Below, one piece after another: positions 1 to 64,000 of a DNA stretch of 64,000 bases. The stretch lies in contig SMSO01000035.1 of NCBI GenBank assembly GCA_004764695.1, forward strand, positions 496,001 through 560,000. Reading direction: 5' to 3'. The position numbers were made by a program, and so were the translations under genes. The notes under the pieces were generated by a model. The model searched no databases. It saw nothing but the letters and a program-made list of their open reading frames with translations, and had not been told where the DNA came from. Positions within the stretch are counted from its first letter, which is position 1; every line of letters starts with the position of its first letter. The DNA comes from Schizochytrium sp. TIO01. Lineage: Eukaryota; Protista; Bigyra: Labyrinthulomycetes.

Positions 1-2
1 CA

Positions 3-1052
3 AGCTCTGACTCAGGAGATTCAGCTGATAATAGGAGTGTACGGAGTGCGCAGGGTGGTTTGCTAGGGCCACTTCGTCAGAGTCTTGAAAACCTTGCTAG
101 CGCTGTGGAAGAATTAGCGGGTTCTCAGAGTGCGGAAGAAGAGTTTTTGACTACTGCTGAACTCCTCTTTTGCACGTTGGCAGTTAGTGGTCGACACTCC
201 ATTCGTCGCATTAACAAAAAGTGCGGCTTGGATCTTTTAGTAATTGACGAAGCTGCTCAGGCTGTGGAAGCAGAGACGTGGGTTGCTCTGCAGTCTCTCC
301 CGGCACGCCTATTGCTTGTTGGTGACCCGAAACAACTCTCTGCAACTGTAACATCAAATCGTGCTAGTGAGCTTGGTTTTGGGCGATCGCTTATGGAACG
401 TCTCATGTGGGGCCTGGAGTTACCCTACGACCTTCTGATGGTACAGTATCGCATGCACCCAGCCATCTCTAAATTCCCTGTGGAATACTTTTATGAATCT
501 CGACTAGTGGACGGTCCGAACGTAGTGAATGCCCCGCCACCAGATTGGTTTTCTGCGAAGAATCGTATGAGTCAATGGTATGGGCCGTATGTGTTCTTGG
601 ATATACAACGCGGTTGCGAGTCTCAAGGGAACGATTTGAGCTATGTAAATCAGGAGGAGGCAGTAATGGTGGCAAGGGTTGCACAAAATTTGGTTCAGCG
701 CGGCGTGGATGTGCGCAAGGAGGTAATCGTTATTACATTTTACGCGGGCCAAGTTCGAGCAATTACGTCGGAGTTGAAACGTCACCATGTGGACGGAGTC
801 ATGGTTTCTACAGTAGACAGTTTCCAGGGCTCAGAGGCAAATGTAGTTATTCTCTCTTTTGTTCGAGCTAACTCGTCAGGGCGTATTGGATTTCTGGCAG
901 ATATGCGTCGCCTGAACGTCGCTCTCACACGGGCGAAACAGTCTTTAGTTCTTATTGGTCACGGCGAGACGCTTGCACGCTCAAGAAATGAGTGCATTGA
1001 AACTTTGGTCAAGGATGCCAAGAGCCGCGGAGTCTTTCAAGAAATGACCTAA
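3..1052 (+). CDS. Upf1/Sen1(senataxin)-like superfamily 1 helicase, C-terminal part (5'-truncated by window edge)
   Basis: The frame is open from position 3. SF1B motifs present: LVIDEAAQ, LVGDPKQL, QYRMHPAI, TVDSFQGSE, RRLNVALTRAK. Confidence 0.9.
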   Translation, partial: SSDSGDSADNRSVRSAQGGLLGPLRQSLENLASAVEELAGSQSAEEEFLTTAELLFCTLAVSGRHSIRRINKKCGLDLLVIDEAAQAVEAETWVALQSLPARLLLVGDPKQLSATVTSNRASELGFGRSLMERLMWGLELPYDLLMVQYRMHPAISKFPVEYFYESRLVDGPNVVNAPPPDWFSAKNRMSQWYGPYVFLDIQRGCESQGNDLSYVNQEEAVMVARVAQNLVQRGVDVRKEVIVITFYAGQVRAITSELKRHHVDGVMVSTVDSFQGSEANVVILSFVRANSSGRIGFLADMRRLNVALTRAKQSLVLIGHGETLARSRNECIETLVKDAKSRGVFQEMT

Positions 1053-1567
1053 AGGTCATGATGTTTTGTTTTTGTAGTTCTGCGCTTACACTAAATTCTA
1101 TTTTTGATGCCTTTATTTTTTATTCTTTTCCTTTGATTCTTTTATTTCTCAATCATCAAATATAGTCGTGTGGTTGTCTGTGTAGTAAAACGAACTCGCT
1201 ACAATTGTTATCTACAGGAACTAGAGGATCGTTTGAAAAGCTAGTCTGCAAACTTTTTCATAGGGTATCTGGCAGTAGTACTCGTATCAAATGTCTCAAA
1301 TGATCAAGAATAACTCATTTTCACAAAGATAACTGAATAACTGACAAGTGTGAGAGGACGAAGAGTAGGAAAGGAAAAATAAAATGAACGAAGGTGTAGA
1401 TTGGTGGTACAAACATAGCCATGTTGATGGAGATGGAAGATGCCGTCTACACGCGCTACATTTCCTGAAGGAACGAGGCACGAGGGGGGGGGGGTGGAGG
1501 GGACTTATTTGTCTACTTTTTGAAGACTCCTGGGCACTTCCGTGTCATTCTTAGTCTGATCTAGACT

Positions 1568-3150
1568 CTAATTATCGATCATTACTGCATCGCAGAAGAG
1601 ATTCGAAAAGTGTTGGTCTGAGGGAATAGTAGTGAGCTCAGGATTCTTTTGCAAGACGTGAATGTAGTCACGAAATTGGCGGTAAGTTACGCTAGAGTCT
1701 GTTTCGGGAAATTTATCCTTCAGAGTGCCGAGAATAATGCTGTAATTCTCGGCACCAACAAGTTGAGAGGTTTCTTCAACCTTTTCCATGAGCTGCTCAA
1801 CAGTAACTTGACCTTCTCGGCTTTCTTCCTTCAACATGGCGAACATTTCCTGCATATCGTTTTCTTCGGGGTCCATGAACAGGAGGGGAACCATACCGAG
1901 AATACACCCAATGCAAATACCGATCGAAGTGGCGATAAAGTTCAATAGGCGAACCTTCCGTGTTTGCATTTGCTGAAGGGTCAATTTAGGGTCCTTGAGA
2001 CCGAGTTTTTTCGACGAAGCCTCCACGTAGCCACCCAGTCCGAGGCCGGCAACATCTGAGATCATGTTACCCAAGCCTGCTGCTGCGAGAGTAGAGATAC
2101 CAAGTACGCGTCCCCTGTGTATTATTTGTAAAAAGAAAAGAAAAGAAAGCCCAACATGTGAGTATATCAGTACAGAAAGGACAAGCAGCAAACTTCCCTC
2201 CACAATCTTTAAAGAGAACAGAACAAAGCACCTAGACTACATGTCTCAACTGATAACGATTTCTGCTCAGCCTCTACTTCATTTTCATACCTCCCTGATA
2301 GCCGTTTGCTAGCTTCATTGTCGAAACCATGAAACCAGGATCGTGTATCAAAATGATCAAGATATGTAAACTATCTGTGTTCCGTCTATTTGCAAGTCTG
2401 TTTGGTTCGCCTCTCCACTCTCTTCTGCCTTCCCAAGATATATGTAACTTACAACTGAGTGTCAATGAAGTCTCCTGCTACAAGCATGATAGCGTTATCA
2501 AGAAATCCAAAAGCCACAAATGGAACACCGCTAAGCAGCGCAAATTGCCAGAGCTGCAAGCGAGTGGGCTCTTTGGCAGCCCTGGCTCCAGTCTTATTCT
2601 GCATCTCCACCAGGTTCTGCAGCCATTCATTGAGCTCCTGGCTCGACACATGTCCGTCTTTGTTGACGTCGATTTGGTCCTTGATGTCATCACCCATGCT
2701 AAAGGAAATTTCACGGATCATAATGTTTTGACGATGCCGCCGTGCAAGGTAGTCTGAGTAGCTTTTGCCGCCGCTCAGCTCTTGGTCCAAGATTGCGTTT
2801 GCAACACGTAGCTTAGTGTTGTGCGACATGACCTTGACCAGCTCGTCCGCCATTTCAGGACTTTGATCCAGAGTTCTCGCGAATCCCTCCAAATTCGACT
2901 TCTGCTGTGCAGACGCAACCACATCATCGACCGCGGAAGATGATGAGGAGGAAGATCCCGATGATGATGCCGAGGACCCAAAACTAGCCGACAGTACTCG
3001 CTGCGAATTAAAAGATCCAGAAGGAGCTGGGATCGAAATCGAAGCTCCCACAAGGCATCTCGATACGCAGTTAGAGTTGAAGATCCCTCCTCGAGATTGC
3101 AGTGAGCGGCCTGATGATACCCAAGGCCGCAATCCGGCAAACATGGCCAT
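1568..3150 (-). CDS. TMEM65: TMEM65-family mitochondrial membrane protein with EF-hands; 2 exons (3150-2453, 2114-1568), intron 2452-2115
   Basis: Exon 1 ends ...VPFVAFGFLDNAIMLVAGDFIDTQ at a tt|GTAAGT donor. A polypyrimidine tract and acaCAG| acceptor restore L-GRVLGISTLAAAGLGNMISDVAG...GICIGCILGMVPL, the TMEM65 signature. The N-terminus is R/S-rich like a presequence, and there is an EF loop DVNKDGHVSSQE. Confidence 0.85.
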
Positions 3151-5329
3151 GGCGACGAAGAATCCGACTTTCGCTTGACCTCTTATACCTCTCGCGAAGC
3201 TTCTCAGTCTTGCGAGCGATGATAGTTCCTGCGTGCGTTTGGACTCCTGCCAAAATGACAGAGTATGTGACGACGGTGATGACGACTTGCTGAAAACCTC
3301 AAAAAGACAGAGCTTTGCAAGCTCTTCTGTTCGGCTCTTAGGGTACCGATCTCCCTCCCTCTCTTCGCAGGCAGTCTAGCCCGGAAGAGGCCGCAAAGCA
3401 GCGAGCGGTCACGTAGTGTCCTTATGCGGGTCTGCCTGCTGCAAAGAGAAGAAGAGGCAGTGAAGGACGGCTTTTAATTTTACTTTTTAGTAGAACATAT
3501 TACCTTACTAAGAGTAGTAGATACCTAGCTAGAGTATCATTTGACAAAAGCATCACAAAATCAATTTGATCAGTATTTTTGGTTGAAGATATAAAGTTGT
3601 GATATTGACTAGTCCAAAATGATTGCGTTGTCTCGCCCGCTGCTGCTGCTGCTGCTGCTGCTACTACTTCTGTTACCGCTTCAAGAACTTGGATTTCGCG
3701 TCTGATTATTATTCACAAAAGAAGCATTTATGTAGTGAAGCTTATTCAGCCGATCAAACAAGATGTTGATAGCCCTTAACGAAGAAATCAAGCCCAAACA
3801 AGAACGAAGTAAATAGCAATTATTTATAGCTGTATTTGACCTTTCGACCAAAGTTAAGCTAAGACCCGATTTTGGGTCCCTTTCCCTTCCTCAAGAACTC
3901 GGTAGGATCAGTCACAAGCTCGATGACAGGAAATAAATATTACAGCAGCTTAGCGCAAACATTATGTAGATGTCATCCCATACAACTCCTCCAAATCTCT
4001 ACAATCCGCATCTTAATCCATGATTCTCAATCTCCAATCGAAAAGATCAACCTCTTAAAGACAGCACAACCAACCAGAAGAAGGCGCTTCCTTGAGTTGT
4101 CAGCAGCTTGAAGTGCATATCGCTCAATACAGTATTTATATATGTATGTATACTTTAAAAATTAAAAAGGAGGGGCAAAGATCCTGATAGGAAGAACGGG
4201 AGAGGCGCTCGAAGTGAGGCCGGGCACCACTATATAATTGAAGTTCGAACACTGAGTTGAGTCTCTTTCCGGGAGCTCATTGCAATGCTGGCGGCCATCT
4301 GTCTATGTCAGCACCTGCTGTGGAGATACGAGCAGATAAACTCATAGGGAAGGGTTCTGTTTCACTCTTGGACAAGACGAGTTGGAATCACTTGCCTGCT
4401 GCTACGGACTTGACTCATCTTCCGCCTTTGAAGGCTGGTGAGGGGACACGTCTGACTACTCGAGCGTTAGAGGGGTTTCGTTTGCGCGCTGCCTTGCTTG
4501 GCCAGAGTTTGCACGCCCGAGTGTACATACCTACTACCGTGCTTCATGGTGGCATGGTCTCCGAATTGGAGTAGGTAGATATTCATGGCGATCATCCAGC
4601 AGAGAGAGGTCAAAGATTGCACCAATGTCAAGGTTCCGGTTGCTGCGATATGCCGCCACTGGTATGTCTCGAGATGATCATTCTCACTGCCAGCTCGTGA
4701 GCAAGGTTTTTTGTTGCGGGTCTTCGAATAGAAAAACAAACACCTTGTCATTCATTCATATACGGAGTTCCAACCCTAAAGCTGCACAGGATCGCTGGTA
4801 TTCATTCGCTCATTCGTTCGTTCGTCTACAGCGTGTAGGTGTACCACAGAAATGGCTCGATTGCAAGCCATCGCACAAAACTAATATTGGCATCTTGCCA
4901 GAAGTTAAAACACAGTTCTGTTTCTATTCTTTGTAGTAGGTACCGAGATCCCGTGCACCTCACCAAAAGACTAAACGAATATCCGAAGACATACGAATAT
5001 TGGGGCACGTGTTCATCCCTGTTCAATTGTGTTTGCCCATGGCTTATTAGATAAGGCGTACCACGAGGTAGGTCTTTTCCGCATGCTTTGATTCGTTTCC
5101 TGTTTTGCCACTAAAAACTTGAAAGAAACGCAAAATGTTGTACATGCCGCGGTTGTTCCTTAGCACTCAGGCGAATACTAAAACAGAAACATAGTTTTAA
5201 AGTACATACCGACTATGTCTGTAACTAATATTTAATTTTATTTAAAAAAATCGTACTTAAAAAATAAAGAGAGTATGGCATCTCGCAGGAAATCCAATTC
5301 CGTAAGCGCCGTCGCCGCATCTCTCGGCG

Positions 5330-6976
5330 ATGGCGGATCCTCGCGGGGCCGGCGCCATGCCTCCTAGACCGAGACCTGAAAACTCTGTCGCTTCTGCTGC
5401 CCGTCTTGCCGCTGCTGCGTCCCACGCTAGTGGTCATGGCAAGACAGGAGCACCTTTGAGCTCTTCTTCGTCACCTTTCACTTCTTCGACAGCAAACTCC
5501 TCGCCTTTATCAAAGTCGGCATCGAGCAGGCTGCCAAGCTTGACAAGCTCCTCGGCTCCATCAGATTCATCCAAGGCGGGATCATCTGGATCTTCAGCAT
5601 CGGCTTCTTCGCCAAATCCTATGACTACGAACGCAGGAAGTGCTGCCGCGTCCGCCGCTGTTGCAGCTGCTGCAAATGGTGCTCGAGCAGTCTCTCGGCG
5701 CCGAAAGTCATTGCCACCTGTAGTCCGGGAAGATGCGGCATCGATCTTGGGTGGATCTCAGGCTCGAATTGGTATGAGTTTGATCTTATTAGGTATAGCT
5801 TCTGTGGTCCGTTTTGGGAGTGCTGAGGCCATGAGTGGAGTTCTGTCTAGGTTCCTTGCAGCTGAGGGTTTGGTGCAGTTTAGCCTAGCGATGTGCCTGC
5901 AGCCGACTTCTTCTTTAGATACCCCATACCATATTTTGCTTACCTTGTGTGTGGTGGCAGGTCTCTTCTATAAGCTACCTATTGAGCTGACACAAGAGGT
6001 AGGCTGGGTTCTTTGTAGCATATTCTGTGTTCCCTTTGGCTGCGTTTTGTTATGGCAAGGCGCGCTCAACACGCAACTAATGTACCATCTTTCCCCGGGA
6101 TATTGGAATTTCTCTTTCGAGAATAGGCTCGAGACTCCAGGAGGCAGCGGGAATGCTTCAGCATCTCGAACGAGTTCTGTTACTCGAGTAAATGCAGGTA
6201 GTTCCAATGGAAGGTTTGCGCTTTTGCATGCATCGCCTATGTCCTTGACTGGAATTCTTGCAGTGACACAAGTCATGGTCCAATGGCTTGAGATTGGCGG
6301 CCTCAGTGACTCTGATCGAGCCATTCTGATTCAAGCGCGAAACCATTTCCTGTTTCGAGTTCGCAACTCTTCTTCATTGCGACATAAAGCAATCGCAACG
6401 GAGCTACTTTTCCGGGTCGTTGCAGGCTTGCTTATGCAACATACTGCACAACAAATGGTGGAGCCTAGTGGTCCTGTATCTACAACAATCGCTTTCATGG
6501 AGCAACAATTTTCGGAACGCTTACTTCAACAAAGTGAGGTTTTTATGAAGCCTTTGCCAGAACCTCTCGACCCAGATACTGCGTTGAAGTTGGTCATATT
6601 TTCTTTTGGTGGGCTGCTATTCCACAAACGATTCTTTAAATCCTTGAAAGAATTCCAAGGAGGGTCTTTACATCCTGCTTTACAAGCTGTGAAATACGTA
6701 ACGCGTTTCTCCATTTTGGTGTACCTAACAAGTCGCTACCTGATCATTCAAAGCAGGAGGAATCGTTTGCAAAATGATCATCTCGCAAATCGATTCAGTG
6801 ACCCTGCAGCTAGAGCATACTTTGAGGGAAGGGCCAGTCGTATCCGCCTTGATCAATCTGGTGCTCATAGCTCAGGTGCTTCAAGTGGATCGTCTTTAAC
6901 AAATTCGACGGCAGGAACGCCAAGCTCTCCACGGGGAGGAAGGCAGACATTCACGCCCCCATCAATGTACTTGTAA
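5330..6976 (+). CDS. Hypothetical multi-pass membrane protein with Ser/Ala-rich N-terminus
   Basis: 548-aa ATG-initiated ORF between AT-rich spacers, with several hydrophobic segments. No family recognised. Confidence 0.7.
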   Translation: MADPRGAGAMPPRPRPENSVASAARLAAAASHASGHGKTGAPLSSSSSPFTSSTANSSPLSKSASSRLPSLTSSSAPSDSSKAGSSGSSASASSPNPMTTNAGSAAASAAVAAAANGARAVSRRRKSLPPVVREDAASILGGSQARIGMSLILLGIASVVRFGSAEAMSGVLSRFLAAEGLVQFSLAMCLQPTSSLDTPYHILLTLCVVAGLFYKLPIELTQEVGWVLCSIFCVPFGCVLLWQGALNTQLMYHLSPGYWNFSFENRLETPGGSGNASASRTSSVTRVNAGSSNGRFALLHASPMSLTGILAVTQVMVQWLEIGGLSDSDRAILIQARNHFLFRVRNSSSLRHKAIATELLFRVVAGLLMQHTAQQMVEPSGPVSTTIAFMEQQFSERLLQQSEVFMKPLPEPLDPDTALKLVIFSFGGLLFHKRFFKSLKEFQGGSLHPALQAVKYVTRFSILVYLTSRYLIIQSRRNRLQNDHLANRFSDPAARAYFEGRASRIRLDQSGAHSSGASSGSSLTNSTAGTPSSPRGGRQTFTPPSMYL

Positions 6977-7574
6977 GAGTTCGTCTGGCAACAAGGTTTG
7001 ATATGTGAGACAGTTCACGCTTTTATTTATATATAATCAAAAACTAATTTTTATTTGCATGCACAGTTTCAAAATCAATCAAGATAGTCTATTTTGCAAA
7101 TTCAGATTTCTTTCGCATAAGAGTTTTTCTGACCTCACAAAGCAAAAGTTGTAGAAGTCAAGTGACAAGATACAACATTTCCATTGAAAGATGGTATGGA
7201 AAATAATCTCCCAAGGCAAGGCAGCACATCAGTTTAGTCCAAAGAGACAAAGTAGGTATTGTTTGTTTGGTAATAAGTTTTTAAAAATTAGTTTCCATAC
7301 CATTATTTACTGTGAGCAATGTCGGATCAATTCTAGGGTAGAACCTTTCTCATGTAATATATGTGTACACATATAAACCGAAGAGAAAGAGATTAAGCAG
7401 AAGCTCTCGCACCAGCCTCGCAACCAGTATACAGATTAGTGAGAACGAGCGAGGTTTAGAGAGCTTTCGTAATACAGGACAGCAACCTTCTTCTTGTGGT
7501 TTGATACTTTCTTGAGAAGGGTGAAGTCGCAGCACATTTCCAATGGAGCATGATAGGCAAGGTCTTCACGTTGA

Positions 7575-7880
7575 TTATACAGTCTGAGGTTGGCACTGGA
7601 GCTGCTGCGGCGCTTCTGGAGTCTCTGAAAGGTCAAGTTTTAAGTTAGGTTTGCATTGCAGCTTGAACTTCTTATGCGTAGGTCCAAAGCACTTTCCGTG
7701 GCTTCGTCTACTGATGCATGGACGAGGCGCGAGTTCAGGTTGTTCATTAGATGCATCAAAAGCTACAATTGTAACAGATAATTGAGGACGCGTCCGTGTA
7801 AGAGATGAGCGCTTCAGAGAAAGGACGAGCTGGTTCAAGGCCGCTGCCTCTGAAAACTTGAAGTTGTTACGCTTGCCCAT
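7575..7880 (-). CDS. Possible small hypothetical protein
   Basis: 101-aa ATG ORF. An overlapping protein-like frame (7436-7636) may be its frameshifted continuation. No homology recognised. Confidence 0.25.
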   Translation of the reverse strand: MGKRNNFKFSEAAALNQLVLSLKRSSLTRTRPQLSVTIVAFDASNEQPELAPRPCISRRSHGKCFGPTHKKFKLQCKPNLKLDLSETPEAPQQLQCQPQTV

Positions 7881-10800
7881 GATTGAGATGAGAATTAAAA
7901 AATGTGAGCTTGGTTTCTGTGACTGTTGTCTGCTTCAGCTATGAAAAGAATACGACGAAGGAGCGTTTGTGTGTTTGTGATTTGCTGTGAAGATTTAACT
8001 TCAACTTATGCGTTGTATGTATCTCTGCGTCGTCGTGAATTAGTCAACTTCTGATTCAAGTGATGCGAAAGGGAATTTGTTTTGGCTTTCGCTAGCTTGA
8101 GCTCTCCACTTCTCCTCGACGTTGTTGTTACTTGCACTTGCTATGGAGTTCCGCCTCGTTTGACCAATCCAGGTGTATTCCCCTTCAGGTTTGATGGGGA
8201 AGCTGGCCGACCTTTACTGCGTCTTTTCTTTTGTCCCCGAAGCCTCAATGGTGTTGGGACAATACAAGACGGACGAAGTCACAGTCGGGAAGGAGTGCTG
8301 CTGCTCGTGCTTCTACTTTTTCAAGGCGTGTGTTTTCTGGCAACTCACTTTGTCGTGGACGCCTTTGGCAATGTTGCTTTGTAATTTGTTTGTTGCTAGA
8401 CAACGTATGTGGCGAACCACCAGAATTACAATTCGCCAGGAATGCGATTGTCAAGACAAAATGAAAGAGTGGGGGGGGGGGGTCGATTTTCCTGAGCGTG
8501 CGTACTTTGCGCGCGATGTCCTTAGATCTAGGTTTGCTGTCTGCTTTGGAGCTCGCGAACCGGCCTCTAATGCCCGCTGATTTTTATTTGCTATTTTTGC
8601 TCTATAAGAATGAATGAAGAAACCTCCAAGCTGCTTCTTCTTCTGTTGTTTCTTCTGTTTTTCGCACACCCAAGCGCACCTGAAAAACTGACAAACACAC
8701 TCTAATCTCGACAAGCTAGGAGTCCCTACGGGTTCTTATCGTTTTCCTGGTGTTACACGAAACGAGGAGAGCGGAAAAAAAACGAAACAGCAACTCTTAA
8801 ACAGATAAAAGGAAATAACCAGAAAAAACAGCGAGCTGTTTCTTCTCAGGCTATGTTCTCAGCCTCTTTAATCAAGGCGTATGCTCGCCCACGTGTCCGT
8901 GTTCCTGGCACCTTTGTATTCCTTCCACCAGCTGATCCGACTCCGCTGCAATGGTCGCACGTTTCGCAAAGCTCGCTTTTCTTTTCTCTCTCGACGAGAA
9001 AACAGCGACGGCTTTGTAAGTATTTAACCAAATGCCTACCTAACTCCTATGGTGTTTCTTAAAATTGACTCAAAACGAATGAATGGAACCAGCAATGAGC
9101 GCGTACGTTTCCAATGTCACCGGTTACCAAGCTCGCTCGTTACTCTGGCACTTCTGGAGACAGCTCGCCCAGTTACTACTTGGCCTCGTCACGCCTCTCT
9201 CACAGTGTGGGTCCGAGCGGCCAGGCAAGTTGTTTCAAGGTCAAAGTCCTTCTCAATTCGGGAATCCGAAGACGGTCTGCCTGAGTCTCTCCAAGCCTTC
9301 TTCTTTTATAAAAATTATAAATCCAGCAGTTTCTCGACAAGTCAAACCTCGGTCCCAGCTGCGCTGCACGTCTCTTTCGCTATATGATACTTGAGACGCG
9401 AGCCTACACGAAGAGCGAGAACCAGAGATAGCAAGCAAGCAAGCAAGCAAGCGAAAACTTAAAATTCGAAACAGCACGTTCAATCTCACTTCCAATCCGG
9501 TCAGATCGACTTCGATGAGGAAAACTGCGACGGAAACGACGCTCTTTATAATCGCACTCTTTCTTAGAAGAGTGTGCACAACCAATACTTTCTTCAAATT
9601 GCTTTTGGAGAAACAAACAAAAAGGACCCAATCACAAACTGCTTCTGCCTCGATATAGCGATGGTACAGCTCAGAGGCCTCGGCGTACGCTCGCACGCCA
9701 GGCGTTTCACTGATGGCTCCGTTTCAGGGTGCGATGCACGCAAATTGCTCTGTACGTTTCAGACGAATTCGAAGTCTGGATGAGGTTACCTTTCGCGTGA
9801 AGGAATATCAATGCGGGATTGAATCTGTTTTGATGATGAGAATAGTGCAGCTCTGATTAGGCTCTTCTCGTCGATGATGAATGCCACCTAGCTAGGGACC
9901 TACCTATGTAGTATTGTTCGTCTACGCCGTGTGAGGGTGGTGCTAGGTGCTAAGCTGCTATAAACGATATGCGAAGAAGGAGGACAGGTCTGCAAAGAAC
10001 TTGAGAATCGAACAAACAAGTTTTGCCCACCGACCCGAACTTTGTAACTTGCGACGACTTCGATAACCCACTCACCAACGACTACTCAAGTGAAACGAGC
10101 ACCCCAAGTAGTAGCTGCACTAAGAGGGTGCTACTGATTAAAGTGCGCGAAACGCGAACTTTAAAAGTCAGCAGCACCGCAGATATTCAATCTATGAATT
10201 TATGGATGTATGTCCAACGCTAAGCTGCAAGTGGCGATAGTCTTACTGTTCTATGTCTGTGCAGACGAGATGTCTTTGATGGAGACTTTTGATTAAAGAA
10301 ACTCCAACTTAACGCTCAACTAAAGAAATAACAGTCGTGGTTTCGTGTCTTTCAACAAAAGAATTCGTGATATTGAAAAAAAAAAAAGGCCTTTAGGAGC
10401 AAGAGACCCAAAGGTCCAGAGTAGCACGGCGGGAGTCGCGGCAGGGCCGTGCCGATGTTCAAAGCTCTATGGGCTGTAATGTTTCTTTTGCGAAAAGCAA
10501 TTCACAGATGGTTTGGTAACCAACTTTGAAATCAATGCAGAAGCACTTTGGTGGAGGAAGAAGACCTTTGGGTAATTGTTGAGCTCCTGAGCTCAAGTTG
10601 GAAGTCTGTTTCGCCCTGATGCCTCGCCGCCGATTACTGCCTGAATAGTACCTAGTACCTACGTAGCACTACCACGATAGATTGATGATTAGATGAAGGT
10701 TTCATCATACGTGCATGTACGAGATGGATCAGAAAGTACAACTGCTATATATGGATACAGTTCGTATGGGCGGGGGATTCATCCCTCGCTAGGAATACAG

Positions 10801-13484
10801 CTCACAGACACTGGTAGCGGTGATTTGGTGGTTTCCTCGATGTCCTTCATGGCGCAACATGGCAATTGTACCTAGTTGGATGGATTTTGTAACCATATTC
10901 TCATTCCAATCAAAGAAAACACTTTGAAGTTTTCACAAAGTAGCAAATTATAGCATATTTTAGATCATGATATTGGAACTGGGCGGACACCACCAAGTCA
11001 TTATCTGCATGACTATGCTCAATTAAATTTGGCTCCCTCCGTGTACGTCCGCAAGCTAAGCCGGCGCAACATTTTCGTCACACGCGAAGTGATAGGTAGT
11101 TATTCCAAAATAGGAGTGGGCATTCTTTTTTTTTAACTGACAGCGTAGCTCTTCAGATTTCTTTCTTAGTTAGTTAGGCAGCTCAACAAAAGAGCCAAGG
11201 GGGCTTAAGTTGCTAATTTATTTAAGCCACTCGCATTTAGCTTCGCTTTGTTCAATTGCAAGGAGCATCGCTTTGTCCGCACACCAAGGTATCAGGAAGT
11301 TAATCTCTTTGAACCAGAGGTAAGGTATCACGAGCAAACCGTTTCCATTCATTGTATCAGACTGTCCCTCTGAAAGTGGTTTCATTCGGAGGTTGGATGT
11401 TTCATTGGCAATCCTGTCCACTATTCTAATAAACCTTCTTCGCTCGAGTTGCTCCGTCTGTATCCGCAAATCGTCGTGTGTGTGCCAATACAACAAGCAA
11501 AGAGTCTACAATTCTCAGATTTATAAAATGGTTACTATTTTTTTATAGTTCGTTATTATTTGTTTCCTACTTCACAACAATATGGGGTCAGCATTGCAAA
11601 GGGCGAGCAAATGTGGTTCAACAACGAGCGGGGCCAATCGCGCCTCCCCAACTCAGTGAAACGCACTTCGGTATCAGCAGGTGTGTCAGTTGGTAGTTGG
11701 ATCGGGACCTTTGCCAGGTGCCTGTAGATGCATCTCAAAATTCTCTCACAATAACTAATTCATCTTCAACTTGTTACTTAGTAATACACGGTGCAGTGCA
11801 GTGCTGTGGTTTCATTGTTTGCCCTGGCCGTGTACATTGCGACCCTGCAGGAATGAGGTTTCCAAGACAAAACGTGTGTGACCTTTTCTGCTTCTGTTTG
11901 TTTCGAAATCTAAAGATTGTCTCAACTTACCATTACATTTCTACTCGCAATCTGGGCAACAATACTTGCTGCTCCAACGAATGCCCTCGGGCATCTTCGC
12001 CAAATGAAGTTAGACACTGGAACGAAGCTTGGCCTCCACTCGCCTTCGACATGAGAGGTAAAATATCCCAACTTCATTGGACATCTATTTTTCATAGCTA
12101 AATTTGATGATATCCAACCTGGTTAGCATCAGAACCTTCACCTTCGCAGAATATTTTATTACTTTTCAAAACAAGATCATTGATTCAAAAGTCATGATTC
12201 AAAAGAATCTTAATTGCAGTAAGAAAGCTCATCACTACGATAGTCAATGTAATTGTTTATAAAGAAACAAAAATTGACAACCACATCAGCTGGCATCTAG
12301 ACCCCTCACCTCCTTGAGACAAATTCTCGATCGTGCTTGCTCTATACGAAAGGAGTTGTCTTGCACCATCACAGGCGGACAATCCAATATATGGCCCACC
12401 ATTCTACTAAATATATATATGTAATATTTTTTCAATTGTTTACCTCATCTAACTATCTACTGAATTTTCAACGTTAATATGATTAAAGTTAAAAAAACAT
12501 AGAAAGCAGTCTTCTTGCCCTCCTCTCACTAGTTCGAGGCTACCAATGGTACTCCTATCAATCCCTTTTGCTTAGGCATAAACTGAATTCAAAACACATT
12601 ACCCATATGCTTTCCTTCAGGACTTAATGGGTAGTGTGCTACCCTGCTATATTATAATTTGCAGATTTTAACACATGTGCTTGTCTTTAAACAGATCTTA
12701 TCTGTATCGATAAGGTTTGCAGAACAGTAAGATATATTTACAAAGAAACTACTGGGGCTGGATGATGGCGCTGCCTAGCAGCAATTTGCAAATTTGTCCT
12801 GTCACAATCTCTGCGGCAGACTGAGAAGTAACCTTCATGAATTATAAAGGAAACCTTAGAGCGAAAGAGGCCACGGTTGTTCTATATTATTGCGAGCCCC
12901 ACTCAGTCAATTTGAGAGAGTCTGTATCTTTCCTTATGAACCAATCCTTCATGTCAGCCTGAGTTCTTTCCCACATCTCAACATACTGGCTTCACTGGAT
13001 AAATGGTAACCTATGTAGTAAGATTGATCAACTTGCAGCGCTACTTAAGAAGATCAAGATATTTAGACAAAGTCGAAAATTTAAGGTTTGTTCGAAAGCG
13101 AATATTATAAAGTAGCTTCGCAGTTATGCGCCTTCAATGGTGTCGGTTTAAATTTGAACTTCACGAGTGCTTAAAACCGATGAATATTTATTTGCGAATG
13201 GTTTATATTTATATTTTTTTTAATTTTAATGTTGTTCTTGTTGTTGTTCTTGTGAAGGTGTGGTTTCGACTTACATACAGTAAATAATGAAACAACATTT
13301 GCTGCCCTTTGACGCAATATCTGATCATGCATGGCGACATAATTTACGAACTAATCCGTGTTATATTTCTACTTAATAACACATGGTGTTGCGCATTGGA
13401 TACGTCAAAATTGAAGATTTCTACTTTGATATCTATGAATAGGAAGGGCGTTTCGTTGCTTCCTCTTACTATAGAACAAGATAT

Positions 13485-15395
13485 TTAAGCCATGTTAAGA
13501 GTGCGCGAAGCGGGAGAGTTGGAAAATGTTGAGGTACCATGGTTCTGGTTAGTCACAGAAGGAGACGCCTCAGATACAGTTTCTAGCTGTCGCAGCGGCG
13601 ATGCTTCATTCTGCTCCAGTTTGGAGTATGTTGGCATTGTGGCAGCCCTTGACGGACGGTTGAATTCATCCAGAGATTCCACCATAGGCTGATTGAGGGT
13701 TTCGCGAAACAACAGGAATGATACAGCCGTTGCAACATACCAGAGCGAAGCGTAGCAAGTTGCTGCTAAGGCGAAGGAGCGCGCGGTAAGCGCTGTGACG
13801 CCAAACGGTGCAATAATAGGTGCAAGGCGGTGGCTTAAATGGCACGTGCTAAATGCGGTTACCCTTACTGAAGTCGGGAACGTCTCCGGAGTGTAGGTGT
13901 ACAGCGCATGATAGATGATGGAGATTCCGACATGACTGCATACTAGCATACCACATACCATGATGAAGGAGGATTCCAGTTGACTAATCAAGAGCGTGCA
14001 AGACGCTACAATGCAGAGGCCGAGACGAAGTTCCGTAAGGCGCTTCATGCGGGTAGAGAGACAGGTAACTACAAAAGATCCGCACAGACTTCCGACGCCC
14101 AAAGCCATCGCAATCTTATAAGGGACCTTATCAACGTCCAGAAAGCGCTTCTTGAGCTCCAATGGCAAAAAGGAGAACAGAGAGTAGGCAAAACTATTTA
14201 GAAACCAAATTGCCATGAGAGGGAGCAAAGCGCTCATGACACGCCAGTCGCAGAACATAGAAACACCTAAGCGTACATACCAAGGTTTACGGGCCTGAAT
14301 ACCACCGGGGGCAGAGATAGGTCCGCCGTCTGAGTCCTCATCTTCCTCAACATGAATTCCTTCAAGGCGTTGTACCGAGAAGCATTTTGGCGTGGGCTTG
14401 CCGTTGACCCTCGCAATGCGCTCGACGACACGCACGGCCTCCTCGTAACGCTGGTTCATGATATAGAAACGCACAGATCCGGGCATGTAAAAGAGAATTA
14501 TACAGACAGGGAGGCCAAGAAGCGAGGTGATGCGTACGATGCTTTCCCATCCCCAAGAATCCATAAAGAGCCATGAGAAGCCTGAGATAAAAAGGCCTCC
14601 AAGAGTAAATGAAAACGTTGTAAGAGCCGAAAAAAAGCCACGATACTGGGTGGGCGTGCTTTCGAGTAGCAGCGTCGCCGCAGATACGAGGTTGCCTCCG
14701 TATCCAAAGCCAGTAAACATTCTTAAAACGGCAAAAACCATAATGCTCGATGCATACGAAGAGATGTACCCAAAGAGGATACAGCAGCTTAGGCTCACGT
14801 GGTAAACGACCTTTCTGCCAATGACATCCGAGAGCCTACCGAAGACGAGCGTGCCGGCCACCATGCCAATGGCTGTCATGCTCGGAATCACCGAGAGGTC
14901 CGTTTCTGGAACATGCCAAAGGTCTGGAAACTTGGCTAGGAGCAGCGACAAGATGCTCATCTCTGCTGCCTCCACGAAGAATCCTAGTGATGCTGTGAAG
15001 AAAATACCCAAATGGTAGAGTCCGATTCCAATTTCATCGAAAGCTGCGTCTACAAGTTTCATGCGCTCATTGTCTGTCGTGCACAGCATTGGAAGTCCGT
15101 CGTCATCTAGATTTCTGCCATTTGCGTTCTGTCCGAATTGCTCACTGTATCCATTATTCGAGCCGCCATTCGATGACCCATTGAAGTTCAGACCTTGGCC
15201 ATTTCCTGAGGCCGTTGTTTCGCTAAGTTCAATCGCCTCAAACCCTCCGCTGGTCACGCGTCTTTCACAGGCCTCCAATTCTGACACACGAAGGTTCTGT
15301 TCGCTTGCCCCTCTACGACGCCGCGCGAGCTCATTCCCGCCTAGCATTTCTTCGGCTGACTCTACCTCCGCGATGCCCTCAAGAGCCTCCTCCAT
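13485..15395 (-). CDS. MFS transporter, SV2/SVOP-like (sugar/organic cation transporter family)
   Basis: About 12 hydrophobic segments; MFS motif A GRLSDVIGRK; LLESTP..RG; YTYTPETFPTSVR. Confidence 0.88.
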   Translation of the reverse strand: MEEALEGIAEVESAEEMLGGNELARRRRGASEQNLRVSELEACERRVTSGGFEAIELSETTASGNGQGLNFNGSSNGGSNNGYSEQFGQNANGRNLDDDGLPMLCTTDNERMKLVDAAFDEIGIGLYHLGIFFTASLGFFVEAAEMSILSLLLAKFPDLWHVPETDLSVIPSMTAIGMVAGTLVFGRLSDVIGRKVVYHVSLSCCILFGYISSYASSIMVFAVLRMFTGFGYGGNLVSAATLLLESTPTQYRGFFSALTTFSFTLGGLFISGFSWLFMDSWGWESIVRITSLLGLPVCIILFYMPGSVRFYIMNQRYEEAVRVVERIARVNGKPTPKCFSVQRLEGIHVEEDEDSDGGPISAPGGIQARKPWYVRLGVSMFCDWRVMSALLPLMAIWFLNSFAYSLFSFLPLELKKRFLDVDKVPYKIAMALGVGSLCGSFVVTCLSTRMKRLTELRLGLCIVASCTLLISQLESSFIMVCGMLVCSHVGISIIYHALYTYTPETFPTSVRVTAFSTCHLSHRLAPIIAPFGVTALTARSFALAATCYASLWYVATAVSFLLFRETLNQPMVESLDEFNRPSRAATMPTYSKLEQNEASPLRQLETVSEASPSVTNQNHGTSTFSNSPASRTLNMA

Positions 15396-16799
15396 CCCTC
15401 AAGGAGGGGCCGAGAGTAGCGCACTGCCCACGGAGAGCAAAGCCCTCCTAAGGTCAGCTACGGCAACGCGCAGAAAGGGCTTTGCCTTGATGCAGCGATA
15501 AATTCGGTTGAATGAACGTATTGAATGAATTCAACATCAACTTCACCAATCTCTTCCAAACGCAGACCCAGTCACTATAATATTTGGCGCTATTATTAGT
15601 TTTTGTTTGTTTATTTGTTTTTAATTAAAAACTAGAAAAATAAAATATATGCAGGCACGGCCTATCTATATATAGTCTTCATGTTTATTTTTTATAGGTT
15701 AATTTCTGAGGGTACGACTCCGATAAAGAATACAAAAATCAGAAACTTTGCATAGGCATCCTGAACAGATAAGAGCTGCCTGTCTAGGTACTACTAAGTG
15801 CAGTGAAGGACTGATCAATTACGCCCATGTCCTTGCCTCAGACCACTCTTATCATCTGAAGAAGGATAGGTACCTCGATATCAATCAGCTCCATGGCCTC
15901 GTTTCTTTTAACACGGTTACTTGCTTTCAACATCAGAGGCGAGAATCGCTAAAAAACACTTTGCCTTCACAGATTAATGTAAACCAAACAACGACGCTTT
16001 CCATTACCCAATCAACGAGCGTTGCGAGGAAGTGAAGGGGAGGTCCCTGCACTCTGCCTGCTGCGGCTGGAAATCTAGTTGTATTATTTATGAATATCCG
16101 CTGCTTACAGGCTGGCTGCCATTGAAGGAGAAAGGTTCTGACAGAGTTACCAAGTCTCGCCTTCAACGCCGAAACAAGAGCTCCACACAAACACTGGTCC
16201 CAAAGTTGGGTATACTCTCGACAAAGTAGAATATACGCTACGGTAGAATAGGCTACAGGACAAATAGTTAACTTGTGGGTCGAAGAAGAAGCCAGCCGCG
16301 GTGCCCCCTTTCCAATGTTAGCCTTCATTTTCATTTTCTTTTCATTATCTTTTTATCACAAAAGCTTTTTTAAGTTTTACATTTTATCATCTTATTTTTA
16401 ATTTTAAAAAAGAATAAAAGAAAGTATCCTCTGGAAGGATGCTGCTGATTGATGGGGAGGGGAGTCTTGGGATCGCTTTAAGAAGCTTCACTTTACGCAA
16501 CCTGAGCCAAGCTTAGCGGCGTGCGCTTTAATAGCTATGCCCAGCTGTGCTGCTAGCAGGCCTCCGAATTTCAAAGAAGTTTGTTACGTTTTGGTTGTCA
16601 AACACAAAGCTCCATTTGTTCAACGCATCGCCACCTGTTAGACAAAGAGGTCAATGCAAAGCAATTGCAAACAAACAGTTTATTGCTACACTTGTTGACG
16701 GTAGTAGAACATTCAATGATTAGCTGATTATGGAATGTAGGTCTATATATAACTATTGATCATGGTTCTTGGATTTTCAGACATAGATGACGAGACAGA

Positions 16800-19502
16800 T
16801 TATGCATAACCAAACACCTTGGAACGAAAGTATGTCGCTGTGTAGAGGCCATAGTGCATAATGTTGTAAAAGGCAGAAACGGAGTTCTGAACTGTGCGCA
16901 CCACGAAATTGTCTGTTCCGACGAGACGCGAAGGTAATGTTTTAGAGGATTTTCTATCGCGGTAGAATTTGTAGGTAGACTTCGAGCCGTCATGCGTGAA
17001 CACAGGGGCGAAGCGAGCCATAGCATGGATGCACGCAGCATTATGATTTACTCCTGTTGCATCCCCATTCATTGAAGCCTTAATGCGTAAGGAGAGCTCT
17101 TGGGCGGCATGCCGCCACATGCAATCCGGTTCGAGAGCTTTGTCCACCAACGCCGTGCAGACCGAAGGGAAGTCATTAATGTGGACGGGATGGGGTCCAA
17201 TGCCAAGGGAATGACAGCGACGGCCCCAAAAGCGCTGATCGAAGAGCAAAACACCTGTGACAATCACTGGGACACCTGCCATTAATATTTCTGCCGTGGC
17301 TCCAAGGCCACCATGCGAGACGATCAGGTCCATTTCTGCGAATAAGCGATCATACGGTGCGCCTTGTAGACAGTGCATACGGTTTTGCGCAATAAGTTCA
17401 AGCACACGTCGCTCTAGAGGACATTCCATAGAAAAATCTTCTTGACGATATGCGTGTTCGCCCATCAAGGCTATAACTGCAACGTCTTCTTTGCACTCAG
17501 TAGCTAATGTGACCGAGATACTCAGGATCTGCTCGCGCTTCACAGGCATTGAACTAAAAGCTAGTACAACAAGCTTACCTCCTCGTGCACGAGTAGCATC
17601 GATAAACTTTTTGGTGTCTGATTGGAGTTCTGGAATTGTCTGACCTCGTAAAAAGATAAAATTCGTGAGCACAGTCGATGATGTAGACCAGTCAGCAGGT
17701 TTGCCACCAAAGGCAACTTGATTTATAGGAACAATGAGCGGTACTTTCTTTTCTTGAAGTTGCATCATGGTGTTACCCTGGAAAATGTCCCAAAGATTAC
17801 GTAAGGAAAGGTGCGACATCGGCTGTAGACCTCGATCATAACGCATGCGAGCCAAGCCTCCCGTGAAAGGCTGATTTTCTAAAACTAGCTTTAGGGATGT
17901 CAAACTGACGTGGCGAACATGGTTAATCATGTTCCTGCACATGTTGATTGCCTTTTGGCCATGTGCAACAGGGGCAGACCCAAAATGGAGTGGAGGATAC
18001 TGTACAGAGGGAATACAAGTAGGTTGAAGCACGAGACCGAGCAGGGGGATCTGCAAAGCCTCACTAATGATCATAGCCACATGAGTAAGCGTAAATCCAA
18101 ACAAGAGATAGTCTGGCTTGAGCTTTCGTGCATGATGGTAAATCGCAGCTTCGGAATCGAAAAATTCAACTTCGGAGTAAGCCATCATAATGTGTTGCAT
18201 AGGGATTGAGTTGCGCTGAATAGCCCAACGCGCTACTTTGCTATCTATGCGGCGCTGCGTGTCACCACCTGATACACGAAATTGTACAGCACCTCGCTCG
18301 AGACCTTTGGTGTGAGCCTCGACAAAACTTTTATAACGAAGTTCTGTGCAAATGGTGACAAGCCAGTTGTAATTGTTAGCCAATGCACGAGCTAAGGCGA
18401 TGAAAGGCTGAATGTCACCTCGAGTACCTCGTGTCATGATGAAGAGGTGGCGCTCATAGTCTTCCGTCTTTGGGGCAGATGATGCAACAGAATCTCGACG
18501 AGTATTTATGCCCCAGGAAGGAGGTATGCTACTAGCTTCGAGGCCAACTCGTAAAACGCTTACAGGATCAGGCTCGGCTTTGCCGACAAGTACCCGGTCG
18601 CCGTTTTTGGAACAAAGAATAAGCTCATTTACGGGGCGTGCCATGAGCTCTTGCAGGGTGACTTCTACGCGACCAAGTTCCTCTTCAGGAGTTCGGCGAT
18701 GTTGGACAACCAGAGAAATTTCGAGTTTTGAAGAAGGGAACAGATTAAAGCCAAGGTTGAGAAATTCCATCCACATAACTGCAGATCCTTCATTTGTACG
18801 CTGGGCCCGTGTTTCCTTAATGTCACATTCAAGTGAGTTTTCGATAACGCGAATGCGCACAAAGTAGTGAGTCGCACGCAAACCACGTAAAGACCTTGGT
18901 GGACTTGTTAAGCCCATCACCAGAATCCGGACTCCGTGCATGAGATCATCTTCATCACTGGGGTATATTGACTGGCCTAGTGTTAAATTCGCGTCAAAGC
19001 TCTCGTCCAGGGTCTCGCTATCAGTGGAAAATGATCGTGATTCGCTTCGCCCACGCATGACTTCATCTATTGCAAAGTCTGAAATTGAAATGCGCCTTGC
19101 ACTGAGTGCCGTTGCTTCGCCTTCTAATGCAGCAGTTGACGAATGATACATTGTTTCTTTTCGTCCCACGTAGCAGTACAATTGGCTGGGTTGGAACTCT
19201 TCTTCGTTGCCCCTAACTGGGCGCATGACTCCTCTCAAGACGAATTTCTGGCAGACCCCCTCCGCTTCGCTCTGCGAAGCTGCCAGCCCTTTTGCCAGCA
19301 GTGCATCGACAACTTCTTCGCCTGTGAAGCATCTAAAGAACATGCTCACGTCAATTCGATGATCAGTGCTCGCTACATCTCCCAAAACTTCCTCTCGTAG
19401 AGCGTCCAAGGGGCTGTCTGCAATCGCATCTCTCCATGAACGCCCTTTGCCTCGCGAAGGTACCGTATCCATCGCGTTGTCCATTGCGACTTTGTCTGCC
19501 AT
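16800..19502 (-). CDS. Sterol 3-beta-glucosyltransferase-like GT1/GT28-fold enzyme with N-terminal DEP and C2 domains
   Basis: GT motifs: IMTRGTRGDIQPFIALARAL and IVSHGGLGATAEILMAGVP...FDQRFWG. DEP: CFTGEEVVDALL...EAEGVCQKFVLRGVMRPV...F...LYCY. C2-like beta region ends LGRVEVTLQEL. The first ATG (MADKV) is at 19502; the ORF track starts upstream at a non-ATG codon. Confidence 0.85.
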   Translation of the reverse strand: MADKVAMDNAMDTVPSRGKGRSWRDAIADSPLDALREEVLGDVASTDHRIDVSMFFRCFTGEEVVDALLAKGLAASQSEAEGVCQKFVLRGVMRPVRGNEEEFQPSQLYCYVGRKETMYHSSTAALEGEATALSARRISISDFAIDEVMRGRSESRSFSTDSETLDESFDANLTLGQSIYPSDEDDLMHGVRILVMGLTSPPRSLRGLRATHYFVRIRVIENSLECDIKETRAQRTNEGSAVMWMEFLNLGFNLFPSSKLEISLVVQHRRTPEEELGRVEVTLQELMARPVNELILCSKNGDRVLVGKAEPDPVSVLRVGLEASSIPPSWGINTRRDSVASSAPKTEDYERHLFIMTRGTRGDIQPFIALARALANNYNWLVTICTELRYKSFVEAHTKGLERGAVQFRVSGGDTQRRIDSKVARWAIQRNSIPMQHIMMAYSEVEFFDSEAAIYHHARKLKPDYLLFGFTLTHVAMIISEALQIPLLGLVLQPTCIPSVQYPPLHFGSAPVAHGQKAINMCRNMINHVRHVSLTSLKLVLENQPFTGGLARMRYDRGLQPMSHLSLRNLWDIFQGNTMMQLQEKKVPLIVPINQVAFGGKPADWSTSSTVLTNFIFLRGQTIPELQSDTKKFIDATRARGGKLVVLAFSSMPVKREQILSISVTLATECKEDVAVIALMGEHAYRQEDFSMECPLERRVLELIAQNRMHCLQGAPYDRLFAEMDLIVSHGGLGATAEILMAGVPVIVTGVLLFDQRFWGRRCHSLGIGPHPVHINDFPSVCTALVDKALEPDCMWRHAAQELSLRIKASMNGDATGVNHNAACIHAMARFAPVFTHDGSKSTYKFYRDRKSSKTLPSRLVGTDNFVVRTVQNSVSAFYNIMHYGLYTATYFRSKVFGYA

Positions 19503-20900
19503 GGTTACTCTCCACGAATCGTGTATGCAGGAAGATGAAATTGGCCTTTCCAAACAAAGTAAGAAGAAATTCTGCAGAATCTCGCCGCTCTCCACGTTGT
19601 TTTTACGGTCCGTTGAGTACTTACTCTACTGCTATGGTTTTATATAAGAGGCTCCGATTGATCACAATTTTTTGGTCTGAAAGAAAGTTTCAAAGAGGGA
19701 AAAACAAATTTAAAAAAGACCTTTGGGTACAGTTCCGCGACAAAGAGAGGAACTAGAAAATATCAGAGTGCCCAAGTCTGCCCGGCTCTGCCTTTACCCG
19801 GGCTCTCTGTCAGAACCACTCCCGTCAACTGCCCACGCCTAAGGCCTGCTCCCAGCTTCCTCCAAGCGGTCTTCGGCCCGGGCAGAGCAGAGCAGAGCAG
19901 AGCAAAGCGGAGTAGAGCTGAGTAGCAAGTACACGCTTCCTCTCGTCTGCTGTCAATTGCAGTTCTGCTTTCACGTTTTAGAGACAGCGCGATGACGCAC
20001 CAGGACGAAAAACGAGGGGGGCACTCGGCACCTATATGTGATCATTCAAACCACAGCTCCTCCCCGCGGCGCTGACCCTCCACTTCTATCATGGCACATT
20101 GTCACACACTGCCCCCCTCGAGCCTGCGCTGTCCACTTTTGCCTTCTCCAAGTTCTTCATCTCCAAGTTCTGCCATTTCTGCACTTTATTATCCGCCTCC
20201 TTCGGCTCCACCTCCGCCTTCGTCTGCGTCTCGCCCTTCCTCTCGGGCGCCTCTCCTCTCCAGGTCTTCGTCCCTGGCAGACTGACTCTCGTCGCCCTGG
20301 CCCTGCGCTGATCGGGCGCGAGCATGCGGCACCAACCGACCTGTCGCGGGACCGACTGACCGACAGACCGACCGCACGACCGACAGCCCTCGCTTCGCTC
20401 GCCCTCGTCTGCGCCATGGCCAGCGTCGCGCTCGCGGGCCCCGCTGAGCTCGGGCAGACAAGCCAAGCAGCCAACGAAAGCCCTCACGCGGTGACCAATT
20501 TACACGAGATCTCCGCGACGTCGCCGATGAAATCTCTGGGCCGCCATTTCTCTATTGTGCGCTCCGCCACCTTCCCCGCCATCCTCGCGTGGCGCGACGA
20601 CTCTGTCACGGCCGTGAAGACGCTCGCGAAGATCGTGAAGCACTTGAAGCACTTGAAGCACCTGAAGGGCGCTCGAGCTTAGACCATCAAAACTGCTCTT
20701 GGCACGGCGACCGTGGACCCCAACGACGCGAAGGAAGGCGGTGGCAGACCTGCAACGCAGGGAGGAGGACAGCCCTCGAGGATAGATCGATGGGCGAGCA
20801 CCTCGACTTTCTCTCTCTGCGGTTTGCGGCTCTTCCGGACTCCGAAGCGTGCACGCTCAAGCTCAAGTTACTCCGGTTCCAACGTCTTCCCTTGAACTCG

Positions 20901-21000
20901 AACTTGAACTCGAACTCTCGAACTTGAGCTTGAGCTCTCAAACTTGAGCTTGGGCTCTCAAACTTGAGCTTGAACTCTCAAACTTGAGCTTGAACTCTCA
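20901..21000 (+). repeat. Tandem array of five 20-bp units, consensus AACTTGAGCTTGAACTCTCA
   Basis: Units start at 20901, 20921, 20941, 20961 and 20981. The last two are perfect; the distal ones are degenerate. Confidence 0.95.
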
Positions 21001-21187
21001 TACCCAGTACATCCCCTTTTCTCTTTGCTCCCGCAGCAGGGGCAGCAGCTGCTGTCTTCTTCTTAATCCCCCAACTAATGACCAAAACATCCTGAGAACG
21101 CTTCACACGATAACCAAGCTCAACTAAACGAACCTTAACCTGCTTAGCATGAAAGGAGTCCCAGAGGCCAGTGCAGAAGAGAAGCAT
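20978..21187 (-). pseudogene. Fragment resembling the C-terminal half of a small conserved NCLDV (giant virus) protein
   Basis: VKVRLVELGYRVKRSQDVLVISW matches the L-x-x-x-G-[FY]-x-V...L-x-ISW pattern that I recall from phycodnavirus/mimivirus DUF5759-type proteins. The ORF reads into the repeat array. Confidence 0.4.
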
Positions 21188-21580
21188 CTCTACAGATGCA
21201 TAATGCGTTATCGCGAATCTTTGAAAATAGTCAACGAGGAAGAACTAGAAAAAGGCTTCCGTGGCGCCTATTATGACAAAGAAAAATTGGATACCTTTGA
21301 TCGCATGATGGAAATCTCTTCAACATTTGCCACCTATGTATGTATTTGCAAAACGTAGAAAGACATAAGTGCCACTTAGGTTTTATACTAGTTCTTTCAA
21401 GTATTATTTTTTTAAGCCTTTTAAGGTATAAGAAATCATTATGAGGTACGCTTTTCTCATTACAATCTCACAAACTCACATACTCCCTCTGAGTAAGCGA
21501 GGGAAAAGCTTCAATTGCAGCAAAAACACCATCAACAGCAAGCAAAACGCAAACGACAACCATGCCAGGTGGCAGGCAGC

Positions 21581-23480
21581 ATGTCGGACACCGACTACAG
21601 TGACGATGAAGTTGATGCTGAAGATGATGCTGAAGATGATGTTATACTTTCATACCAGACGATGCAGAATATGCCTGATGAACAACGTCGACGTATAAGC
21701 CCAACTGATTTTATAGATATGGATCCCGACACCCTCGGCTTGCTCCACGAGAAACGCAAACAATTGACTAAACCGCAACGCATGATGCTCAAGCATCTAC
21801 GTGACGTGAAGCGGAATTCCCGACGACAAAGAGCAGAAGGCAGAGCAGAAGGCAGAGCAGAAGGCAGAGCAGAAGGCAGAGCAGAAGGCATTGCTAGCAC
21901 TCGAGAGCCCGTGGAGACGGCCCTACAAAAGTACCTCTTTTCTAACATTACATGTACCAAGGACAAGTTGACCGCGCCAACACCATCGGCATGGGCTTTG
22001 CCGTTCACCTCATGCTATTTTTGGGGAGGCTTCGATGATGAAGTGATTAATGATCCAGGCTGGCGTCTTATTAGAAGAATTCATTGCAAAAGCTATTTTC
22101 GAACCCCTGGAAAACTTCGACATTCGCGAAAGTGCCGACGCGGCAAAAATGGCCTTTTATTCGAAGGTCTGTCTACCAATTCAAAAAGTAGGGGTACAAG
22201 TTGACAAATTTGATAAATTCGTCATTGAGTCTGAAGAACCGATCGGCCTCACACTAAAGTCAGATATCAACCTATTGACACTTGAAGATGAAAACGGGGA
22301 ACAGGTTCGCAGGGTTTTCTGTGTCATCGAGGCAAAGCGACCAAACCAGTTACTGACAGAACATGGGGGTGTAGCTAATCAAACCGTGGAAAATCGCAGG
22401 AGGAGAGCACCAAATAACGGACTTCATAATAATAGTTCTCGCCGCCCTCAGACATTGGATGGTCTCTGTCAGTTGCTTGGAAACATGGTGATCTACGGCC
22501 TGAAGTACGGAGTTCTAACATCTTTTGAGCTCACGTACTTCTGCAAGCGTAACGAAAAAGGTGAGATATGGGTTTCAAAGGGATTCTACGGAATCCAGAA
22601 TGGTGACGACATTAGTGTCAATTATGCGATGGCTGCATTCATCTATAAAATCCTTCACGACAACAACAGAGGGCTCCCCTATCCGTCCATAGACAGCGAG
22701 TCGGTTGGAGTACGGTCGTTCTATGGAATGTGCCAGGATTACTGGGGCGGGAAGCAAGGCGGAAAGAGAAATACCCTCGAGATTTTGGAAGACAAGATCG
22801 GACCAGCTTGCGCAGATTTCATCAGATCCACGATAGCGAGCGCGGCTAATCAGGCCGGTCAGGAAGATGAGATCGAGGCTCTCCGCAATAAAGTCGCCAG
22901 CTTCCTACCCCTGAGCGAGAAGGCCTTCAGCATGCCTCTACCCTGGGAGGAGGACTTTAAGCGTGTGGCGGAAGGCGTGGTTCGGATTCCTTGGATTTCC
23001 TATAAAGGTTTCACGTGGAACGTCTTTGTCAAGGCTATGCCAACTCCGAAGGATTGGCCGAGGTGGCTTTTGGCAGAGAGCAAGGAGTCCTTTCTCAAAG
23101 AGGTTGAGTTCTACAAGGGTCCCCTGTACGAATTGCAGGGTCTCTACATCCCTTTCTTGGTGTATGGCGGCGTGTTCCACAAGAAAGTAATCATCGCCAC
23201 GACCTCTTCGGGTGTAACTGCGACTGAAGAGCTGGTGATCACTCATCGTGATTGGGCACCCCGTTCGATCAGAGAATCGCTTGCGCGCGTGCACCAGGCG
23301 GGCGTCTTGCACGGTGACATCGCCTGGCGCAACATTGCACTCAACCTGGAGTCCAAGACTGCGCATTTGATCGACTTTGGCCGCGCCACCCAACATAAAG
23401 ACCCCAAGGAGTTTGCGAAGCTCCAGACTCAAGACAAGGAGGCGCTCGAGGACTTGCTATCCTGTGTCAGGACACGATAA
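21581..23480 (+). pseudogene. Crinkler/CR-type effector-like gene: acidic/RAEG-repeat N-terminus + PD-(D/E)XK nuclease fold + protein kinase, split by a +1 frameshift near 22049
   Basis: REase-like motifs SD...VFCVIEAK...QLLGNM...YGVLTSFELTYF. Kinase motifs VFVK, EVEFY, LQGLYIP, VHQAGVLHGDIAWRNI, LIDFG. Frame 1 (from ATG 21581) gives FWGGFDDEVI, and the sequence then continues in the frame of ORF 22050-23480. Confidence 0.7.
21830..21889 (+). repeat. 5 x 12-bp perfect coding repeat AGAGCAGAAGGC (RAEG x5)
   Basis: Directly visible in the sequence. Confidence 0.95.
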
Positions 23481-23538
23481 CGACTGCGCGACTCATTCAG
23501 AGCATTCAAGCAAGCATTTGGCGTAGGAAAAAAACTAA

Positions 23539-24030
23539 ATGAACAATATTGATTCTTCTTCTTCTTCTTCTTCAGACCTGGTGCTTCTATCTATGAACAA
23601 GCCAGCAAAGGAAAAAGGCATTGTATCCGTCTTTCCAGAACTCGAATCGTTAACTTTTACTTATTGGGTTAATGACCTACCCATCGAAAAGATATACGTC
23701 CCTCCCAAATTGCGCGTCGGCAAGCTCTATCAGAATATATTTGAAGTCGTAGCGATGGCGCCAAAGCTGGTTAACTTAAATTTCCATCGTCGTTCTCTCA
23801 GATACGTCGGGGTGATGTATCCTGGTTATCACATGGACCGAAGAACTCGTGATGTTATAAAGAGGAGTTTGCCACGCACACTGCACGCGATTTCTTATGA
23901 CTGTTTCGACGACAATTTTAAGGAACCTATTCATCAAGCGGTCCGAGAGCTGCGTCTGCCACGCTTGGTACACGGGAATATCTTTGGCTTTTCCCACTCG
24001 GAGGGATGTAGGTATGGTTGGGTGAGTTGA
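23539..24030 (+). CDS. Hypothetical protein with degenerate LRR/FNIP-like repeats (possibly truncated)
   Basis: The ATG follows an A-run. Segments FPELESLTF, PPKLRV, PKLVNLNF and LPRTLHAISY...NFKEPI resemble FNIP/LRR units. Confidence 0.4.
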   Translation: MNNIDSSSSSSSDLVLLSMNKPAKEKGIVSVFPELESLTFTYWVNDLPIEKIYVPPKLRVGKLYQNIFEVVAMAPKLVNLNFHRRSLRYVGVMYPGYHMDRRTRDVIKRSLPRTLHAISYDCFDDNFKEPIHQAVRELRLPRLVHGNIFGFSHSEGCRYGWVS

Positions 24031-24244
24031 ATGCTAGGTTCGGTGAGGGAATGGATGCCTGTCTTAGTTTCTACCGTATCAACTTGTACCATTCCAAGTT
24101 GCTGGACTGCGGCTTGGTTAGTTCTCAGCGACAGAGAGTGCAAGCGCGAGATCGATATATGGATATCTCAGAGGATTTGTCTTACAGTGGATCTATCGAA
24201 GAATCTGGGGCCGATGAGTCTTGGCAGGAACTGGAGGCGGGTTG

Positions 24245-24287
24245 TCAAACTTGAGCTTGAACTCTCAAACTTGAGCTTGAACTCTCG
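24245..24287 (+). repeat. Second copy of the 20-bp array (TCA + 2 units AACTTGAGCTTGAACTCTC[A/G])
   Basis: Units at 24248 and 24268 match the 20961/20981 units; the last base of the second unit is G. Confidence 0.95.
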
Positions 24288-24621
24288 AGTCGACCGTTTC
24301 AGAAGTTTACGCGATGACGCGCGACGATGGGGCACCGCAGCGGTGGGAATCCATGAGTCTGGGCTTGCGCAGTTTCATGTCCACTGTGGTTCCACTGTGC
24401 GACGGCCACTCGAGTTGCCCATGGCTAGGTACTCGAACCGCTTCATCGGAGCGACAAACAGCACGCATGTGCGGCGTGGCCTACGCCACCAAGTCAGGTA
24501 TGCTGAGAAGGAGGTAGATTGGATTGGATTTGGTCAAGAGGTCAGAGGTTTTTCCTAGCACGTAGCGTAAAATGACTCCGAATTCTCCGACTCACTCAGA
24601 AGAGGATGACTCAGGAGAAGC

Positions 24622-24972
24622 CTAGCTAGAAGAGCTAGATGACCCGGTCGCGACCGCAATTGTTTGAGTCGAAGACAGGTTTGACTGGTTTACGCGGGTG
24701 TTTCGCTGGCAAATGAGACTGGGGCCGAGACTATTACTAGCTCCATCAAATGCATTAAAACAAAAGGTGGTCCACCGAGCATCACTTGTGGTGCTCACAG
24801 AATCTGTTGTGAACAAAGCAACCATGAGCGAAATGCTCACGAGACTGTCTGAGTTTGCATTGAGTGTGAAGGCACCTGTCGTTGAGTTATAAGTGACACA
24901 CTGAGTAATTGTCTTGAAACTACCATTGAAAAGCACGCCGGTTCCGATGACTACGCCTGTCCGGTTGCTCGT
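24622..24972 (-). pseudogene. Fragment of a C1q/BclA-C-like beta-sandwich, as in viral fibre/collagen tip domains
   Basis: No ATG start. Beta-rich, S/T-rich sequence GVLFNG...VTYNSTTGAFTLNANSDSLVSISLMV contains the 'Y-x-x-x-TG-x-FT' pattern. Confidence 0.35.
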
Positions 24973-26063
24973 TCAAGATTTCCATGTTGCCTTTGGTTTC
25001 GGGTAGGAGGTCCCTGAATGCCCAGGATATGGACCGTTACGTCATGCGCAAAAGTCTCCCGAGGGGGTCTTCACGTGAGACAACAGCCCTGGGCTCTCGC
25101 TGCCAGCCAGGGGCCCCTGGAATAAGTCGGAATAGCTAGAGAAAAGCATCAGGAGTACCTGGTAGTGCTCGTGCGCCAGCAGGCATCAAACGCGAGCTGT
25201 CTTGTAGTTCCTCAGCAAGCTTGGATCCTCGACTCAAGTGCAGACTAGTTCTTGCTACACTAGACCTCGAGTACACACCTTCAAAGGCAGCGGATGATAA
25301 ATTCATACCTTCGAACTTGGACTGTGGCTTGGTGCGAGTTGAAGTCAGCAAAATCACGATCTAACTGTTCGTGGTTGAGCAGAGCTTGCAAAGGAGTATG
25401 GGAATGCTATTTCCCGGTTGTCCTGACACTGAACAATGATGCGATTGAGGTTGGGAACCCCGTCGCGCAGTCCTATCAAGAACTCTTTCGGAAGAAGATA
25501 GGCGAAGTAGTATCATCATCTAAGGGTCTTGTCTACCAAAATTGCCTATAACTATCGGTTGCAGGATGCAATTACTTATTCCGTATGCAACCTGAAGGAG
25601 GGCTTTTTCTTGCAGCTTCTTGCGGAGACTTACCTTCTTCTCATTTGTGCTCTTTAATGTGCTCTTTAAAAAAATAAACCAGGTTATCCCAAACCGTAAT
25701 TTAGATGTGCGGTAATGGGTGAAGAAAGATTGGATTGTTATTCTTTTTTTGTTCCTATTTGCAATGAGAAAAACCTCCGCGTCACGACATAGAATAGTTC
25801 GACTAGCTACTTCGAAGAAATTATGCCTCGCCTAGCCTAGGCAGTATGGTTAGGTATGATGAGTATTCTCGCAGGTCATTATCGACGATCTCGGACTCAG
25901 ATATGTGAAAGAGGTGTCCCTCCTATGAAAGTTACCAGTTGTTACCTAGTCCCTAACTATCTTATACTAGACACCAAACAATCTATTCTAATTTTAGGTA
26001 CTACAATCATTTACAAACATTTACTATCTTCACTGATGTGTGATGAATAACGAATGGCACCCA

Positions 26064-26110
26064 ACTACCTACGTACGTACCTACCTACGTACCTACCTAC
26101 GTACTACCTC
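26064..26110. repeat. CTAC/GTAC mixed microsatellite
   Basis: actacctacgtacgtacctacctacgtacctacctacgtactacct. Confidence 0.85.
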
Positions 26111-26870
26111 AAACAAATCAAAGCATCGAGATGTTGAAGAGCTCAACTTCTTCTTCTTCTTCTTCTTCTTTAGGTGCGCCTGGCAAAGTATCACTCGGGT
26201 CTAGAGCATTCCTGCCTGTCCATACTGAGCGTCGACGATGCATATTCTCCACTCATATCTCACAGATAAAAATCGAAGTGGCCATTCATTTTGCATCTTC
26301 AGAGGGTGAAATCGCGAAACTGTGCTTCAAAGGAATTACTGCCTCTTGTAAGGTGCGGCTTTGCAGTTTCTAAAATCTGGGGCTCCAGCCAGCTCCATAG
26401 GCGGCACAGTGAAGCTGCTGAGCAAAGAGAACGCCTCTAGTTTGTGCATGGCTCCTGGCAGACGCCATTGACGTCATGATTCATCAATCAACTTTGGCAT
26501 CAATCGATGGGCTGCTCGGATCGTCGGAGATCTTGAGCGCAAACTGACGCTGAGGAGAAGTGCACACCATAGATGCACCCACTCTTACAATCCTTCTAGG
26601 TTTGTGTAGGCTGTGGGACACAATGCATCGTTGATGATGATATTAATAATTAAAAACTTCGCTTAAACACGCTTCCAAATAACTTCAGAGACTCTCCTTC
26701 TGGCAGAACCAACCCTATGTCTTGTTTTGTCAGGATTGCAGGACTTTGCATAGAGCTACGTGCCTCTCCACCTTGATTGTGTCTTACGACACGCCAAGGA
26801 TAGGAGATTTATCCTAAACCGGCAAATTCCTAGCAGAACTTGAACGAAACAGAGGGGAGAAAGAAAACTG

Positions 26871-26910
26871 ATTCATTCATTCATTCATTCATTCATTCAT
26901 TTATTTATTC
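26871..26910. repeat. (ATTC)n microsatellite
   Basis: Directly visible in the sequence. Confidence 0.9.
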
Positions 26911-28460
26911 AATGTTTCATACACCCAAGAAGCACTCGCTGGTAAGACTTATACCTACCACTCCAGGTGTATAACCTGTAGAATGATTATAGTAATACCT
27001 GCCTGCAGATTAGATCACAAACTCCGAGTCAGCGGCCATCTTCTCACTTACCTCAAAGTTTCATCAACTTCTCTCCTGGGGGTGTGCACCACGACTTTAA
27101 TTTTTTAAACTTTTTTAGAATAAATACACTAAAAAAAATAATTTTTAAACTTTTATTTTGAAAAGTGAAAGTTATGGTTGAACAACAAATGTTTTTATGC
27201 ACTAATTCCTGAAATGCCTAGTTATATAAAATCTTTAAATTAAAATTAAAAAAAAAAAAAAAAAAAAAACAGGCCTAAATAGATCATTGTACATGAGCTT
27301 GCTCTTTACGAGTGACGATTGTGCCGATCGTGAAACAAGCGACGATGTACATCATACCATCAGCTCAGCCAGGCAGCCATTCTGATCCTGTTGGTGGTAT
27401 TCATGAGCTCTGCCATCAGAGACTTCTCCGCCATGATTAAGGTAATCGTGGCATCTCCTGTCCTGGTGGCGAGCAGAAAGAAACCTGTGCCTTCTGTGAT
27501 TGGGCGTTCCCTTCGAAGAGTTCGCATGCCCGCTTCTCCCTGAGCCCCCGGGAGGCCTTCAACTCGCCAGATGCCGTCTCGTGATCAGTCAGTAAGCCAT
27601 TTCAAGAGCAATGCAGACAAGGACGGCCTCGAACGCCTCATCTTCTCGCGACGCCCATGCCTACGCACAGCTGCCTCGGTTTGCGCAGTTCTCCGTGGCG
27701 TGGTCAGGGCCTCCCCTCGCCAAATGTGCGATCCGCAAGCAAAAGCAATCTCGTCCTTCAGGAGAGTCATCGAGAGTCATCCTTACTCTGTAGAGAGAGG
27801 TCTCAGCCGCGACCGTGTCGACTTTGCACCGCTGCGATGTCCGCTGATCTTCGCAGACTGTGGCTTGTCTGGCCATCCCTTCGAACCGCTCGCGAGGCCA
27901 ACCGCCTCAATCATCGCTGCGTTAGCGTCGCGGTCCATGAGATCAAAGCCACTGCGGACTTCGAGGGGTCCTCAGACCCTCCGCGCACACACCCCGCCTC
28001 CGCGTCCTCGATGTTAGGACCTGCCTAGCCGCCTCTATCGATAGGGGTCCCCGCAAGATGTTTCGCTGATTCGATATCTGAGAGAGAGAGAGAGAGAGAG
28101 CCAAAGCTGATGGGAACGAAGGCTGAAGAAGCGCCGCCCTTCAGGTGTTTGTTGTGCAGGTCCGCCTCTTCGCTGGCCCGAGACCCGTCCCTCCCAGCGC
28201 AAGGGATGCCGCCTTTTGCCACGCGTGCACTGATCCCTGCCGCGCGTTGATGCGCCAGGTCTGGCTGGCCAGCTTCGAGTTCCTGCCTCCATCCTGTTGC
28301 TATGCCGGTCAGTTGTCCTGGTCTTCCTTCCTCTGTCGCGGCTTTTAAGAGGATTGGAAAGGCCTAAAACCATTGTCAGTAACGAAGATCAAAGAAAGAT
28401 TCTTTCTTTCTCTCTTTTCTTTCTCTCTTTTCTTTCTCTCTTTTGTTTGTTTGTTTGTTT

Positions 28461-28595
28461 GTCTAGTTTTGTCTAGTTTTGTCTGGTTTTGTCTGGGTTT
28501 GTCTAGTTTTGTCTGGTTTTGTCTGGGTTTGTCTGGGTTTGTCTGGGTTTGTCTGGGTTTGTCTGGTTTGTCTGGTTTTGTCTGGGTTTGTCTGT
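28461..28595 (+). repeat. 10-bp minisatellite GTCT(A/G)G(G/T)TTT, ~13 copies
   Basis: Variants gtctagtttt, gtctggtttt and gtctgggttt in tandem. Confidence 0.93.
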
Positions 28596-29799
28596 TTCTT
28601 CAAGTTGATTGATAACACTGATTTTATAGAATACCGCAGCCGTGAGTAATCGCGATAGATTGTTCGATCTCTAGAGTAGATTTTTTTGATTCAAGCTAAA
28701 AGCCCTCAGCGTACCCACTTCTACCGAGTTGGGTAGGTGAGAGTGTTTATACTGTTTATTCCCATTCCATGGTCACTCGAGACGTGCGTAACCAGAGAAC
28801 TCGGGTTCTGTAATTCGTGCGAAAGCTTTCGGCCTCGTTCCCTCTGCCTCGGACGAATTGGAGCCCTCTCAGGCCGCTTCTCAGCGCCCCCTCTCCGAAA
28901 CAAGGCATCTTCAAACCCAGCCTGGTCTGCCCTCAGCGCGCGGCCGCTCCTCTCGCGCCTTTCCTGTGTCCCGTTGTGCTGGAGAGCATCGTTTTCGTTG
29001 CCCATTTCTTTTCTTTCTTTTCTCTCTTTCTTTCTTTCTTGTTTTTCTCTCTTTCTTTTTTTTTTCAGTTCTTTCTGGCTGAAGGTACATTATTGGGTTT
29101 TCCTTTTGGCCTTCTTTACCCTCTTCTTGACTCGATAGGATCGTCATTGTAACTTTACTTTGTCGCAAGAAAACCACGAAACAACCCGGAGAAGAAAGCA
29201 GACAGCGCAGGACTCGGCCTCGGCATTTCGCGTAAGCGCGCAGACCTGTAGGCGGGACACCCATAGCGGCGGCTTTGCGCCCTCTTCGCTCCAGACTCTT
29301 GATACTCAGCAGCTTCTTCTTTTCTTTGTTTTCTTTCTGTTTAAGGTTTTTTTTTTTTTTTTTTTTAAATAGTTTTATGATAAAATAATGCTTTTAGATA
29401 ATGTTGACCACACAATGATTATAGCCGAGTACACTAAAGCATGATAAAAGTGGCCTATAGAAAGGTACATCGTCGTAAACTCAGATAAAAAGCAGTTGTC
29501 TCTATCAATCAATCAGCACGTAGTACTACGAGTTGGCTGGTTAGTTAGTTAACTAGCTAGCTAGTTGGCTTCCAATCATAGTAGGTACAGGGAGAGAGAG
29601 ATGCCTCGATTTCTTCGCTCAAGTCCAACTTGCGGCAAGTTGAAGTACCGTTCAGCAATCAGTTCCCCGCTCAGATAGGCGTAGAAGGCTCGAGGAACGA
29701 AGTCGCTGACGGACTCTGCCCCGGCCTCCCCTTTCCTGCCTGGCGTCGCACTTTATAGCGCAGATAGACGATAGATGATAAAGAGATAAAGAGATAGAT

Positions 29800-29847
<48 letters not shown>
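29800..29847 (+). repeat. (GATA)12 microsatellite
   Basis: Directly visible, with degenerate GATA units upstream. Confidence 0.95.
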
Positions 29848-30067
29848 CCCGTCTTTCTAAATCGCCGCCTATCATATATGATGGTCATACAATTCAAGGC
29901 TGAGCTTGGGATCAGAACGAGCTTCGAAGCCTGGGTCCCTGAGACCTGCTGGATCAGGTGGCTTCGTGTTGGCTTGCTTTTGCTTGCTGAGCAGAGAGAA
30001 ACAGACGCAGAGGCGGGAGAAAGAGAAGCTTAGGCAGAAGAAGAGAGAAGCGCACCTCAGCAGAGAG

Positions 30068-30170
<103 letters not shown>

Positions 30171-30900
30171 ACCTGAAAAGAAAAGTATGGTGAACGAGAG
30201 AGAAAGAACTTACGAGAGCAGGGATAAAGGAAGGAAGGAGGCACATTATAATGGTCATCTGACTCATATGAATATGCGGCATCGATGGGTGATAGGAATA
30301 TCGATAGTGGAAACAATAAGAACTTTACTAATTCAAGAGGTTCCCAAATCATTACTATTGTTTTTTCTGTTTTTCTGTTTTTTCTTAGCTACTTACTAGT
30401 ACTATTGATATATTTCGACACATTTAAAAAAAAATATTAAAAAATATAAAAAATGGAAAACCAAATGAAAAAGGATGGATGAATGAATGAGTGATTAATT
30501 GATCAAGTTTCAAGGCACGTCGTTATTAGAGATACCATCAATCGTCAAATGGAAATCGCCTAGTCGACGCCTTGCTCTGTCAAAGGTAGGTACCCTCATC
30601 GCTGGGTGCCAACTCCTCTCCTTCTACCCGATCAGCACAGGGCCGCGCAGCGTCCGTGCCAGCTTGCTTGCGTGAGTTCGTGAGGACATATACATGACAT
30701 AGAAGTCTATTTTTTCTGTTCAAAGTTGGTAACCAGATAACGAAGACCTCTCCTCCTAAAACACGCCAACACACCTCCACTACCTTCACACACAGAACCC
30801 AAACCAAATATCGGCAAGATCACCTCTTCGTCGCCCTTACGCACTTCGGCAACCCCTTAGTTTACCTTCTTCTGTCTACTCTGCCTAGTCTTCATCCGCC

Positions 30901-33816
30901 ATGGCGCAGGCCGAGGCCATCTCCATGGCGGAGGACGACGGCCCTACGAGCGACGATGACAACAGGATCCATGTGAACTCTAACACTAACTCCTCTTTGA
31001 CCGCTGGCATCTCGGAGCGGCACCGCTCTGGGTCTCTTGGTAACCTCGGCTCAAGTCCTTTAACAAGCCTCCCTGGAGTGCCAAAGACGATTCCAAGGCC
31101 AAGTGACGCTTTGAGACGCGCCAAGGCCTCTGCAAAGGCCTCTGCAAAAACTGCCACACAGAGGATGCGCGGTATGAAGAAGAGTAATTCAAAGCACCTT
31201 AAGCAAATGGGCAAGTCTGCGAAACTTTCCAATGCCTCAGGTCTCGGCGTGCGAAATATTCAAATGTGTGGCTACATGTACAAGCGTCGCAGTGGGATGA
31301 CAGGTTTAGCGGCCTCTATCTTGCATCAAGCTGAATCCTGGACGGAACGCAAATTTGGCGGAAGGCTATGGGTCCTCAGATACTTTGTACTCCACAATGG
31401 AGTCATCTATTACTACGATGCTCCCAAAAGGGTACGCGAAGCTGACGCCGCTAGTGAAGAGTTCTTAGACGAGCTTAACGAAGACTTCACCCCAGAACCC
31501 GGATCAGAAAGAGGCTCGATAGACCTTCTTAAATATGGTGTGCAATTGAGAGTGTATTATGCTCATGGATCCACTGATAGGAGCAGCTCTCTGCACGCTG
31601 GAAATGCGGAACGATCAAGGAGTCCTGGAGCTTACGATGGAGCTAACCAAGGAGATAGTGATGACGGTAGTGGCAAACTCTCATACACAACAACAGCGCC
31701 TTCGGTGTCACCGCCTGTGGTTGATGGTCTAATGGAGTTTGGTGCTGCCGATTCATCACAGGTGGACCAACCAGCGTCGCCCCCGTTGAGACGACCTCGG
31801 CATACGAGTGGGAATTCTGGCAAACACCTTTTGGCGGGGTCGCGAAGTTCCACTGCCGAGTCTGTGCCATACACGTCAAGTGGACAGGCTACTGTTGCGG
31901 GAGCTGATGATCTTGGACGTATGACACCCCCACTCCCAAATTCAATATCGAGTAACAATTCTAGTGCAAACGCGCACAACATAGCGGGTGGTGTGGTGGC
32001 AGTTTCCGAGCCAAATAGTCCCTCTGCAAATGACACAAAATCCCCCAGCCCTTTGCAACTTGAGATTACGTACAACAATGTTCGCAACCCGAAAGAATGG
32101 CAGTCCTGGACACTTTGTGCAGTAGACCGAAGATCTCTGTTCCAGTGGATTCAAGCTCTCACTGCTGTTGTATATGTCGATCGAGGCCTTCCTAATGCAA
32201 TTGATGATGACTCGGACGATCAGGAAAGTGACCTCACGGAATGCACTACATCAGATATTCCTGGTGTAACTGACAAGTCACTATTGATCAGCCCTGGGCC
32301 TGGTGACGAAGAGTACTACGCCGGGGATGATGAAGATGCTTTCCACTCCTATGAAGAACACTCATTAAAATCCGCCGATGAAGCTAGCTCAGACGGTCAC
32401 GATCTGCTCGCATCTGCGCCACGCCAGCTATACCGCGGCTCCCCTGAACCTGTCAAGGAAAGTTGGATTCCACAGTTTCTAAAAACTCTTCTTGAGACCC
32501 TTCGTGGAAACCAAATGGATCTCGCTATGGCGCTTTGTATTTCCAACCTCTTGCTTCTCAGTTTTTACGAACTTCGGCCTGTTTTGGCTATGTTTGTTTT
32601 GACACTTATAAACCTTATCATTATTCGCCAGATTAAAGATCAGAGTGACAACAACGCCTCAGCGTCGGGAAGATTCCATGAACCCCATTCGCATCACCAC
32701 GGTCGCCGGGAAAATTCAATTGATTCTATCTCAAGTGGATCATCTTCTCTCATCGTACCACCTGGGGCCTCAAGATCTTCGAGGAGGAGAAGCACTCTAG
32801 CAGGGGCTGATTCTGACAACGTAAGATCTGCCACCAGGAGGGACTCCTCTTCAGGAGATCCCTCTACCTCTGCACGGGGGGCTGACAGTGTCAAGTTCTC
32901 GGAACCGCAAGATCGTATCAGCCACCATCACCATCATCACCACCATGGGAAATCTCACCATCACATTGGTCCGAACGGTAAACTGATTGGCGGTACAACA
33001 GTTCCTTATGCAAGTGCTGAAGATATCAAGTCTCAAAACCTTGAACATGTCTGGTCTGACTGCGATGGTACTTTCCTAAAGGTGCGCTGTGGCCCAAATT
33101 ACAAAGCCAATAAATCAAAGATAGAGACTGAACCTGCACTATTCCGCACAATTGGCGTTGACCTCTTTAGTTCTGAGAAAAAGATCATGGGTTTGCTAGG
33201 AAGGCTCAATGCTCCAATGGACAAATGCGTCCCGGCTGAACAATTGCCAAAAGGCTTTCCGCGTTTGTTGGTCTTCAACTTCCAGCTGCCTCTCCCAAGC
33301 ATTTCTTCGCTAGTGTCAAGTGATGGTAAAGGTTATAATTTTGCCATATATCTCACCCCGACCCAGGATCTTATCAATGCCCTGGCTACGATGCAAAAGG
33401 GTGGAGAAGTAGAACCTGCAGTGCGTTTGCTGGATCGCTGGTTCCGTACTGCCGAGCAGGATAACGTAATGAAAGAGCGCCTAAAGCTTGTTGGATATAT
33501 TCTTAAGTCATTTGAGTCTGGCTTGCCAGGATGGACCACATCATTTAATGGTAAGCCAGTCTTGATCAAGAAGTCTGGTGTCATTTATAGAGACAGCGAA
33601 GTTTTTGAAGTTGATATGGACATGCGCCAGTGGGGTATTCTTACGCGAAAAGGTATTGGTGCTCTACTTCCTTCTGCGTTAGAAAAGATGGAGTTTCTGG
33701 TATCATTTGTGATCCAAGGTGAGGAAGACGATGAACTCCCTGAGCGAATCACAAGTGCTACGCAGTTCTCTTTCATTGACCATAAGCGTGCGATCCCCTT
33801 TCCGTACCAGCTTTAA
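30901..33816 (+). CDS. PH domain + transmembrane hairpin + EDR2 C-terminal (DUF1336) domain protein
   Basis: PH: CGYMYKR...WVLRYFVLHNGVIYYY and WTLCA...QWIQAL. Hydrophobic pair at about aa 540-580. EDR2_C: WS...FLKVRCGPNYKANKSKI...VDLF...NFQLP...NGKPVL...EVDMD...FVIQGEEDDELPERI. Confidence 0.85.
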   Translation: MAQAEAISMAEDDGPTSDDDNRIHVNSNTNSSLTAGISERHRSGSLGNLGSSPLTSLPGVPKTIPRPSDALRRAKASAKASAKTATQRMRGMKKSNSKHLKQMGKSAKLSNASGLGVRNIQMCGYMYKRRSGMTGLAASILHQAESWTERKFGGRLWVLRYFVLHNGVIYYYDAPKRVREADAASEEFLDELNEDFTPEPGSERGSIDLLKYGVQLRVYYAHGSTDRSSSLHAGNAERSRSPGAYDGANQGDSDDGSGKLSYTTTAPSVSPPVVDGLMEFGAADSSQVDQPASPPLRRPRHTSGNSGKHLLAGSRSSTAESVPYTSSGQATVAGADDLGRMTPPLPNSISSNNSSANAHNIAGGVVAVSEPNSPSANDTKSPSPLQLEITYNNVRNPKEWQSWTLCAVDRRSLFQWIQALTAVVYVDRGLPNAIDDDSDDQESDLTECTTSDIPGVTDKSLLISPGPGDEEYYAGDDEDAFHSYEEHSLKSADEASSDGHDLLASAPRQLYRGSPEPVKESWIPQFLKTLLETLRGNQMDLAMALCISNLLLLSFYELRPVLAMFVLTLINLIIIRQIKDQSDNNASASGRFHEPHSHHHGRRENSIDSISSGSSSLIVPPGASRSSRRRSTLAGADSDNVRSATRRDSSSGDPSTSARGADSVKFSEPQDRISHHHHHHHHGKSHHHIGPNGKLIGGTTVPYASAEDIKSQNLEHVWSDCDGTFLKVRCGPNYKANKSKIETEPALFRTIGVDLFSSEKKIMGLLGRLNAPMDKCVPAEQLPKGFPRLLVFNFQLPLPSISSLVSSDGKGYNFAIYLTPTQDLINALATMQKGGEVEPAVRLLDRWFRTAEQDNVMKERLKLVGYILKSFESGLPGWTTSFNGKPVLIKKSGVIYRDSEVFEVDMDMRQWGILTRKGIGALLPSALEKMEFLVSFVIQGEEDDELPERITSATQFSFIDHKRAIPFPYQL

Positions 33817-35168
33817 CTTTTTTAACTGGGAATTTATTCCAGGATAAGGGCGTGTTCAATATTTCAGACTGACCCGCCCGAACACAAATTTGCCTCCATC
33901 TCTCTAGCTTTGCTTCATTTTATTTTTGCTCACTAGTATTTAAGGCGATGCACAAGTACAAGGAAAGAGTTGAAGACTTTTGATATATATACTATATATA
34001 TAATTTGAAAAAAACATAGACCTTTGGTGGAGTGTACTCTAAACTAAAACCTGAGTTCACCTTTCTTTTCTAGCAGAAGAAGCCCCTGGACTTTCCCTAC
34101 TATGTTATGATTCGGATACTGTGAAAGTATTCTAAATGAATTTTATTTTCCTGCTCATACAGTTCAATCTGTCCGTACTCATCCCAAGGATAGCATCTAA
34201 CAATCACCATAGTTCAAAAGTCAGAATGGAAAATGAGCCATTTCATTATGTAGAATCGGTATCTATGACCAGAAACTGCTAACATACACAATATATTTCA
34301 TTGCGACACTCGTATAGTCACTTCATAAGCTTAATATTGTCAGCCCACACAGGCGCACACCATTCCTTGCTTCCTCCCAGCGTTTCAGACCAGCCCGCCC
34401 CGCGGAGGTCTCTTCTAATACGGTGCAAAACATATATGTTTTCACTACTATACGGACGGAGGAGAACGGACATCCATCTTGTCTCTTTTGACGAGTTAAT
34501 GAATTTCTCATCTTGTCTTTTCACTCCCCACTAAAGAAAACAGACATGAAAACTTGTTCTTTTTTTCTTTACGCTCCACAAAATTAAATTTTCGGTATCC
34601 ACCCAGATCGAGATCCCGCGCTGCTCGAAAGCTTGCTTAGCTATACTACCATGGTAATTTCATTCACTCCACATTATAGGGGTGCTGCGCAGGGGTACAT
34701 CTAATAGCTGTCCTCAGCAGGAGCAACGGAATTGAAACTGTCAGTTCAGCTATAGTAGTGTTGTTACTAAAACCTGTAGGAGTCCAGGTTAGCGATGGGA
34801 GATGACTTTGGTTAAGTTGGGGTGTCATTTGTATTTTTGTAGTTAGGTATTATGTTACCTTAGTAGAGGTCGATTGTTTTGTATTGCTACCTCCTATAAT
34901 GCACTACATTGTCTAGTACAAATGTGGTTGCTGATGTCAATTTCTTTGGCGCAGCAGTACTTGTAGAACTTGACGAGTGCGTGACGCAGTCGTTCAAGGG
35001 TGGGTAACGAGGTCAGAAACATTCGCACTAATTGGCGAACCTAGCGATTCTCTGAGGTGGCTGCTGCCGCTGCTACTGTGCTGGTTAGTGTTGACAAAAC
35101 CCTTTTGGTCTTTTGGTTTGGGACGACACAAAACAGGTCTTGTCAAATCGAAAGTGATTACTGACATC

Positions 35169-36829
35169 ATGAACCTTGAAGAAGCAGCAGCGGAGCCACT
35201 ACCTGCTTTGAGCGATGCAGAACAGTACAGGACCTCGTCGCTCGAGCTTTCGGACTTGGCTGAAAGTATTAGAGTTCGACAGGAACAAATCCACAAAGTT
35301 TTAGAAAGTGAGGGCCAAGATGGAGAAAGTACATTTAGCAAGCTGTTTGGGATGTACCTCGAGCGTAGAAACCTTATTTTTGGCCAAGTCTCATTGGCAG
35401 AGAGCGGCAAGGAGGCACATCAGTTCATTAACGAAAGACAAATGCAAAAACAAGATGAGGTTTCTCCAGTAGCCCAGATCTCCGAACTAGGTCATGCGAT
35501 GAAAAAAACAATGCGACAATCTTTAGCTCGCCGGTTGTCAGGAGAAATGTATAAAACGTCTGAGCAAAGCGAATCTTATCATCAATCAGTCATTGATCGC
35601 AGGCATGAGCAGAGAGATAGGAAAGATGCCAGAAACGTTGATGAAGAAGAACCAGTTTGGCAACCATCTCATTATCATCAATCACAACACCAAGCTTATG
35701 GAAATGGACGCAAACACAGTCAGCGCCAAAGGCACTTTGCAGTAGATGACATTGAGGATAGCGAAGAAGACGAAGATAAAGTTGGAAAAACCTTAAGAGA
35801 TGCTCTTCAAAACGTACACAGATCTGGTGGGCACACATCCTGTAAAGGCTGCAAGTTTTGTGATGTTGTAGACAAACATATGGCCAAATGTAAACAAGAC
35901 CAAGAGGCGTTAGATCGGAAGGATGTAGAGCTTGCCCAGGAGCGACGATCCTCGCTATCAAGCTACCGTGCCTTAGGTGGACCTGCATGGACTCAGAAAA
36001 TTGAACGCAGAAGATCTTTTGATGGTAGTATCATCAACTGCGATATCGCAAGAGCTCAATCAGTAGCCTCAATCGATTACCTTGCCAACGATAGGCATGC
36101 AATACGCGTCGAACCCTCAACTAAGCGTCATAGCGTCCACTCCCCTCAAGGTCTTCATGAATTTGACTCAAGCACGAGTCATCATCCAAGGTTTACACCA
36201 GAGAGCCACCGGACGCGCCCACGAACGTCTTCTTCTATAGGTACAAGCTCAACGCGAAGGCGAGAGAATTACAGCACAATACCTGGCACGAGCAATGTAA
36301 CTCCTGCAGCTTCGTCGAGAAGAGATCGAGAGAGTCACGCGTATAAAAAGACCAGTAGCAAAAATAGCAACGACAATCATAGTAGTATTAGTAGCAGTAA
36401 AAGCAGCAGAACCAGCAGCAGAAACGGTAGCAGCAGCAGCAGCACCGCCGCCGCCGCCGCCACCACCACCACCACCACCACCACAACAACAACAACAACA
36501 ACAACAACAATAACAACAACGACAACAACAATAATAGTAACAGCAAGAATAGTAGCAAGAGCAATAATCATGATACTTTCTTGCCAAGCAAGCATGAGAA
36601 AGCGTCGAGACGAAAATCCTTGCCGGATCAAAAATCTTCATCAATATATCGCGCTGGAAGACATAGACCAGGAGAAATGTACCATGTGGATGATGATCCT
36701 TTAATGGTTGAGTGCGTTGAGTGCCACAGATGGGTCAAAGCCTCAACGCACGAAAACAACCTTGCAATTGGATACTGTTGTTCCAATGTGCTAATTTCTC
36801 GTATAGATGTAACACCTAGAGCTCGTTAA
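35169..36829 (+). CDS. Hypothetical low-complexity protein, apparently frameshifted within a trinucleotide tract; Cys-rich C-terminus
   Basis: The first ATG in the long ORF is at 35169. After the AGC/GCC/ACC/AAC tract (36430-36540) the protein-like sequence continues in the frame of ORF 36581-36829 (ECVECHRWV...YCCS). Confidence 0.6.
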
Positions 36830-38057
36830 GCAAACTCTCCCTTGTGAAAAAAACGTGTTTGCAAGTACATTTCGTGTGCCTCCTCTGTATAAACATAAAA
36901 ACATTGTTATGACTATAAAGTCCTCACCACGAACTCTTCATCGACCTTGGTCCGTTTGTTTGCGTCTTAAATCAGTAGAATAGACGAATTGTGGTACAAG
37001 TTACTCACCCCCATAACAATGTATTGATCACTTGAAAAACCGAACGATTGATTCTATTTCGTGAGCAATAAGCTAACCAATTCAAAGTGATCGCACTACC
37101 ACCTGCAGTCATTGCAGCCCAGTTCACAATCTCTATAAGTACAATTTGCAAGGACATCTTTTCCACCTTCAGACATTCTGTCTTCTTTTATTCTACATGG
37201 CTCAGGCTTTTGTTAAAAAAAAAAAATTAAAAAATACCGCCTAATCTATAAGGAAATAAATCCCAAGTCTTCCTAAGTGTCCTCGCCGACCGTGACATTT
37301 TCGACTTGTGCTGATCAATTCGTTCCCAGGCTACAATGGTCTAGGTACCTCAGCTCGGTACCTCTAGAGTTACAATTTGTGCTACTAATCACACGCAGTA
37401 GTAAGCAGAAGAGAGTCAGCGGAGAGAAGGCCTTTCTCCTTTTCTCGCTGTACTACTGTTATATGAATAAACATTAGAAGAGCGAAGTAAAGTGCGGCGC
37501 GAAGAAGCGCCGGAATCCTGCGTCAGCGACGCCTTCGCTGAGACGGTCAAAGCACGAAAGCCGCAGAGACTCGGCTCCAGACAGGCTCCAACAGTGGCTG
37601 CGAAGCGGACTCGCGCCGAAGTCTCAATCTGGTCCAGGCGAGAGTTTTAGGCTCTGTCCTGTGTTCTCTTGTCCTTAACAGCGGGAGCACTCAATACCTG
37701 ACAGCGCCTTTGGCAGAGGCGTCTGACTATCTTGAAGGCAATCGACTGTGATTGAGGCCTTCGTTTTTCGTTACTGTCTCTTCATTCTCTATCATCTTAA
37801 TTCAATTGCTTTCTGACCCTTGTTACAGGCTTAGTTCTCGTTTGAACTCGATCCAACTTATAGTTGGGGAGATCTATTGATTGATCTGACCAAGGAGGCA
37901 ACTTCTTGTTCGGATTTTGTTCTATTTGGGGTCTCGCAAGGTGGAGTGGATTACCTCTATCTTGATAAAACCTTTAGGCTAGTTTTAGGTCCTTGTGTAA
38001 ACCTGACCCAGTTTGATCTGATTTAATCTAGTCTTAATTCATCTCAGACTCAGCACC

Positions 38058-39764
38058 ATGGACTACTTTGACAAAGCTCGAGACCTGTATAACCAGGCCG
38101 TCAAGGCCGTCTCGAAGACAGAGACTGAGAAAAAGCTTGCGGAAGCTCTCTCGAATGCCAACTGGGGTGCATCCACAACTCTTTTGCGGGAGATTGCAAA
38201 CCTGACCTTTGATTACCAGGAGTACAGCGTCGTAATGCGTGAAGTTTGGCAAACTCTGCAGCAGCCTCCTCGGTACTGGAGACAGATCTTTAAGGCGCTG
38301 ACCTTGCTAGAATACCTCATCAAAAATGGCGCAGAGCGTGTGGTCCAGGAGGCCCAGGACCGTGTGCACATGGTACGGGCCCTCAGTGGTTTCAGCTTTT
38401 ACCACGAAGGCGGCGAGAAGGGTGCAGGTGTTCGCGAGAAGGCAAAAGCTCTTGGCGAGTTGCTTGCTGACAATGAGCGCATTAAAGAGGAGCGTGAGAA
38501 GGCTTCCGCTCTTCGCGACAAGTACACTGGAATTGGTCGTGATGGAATGACCCGACGCCCCACTAGTTCCATGGGCGGTATGGGAAGTGGATCTACCTTC
38601 CCGAGCAATGGCATGGGCTCTGGCGGTATTGGGCGCTATAACGATGACCCGGTTTCCAATGATTTTGGAGGGTCAGATGACGAGCTGAAGGAGAAGAAGA
38701 AGAAAAAGAAGAAAGACAAGAAGGACAAAAAGAAAAAGAAGGACAAACACCTCAGCGACGATGAGGATGAGGACGACGGAGACGATATGTTTGGACGCTT
38801 CGAGGATGAACCCAGCGGTCGTGCAAAAAGCGGATCCGTGCCCAAGGATGACGACTTTGGCGACTTTGGCGGCTTTGGTGGTGATGATAGCGGATTTGGC
38901 GACTTTGAGGAGGCTGGATCCAAGAAGAAAGACAAGAAGAAGAAGGAGAAGAAGAAGAAGAAGAAGTCGACCAGTGATGACGAAGAGGACCTCTTCGGCG
39001 ATTCTATTGGTGGACCGGAACTTAGCAGCAATGAGCAAACCTTTGACCCCTTTGGTGGTTCTGCAGCACCTGTTGCGGCTCCCGCGGCACCGAAGCCTCC
39101 CTCTGTCAGCGGTGGTGATGACGACTTTGGCTTTGGTGCCTTCGAAGGACCTTCCTCGCAAACGCAGTCTTTTGCTCCCACAAAACAGGCTCAGACTTCC
39201 GACGATCCTTTTGCCAGCTTTAGCGCCCCTGCTCCGCGAATGCAGCCTGTGCAGCAAATGCAAATGCAGCCCAACCAGGGTGCTGCGATGGGCTTTTTCG
39301 GAAACCCCGCGCAGTCCATGCCACCAATGTCCGCGCCGCAACAGTACCAGCAGGGAGGCCAGATGCAGTATGGGATGCCCCAACAGCAGTCGCAGGTTGG
39401 TCGACCTATGCCGATGATGCAACCGCAGCAGCCGCAGCATAACCCTTCTTCCTCATCGAACAATGGCAGCAGCTCAGACCCATGGGCTGGCCTCGTAAAT
39501 CTTGGAAACCTGTCGCTCAACGATGGAAATAAAACTGGAGGAGCAAACAAAGGTGCGGCGCGGCGCTTATCTTCAACGAGCACGACGTCCAACTCAAGTT
39601 TTGGAATGATGGGTGGACAGTCTCACATGCAGCAACCTCAACAGCCTATGATGATGCAGCCGCAACAGCAACAGCAACAATTTTTCCATCAGCAGCAGCA
39701 GCAACAACAGCATCCGCCACAGCAGCAACAGCAGCAAAAGGACGACTTTGATCTTCTGTTCTAG
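38058..39764 (+). CDS. ENTH-domain epsin (epsinR/CLINT1-like) clathrin adaptor
   Basis: ENTH: ALSNANWGAS...WRQIFKALTLLEYLIKNGAERVV...G.GVREKAK. The disordered tail has DFGDF, DLF, DPF and DPW motifs. Confidence 0.92.
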   Translation: MDYFDKARDLYNQAVKAVSKTETEKKLAEALSNANWGASTTLLREIANLTFDYQEYSVVMREVWQTLQQPPRYWRQIFKALTLLEYLIKNGAERVVQEAQDRVHMVRALSGFSFYHEGGEKGAGVREKAKALGELLADNERIKEEREKASALRDKYTGIGRDGMTRRPTSSMGGMGSGSTFPSNGMGSGGIGRYNDDPVSNDFGGSDDELKEKKKKKKKDKKDKKKKKDKHLSDDEDEDDGDDMFGRFEDEPSGRAKSGSVPKDDDFGDFGGFGGDDSGFGDFEEAGSKKKDKKKKEKKKKKKSTSDDEEDLFGDSIGGPELSSNEQTFDPFGGSAAPVAAPAAPKPPSVSGGDDDFGFGAFEGPSSQTQSFAPTKQAQTSDDPFASFSAPAPRMQPVQQMQMQPNQGAAMGFFGNPAQSMPPMSAPQQYQQGGQMQYGMPQQQSQVGRPMPMMQPQQPQHNPSSSSNNGSSSDPWAGLVNLGNLSLNDGNKTGGANKGAARRLSSTSTTSNSSFGMMGGQSHMQQPQQPMMMQPQQQQQQFFHQQQQQQQHPPQQQQQQKDDFDLLF

Positions 39765-41265
39765 AATAAATGCACATTTGCCCAGCAGCTTGTGTAGAAC
39801 TATCATCGAAGCTTCTGTGGTACACAAACATTTAAAGAAAGAGTGACAGTGATGCGCTTTAATATGGCTATGTCGGCCTATTCAAAATCAAATTATACCT
39901 CGACGCACACGCAGTTCACACACATCACTAGTACCTCGCCTTCCTTACTCTAGATTTTTCAATGTATGCAGTCTAACCCAACAACCAGCATTGCCTGCCT
40001 CTTTCTTCTCCTTGCCTATAACTACAATATCTCGCTTTCCACCATCGGAAATAAATGATTGAAGGCTTCGGTTCGCTTTGTAGTTTAAAAGAATTGGAGA
40101 AGGTCTTGCCACTGAGTAATTCCAACTTTGCATTTAGGGTCTTGCCCATAAGTAGTTTGTTTGCAATTCATAAACTTAGGAGTAGTGCATTTCTTGAGTT
40201 CAAAGACCCAGCGTAGATTTTACTGTGACAGTTTTTATACTCCATAGCTTTATACATAGATACGTAGCTACAGAGTCTTTGCATTGTGTCTTTTCCTTAA
40301 GAACGGAAAGCAAACAAACGTATCGTGCTACGATGGTACACAATAGATACCTTCTTTTCAGCAATGCAATTGATTTACTGTCCATGACGTAATAATTTCT
40401 CCCTATTTCCGTCCCATGAAATGGGTGTTTTACGATCCAATGCATTGCATCATCTAAAATGTATGTCTCCTTTGGTTTGCTGATGTTCTCACAATCGTAC
40501 CGCAGAATTATAAAAGTAGGTAATAGGTATCCCGCCTATCTACGATTAAGCACAATCGTAAAGATAATCAACGCTTGTTTTATTCCTTTTGTTCCTTCTT
40601 TCTTTCTTCCTTCGTGGAGCCAGCTGGCACCTCTGATAGGCTCGAACTCCTGGAACCTTGGGAACGGCCACGTAATAGAAATTCGATCATTCACCTTCTT
40701 CATCCTTCTCTAACCTTCCTCTAAAAAAATTATTATTTTAGAGAGATAAGGATCAATGATTAATCATTCTTTTTAAATATCATGCTAAGTAGCGTAATGA
40801 TTTTATACTGTATTTTGTGAGATACCGTGTAATGGGTTATAGCTGGTTTGCTCTATTTTGCGTTTGAACAGTTGTTTTGATTTGAAAAATTATTGTTTTA
40901 TTTTATGCAGGTTGTCAGCAGCATTGACGAATCTATCCTTCGCGGCGGTTGACCGTGGCGACGGAGCTATTCTCCCTCCCCGGCTGAGAACGGTCGGAGG
41001 TAAACCCCACGAGGGTTAGAGACGCCAGCTTCCTCTTTATTACCAGCCGCAGCAGTAGCAGCAGCAGCCACTTTGGCAGCACGCTTGCTGTTCTTGCTGC
41101 TAGTGCTCCACATCTGACGTGGAGCAAGTCAGCCTCGATCAAGCTTTCATCCCCTTTCTCTGATAGCACAGTATTGGAGGGTAGAAGACTTCGCTTCCTG
41201 CGTAGTCTCCTTCTCTTCTGTATCCGTCTTGCACCACGTCTTCATCTTCTTCATCGGAGGCAAAG

Positions 41266-44200
41266 ATGTTGACCAAGTTTGAGTCCAAGAGTCCTCGCGT
41301 GAAGGGTCTCGCCTTCCACCCCACGCGCCCCTTTATCTTGGCATCTTTGCACAATGGTGTGATCCAGCTATGGGATTACAAGATGGGCACTTTGCTGGAG
41401 CGCTACGAGGACCATGACGGTCCTGTTCGTGGCATTGACTTTCACCCTTCTCAGAACCTCTTCTGCTCCGGTGGTGATGACTACAAGCTCAAGGTGTGGC
41501 GCCTTCAACGTGGAGGCGGAGGGTCGCGACCTCTATTCAACTTGCTGGGTCATTTGGACTATATTCGCACAACCAAGTTCCATCACGAGTATCCGTGGAT
41601 CGTATCTGCGTCTGATGACCAGACCATCCGCATTTGGAACTGGCAGAGCCGCAGCAGTATCTCCGTACTGACCGGGCACAACCACTACGTCATGTGCGCA
41701 GAGTTTCATCCTAAGGATGACCTCGTGGTCTCAGCCTCCTTGGATCAGACCGTACGCGTGTGGGATACCTCCGGGCTGCGTAAGAAGACCGTGCGTGGAG
41801 CTCCCGCGGATCACGACCTTCAGAGCAACAACGCTGTCATCTCGCGCGTTAACGCTGACCTCTTTGGCGGTACTGATGCCATCGTCAAGTATGTGCTCGA
41901 AGGTCATGACCGCGGCGTGAACTGGGCTTCGTTCCACCACACGTTGCCGCTTATCATCTCAGGTGCTGATGACCGCCAGATCAAACTCTGGCGCATGAAC
42001 GAGACCAAGGCTTGGGAGGTTGACGCCATGCGTGGCCACACCAACAACGTCTCATGTGTCATCTTCCACCCTAAGGCGGAGCTCCTTGTCTCTAACTCGG
42101 AGGATCGCTCCATCCGTGTCTGGGATATCAGCCGCCGCCAGGGCGTGCAAACTTTCCGCCGTGAGCATGACCGTTTCTGGATCCTCGCCGCCCACCCTGA
42201 GCAGAACCTGCTGGCAGCAGGTCACGACTCGGGTATGATTGTTTTTAAGCTCGAACGTGAGAGACCCGCCTATGATACCCAGGCTAACAACACTGAGTTG
42301 TACTACGTCAAGGACCGCTACTTGCGGCGCTATGAGTATGGCTCGAGCGAGGACTCTGTTCAGGTTTCACTGCGCAGAGGATCAGGAACATCAACTGCTG
42401 GAGGCAGCATCGGCACGGCACCAAGGAACCTTGTGATGAACGCACACAACCCCGCGGAAATTAATATTCTCGTGCTTTCTGACGTGGATGGAGGCACATA
42501 CGAACTTGTCTCCTTGCCTAAGAGCAGCTCCGGAGGCGGCGCTGTCGCCACTGAGGTCCCGGACTCAAAGCGGGGACAGGCTCTTGGCGTAGCCTTTGTG
42601 GCAAGGAACAGGTTTGCAGTGCTTGACCGCAGCAGACAGATCCTTATCAAGAACCTTCGCAACGAGGTTGGTAAGAAGTTCCCAGCGCCGTATCCGACCA
42701 CTGACGGAATGTTTGCAGCAGGAACTGCTGGTCGTGTGCTGCTGAGATCAGAGGACCGCATTTCTCTCTTTGACACGCAGGCCAGACGCGTGCTTGGCGA
42801 AGTGGTTGTACCTATGGTTCGCCACGTGGTATGGAACAAGGACGGCTCTATGGTGGCACTGCTGTGCAAACACGCTGTGGTAATCTGCAATAAGCAGCTC
42901 GAGCAGCAATGTACGGTACCAGAGTCCGTGCGTGTCAAGTCCGGTGCGTGGGGTCCGCACGGTATCTTTGTGTACACGACCCTCAACCACATCAAGTACT
43001 GCATTCCTAACGGAGATACTGGTGTGATTCGCACGCTTGATCTTCCTGTGTACATCACTCGCGTGACCAAGGACACATTGTACTGCCTTGACCGCGAGTG
43101 TAAGGTACGCAAGATCTCCATCGATACGACTGAGTGCCTCTTCAAGATCGCTCTCATGCACAAGCAGTACGGAGAGGTTATTCGTATGATCCGCAATGCC
43201 AACCTCTGTGGACAAGCTATCATCGCCTACCTCCAGGCAAAGGGTTACCCGGAGGTAGCACTGCACTTCGTGGAGGATAAGAAGACGCGCTTCAACCTCG
43301 CCATTGAGTGCGGAAACCTTGAGGTAGCTATGACAGCTGCCCTCGAGGTTGATGACAAGGAGTGCTGGACACGCCTTGGCATTGAGGCACTCCGTCAGGG
43401 TAACCAGAAGATTGTCGAGATGGCCTACCAGCGCACTAAGGACTTCGAGCGTCTGAGCTTCCTCTATCTTATCACAGGTAACAACGACAAGCTCCGCAAG
43501 ATGCTCAAGATTGCAGAGATGCGTGGGGACGTCATGTCTCGTTTTCACAATGCACTCTATCTTGGTGATGCAGCCGAACGTGTCAAGGTGCTCGAGGAAG
43601 TTGGCCAGCTCTCTCTCGCCTACGTTGCTGCTGTTACCCATGGACTCAGCGAAGAGGCAGAGCGTCTTCAGGCGCTCCTCATTGAGGCAGAGGTTCCAGT
43701 GCCGCAGGTTGAAGCTGGGGCCTCGGAGGCCGCTCTGCTGATGCCACCGAACCCGATCTATCGCGATGCCAACGAGAACTGGCCTTTGCTCGAGGTCTCC
43801 AAGTCCATTATCTCGCAGGCTCTCCAGGATGGTGTCATTCCTGATGGAGCAGACCTCAGTGCCTACAATGAGACCGTAGACGAGTCTCAGGGACACGAGG
43901 TCACCGACGATGGCTTCGCTGATGACTTCAACGATGATGATGACATTGGCGTCAGCTCAGGGTTTCCTGGTGCTGAAGATGATCTTGACATGGGCGCCGG
44001 CGCAGGTGCTGCTTGGGGAGGTGACGATGATGACCTTGACATTGAGTTTGACGATGACATGGGAATGGGCGGAGAGGCCGATGCTGACCTTGATGTTGGC
44101 GTTGGAGAGAGCGTCGGTGGAGTTTTCGTGGCACCGACCGCTGGCCAAGACCGCGCAGCATGCTGGGTCCAAAATTCATCGCTCGCTGCAGACCATGTGG

Positions 44201-45075
44201 CAGCTGGATCCTTTGCAAAGGCCATGCAGCTGTTGAATCGCCAGATTGGACTCGTCAACTTCGCCCCTATGGAGGAGATGATGGAGGAGGTCTTCCTTGG
44301 ATCCCGCTGTGTTGTTCCCGGTCTCCCGGGAACCCGTTCTATCCCTACTCTCATGCAGCGTAACGATAAGGAGGGCAACCCGGGTGCCAAAACCCTTCCT
44401 GAGGTCTGTGTTAAGCTTCCCCTCTTGGTTGACAAGCTTCGCCTTGCGTACCGCTACTTTCAGGAGGGCAAGTTTAGCGACGCACTCAACTGCTTCCGTG
44501 AGATTCTTCTTGGAATCCCTTTGCTCGTTGTTCCTGGACGCGAGGTTCCTGAAGTCAAGGAGCTTCTTGGCATTTGCCGCGAATACATCACCGGCATCCT
44601 CATCGAGCTTGAACGGCGGGAAACCGAGGACCCGATTCGTCAGGCGGAGCTTGCCGCTTATTTCACGCGATGCACCCTGCAGCCGACGCACATGATTCTT
44701 GTTCTTAACTTGGCCATGACTCGAGCCTTCAAACTCAAGAACTTTATCACCGCCGCATCTTTTGCACAGCGCTTGCTCAATATGCCAGAAATCAACAGCC
44801 CTACCCAGTCCTCTCTCAAGACCAAGGCCACCAAGGTTCTCCGTGCTTCTGAGCAGCACGGTCGTAACGAGGTCAAGTTGAACTATGAAGAGAACGGCCA
44901 ATTCAACATTTGCTCACAGACCAACACCCCCATCGCTGATACCACTGATCTGATTAAGTGTCCATTCTGTGGTGCTGCCTCCAAACGTAGCGAAGCCAAC
45001 AAGCTCTGTAAAATCTGCACTTTGTCCCCCATGGGTGTTGAGACCTTGGGTCTTGTTTCGTCCACCGACCGATAG
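41266..45075 (+). CDS. COPA: Coatomer subunit alpha (alpha-COP)
   Basis: Starts MLTKFESKSPRVKGLAFHP; WD40 repeats; EALRQGN...YQRTKDFERLSFLYLITGN; C-terminal CPFCGA...CKIC. Confidence 0.98.
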   Translation: MLTKFESKSPRVKGLAFHPTRPFILASLHNGVIQLWDYKMGTLLERYEDHDGPVRGIDFHPSQNLFCSGGDDYKLKVWRLQRGGGGSRPLFNLLGHLDYIRTTKFHHEYPWIVSASDDQTIRIWNWQSRSSISVLTGHNHYVMCAEFHPKDDLVVSASLDQTVRVWDTSGLRKKTVRGAPADHDLQSNNAVISRVNADLFGGTDAIVKYVLEGHDRGVNWASFHHTLPLIISGADDRQIKLWRMNETKAWEVDAMRGHTNNVSCVIFHPKAELLVSNSEDRSIRVWDISRRQGVQTFRREHDRFWILAAHPEQNLLAAGHDSGMIVFKLERERPAYDTQANNTELYYVKDRYLRRYEYGSSEDSVQVSLRRGSGTSTAGGSIGTAPRNLVMNAHNPAEINILVLSDVDGGTYELVSLPKSSSGGGAVATEVPDSKRGQALGVAFVARNRFAVLDRSRQILIKNLRNEVGKKFPAPYPTTDGMFAAGTAGRVLLRSEDRISLFDTQARRVLGEVVVPMVRHVVWNKDGSMVALLCKHAVVICNKQLEQQCTVPESVRVKSGAWGPHGIFVYTTLNHIKYCIPNGDTGVIRTLDLPVYITRVTKDTLYCLDRECKVRKISIDTTECLFKIALMHKQYGEVIRMIRNANLCGQAIIAYLQAKGYPEVALHFVEDKKTRFNLAIECGNLEVAMTAALEVDDKECWTRLGIEALRQGNQKIVEMAYQRTKDFERLSFLYLITGNNDKLRKMLKIAEMRGDVMSRFHNALYLGDAAERVKVLEEVGQLSLAYVAAVTHGLSEEAERLQALLIEAEVPVPQVEAGASEAALLMPPNPIYRDANENWPLLEVSKSIISQALQDGVIPDGADLSAYNETVDESQGHEVTDDGFADDFNDDDDIGVSSGFPGAEDDLDMGAGAGAAWGGDDDDLDIEFDDDMGMGGEADADLDVGVGESVGGVFVAPTAGQDRAACWVQNSSLAADHVAAGSFAKAMQLLNRQIGLVNFAPMEEMMEEVFLGSRCVVPGLPGTRSIPTLMQRNDKEGNPGAKTLPEVCVKLPLLVDKLRLAYRYFQEGKFSDALNCFREILLGIPLLVVPGREVPEVKELLGICREYITGILIELERRETEDPIRQAELAAYFTRCTLQPTHMILVLNLAMTRAFKLKNFITAASFAQRLLNMPEINSPTQSSLKTKATKVLRASEQHGRNEVKLNYEENGQFNICSQTNTPIADTTDLIKCPFCGAASKRSEANKLCKICTLSPMGVETLGLVSSTDR

Positions 45076-46145
45076 ATTTCTTCTTCTCTTTTTTTTTTTT
45101 AAACAAATAAGAAGCAAGTTCAACATTCTCAAAAAACTTTTTCAATTTACGTATCTTGCCAGCCTAATTCATCATCCCTTAAAATATCTTCAATCCTATT
45201 CCCCCCTCACGGTATATAGTTCATAAACGACGCATCAATGACATCAACAAATTCAAATGGAGATAATCAATTATGGTACAGGAAAAATGATTCATGTGGA
45301 TAGCAAGATTCTACATAACGAATGAGAGATTACAGCAGTGGCCATCTGTTATCTCATAAGTTTCGTTATCATTTACTACCCAGGCCGAGTCAAAATGAAA
45401 AGTAATCTCAACTTGTGAATCAGTCGCCCAGTTTAGGATAACGAGATTCAGAAAAGAAGGCGTTTGGTGCTTCGACACATAAATTATCATCTACTAGTCA
45501 TATAGACAAAGCAAGGAGGGAATCGATAGATAGCTGCAGCTAGCTATGTGCTGGATCATTCAAAAAGCAAAGACAAAAAAGGAGACAGAGGGGAGGGGAT
45601 TAGAAAAAGAAAAGGGAAGAAAAAAAGTCTCAAATGAAGTTATGTTGTATTTGGTTGTTCTTAGCTTCCTTTTGAATATATCAACATATCTCAGTCCCTC
45701 AGAACTTCTATGGCATCTCAAGATCTTGGACGACGCCATTCTCTTTATAATCCTTTGATTGGCGATCTCAGCAACGAGCCATCTCAAGAACTTGATATAT
45801 TCATTGTTTTGTTTCGTACATAATCAAAATAACAGAGAAAGGAAGCATTTGTAACTTTCGAATACGAAAGGATCCAGCAGGGAACTCATCAACATTCCCA
45901 AGGGGGGGGGGGGTCATGTTATTGCTAAATCACGTCAAATATTTGTTGCTTTGCAATTTATTGCAAAACAAACTTGTTGGGTAATTGAATCGTTTGAGGT
46001 TGTTTGCCATTAAATTAAAAAAAAAAAGAAGCCCCAAACTGCACCTGTGGCCAAGTGTGTAAGCATGGCTGGATATTATTAAACAGGAAAACTTTGAGAA
46101 GACATTTTACCATCTTCATTTTAGTATGGATGAGTCGTTATTTAT

Positions 46146-49100
46146 CTACCGTGAACCTGGGAGACCACGCCTAATATAGGTATTGACAAGATTACGCTTG
46201 TCCTGCTTCAGCATATCCAAATACGGAGCAAGCGACTCCTTGCCGCAGGTCTCGTTCATTTCAACGAACAGGTAGGTAGCCGCCTTGCGAACTTGTGTGT
46301 CACTGTGATCCAAGAATTCAATTAGAGCAGGGTGAATCTGAGTCAAAAGATCAAGCACTTTTTCCGAAGGCATACGACGAGTCAAAGCTCGCAACATATC
46401 AATGCAGGCATCCTGTGCAGTTACCGTTGGATTGCCCAAGACTTGCAGAATTAGAGGAAGGCATCGAGAAGGATCACAAGATTCTGCAATGAGCAGTAAA
46501 GGAGCTTTCATATAGTTGTGCACAACTACATCAGGTGTTCCCCCTTCAATGTTAAAAATGGCCTGAAAAATGTTCTCCACCAAGCTATCCAGTCCCTCAT
46601 AATGATGCTTCAAAAGTAGCTGGAGCAGGAGCAGCGCCTCGAGTTTAGCACTGAGCTCGTTCTGGTTCAATTCATCTATACAGGTCTGGGCAATTTGACC
46701 TGCCCAATAGTTGCTGTCAGAGGCTGCATTATGTCTGACATCTACCCTCGAAGCCCAGGAACTTAGCTGGTCCCAAGCAGATGCATGGACGCTAGCGTCA
46801 CTACTCTTTAGTTGTAATAAGAGCTGGCTCACGGTCGTTTCAAAGCTATTCAGATCTGCAATGGCATCTGCAGGTGTTGTTTGCTCAGGAGCTAAAGGGA
46901 ATATGGGTGGAGAGGACGACGCCGGTCTCATATCAAAACGCTGTGGTGTGAGAGGTTTTAAACTTGCTGCATTGACTCGAGGGCTTGCACGAACGGCCTC
47001 GACCTTTGTTTCACTTTCAATAGTCTGGAAAGGCGATCCCAGTAGAAGTTCTTCATGGTGGACCATTCCACGAGAAGCTGGGACGGGTGAATTGACATTT
47101 TCATGATCGTTGTGAAGCACATCAAACGGGTCAGTATCTGCTGGACTCTGGGTTAGCTCCGGTTGGGTAGCATCTTCATTGACTACTTTCAGCACGTGAT
47201 TAGTATCAAGTAATTCGATGGTCTCATCCTCATCTTGTTGATGCTCCTTCATATGTCTTGATGCAATGGAGCGCTGTGAAAGCTGTGATTGGGACCTACT
47301 CAAGCTACCCCGTGCACTACCTGGTTCCTGACGTGTTACGGAGCGCGGAGACTGAGGCGAAGACATCTTGTTTTGTGAGGCGAGGGTAGCTCCAGCGTAT
47401 TGGGGCGGCTGATTGGCACGAGCGTTTTCTAAGTGGGACCTTTTAGACTCATCGAAGTTTGAGATATTATCCTTACAAACCTTTTCTGCGCGATCACGGA
47501 CATCACCAGGCAATTCATTCGATTCAAGCTGCTGAACAAAAAGAGCTGGATCATGTTTGTAAACAGCAAGAAGGACGGCTGTGGCAGCTTTGCGCATATC
47601 GAGATTTCTTGAGGAGAGAGACCGATCAGCTCGGCGAATGACTTGAAAGACATGCAAGCCAGTGGTAAAGAAGTGGCGTGTCAGCGGCACAATCTTCTCA
47701 AGGTATTCCAGGGCAGCCAGGCGCTTGGAGTCTCCCTTTTGTTTAGAAAGCTCGCTAAGCATACCAGCCAGCAAATCGGCTGGAAAATGCTCGAAACACA
47801 GATCCATTGCCTCGCTAGAGAATCGTCGGATTGGTAGCTTCCCATCCTTTGTGCCGGCTAAAAGAGCAGGTACTAAAATCTTGAGGTAGTCACTAAAGTC
47901 CTTGGCATGTTTAGGAAGCATCAAGCAAATGCATTTCAACACGTCCTGTGCTACTTTGTGGTGGCGACGCTCATCAGCTGCTTTGGCGCACAAAGCAGGA
48001 ATCAGCTTGGCGGCAAAAACTGGCGGGAAACCGTTTGGACTATCCATCAATGCGCTCATGATTGCCTCCACCGCGTCTTTTCTTGCGGACCAATGAGGGT
48101 TACTTTCAAGCTCCCGTAAGTGAGCAGTCAGGCTGCCTACTGAGGCGGATGCTTCCGATGCTTCACTATGCGCGTAGCCAGGAGCAGGCCCGCTATTGGT
48201 GGCAGAGAACGAGAACTGAGATTGAGACCGAGAGTTCATTGGCTCCCGCAGGGCAGCGCGCTCAGGGCGCGGGCCTTGTGTTTCGCTGCTGTTGGTCGTC
48301 GTTACAGAAGCACCAAGATTTTGCTCGACCCTCTTTGCAAACCCCATTGTGGAACGGGGTTCCTGCAGCGCTTGTTGTTGCGTCTGCTGAGGCAAACCAA
48401 CAGTACGCGGGGGTCTTGTTGCTACGCGTTGAGCACCCATAACGCGACGAGGACCGTTTTGAGAGCGGGTAGGCTTCGAAGAGGCATCTGCGTAGTCCCC
48501 AGGTTGGTAGTCGCGAGTGTCTCGGCCCTTTAGCAATGGCGAGGGTTGTGCTTGGACGCGTTGTGGGCCAGAACGCATTGGGCGTCCGGCACGAAGTCCG
48601 TGCTGTGCATTGGCAGAAGCGCCAGCACTTGCATCGGAGGTCTCGCTTGTTGCATATGACGAAGGTGCCGCTGGCGACACATGTTGATGAAATCCTGAAG
48701 AAGAACTTCGTTGAGATGGGATTGGTGAAGCTCCGCGTTGTAAGCTGCCTTGTGAACCTCCGCTACTTACAGTGTCAAAGTCGTTCTGGAAGTCCTCGTT
48801 AGTCTTGAAAGACAATACATCAGAACGAAAAGAACCGGTATCAAGTTCGCTGGTAGTTTCCGACTGAAATTCAAGAGGGGAGAAATCATTAGGACTCGAG
48901 GCCGTCGTGGGAAGGCTGCTCATGCTACTTGTGGCTGGGTTTTTATTGCCAGACGCCAGTTTGCGGTCCTGGCTTGAGGCAGGAGACACACGGACACGTG
49001 GGCTCAAGTCGGCTTCAAATTGTACATCAGACTGGGCGGCAAGCAAGCGTCGCTGACTAGAGCTATCAAGTCGTTTCATGATAGGCTCAGCAAGCTCAGG

Positions 49101-49910
49101 GCAGCGTGCGTGGAAAACCCAGTAGCAGGATCGTGCAGTGTTGCGGTTCTTCTCGTCTGCATCAGAGAGTGCTGTTTGTACGGCTGCTCGGACTTCAGTC
49201 AGGCGCCGGGTGTTTGAAGAGCGCATTATACCGGACCATTTGCGTAAAATAAGGTCAATATATTCAATAGAGACTAGCCGAAGATGGCTAGCTTTTTCTG
49301 TGACAGCTTCGCAGCATTTAGAAAGAATTTTGCCAACGCCAAAGGGTGCAGCGCATTCAATGATGGCTCGAATGCACGAGTCTGCTGATTCTGAAATTAC
49401 CTTGATTGAGACACACGTCTGTTTCAAGCAAATCTCAACCGCTGCAAAAGCAATCGATGCAAATCGAGGCGACCATTTGTAGGTTCCTTGACGCACACCT
49501 TCCACCTGAAACGCGTTAGCAAATGCTGCAAACGCGCTGCTTGCCTCTTTGACAATCGTCGAACGGAGGTCCTTCAGTTGCCCACACAGTGGCTCGCGAA
49601 TACGAGAAAGATAGTCAAGAAATTCCTCATAGCCGGCAGCACCCTGTTCTGCGGCCTTGCGAAGCCGCTCTAATGCAAGCATTCGGTCCTTCCAGTCCAC
49701 TTCCTTTTTCTCCAGCACCTTGCAGGCAAATTCGCAATCGCGAATCACGTCTCGCAAGGGAATAGATGGCGATGCAGGGCCGCCTGGTGACCTCAGTGCT
49801 GCATTTGTTTCACATGAGACGCTCAATTGTGATTTTACGCTAGGGTCCTCCTCATTAACATTGGCGCTCATCATGAAGTTTTCTGTTTTATCATCCTGAT
49901 GGGACATCAT
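46146..49910 (-). CDS. CLASP: CLASP (CLIP-associating protein) family TOG/HEAT microtubule regulator
   Basis: DWKDRMLAL...DLRSTIVKEA...SDADEKNRNTARSCYW (CLASP_N/TOG); S/R/P-rich linker; second TOG (WSARKDAV); C-terminal VRKAATY...LAPYL...LVNTYI. Confidence 0.88.
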   Translation of the reverse strand: MMSHQDDKTENFMMSANVNEEDPSVKSQLSVSCETNAALRSPGGPASPSIPLRDVIRDCEFACKVLEKKEVDWKDRMLALERLRKAAEQGAAGYEEFLDYLSRIREPLCGQLKDLRSTIVKEASSAFAAFANAFQVEGVRQGTYKWSPRFASIAFAAVEICLKQTCVSIKVISESADSCIRAIIECAAPFGVGKILSKCCEAVTEKASHLRLVSIEYIDLILRKWSGIMRSSNTRRLTEVRAAVQTALSDADEKNRNTARSCYWVFHARCPELAEPIMKRLDSSSQRRLLAAQSDVQFEADLSPRVRVSPASSQDRKLASGNKNPATSSMSSLPTTASSPNDFSPLEFQSETTSELDTGSFRSDVLSFKTNEDFQNDFDTVSSGGSQGSLQRGASPIPSQRSSSSGFHQHVSPAAPSSYATSETSDASAGASANAQHGLRAGRPMRSGPQRVQAQPSPLLKGRDTRDYQPGDYADASSKPTRSQNGPRRVMGAQRVATRPPRTVGLPQQTQQQALQEPRSTMGFAKRVEQNLGASVTTTNSSETQGPRPERAALREPMNSRSQSQFSFSATNSGPAPGYAHSEASEASASVGSLTAHLRELESNPHWSARKDAVEAIMSALMDSPNGFPPVFAAKLIPALCAKAADERRHHKVAQDVLKCICLMLPKHAKDFSDYLKILVPALLAGTKDGKLPIRRFSSEAMDLCFEHFPADLLAGMLSELSKQKGDSKRLAALEYLEKIVPLTRHFFTTGLHVFQVIRRADRSLSSRNLDMRKAATAVLLAVYKHDPALFVQQLESNELPGDVRDRAEKVCKDNISNFDESKRSHLENARANQPPQYAGATLASQNKMSSPQSPRSVTRQEPGSARGSLSRSQSQLSQRSIASRHMKEHQQDEDETIELLDTNHVLKVVNEDATQPELTQSPADTDPFDVLHNDHENVNSPVPASRGMVHHEELLLGSPFQTIESETKVEAVRASPRVNAASLKPLTPQRFDMRPASSSPPIFPLAPEQTTPADAIADLNSFETTVSQLLLQLKSSDASVHASAWDQLSSWASRVDVRHNAASDSNYWAGQIAQTCIDELNQNELSAKLEALLLLQLLLKHHYEGLDSLVENIFQAIFNIEGGTPDVVVHNYMKAPLLLIAESCDPSRCLPLILQVLGNPTVTAQDACIDMLRALTRRMPSEKVLDLLTQIHPALIEFLDHSDTQVRKAATYLFVEMNETCGKESLAPYLDMLKQDKRNLVNTYIRRGLPGSR

Positions 49911-51999
49911 TGCAACTTGAAGTTTTTGCTTTCGTTGCCACAGTTGTTAGGATATAATTTCGGGTGATGAAACTTCGATGATCAGCAATTAAAAGTCGGC
50001 TCAATTTTGGTGTAAAAGTCGAGTGTTGAGTTTTAAAACGCTACTATTAAAATGGCGTCGGGATGTGGACCTTGGCCAAAACACCGCAGAAGACTCGAGA
50101 ACGTTTTCAAATGACGGATGAAGCAGGGCTGTATTGTAGTAAATCAAGTTCTTATCAACACGAGTGTGTTCTCGATCGACCTGATCCGCTCAGGCTATTA
50201 TAACTTTCTGTCTAAGCTCGCGCAGAAGCCTTGAGCCTTATTTGTATTATCTGCAATGCTTCGCTTTCGTGCAGTTGCACAGTGTCTGTGTCGCTCGTAA
50301 TCGCAAGGCTATTGTCACGGCTGCTGGGCTCTGCTCTTCGTGACCCACTAGCTTGTTATTGCAATGACTAGAACGCAAGGACGTCTGAGGCGCTCACGAT
50401 TTGTCGATCTGCGCAATCTTGCAGTGCAAGGATTGAGGGCGATAACCGATTGCACGAATGGAGATGGAAACGACGAATGTCATATAATAAAAAAATAAAC
50501 AACCAACTAATGATTATATACTAGGGAGACTTTTTAAAATCATAAACTTACTTTATATGATCTGTTCTGAGGGAAAAGAAACTCTATGCTTTTTCTCTTA
50601 GAGCAAGAGCGAGTGCTCGATGAATTTTTAAAATACATTACCATAGTGTAGGTAATAGTACTATGTAGGCTATATTTATTTTTTTCTTCTTGTTTCATTA
50701 TAATTAAAATATGAAGTTATTTCCATGTGGTAACTCACAATTAAAACTCCAAATACAAACATACTCTAGATTATAGTTTGGTTGAAGTCAGTGATTTATA
50801 TAACATTGGACACCAGCCCTTACCTTTTCTGAAGTACCAGCACCTTGAACTGCAAACCAGAAAGGTTTCTGCATGGGAATCAAGCTGCATTTATCGTCGT
50901 AAGGTTGAAACAGTAACGAGGCCTATATATTCATAGCCAATGATAAATCTCTTTTTTCTTTTCCTCTTTCTCTCCCTTTTTTAAATTTAAAAATAATAAA
51001 AATAAAAAAATAAAAAATCGAGGCGGCAGTTGCACAGTTCCAGACTACTAGGTGCTCGGTCTGATTGAAAAGTACCCTGCTGTTTCATACTAGCTCGAGT
51101 TGCTATAAGAGAATCCCAAGAACGATACAGAAACCTCGACAGCAACATATATTTCTTAAAAGCTACTGGATAGGTTCACTGGGCTGGCAGGGAAATGTAA
51201 CAGCAGCAGCTCACATTCTAGTTTATAACCGGATACATAATACTCTCAAATACCCTCTTATTACTCATTTAGGCTTGCGTTATTATGTTTAAAGGGGTAT
51301 ATTGTGGACGTTGGAAGCTCTCTCAGCCTTTAATCAGATTTTGCCTGTCCAAATAAGAGCGTTACGATAACGTTTCACAAAACGTAATTTTAAACCTTCA
51401 GGTCAACCAAGTACTAGTCACCTAGAAAGTTTCTTACTATTTTTATAATTAATATTATAACAAACCTTAATTAGCCTTTCAGGTTCGAAGATTTCAGAAT
51501 CACCATATGGCTCATAATCAACACAGTCTTTTAAGACTATCTGAGCATTGACACTTTAGTCAGAATGCCTCGAGGCCTTGGCAAGGGGTAGCCAACTAAA
51601 TAAGGCAACTTCGGAATGATTGGCTTGGCTGTAGGTATTAAGGCAACAGGTTCATATTTATTCGAAGATACCTACGCTCTTTTTAAAAAGCGGGAAATCT
51701 TGTCGCTACTCTCACCAAAAGGAACTTTGGGGTAGCCCTAATTATTAACCCTTGTAGCGAATGTCGAAGCGTGGTTACATTTTGAAAGCTGAGATTCACT
51801 ATCCCAAGAGGTTACATGCAAGAAAGTATACATTGCCTTACAACAAGATCGGCATATCAAAACTCTGCCATTTGTAGGTACCTATTAATGTTTGCACAGG
51901 TGCCATGGCATCCGCAATGTTCATAATCCAGATAGTACAGAAGTAGGTACCTACATCTTACATTGCGGAACAAGCTGGCCAACAAGGTTAATATACTCT

Positions 52000-53112
52000 A
52001 GGTACTACGGGTTCTCGATGAACTTCCGGGGATTGATGCAAGAGCAGCTCTTATCAAACAGCTGATAGCCCAGGGCGACGGGCCTTTCTCTGGCTATTGA
52101 TTTTCGTTTGTCCGCCTGCCTTTTTAACAACTTCTGTCCCACTTCTTCTTACTGCAATCGCGCTTTTGTGGATTGTTTTGCGATTGCAAAGTCAAAACTA
52201 GGCAAAACTCGCTCCAAAGAAGACGGAACAAACGATGTCACTGTCAGGGCATTCTCCAAAATTCGGCTCGGTTGACCTAGATACAAACTAGCTTCCGAGC
52301 CCAGCTTGTCTTGAAGTTCATCCTAAACTCGATCAACCCATTGAGGATTGAGCACCCGTCCTGAGTGTCCTGCATGCCTGTCATTTGCGCACAGTTTGTC
52401 TTGTTTGGTACACTCCACAAATCATTAGATAGTCGAGTCTCATTTCGCTGGGCATGCCGTACTCTAGAGCTAGAAAGGTAGCACGTACTGTTGTTATCAT
52501 CCGCTCTAATTGGCCTTCTGCTGCGGCACTTGCACTGGCACTTGCGCTAGCACTTGCACTAGCACTTGCAGGCAGCAACCCTTAAGAGCCCTGGCGCGGC
52601 ACTTGCAGCATCGGTGCTCTGATGGAGCTCCTCTGATGGAGGAGCCGAGCAAAGCGCGCAACTGGGCTATCGTTGTTTCCGGACCACGCGAACTTGCTGA
52701 TGGTACTTGTTACGTAGCAGTGGTCACTGCAAACATAGCACGTAAATAAAGCTAAGGTCATGTCATATAGGTAGTACGTAATATAATCTTTTATTCCCTG
52801 CTCGCGGGCGCTAGTTGTTGACGGTGTAGTAATCAACCAGCTCGATGAGCTCTCACCCGTGGATCGATCGCGGAATTCTTCTCAAGCTCATCACGCCTCC
52901 GGGACGCAATCATGCGAATCTCTTGAACGCATAAACAGCAACCGGGGTCCTACGAAGGGTCTCCTTGCTCGAAAGCGGAGGAGACTGACTACCGCGTCAA
53001 TCTGAACCTGCGTGGCTAACTCAGGTGCTGAAGACTCGTTCACGCAGGGCAGAACACTGCAGAACTCCTCCGCATGCGTAGGGAGTTGGTCCGTTTGTTG
53101 TTGGTCACCCAA
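52000..53112 (-). pseudogene. Possible decayed gene of unknown family
   Basis: ORF pieces 52891-53112, 52582-52836 and 52381-52578 are all in one frame, separated by stops. Further protein-like sequence extends to ~52010. Confidence 0.3.
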
Positions 53113-53152
53113 ACGAAGCTCGCTCAGTCTCCCTTATTCGTGCCATCCCAAT

Positions 53153-54010
53153 TACTACCTACCTACCTGACTAGTTCCAAAGTCTCGGACTGACTGACTG
53201 AGACTAAGGGTCAGAAAGAAAGGAAGAAAGAAAGAAAGAATGAATGAATGAATGAATGAATGAATGAATGAATGAATGGGAGGGCGTCTTGGACCTAAAG
53301 AACCACGAGGATATCCAAGCTACTCTGCATCCGAGTCCTAGCGTCGTTGGCGGTGTGTTCTCTGCGTTGATCGCCATGGCCACCGCCGCGAGAGTCAGAA
53401 GCGAGTCGAGTTGGGTCTTGGCAAACGTCGGTCCAGCGACTTGCGTTGTGAACGGAACCCAAGGCAGCTAGCTCATCGAAGCAGCTCAGAGGGCCAAGCT
53501 CGCAATTCTTCGAGCCTGGTTGGAGTCGCGGCTCGCGTGCTTGAGAGAGCCCAGCCTTGCGACGAGACGAGAGAGCCTCGGAGAGAGTCCGTTGGAGCGG
53601 AGTCCACACCAGAGAGAGAGAGAGAGAGAAAGATCAAAGGGTCCAACGAAACAAACCTTCATCGGCGAGCTACGAACGAGCCCAAGCCGAAGGAGGCCAA
53701 CAGACAGCAGACAACAGACAACAGACAACAGACAACAGACAACACAGTGCAGTGCAGTGCAGTGCGACCACAAAACACGCAGGCGTGGTCGGGCTCCAGA
53801 CCAGAAGGAGGTGTCGCTTTGAGGTCGACCGCAAAGCTGCTCCAGAGCCGAGGCTCGGAATGCCCAAAGTCGAACTCTGTCAGATCTTAGACGAAGCGAT
53901 CAGAGTTTCACAAACCGAAAAGATGGATTAGATAGATAGGTCATACATACATTGATAACATACATTGATAACATACATTGATAACATACATTGATAACAT
54001 ACATACATAG
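53153..54010. repeat. Cluster of simple repeats: CTAC, CTGA, GAAA, (GAAT)n, (AG)n, (ACAACAG)n, (GTGCA)n and a 13-bp unit ACATACATTGATA x4 (53945-53996)
   Basis: Directly visible in the sequence. Confidence 0.9.
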
Positions 54011-54790
54011 ATTAGATACAGAGAGAGAGACGAAAGAAGCACTTGAAAGACCACCGAAGGGAGTTTGGAAGGAAAGGGATTTGGAAGGAAGGATGGAAGA
54101 AGGGAACCAATCAATCAATGCATGAGCAGTTCCTATTTCTGCGATCAACTTTCTTCGAGTTCCTTCTTTTCCTTTTCCTTTCCCCCCTCTGAAAAGAGGA
54201 GGGCATTCAAAGTCGTTGCAGCAGCCAGGACGCTGAGGAAACAGCTGTGACGATCCGCGCATCTGCGAGCGTGTAGGGATCCATCCTACTACTCTAGAGA
54301 CACGGCTTGCTAAGAAGACCACGATAACCTCAGTCTTCCATTCAACGAGACAGTTTCTGGTTGAATTTGCATTTGCGTTTGCAGTTCGTTTTGGACAGTA
54401 GCTACGACTGCTTGCTCTCCTCGGCCAAGGTTTTGCCAAAGCACACGATGGCTGCCGTTCTGACGTTCAAGATTGATCGATCAAACGAATTGATTGACCG
54501 TGGTGACCTGAGGACCCCTATATTACGGGACCCCATGTTCCCATCTCAGCCGTTCGAAAACACTTGTTCGCTGATATTGTCCCTTCAATTAGTGATTGAC
54601 GTGTCTGCTTTTTAATAAGCCTCTGTATAAACGCCAATCCGCAGAGCGACGGGACCCCAAGGAATTTCGAGTCAAGTTGTGGAGAAATCGAGCATGTAGC
54701 AACAAACAAACCCAGTTCTCTCCGCTATCCGTGATACATTGCCTGGTCTCCTGAAACTCTGAGCGAGAAGAATTATCGTCGCGCAGTATA

Positions 54791-57700
54791 ATGGGAGTGC
54801 TGCAGCGGCTCTTGTGCAGGCCTGGAAGAGGCTCTTCACAACGAGGTGGTGCCCAGGCCAGTGCAGAACCGGTGCCAGCATCGCCATCCACTTGCTCATG
54901 CAGAAGCTCGCAAACTCTGGTATCAGATTCAAACACAGGGGACGAAGAAAGCCACCTCCATTGCCTTAACCCAGACTTGAGGTCGGCTACAATCGAAAAT
55001 GCACATCGAAATTCAAACTCAGAGCGTCATTCCGCAATCTTCCGTAGAGGAAACGGTAGTGCAATGTCCTCAGGACGCAGAAGTGGAACTCAAAGACAAA
55101 GGGGTGATTCGTGTACTTCTGGTCCTATCATAAATGACGGAGGACACAACCATGGCAGAAATTGTGATACTGAGACTATGAATGGTGGGAATGAGTATGA
55201 ACGTTTCAGTGAAAGAACTGACGAGACAGATCGTCAGCATCCTCCAATTTTTGGACAGATCGTTGAAGAACTAGACCGTAGAAATGGGGATTGTGATCAA
55301 TATAGCAATGACTGTACAAGATATCATAGCGAGGAAGGCGAGGATGGTGAGGATGACGAGGTGGTCAACTCTAGGGCATCATTATCATCTACATGGTCTC
55401 CAAGCCTTGGACCCTTGCGTCGAGACAGTCTTACGGAATTATCTCAAACAAATAGCAGAGGCACCAATAGAGACGCACCCTGTAGAAGTAGGTGGCACGC
55501 TGCAGCCTTGGGTGCATGGAACTCTGAGGAAGCCCCTTGCATGAATGATCAGGCCACCTGGGAGGCTCTCCGACCATGCTTTTTGGTTAAGCTAAGCAAA
55601 GGCAAAGCGCGACTTCAACTTGACTCCAGGATTTGGCAGGATTTCAGCTCTAGTCAAGTGCAATTTTGGCCACTGGTGCAGAGGTCTAAACTTGCGGAGA
55701 TTAATCTAAGTGGTATTCTGCTTAACAACATGGCAGTAGAGATCCTTTCTGACCTTATCACTGATAACTTGCAAAACCTCCGCTCTTGCCAAATCGAAGG
55801 TAGCGAACTCCCTGGTAGAGGTCCAGCGGGTGCACTTGTGGAGGCGCTCGGGTGTCAAACATCAAGAATTGAAGTTTTATCATTAAAGGGAAGCGTTGTA
55901 CAGGAGTGTGGCAATCTAGTTGCCTACAGAGGCTCCATTTCGCATGACAATTTCTCTGGAGCTATTGACTTTGAAACCTGGTCAACAGTCATGCTCAAAC
56001 AAGTCATTCTGGCTGCAGGGTGCTGGTACTACGAGATCAAGTTTGAGCACATTGCAAATGGAGAGTATACGCAAATTGGGTGGGCATCTCAGGAGTTTGA
56101 ATGTCGTAGCTATGTTGATGGGGTGGGGGACGATGAGCATAGCTGGGCATTTGATATAGTACGGCGGTCTATCTGGCATAACGGCGTCGAAACTCCCTGG
56201 GGGGAACGTCTCGATGAGGGGGACACGTTGTGTTGCGTAGCAGATCTGGAAAATAATACTATTTCTTTTGGGTACAATGGATCATTCCTGGCACCCTTTG
56301 GTATTGCCTTTGATATTCCTCAGGGTCTTGTACTTCGACCTGCTATCACTGCTGGAAAAGACATGCGTCTCACGCTTAACACCGGATTTGACAAGATTGA
56401 ATATAGTCCGCCCCATAACGCATTGCCAATTTCCGAGTGGGTCGTTGGTGAACGTAGACTTGGTACACAGTGGCTGGTGGGAAGTCTTTGCCGCCTCGCT
56501 GCGCGACGAACGCTTCGTGTGTTAGACCTATCTAACAATGGATTAGACGCTTCTTCGCTTTCGCGCATTGCCAACGCTGCGCAAGCACTGCCCATCCAAG
56601 AATTATACCTTGCCGGGAATCATGCAACCCGCAAGTCGATTATGGCAATTGCATCCTTACTAGCAGAGACCAATTCTCTTCTGGTGCTGGATCTTTCTCA
56701 GAATTTTATTGGCTTTGATCACCACCCCGATGAGGATGAGCAGAGCAGCTTAGATTCAATGGCTTCTTCGCACGTATTGGACGGACTCCAACGCTACTTC
56801 TGTGGAGCTCTCATTCTTAACAGGACATTGCGCAGCTTGAATTTGGCAGGAAATGGGCTCAGCGAAGACGATACTGAAAATATAGCTCATGCAGTTATTG
56901 AAGGAAATTATCTCCGCACTTTATCCTTCGCAGGCAATCCAGTAAGTCAGCATATCACTCTCAAACTTTTGACTCAGGCAACTTCTTTAAAGGATCTTGA
57001 TCTTAGCCGTGTGGGAATTCTCCAGACCGACGATTCAGTTCGTGGAGAAAATGTAGACGTATATCATGAAGATTCTTTAAAAATATTAAGCCCTAACCTC
57101 AGACGCCTAATCCTACGTGGTAATGGACTCGGAAATCTGATAGATAGTCGCCTAGGCCTATTCCGTACCATCTTAAGTGCTACATCCTTGGAGGATGTGG
57201 ATCTAGGAAAAAACTCCATTGATCATCGGTTCGCAAATGACATTGCAGAGTTTATCATATCCAACCGGCGCCTACGTAACCTGAGACTGGATTCCAATTT
57301 GCTAGAAAGTGATTCCATGAATCAAATTTCTGAAGCACTGACGTCATCGAATCTAAGTGTTCTTGATGTGAGCGAAAACCCGATTGGTGCATCTTCCTGT
57401 GGATATCTGCTAGATTGCGCGAAGAACCTCACAACATTTTCTGCACGAATGTGTGAGATTGGTCTAGAGCCTTATGAAGATCAGTCCAAGGCACTCTCAA
57501 CATTGGCGTCCGCCATTAGCAGACACAGAACACTTCGCGACATTGATCTGAGTCAAAATGCTCTTAGAAATCCTGAAGTGGCAGCGCATGCTCTTGGGCG
57601 TGCTATTCGGGAGTGCCCCTCCTTGAAGAATGCAAAACTCTCTGCTATGGGATATGGTGCTGAAGGTGTACGTGAGCTGGTGTGGGAATTACTTCAAGGA

Positions 57701-59806
57701 CAAAAATTAGATACACTTGATCTTTCAGAAAATGATGCCACGCATAAAGGAATGCTAGACCTCATTAGTTTGGTCATGGACAATGAGCGGGCCTTAAAAT
57801 TATTAAAGCTTGGCGGGAACTCAAATAGCTCAGTTCTTATCACAATCTTAGAAGTCCTTGCTGCAGCACCGTTCTCAATCCGTACAGAGCTGCTTCGAGA
57901 TATTCTTCTAACTAATCCAGATAGGCCACAGGAACGGCTCAGTACTTATATTGCGGAGAATCCATCCCGTAGAGGACTAGTATGGACACGAAGAGGCCGC
58001 GATGTCGCTGAGAAGGAGTTGACTTCGTTGAGAGATTTACTCAAACGAGTGCGCAAAATTGAAGCGAGAGAGTTGTGGACGGTGCAAGGTGGGCTTCACT
58101 TTCATAATGTCGACCAAGATATCGAGCTTGATCCATCTTTTCAAATTTTCGAAGGCGAGCTTTGTTTTGATGACTGCCGAGGTGATATAGTATTGCCCCA
58201 AAACTTGTATATTGATGGGTTTCTGAATTTTATGCGCTGTACTGGGGAGGTAGTCTTAGCTCCGGGTCTTCATATTGCTCAAGATTTCAGTTTAGATGAA
58301 GTACCTCGGCTGACTGAATTGCCTCCAGAAATGTCGCTTGGAGGGGCATTTTTTGCCATAGATTGTGAAGAGCTTGCTGACATACCTGAAGATTTTCAGC
58401 AAGCCCCAGACCAAATCTTCGTTCTTCAACGTTGCCCTAGCATACTTTTTATTCCTGATATCCTTGTATCCTCGCCAGGACGCATTTTTCTTCTTCAAAC
58501 GGGAGTTGATGGTAGCGAAATTGAGCGTTTACAAGATATTGCTCACCCGGGCATGGCTATTCGGAGCACCAATTTTCTTTCTCAGTATTTCTTCCAACCT
58601 CAATTCCCTACTCTACAGTCTGCTGTGAAATTCTGGGCATCTCGAAGCCGGATGCCGGAAGGCCCGGCAGACCGGTTTGCACGAGATGTGGAAAAAGCTG
58701 TGAGTCGTTATTTCCGGGAAAGCGTCACTCAATTTCTGGCAAAGCTACGAATGTCGAAAGAGTTCACAGAGGAGACTATGCGCGAAGGTCTTGCACGTCG
58801 AGTTGTCCAAGTACTACGCTTTATTGTCGAAGATTCAAGTGTTCGGGAAGCTTTGTTAGTTCGAATGAGTGATAGCATTGATGCATGTGGTGATAAGCCA
58901 ATATGGGCGCTCAACCAGATGCATGCAGTCATCGCTACCGCTAGAGCTCGAGGTAATAAAGAAGCCCTTAGACGCTTAGGCTGCGGAATGATGCGCCTCG
59001 GCATTGTACATGAGCATGCTCGTCGAAAAGTATTAGAGCTTCAAAGACAACGGCATGAAGCCTGGGAACGTAGCGGAGAGTCTCGAAGTCACCCAGATAC
59101 GAGTGGGGACGTTGATGAAATATGTGTATATCTCTTTTTTGAAATCGAGCTTCGTGAGAGGTTGGATCTGTCGGTAACAGCAGAACACATGCTTTTCCCC
59201 AACTTTATTCATATATCTGCTGCAGAAATTAACGCAGCTGCAGAAGAGGCTGAAAATATTTCTGAAGAAGACTTCGAAAGGTGGTTAACAACTTGGCCCG
59301 AATGGCAACGCCAAATGAGGTTGGAGTTGGCGCAGTCAATGACATGGGAGTCGTTACCCGCAGCTCGAATACCAAAACGTGTCAGCTTGAGCCAAACAAC
59401 ATTTCTTGGTGATCCAATGACAGAACCTGTACTACTGGGAAAGGCAGGCCCTTGGCAATTCGATGAACTTTTGGACCGCTGGATAGAGACAGGTATGGAT
59501 TTCAACAATGTTACCTGGAGGGTCGATGAGTTTTCAGAAGAGTTAGGCCGCGTTGAACCTGCTTTTCGATCTGCCACACGTTCCTCAATATCGTCGCTAG
59601 ACAGTGATTTTGACCTCGAGGCACGCAATCGTGGACTTTCATATGCTTCCTCTGAGACAAAACATTCATCCTTGGAGAATTCCAAATCTCGCAGATTTTC
59701 TTTGCGAAAATTGGCGCAACGCGCTTCTCTTCCAGTTTCACGTCGAAGCCAAGCGCGGCATGAACAATTTCTTGCAGAAAATACTGAAGACAATGACCTG
59801 ATGTAG
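54791..59806 (+). CDS. LRR-SPRY-LRR-NEL (IpaH/SspH-type novel E3 ligase) multidomain protein
   Basis: RNI-like LRRs (LRVLDLSNNGL, LYLAGN, LNLAGNGL). SPRY: WYYEI...QIGWA...GVGDDEHSWAFD...GDTLCC..DLE..TISFGYNG. NEL: FLAKL...DACGDK..ALNQM...LGCGMMRL...VDEICVYLFFEIELRERLDL..AEHMLF...WLTTWPEWQ. Confidence 0.85.
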   Translation: MGVLQRLLCRPGRGSSQRGGAQASAEPVPASPSTCSCRSSQTLVSDSNTGDEESHLHCLNPDLRSATIENAHRNSNSERHSAIFRRGNGSAMSSGRRSGTQRQRGDSCTSGPIINDGGHNHGRNCDTETMNGGNEYERFSERTDETDRQHPPIFGQIVEELDRRNGDCDQYSNDCTRYHSEEGEDGEDDEVVNSRASLSSTWSPSLGPLRRDSLTELSQTNSRGTNRDAPCRSRWHAAALGAWNSEEAPCMNDQATWEALRPCFLVKLSKGKARLQLDSRIWQDFSSSQVQFWPLVQRSKLAEINLSGILLNNMAVEILSDLITDNLQNLRSCQIEGSELPGRGPAGALVEALGCQTSRIEVLSLKGSVVQECGNLVAYRGSISHDNFSGAIDFETWSTVMLKQVILAAGCWYYEIKFEHIANGEYTQIGWASQEFECRSYVDGVGDDEHSWAFDIVRRSIWHNGVETPWGERLDEGDTLCCVADLENNTISFGYNGSFLAPFGIAFDIPQGLVLRPAITAGKDMRLTLNTGFDKIEYSPPHNALPISEWVVGERRLGTQWLVGSLCRLAARRTLRVLDLSNNGLDASSLSRIANAAQALPIQELYLAGNHATRKSIMAIASLLAETNSLLVLDLSQNFIGFDHHPDEDEQSSLDSMASSHVLDGLQRYFCGALILNRTLRSLNLAGNGLSEDDTENIAHAVIEGNYLRTLSFAGNPVSQHITLKLLTQATSLKDLDLSRVGILQTDDSVRGENVDVYHEDSLKILSPNLRRLILRGNGLGNLIDSRLGLFRTILSATSLEDVDLGKNSIDHRFANDIAEFIISNRRLRNLRLDSNLLESDSMNQISEALTSSNLSVLDVSENPIGASSCGYLLDCAKNLTTFSARMCEIGLEPYEDQSKALSTLASAISRHRTLRDIDLSQNALRNPEVAAHALGRAIRECPSLKNAKLSAMGYGAEGVRELVWELLQGQKLDTLDLSENDATHKGMLDLISLVMDNERALKLLKLGGNSNSSVLITILEVLAAAPFSIRTELLRDILLTNPDRPQERLSTYIAENPSRRGLVWTRRGRDVAEKELTSLRDLLKRVRKIEARELWTVQGGLHFHNVDQDIELDPSFQIFEGELCFDDCRGDIVLPQNLYIDGFLNFMRCTGEVVLAPGLHIAQDFSLDEVPRLTELPPEMSLGGAFFAIDCEELADIPEDFQQAPDQIFVLQRCPSILFIPDILVSSPGRIFLLQTGVDGSEIERLQDIAHPGMAIRSTNFLSQYFFQPQFPTLQSAVKFWASRSRMPEGPADRFARDVEKAVSRYFRESVTQFLAKLRMSKEFTEETMREGLARRVVQVLRFIVEDSSVREALLVRMSDSIDACGDKPIWALNQMHAVIATARARGNKEALRRLGCGMMRLGIVHEHARRKVLELQRQRHEAWERSGESRSHPDTSGDVDEICVYLFFEIELRERLDLSVTAEHMLFPNFIHISAAEINAAAEEAENISEEDFERWLTTWPEWQRQMRLELAQSMTWESLPAARIPKRVSLSQTTFLGDPMTEPVLLGKAGPWQFDELLDRWIETGMDFNNVTWRVDEFSEELGRVEPAFRSATRSSISSLDSDFDLEARNRGLSYASSETKHSSLENSKSRRFSLRKLAQRASLPVSRRSQARHEQFLAENTEDNDLM

Positions 59807-60281
59807 CCCGGAAAACTTGATCAAACGTGTTTGATACCAGGTTTGTAGCTTTATTCATTATCAACATATCTGTATGCATATATTAAGAGTGGCATTCTAT
59901 ATGATGATCAATTGTCGCCAAGAAGTTCTAAAAGGATCTTGTGATCGTAATACTTGGTTGTCTTGCAATTTTGTATATAGTATATAAGTAATATTCGAAA
60001 TTTCTTTTTTTTGTCAAAACAAATATGTATGTCGAGGAAATGAATGCAAAATCATTTGTCACAATATGACTTGTGTTATGGCTAATATTTTTTCAGTGTA
60101 AGAACGCATGGGTGCGATAGAATACATTGAGTGTAATCCCACGACAAATATGGAAACGTGCGCTACCCATTGTAAACAAATATATGATATGTTATTTATC
60201 CTTCATGATTAGAACGATAAAATCTCTCTTTGTGTGAATGTATTGAAATTATACCTTTGTCTGCACGTTTAGTTCGTGTAC

Positions 60282-61052
60282 TCAAATTTGCATCTGAGGA
60301 CGTCTTCCAAGGCCATTTGTTGGAGCAGAGGATGCGAGTAATCCTGCTTGTTCCGCACTATGGGAGTTATTTTCATTGCCAGAGATGTTTGTTTTACCAG
60401 ATGTTGCAGAAGATGAGGTTGTATAGAAAGAAGTTACCTTAGAGCCATCTTCGTAGCCCTGTGATTGCATGCCACGCGTAATTACATTCAACCTAATTGT
60501 CACCTCACCGACTGATTCAACTCGTGTTGCTTCACGGCCTTCTGATTTGGATACAAATCTAGAATCGTAAAACTCAGGTTGTAGACCTCTGACCCAGGCA
60601 AGAAACTGTTGCAAGTACGATTTGCAGACAGGTCTGAAAAGTCTCACTTTGCGAGTATAGGTGCCAGGTCGAGTAGGGATATGAACAGATCCATATCCTC
60701 GAGCAATATCACGACCCAAGCCATCTATTTTAAAAACACTGACCACTAGACGCGGCCAACCGTGTGCATTAAGACTTTTGAAAAGAATCTCGATCGGAAA
60801 ATTCCACACAACAGCTGTATCTGGTCCTTCTACCTTGTTTGCAATCTGTGAAATTCCTTTGTCAACGCCTTGAATGATCTCCCAATGCTTTCCATATGTA
60901 AAATCGTACTTCACATAAAGTCGATCCTCGCCTCGCAAGTTTCCTGACTCTACCTGACCTGTAGCGCTAACTAAGAACCCGATGCTACTGTTTTCATTTT
61001 TGTCTATCGCTGCTTGGGTTTTTAGTGACTTGGTGAGGGATAGCAGATCCAT
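60282..61052 (-). CDS. B9D1: B9 domain-containing protein 1 (ciliary transition zone, MKS module)
   Basis: GQVESG...G.SQIA...VVWNFPIEILFKSLNAHGWPRLVVSV...DGLGRDIARGYG.VHIP..PG...PEFYD..FV...EGREATRVES.G. The first ATG is at 61052. Confidence 0.9.
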   Translation of the reverse strand: MDLLSLTKSLKTQAAIDKNENSSIGFLVSATGQVESGNLRGEDRLYVKYDFTYGKHWEIIQGVDKGISQIANKVEGPDTAVVWNFPIEILFKSLNAHGWPRLVVSVFKIDGLGRDIARGYGSVHIPTRPGTYTRKVRLFRPVCKSYLQQFLAWVRGLQPEFYDSRFVSKSEGREATRVESVGEVTIRLNVITRGMQSQGYEDGSKVTSFYTTSSSATSGKTNISGNENNSHSAEQAGLLASSAPTNGLGRRPQMQI

Positions 61053-62139
61053 CTGGGATAACTGCCTTATAAGTCTATACAATTGTGACTTAGCCGCGCC
61101 GTCCTACCGCCAGACGTTTTATCGTAGCTTGCAATTCCACGCCTCGTTGCGTAGCTTACTCAAATGCTTGAAGCGAAGGCTTACTTTCCAACCCTTCCTT
61201 TGTTCCCTCGGGCTGTTAACGTTTGTCAACCATACACCAACGAAGAAATTAGGTTTCTGCAATACAACTTTCGATTGCTGGCCCAGGAGGCCTCGTTCGG
61301 GCCCTTTATTAACGAGATCTACTATTTACTCTATGCTGGTCACCCTGGTTCTTTGTCTGACTCAACGGTTCTTGTTAATCCATGATATTCTAGGTTTAAG
61401 TTTTTGTGCGTTCAACGGATCTGCGATGTTCTCTTTTTGTGCTTTTCCCGAACTGTTGCACACCATAGCTCGCCTTTTAACTTGATTACCTATATTTGTA
61501 TAATAAATTAGTGATGTGAAAACACTCAATCTGTGAAAGTATTATATCAATTTGACTCACATGATCAACCTGTTAAGGAACATTAAAGAGTTAGAGGAGC
61601 TTATAGTTTGATTGGCGAAGTTTGTCTTATTTTCTCTTAACAAAGATTTTTCAAACCCTTTTTTTTTATTTGGTGTATTTCAAGGTTTTTCATTCTAATG
61701 GAGAAGGGGAAAATGGGAATACACAAAGCGCTCATCAAAACTAAATTATGTTGTGACATATTTTTCCTTTAACAGATAATTAATGAATAGTTTGTACTTA
61801 TGTTCCCAGAATGAAATGGAGGCCGCCAACTACCGCAAAAGGGCAAGTGTAGCCTGATAGAAACAAGGTGAAGTTGAAGTATCGCAATTGTGATCAATCA
61901 GCAGTAGCTGCATGCGAGTTCGCCTTTTGACGATTGCTGGATGGTTGTGACCCAATAAAGAGAGAGCCAGAGGACGTGCAAAATTTCTTACCAGGATCTG
62001 CTACTATCGATCAAGCAGAGACTGTATACATAAGAAAGTGCACCAAACCAAAACTCTGGCGACGTGAAGCACCTACAAGCTATATTCTAGCCTGTTAGAT
62101 AAAGATAGCTTTAAGTCATCTACCTCGGCTTGAGATAGC

Positions 62140-64000
62140 ATGGGTGGAAGACGGGACGCAGCCGGTGCTGGCGATGCATCAGTTCCCAAAAGACTTGCGC
62201 CACTAGATCATATAAAAAATTTATACGATGGAGCGGCTGCAAATCTTGCCCAATCTGCGATGGGAAATGCCTCGCGCAAGATTTGTGCAAAGAAGGATCT
62301 TGTCGAGGCTGTGCGTGAGATGAATAGCAAACCAGGACTGAAGAAACTCGCTGCTGGACAAACTCAATCAGATGTACAACTCCGTTCAAGTGCCTCGCAG
62401 CCGGACACATCGAATTCGCAAGTTCGTGCTACATCAGCTGTTGTTGATAAACCTCGAGCTGAAAGTAACGAAAAACAATCTACGAACAAACCGCGACGAA
62501 ATGTGCGCACAGCTATGCCTCTCAGCCAGAAGCGGACATCAGAAAGAGGTGGTAGATTTAAAAGTGCGTCAGAAATTCTTCAAGAGACACTAAATTTTAA
62601 TGCAAAGAAGTACAATGACCTCAAAATTGCCTGCGAGGAAAAGGAGAAGCAACTTAATAAGCTCATTGATGAACTGGCCTCTTTACAAGTAGAGAACGAA
62701 TCTTTACGCAAAATGGAACTTCATCAAACCTCTGATACCTTACACCTAGACGAATTGAGCAACAAGATTGAAGAGGTTCAATCTCTACTAGAGAATAGAC
62801 AACATCGTCAAGCGGTGCTTCATCATATGAAATCACGCTTAGATGTGAACCAAGTAGCTTTCGATGCGCACATTAAAGGCATGGAGGAAGCCTTGAATGC
62901 AAGCTCTCGGGAATTTGAAGAGGTGAAACTTTTGATGCGACAACTTGAGTCAGGAAATGCCAACGCTCAAGACTCACTCAAAGCAGCGTCAGAACGCATT
63001 TCCAAAGAACGTGACCTACGCAACAAGCACTTAGCTCAGCGACGTCAAGAAGCTGCAAACGCAAAGCGTATGGAGGAATGGCGTGAAAAACGTGAAAAGG
63101 CCCGCATGATGCTTGATGCTGAGCTTGATGGTGATCTCAGCGAGGAAGGGGAGAGGCAACTAATTGCTGCTGTCAATAAAAGTACACAGCAGGATCAGGA
63201 GCTAGAACGAATCCATCGCCATGCGACGCAGGCTGTGTCAACATATGAGGAAGCATTCAATGCGATTCGCGAGGCAACTGGTGTCCGAACTCTTGATGAG
63301 ATGGTAGAAAAGTTTCTCGGACAGAGTGCTAACAAGCAGGCCCTTGTTGAAGAGCGCTTCGAAGTAGAGCAGCGTCAACGAAAGGTAAAGGAAGAGCTTG
63401 CTCGTGTTCAAACTGAGTTTGCAGAGTTCAAAGCAGCTGGAATAGGCGGCTCAGAGTTAAATCGGGAAATGTATGATAAGCTTGATAACAACATCTTAGA
63501 AGCCCGCCACGAGCTGAAAATTAAACAAGGAGTTAATGAGCGGCTGGAGAAGATCCTTTTGCAAGTTCGAGCTGGAATGCTTGGTCTGATGGGTCGATTA
63601 GCACCTTTTAAGCAAGTGCTGTCATTTGATGACGAGGGGCCCGGATTGGTTACCAGCTCCGTAGGTGGCCATGGAGGAGGCTCGGGTGGCAATAGAGGAG
63701 GAAGTGATATTCTCGAACTGACAATTGCATGTGAGAATAAGCTCACCCGGCTCTTAGATTGTGTTAATGCCAATTTGCAGAGTCAAACTCGTGGTATGCT
63801 CATGGCCAATGCCTTATCAGCTGTGCCAGCAAGTAGTCTTTCAGCAGCAGAAGCTCTCAGTGGCAGTGACAGCATCAGCTCAACGTCCATCATTGAGACA
63901 CAGGAAGGGGGAACTGCAACCACAGGGGTTGCACAACGTGGTGGGGAGACTGTGGCAAATCTTACGAAACAATGTAACCTAGCGCTAAGTTTGTTGGATT
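62140..64000 (+). CDS. Outer dynein arm docking complex-type coiled-coil protein (CCDC151/ODAD family), 3'-truncated by window edge
   Basis: Absent from the ORF track because there is no stop in the window. ATG 62140 opens a frame with long heptad repeats and YEEAFNAIREATGVRTLDEMVEKFLGQ, the ODA-DC family motif. Confidence 0.75.
   Translation, partial: MGGRRDAAGAGDASVPKRLAPLDHIKNLYDGAAANLAQSAMGNASRKICAKKDLVEAVREMNSKPGLKKLAAGQTQSDVQLRSSASQPDTSNSQVRATSAVVDKPRAESNEKQSTNKPRRNVRTAMPLSQKRTSERGGRFKSASEILQETLNFNAKKYNDLKIACEEKEKQLNKLIDELASLQVENESLRKMELHQTSDTLHLDELSNKIEEVQSLLENRQHRQAVLHHMKSRLDVNQVAFDAHIKGMEEALNASSREFEEVKLLMRQLESGNANAQDSLKAASERISKERDLRNKHLAQRRQEAANAKRMEEWREKREKARMMLDAELDGDLSEEGERQLIAAVNKSTQQDQELERIHRHATQAVSTYEEAFNAIREATGVRTLDEMVEKFLGQSANKQALVEERFEVEQRQRKVKEELARVQTEFAEFKAAGIGGSELNREMYDKLDNNILEARHELKIKQGVNERLEKILLQVRAGMLGLMGRLAPFKQVLSFDDEGPGLVTSSVGGHGGGSGGNRGGSDILELTIACENKLTRLLDCVNANLQSQTRGMLMANALSAVPASSLSAAEALSGSDSISSTSIIETQEGGTATTGVAQRGGETVANLTKQCNLALSLLD

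Follow-up and report, generated by a model that had tools for sequence, protein, structure and literature searches.

Very probably, the open reading frame (ORF) described here is a resident nuclear gene of thraustochytrid type that encodes an E3 ubiquitin ligase with a bacterial-effector-type cassette, the outcome of one old transfer from a bacterium to a protist followed by duplication and module fusion. It lies in a 64,000-nt stretch of Schizochytrium sp. TIO01 DNA (contig SMSO01000035.1; the window), and its predicted product would be a cytosolic, multi-domain, thioester-forming enzyme. The gene is a single, intronless open frame for 1671 amino acids (Table 1, stop codon included), and an identical protein (P0001, 100%, 1671 aa) is recorded from a Logan contig of 5261 nt. 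Three gene-sized contigs fit one mRNA with short untranslated regions; because the RNA nature of the runs is a guess, the extents of these contigs are only suggestive of transcription. The initial annotation described the product as "receptor-like." In a Kyte-Doolittle scan of the protein, no 19-aa window rose above ~1.6, the N terminus did not resemble a signal peptide and no transmembrane segment was evident, so the term should not be taken to mean a membrane receptor, and that reading was dropped. A Pfam search of the whole protein found neither NB-ARC nor NACHT.

Table 1. Features of the locus, in positions of the 64,000-nt window
Feature	Position	Strand	Evidence
Whole ORF, multi-domain NEL-type E3 ligase gene (activity predicted)	54791..59806	+	ORF and Pfam
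Gene-sized contigs from runs guessed to be RNA (X2, 54466-60019; X5, 54714-59971; X1, 54729-60004)	54466..60019	+	assembled contigs
N-terminal region, ~290 aa, Ser/Arg/Gly-rich, without recognizable domain, probably disordered	54791..55660	+	Pfam, composition
SPRY domain, aa 412-532; candidate substrate/ligand binding module	56024..56386	+	Pfam PF00622, E 1.4e-15
Long RNI-type leucine-rich repeat (LRR) region, aa ~560-1050	56468..57940	+	Pfam LRR_6, LRR_1; motif scan
Second, effector-type LRR block, aa ~1102-1258, directly N-terminal of NEL	58094..58564	+	alignment, AF2, Foldseek
NEL catalytic domain (predicted), all-helical, aa ~1264-1516	58580..59338	+	Pfam, PDB sequences, AF2, Foldseek
Cys1366 codon TGT, CxD motif (C-G-D), predicted catalytic nucleophile	58886..58888	+	alignment to SspH1
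U-box-like domain, aa ~1536-1588	59396..59554	+	profile, AF2, Foldseek
C-terminal tail, Ser/Arg/Leu-rich, without domain, low model confidence	59558..59803	+	AF2, composition
CLASP_N/TOG protein	46146..49910	-	
B9-C2 protein	60282..61082	-	

The identity of the catalytic domain was established by profile, sequence, and structure comparisons. Pfam NEL (PF14496) matched aa 1312-1512 with an E-value of 4.5e-29 and 101.9 bits, against a cut-off of 24. All the NEL motifs that had been read from the ORF beforehand were located, namely FLAKL (aa 1315), DACGDK (aa 1364), LGCGMMRL (aa 1396), VDEICVYL (aa 1441), MLF (aa 1467), and WPEW (aa 1502), and their co-occurrence exceeds by far what chance would be expected to yield. 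A phmmer search of PDB sequences returned SspH1, IpaH, SlrP, and SspH2 (E 1.5e-7 to 2.4e-4), and ACGDK of the protist protein aligned with TCEDR of SspH1, which places Cys1366 on the catalytic cysteine of SspH1. The CxD motif has a role in NEL catalysis (PMC11354881). Neither its Cys nor its Asp varies among 16 paralogues or across an alignment of 50 sequences, bacterial relatives included, and the VD(D/E) Asp hardly varies in these sets. The AF2 model that includes the NEL domain has a mean pLDDT of 89.1, with most 10-residue NEL blocks above 85. When this model was searched against the PDB with Foldseek, the best seven matches were full-length LRR-NEL effectors, with E-values from 8.6e-10 (SspH1) to 1.1e-5; SspH2, IpaH3, and SlrP were also matched, as was the IpaH C-terminal domain (3ckd, TM 0.54). 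The alignments to SspH1, SspH2, IpaH3, and SlrP spanned 434-543 columns, longer than the NEL domain alone. The kinship to IpaH and SspH proposed in the initial annotation is therefore upheld at the levels of profile and structure.

The remainder of the protein comprises recognition modules and parts of the effector-type cassette. As had been proposed, RNI-like LRRs and a SPRY domain share the frame with NEL: SPRY scored 57.9 bits against a cut-off of 26.3, which assigns it to that family, and the domain is kept in orthologues P0002, P0003, P0004, and P0010. LRR_6 (E 1e-5) and LRR_1 matched aa 573-594, and LxxLxLxxN/C motifs occur at aa 575, 630, 680, 770, 828, 973, and 1002. The second LRR block is of another type, with Cys-containing repeats of ~20 residues (LxLxxCxxLxxLPxxLxVxGxL); it aligns with the LRRs of LRR-NEL proteins from the PVC group and was modeled by AF2 as regular β-strands of an LRR solenoid with pLDDT above 90. 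The captured unit thus appears to be a whole effector body, in which short Cys-type LRRs are followed by NEL and then by a U-box-like domain, within the C-terminal ~500 aa.

The U-box-like region is marked by the motif L-G-D-P-x-x-x-P-V ... W-x-F-x-x-L-x-x-W-I-x-T-G-x-D. When a profile of the region was compared with the PDB, the U-boxes of Prp19, E4B, and LubX included the three best matches (E 0.05-0.6), interspersed with unrelated proteins at similar E-values. An AF2 model of a 93-aa piece (pLDDT 79.5) was predicted to contain the β-hairpin, helix, second loop, and short helix of a U-box. Among the ~36 Foldseek matches listed for this model, nearly all were U-boxes (the last was an SP-RING); examples include 2kr4 (E 0.023, prob 0.99) and Prp19 2bay (TM 0.74, rmsd 2.2 Å), and the E4B U-box was matched by the larger LRR-NEL model too. 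Pfam U-box (PF04564) found no match in the full-length protein, nor, at E up to 10, in C-terminal pieces of the ORF protein, two paralogues, and three PVC-group proteins. The E-values behind the U-box assignment are thus weak (0.02-0.6), and Pfam gives it no match. In place of the loop-2 Pro that characterizes U-boxes, the protist proteins have Phe or Leu, and the bacterial counterparts carry a more canonical motif (C-P-I-S/T ... P-V ... G-T-x-P). The NEL-U-box tandem occurs in 81 of 86 eukaryote-type relatives, in 47 of 69 unnamed LRR-NEL proteins of bacterial type, and in none of 14 classical NELs. For the 59 unnamed LRR-NEL proteins P0079-P0150, bacterial nature was judged from size, architecture, and best GTDB matches. 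It is also present in six of seven chlamydia-like (PVC-group) loci, and those six helped build the U-box-like profile. A complex prediction that paired the U-box-like piece with a UBC4/5-type E2 encoded in the genome (L107:1489-1929) returned a score of 0.00 with the supplied alignment unused, and speaks neither for nor against binding.

Several lines of evidence place the gene on a eukaryotic chromosome. It had been described as lying between CLASP and B9D1; a CLASP_N/TOG protein and a B9-C2 protein do flank it, although the latter could be B9D1, B9D2, or MKS1. A COPI-alpha gene and an ENTH gene are also among the flanking genes of this 64-Mb, 37-contig assembly, and the ORF and the remainder of the window have similar GC contents. 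The ORF stretch is present in 23 runs from 10 studies, whose independent assemblies yield colinear, gene-sized contigs, and contigs from four runs showed no joints across it. Strain SNPs in the ORF (18 synonymous and 13 non-synonymous; pN/pS 0.22) show that it is under purifying selection. NEL matches number 18-19 on nine contigs of the genome, almost all within long open frames, and the family consists of at least 17 genes (about 18), in which NEL is fused to Arm, SPRY, SAM, or LRR modules. Orthologues with the SPRY-LRR-NEL layout were found in Hondaea and three other labyrinthulomycete-like sources. The initial annotation had raised the concern that the segment might be a chimeric bacterial contaminant, a reading whose sole ground is the likeness to bacterial effectors. 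That reading is refuted by the eukaryotic neighbors, paralogues, orthologues, and independent assemblies, by the fusion of NEL with SPRY and RNI-type LRRs in one ORF, and by a pattern scan with the protist NEL alignment across 185,579 bacterial and archaeal species genomes, in which 147 pattern matches included no relatives; its probability is close to nil. The scan is evidence solely for the absence of a close bacterial copy. A homologue search with the same alignment gave only six matches, Simkania and Bradyrhizobium among them, and a protein atlas search gave no usable match.

The nearest bacterial matches came from metagenome-assembled genomes (MAGs) of Rhabdochlamydiaceae and others (E 3e-58 to 4e-78), and a family profile gave higher scores to PVC-group NELs (128-160 bits) than to classical ones (53-94 bits). 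The PVC-group set comprises a Rhabdochlamydiaceae MAG, a MAG labeled Verrucomicrobiae, and unclassified MAGs. One chlamydia-like NEL gene adjoins the type III secretion genes sctU and sctV, and another adjoins Omp85. In an IQ-TREE phylogeny rooted on classical NELs by assumption, the eukaryotic NELs formed one clade with moderate support (88.6/86), sister to a clade of Rhabdochlamydiaceae-type/PVC-group NELs (98.7/99). We consider it most likely that a chlamydia-like bacterium donated the cassette long ago and that expansion and domain shuffling came later; since the root is assumed, the direction of transfer is our inference. The tree thus supports the earlier suggestion that a pathogen or endosymbiont was the source, but the ORF is not a one-off capture, as it belongs to an old, expanded family, and the acquired unit would be LRR, NEL, and U-box-like domain together rather than NEL alone.

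Transfer in the opposite direction, with the NEL-U-box cassette born in labyrinthulomycetes or another eukaryote and acquired from hosts by chlamydia-like bacteria, is unlikely. The U-box is typically a eukaryotic fold, Chlamydiae acquired and expanded ubiquitin-system domains of eukaryotes, with F-box, BTB, and U-box among those taken up from hosts (PMC4209131), and a midpoint-rooted tree just separates eukaryote-type from bacterial sequences. Yet NEL is widespread in Proteobacteria, there without a U-box, and short Cys-type LRRs joined to NEL are a bacterial effector layout; when rooted on proteobacterial NELs, the eukaryotic clade nests among bacterial NEL-U-box proteins as sister to one subclade only. 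It is slightly less probable still that the gene is real and resident while its NEL is no longer a ligase, serving as a helical scaffold or a ubiquitin/E2-binding module so that the LRR and SPRY regions act. Identity to solved NELs is ~17-22%, the ORF protein has a 20-25-aa NEL insert absent from its paralogues (alignment columns 265-290), and ligase activity of family members is a prediction from sequence. The invariant CxD residues and nearly invariant VD(D/E) Asp, the low pN/pS, and the confident NEL model all argue against such a loss of activity.

On the preferred reading of an active ligase acquired from bacteria, eukaryotic targeting modules were fused to the cassette, RNI-type LRRs and SPRY here and Arm, SAM, or other LRRs elsewhere. 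NEL would recruit a ubiquitin-charged E2 of the UBC4/5 type, perhaps with assistance from the U-box-like domain. Cys1366 would accept the ubiquitin in thioester linkage and hand it on to a lysine of whichever substrate the SPRY/LRR region holds. As in IpaH and SspH, the effector-type LRR block beside NEL may autoinhibit the enzyme, with ligand binding as the release. A bolder version, which we regard as doubtful, is that NEL-U-box is a so far unrecognized hybrid E3 module invented in chlamydia-like bacteria, in which the charged E2 binds to the U-box-like domain and gives up its ubiquitin to the NEL Cys, and that labyrinthulomycetes turned this captured weapon into diversified cytosolic sensor-ligases for cell-autonomous immunity, with LRR, SPRY, Arm, or SAM inputs and a NEL output. 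The immune or quality-control function put forward in the initial annotation is a guess. If docking and transfer were divided in this way, the logic would match that of RBR ligases, which couple a RING-type dock to a catalytic Cys, although the folds of RBR and HECT ligases are unrelated to NEL-U-box and the parallel is one of analogy. A variant catalytic arrangement is suggested by the U-box-like domain, which chlamydia-like and protist proteins have in common and IpaH/SspH lack. Some thraustochytrids have already been transformed in the laboratory, so a direct functional test is possible.

Among PDB entries, the protein matches IpaH of Shigella and SspH1, SspH2, and SlrP of Salmonella best, in sequence as in structure. 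All place LRRs immediately ahead of an all-helical NEL, with the catalytic Cys in CxD at the aligned position, and all carry the VDEI(E/C)VYL and W..W.PW motifs. In contrast to these effectors, the protist gene is nuclear and without secretion context, its LRRs are of a different type, and its product has ~1100 additional N-terminal residues and a U-box-like domain after NEL. Delivery by type III secretion, which characterizes the IpaH/SspH class, does not apply to a gene that CLASP and B9 flank on the chromosome of a eukaryote, and the protein is therefore a member of the NEL domain family and not an effector. The PVC-group LRR-NEL proteins match the protist cassette in all three parts, down to the LRR type and the motif that links LRR to NEL, and likewise have a U-box-like domain at the C terminus; they are bacterial, 560-820 aa long, and 23-26% identical to the ORF protein over the whole cassette. 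Since these closest bacterial relatives are chlamydia-like, past or present intracellular bacteria of labyrinthulomycetes are indicated as donors, and the link gives a dated marker of the association between the two. TRIM- and SPSB-type SPRY E3s and NLR-like LRR sensors likewise join SPRY or LRR recognition to ubiquitin-ligase output, as predicted here, but the catalytic module of the protist protein is NEL rather than RING or Cullin.

Two reviews describe NEL ligases exclusively as injected bacterial effectors without a eukaryotic counterpart (PMC9320238, PMC13720258). NLR-like genes with a NEL-type domain were reported in the green alga Klebsormidium and ascribed to horizontal transfer (PMC7145615); these differ in lineage and architecture, and that paper describes no family expansion, U-box, or chlamydial link. 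Our literature search found no paper that connects thraustochytrids to NEL or IpaH, and none that pairs NEL with a U-box. The genome keeps ~18 NEL genes under purifying selection and has joined them to host recognition domains, which indicates that one eukaryotic lineage, at the least, probably uses the fold as a ligase class of its own. The NEL domain call itself is not new, because databases already carry the Pfam match and automatic names ("ipaH7.8" and "SlrP") on relatives; the U-box-like domain that follows it was unannotated before this analysis.

The initial annotation had proposed that an effector-type NEL domain is encoded, together with LRRs and a SPRY domain, in one uninterrupted ORF. 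The ORF is a single frame, and all of the NEL motifs that had been listed were found where they had been placed, including the Cys1366 codon. Pfam searches of the product returned the NEL profile PF14496 (E 4.5e-29; 101.9 bits against a cut-off of 24), SPRY (E 1.4e-15), and the RNI-type LRR_6. In a sequence search of the PDB, the only matches at meaningful E-values were the NEL effectors SspH1, IpaH, SlrP, and SspH2 (1.5e-7 to 2.4e-4), and ACGDK of the window protein aligned on TCEDR of SspH1, the catalytic CxD motif. For aa 1080-1610, a confident AlphaFold2 model based on an alignment of relatives (mean pLDDT 89.1, pTM 0.74) was compared with the PDB using Foldseek; the seven best matches were full-length LRR-NEL effectors, each aligned over 434-543 columns (SspH1, at 8.6e-10, SspH2, IpaH3, SlrP, IpaH1880, and IpaH9.8). 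The profile, the catalytic motif, the fold, and the LRR next to the NEL clearly place the window protein in the NEL family at the level of the domain. Secretion and bacterial origin do not apply to it, so it does not count as a bacterial effector. Neither a signal peptide nor a membrane segment was evident in the window protein, so it is probably cytosolic. In the NEL, a charged-rich insert of ~20-25 aa separates the long helix from the VDEI motif; it is absent from the 15 other paralogues of the genome, and model confidence falls there (pLDDT ~60).

An exhaustive HMMER search with aa 1240-1560 against 1.84 billion representatives yielded 390 matches, 67 of them at <1e-30, and beyond those a large set of 470-890-aa proteins with ~30% identity. 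The alignment revealed a cassette comprising, in these shorter relatives, 20-residue Cys-containing LRRs (LxLxxCxxLTxLPxxLxVxGxL), then a linker motif (I.L.GTGLS....RL....PG.QF) leading into the NEL, and a conserved ~60-aa extension after it. The window protein has all three parts, with its second repeat block aligning with the Cys-containing LRRs. The extension carries C-P-I-S/T-x-D-x-P-x-x-P-V ... Y-D-Y-x-x-(I/F) ... G-T-(D/N)-P in bacterial relatives and L-x-G-(D/E)-P-x-x-D-P-V ... W-S-x-x-x-L-x-x-H-W-(V/I)-x-T-G-x-D in the protist family. Its profile placed the U-boxes of Prp19, E4B, and LubX among the best PDB matches, including the top three, at weak E-values (0.05-0.6) where the unrelated TrwC, McrB, and sortase B score alike. 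With aa 1518-1610 modelled on their own (pLDDT 79.5), nearly all Foldseek PDB matches listed were U-boxes, the best being E4B (2kr4; E 0.023, prob 0.99) and Prp19 (2bay; TM 0.74, rmsd 2.2 Å over 59 columns, 22% identity). The Pfam U-box model matched neither the C-terminal pieces nor the whole window protein. Because that model is silent while the predicted fold is supported, the extension is termed U-box-like. A profile of the domain detected it in 81 of 86 eukaryote-type relatives, in 47 of 69 bacterial-type proteins without a named source organism, and in none of 14 classical proteobacterial NELs, including Shigella, Salmonella, a Yersinia MAG, Bradyrhizobium, and Paraburkholderia. Six of seven loci from chlamydia-like MAGs (the PVC-group) also have the domain, matching by construction since the same six were used to build the profile.

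By homology to IpaH and SspH (PMC9320238, PMC13720258, PMC11354881), Cys1366 would accept ubiquitin from a charged E2 and then pass it to a substrate lysine; a canonical UBC4/5-type E2 is encoded in the same genome. As in those ligases, autoinhibition may be exerted by the effector-type LRR that adjoins the NEL, and the SPRY domain with the long RNI-type LRR would bind a substrate or an activating ligand. The U-box-like domain could be an E2 dock in an RBR-like relay, a second ligase module, or purely structural. An immune or surveillance role is plausible, if speculative, because the paralogues carry varied recognition domains.

Coordinates of features in the window and at related loci (G000, assembly of the source genome; C3, C24, C31, its contigs; L014 to L028, fetched loci)
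Feature	Position	Strand	Remark
CLASP_N/TOG protein	46146-49910	-	eukaryotic neighbour of NEL ORF
COPI-alpha and ENTH protein			further eukaryotic neighbours
NEL ORF	54791-59806	+	1671 aa
SPRY	aa 412-532		
Second repeat block	aa ~1102-1258		
NEL (PF14496)	aa 1312-1512		
Cys1366 codon	58886-58888		TGT
Charged-rich insert	59111-59140 region (aa ~1416-1440)		
B9-C2 ciliary protein	60282-61082	-	eukaryotic neighbour of NEL ORF
Contigs of three putative-RNA runs	54466-60019; 54714-59971; 54729-60004		
Three NEL genes inside 17 kb	G000:C24:1949952-1966773 (L014, L024)	two -, one +	
Very large NEL protein	L015:32-9664 (G000:C3, NEL at 214587-215153)	+	3468-aa open frame, extends beyond fetched piece
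Split NEL	G000:C31:2872556-2873105 (L026, ORF 7018-9231)	+	
Bacterial NEL cluster	L028:542-8389 (CAWEXY010000015.1); NEL gene 3851-6106		MAG labelled uncultured Verrucomicrobiae

The annotation had placed the ORF between CLASP and B9D1; the CLASP_N/TOG neighbour was confirmed, and the other gene was seen just as a B9-C2 protein. It had also raised the alternative of a chimeric bacterial contaminant, which is refuted by the eukaryotic neighbours and by a six-frame search of the assembly (64 Mb, 37 contigs, the window lying within C34) that found 18-19 PF14496 matches on nine contigs, nearly all within stop-free open frames of 500-3400 aa. Sixteen NEL loci were retrieved and their NEL domains aligned: the CxD Cys and Asp are invariant and the VD(D/E) Asp nearly so. 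The NEL lies at the C-terminal end of proteins that otherwise hold Arm repeats, SPRY, numerous SAM domains, further LRRs, or no recognisable domain. The very large protein on C3 matches SAM domains around aa 1151-1385 (SAM_2, E 1.1e-35) and carries the NEL and the U-box-like domain at its C-terminus. The split NEL on C31, whose match contains one TAA, covers profile positions 28-162 in a 738-aa frame and 153-221 in another of 143 aa, and is probably a decaying paralogue. In the C24 trio, the tree places the first two genes as close paralogues, suggestive of a recent tandem duplication.

A pattern scan with the protist alignment found no close relative among 185,579 bacterial and archaeal species genomes; the alignment of bacterial-type proteins did retrieve bacterial relatives. 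The seven strongest loci (E 3e-58 to 4e-78) came from four MAGs, comprising Rhabdochlamydiaceae, one labelled Verrucomicrobiae, and two unclassified; in six of these loci, the match runs on through the U-box-like end. In Bradyrhizobium, Shigella, and Salmonella, the match stops at the end of the NEL (E 1e-19 to 1e-33). The protist family profile scored PVC-group proteins at 128-160 bits versus 53-94 bits for classical NELs. The contigs carrying the PVC-group loci are bacterial: on one, sctU (FlhB/YscU family) and sctV (FHIPEP) come immediately before the NEL gene, and on another the NEL gene adjoins an Omp85/POTRA gene. On the former (L028), the other side of the LRR-NEL-U-box gene holds a eukaryote-like Ser/Thr/Tyr protein kinase gene (PK_Tyr_Ser-Thr, E 4.5e-61). 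The locus resembles a grouping of type III secretion genes with candidate effectors, and its Verrucomicrobiae label may hide a chlamydia-like organism.

A maximum-likelihood tree of 95 sequences was built (LG+F+G4, 1000 ultrafast bootstraps; supports are SH-aLRT/UFBoot). All 48 eukaryote-type sequences formed one clade (88.6/86), sister (98.7/99) to a PVC-group clade (95.9/99), and these two with 19 further unnamed bacterial-type sequences stood apart from classical NELs and Simkania (95.8/96). If the classical NELs are taken as the root, the eukaryotic clade falls within the bacterial NEL-U-box proteins, an arrangement that favours one bacterium-to-protist transfer, in line with the capture first proposed. 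Since that root is an assumption, transfer from protist to bacteria retains a small probability and is considered unlikely. Orthologues from Hondaea, JGI, and NCBI grouped with the window protein (94.9/99). For most paralogues of the genome there is a paired orthologue elsewhere, and much of the expansion is therefore older than the divergence of these species.

Two reviews treat NELs solely as bacterial effectors (PMC9320238, PMC13720258), and one paper mentions that NLR-like genes of an alga, Klebsormidium, have NEL-type domains (PMC7145615). Databases already tag Hondaea proteins with PF14496, and relatives bear automatic names such as 'ipaH7.8' and 'SlrP'. Literature searches found no publication linking NEL or IpaH with thraustochytrids, nor any that treats NEL and U-box in tandem or chlamydia-like NELs of the present kind; the expanded, domain-shuffled eukaryotic family, its chlamydia-like sister group, and the added U-box-like domain are on that basis new.

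A search of 5.8 billion proteins found an identical protein, a Hondaea fermentalgiana orthologue (66% identity in the NEL region), and further relatives, and the SPRY-LRR-NEL layout is common to four relatives. Judged from these sequences, the source genome is therefore that of a thraustochytrid-type labyrinthulomycete and the window gene an old, conserved family member. The Hondaea orthologue (P0002, 2418 aa) is automatically named 'Ryanodine receptor 1', evidently from its SPRY domain; the names 'Importin subunit alpha' and 'Disease resistance-like protein CSA1' are attached to further NEL proteins of Hondaea. The P0002 model is probably two merged gene models, because an ODAD1-like coiled coil (aa 1742-2019) comes after the NEL cassette. 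Within the ORF, 31 single-base strain differences (18 synonymous, 13 non-synonymous; pN/pS 0.22) indicate purifying selection. At least 76% of the sampled words of the stretch were present in 23 public runs from 10 studies, and four runs were aligned to it. In three, labelled RNA by a software guess, the contigs span the ORF with 60-325 nt upstream and 165-215 nt downstream and have no joints; in a DNA-like run, the sequence extends beyond both ends. The extents fit a single intronless mRNA and suggest expression. Immediately 5' of the ATG, three bases are deleted at 54700 in one run and the contig of another starts at 54714 with 15 unmatched letters, differences that may come from variation between strains, an alternative 5' end, or noise in the assembly.
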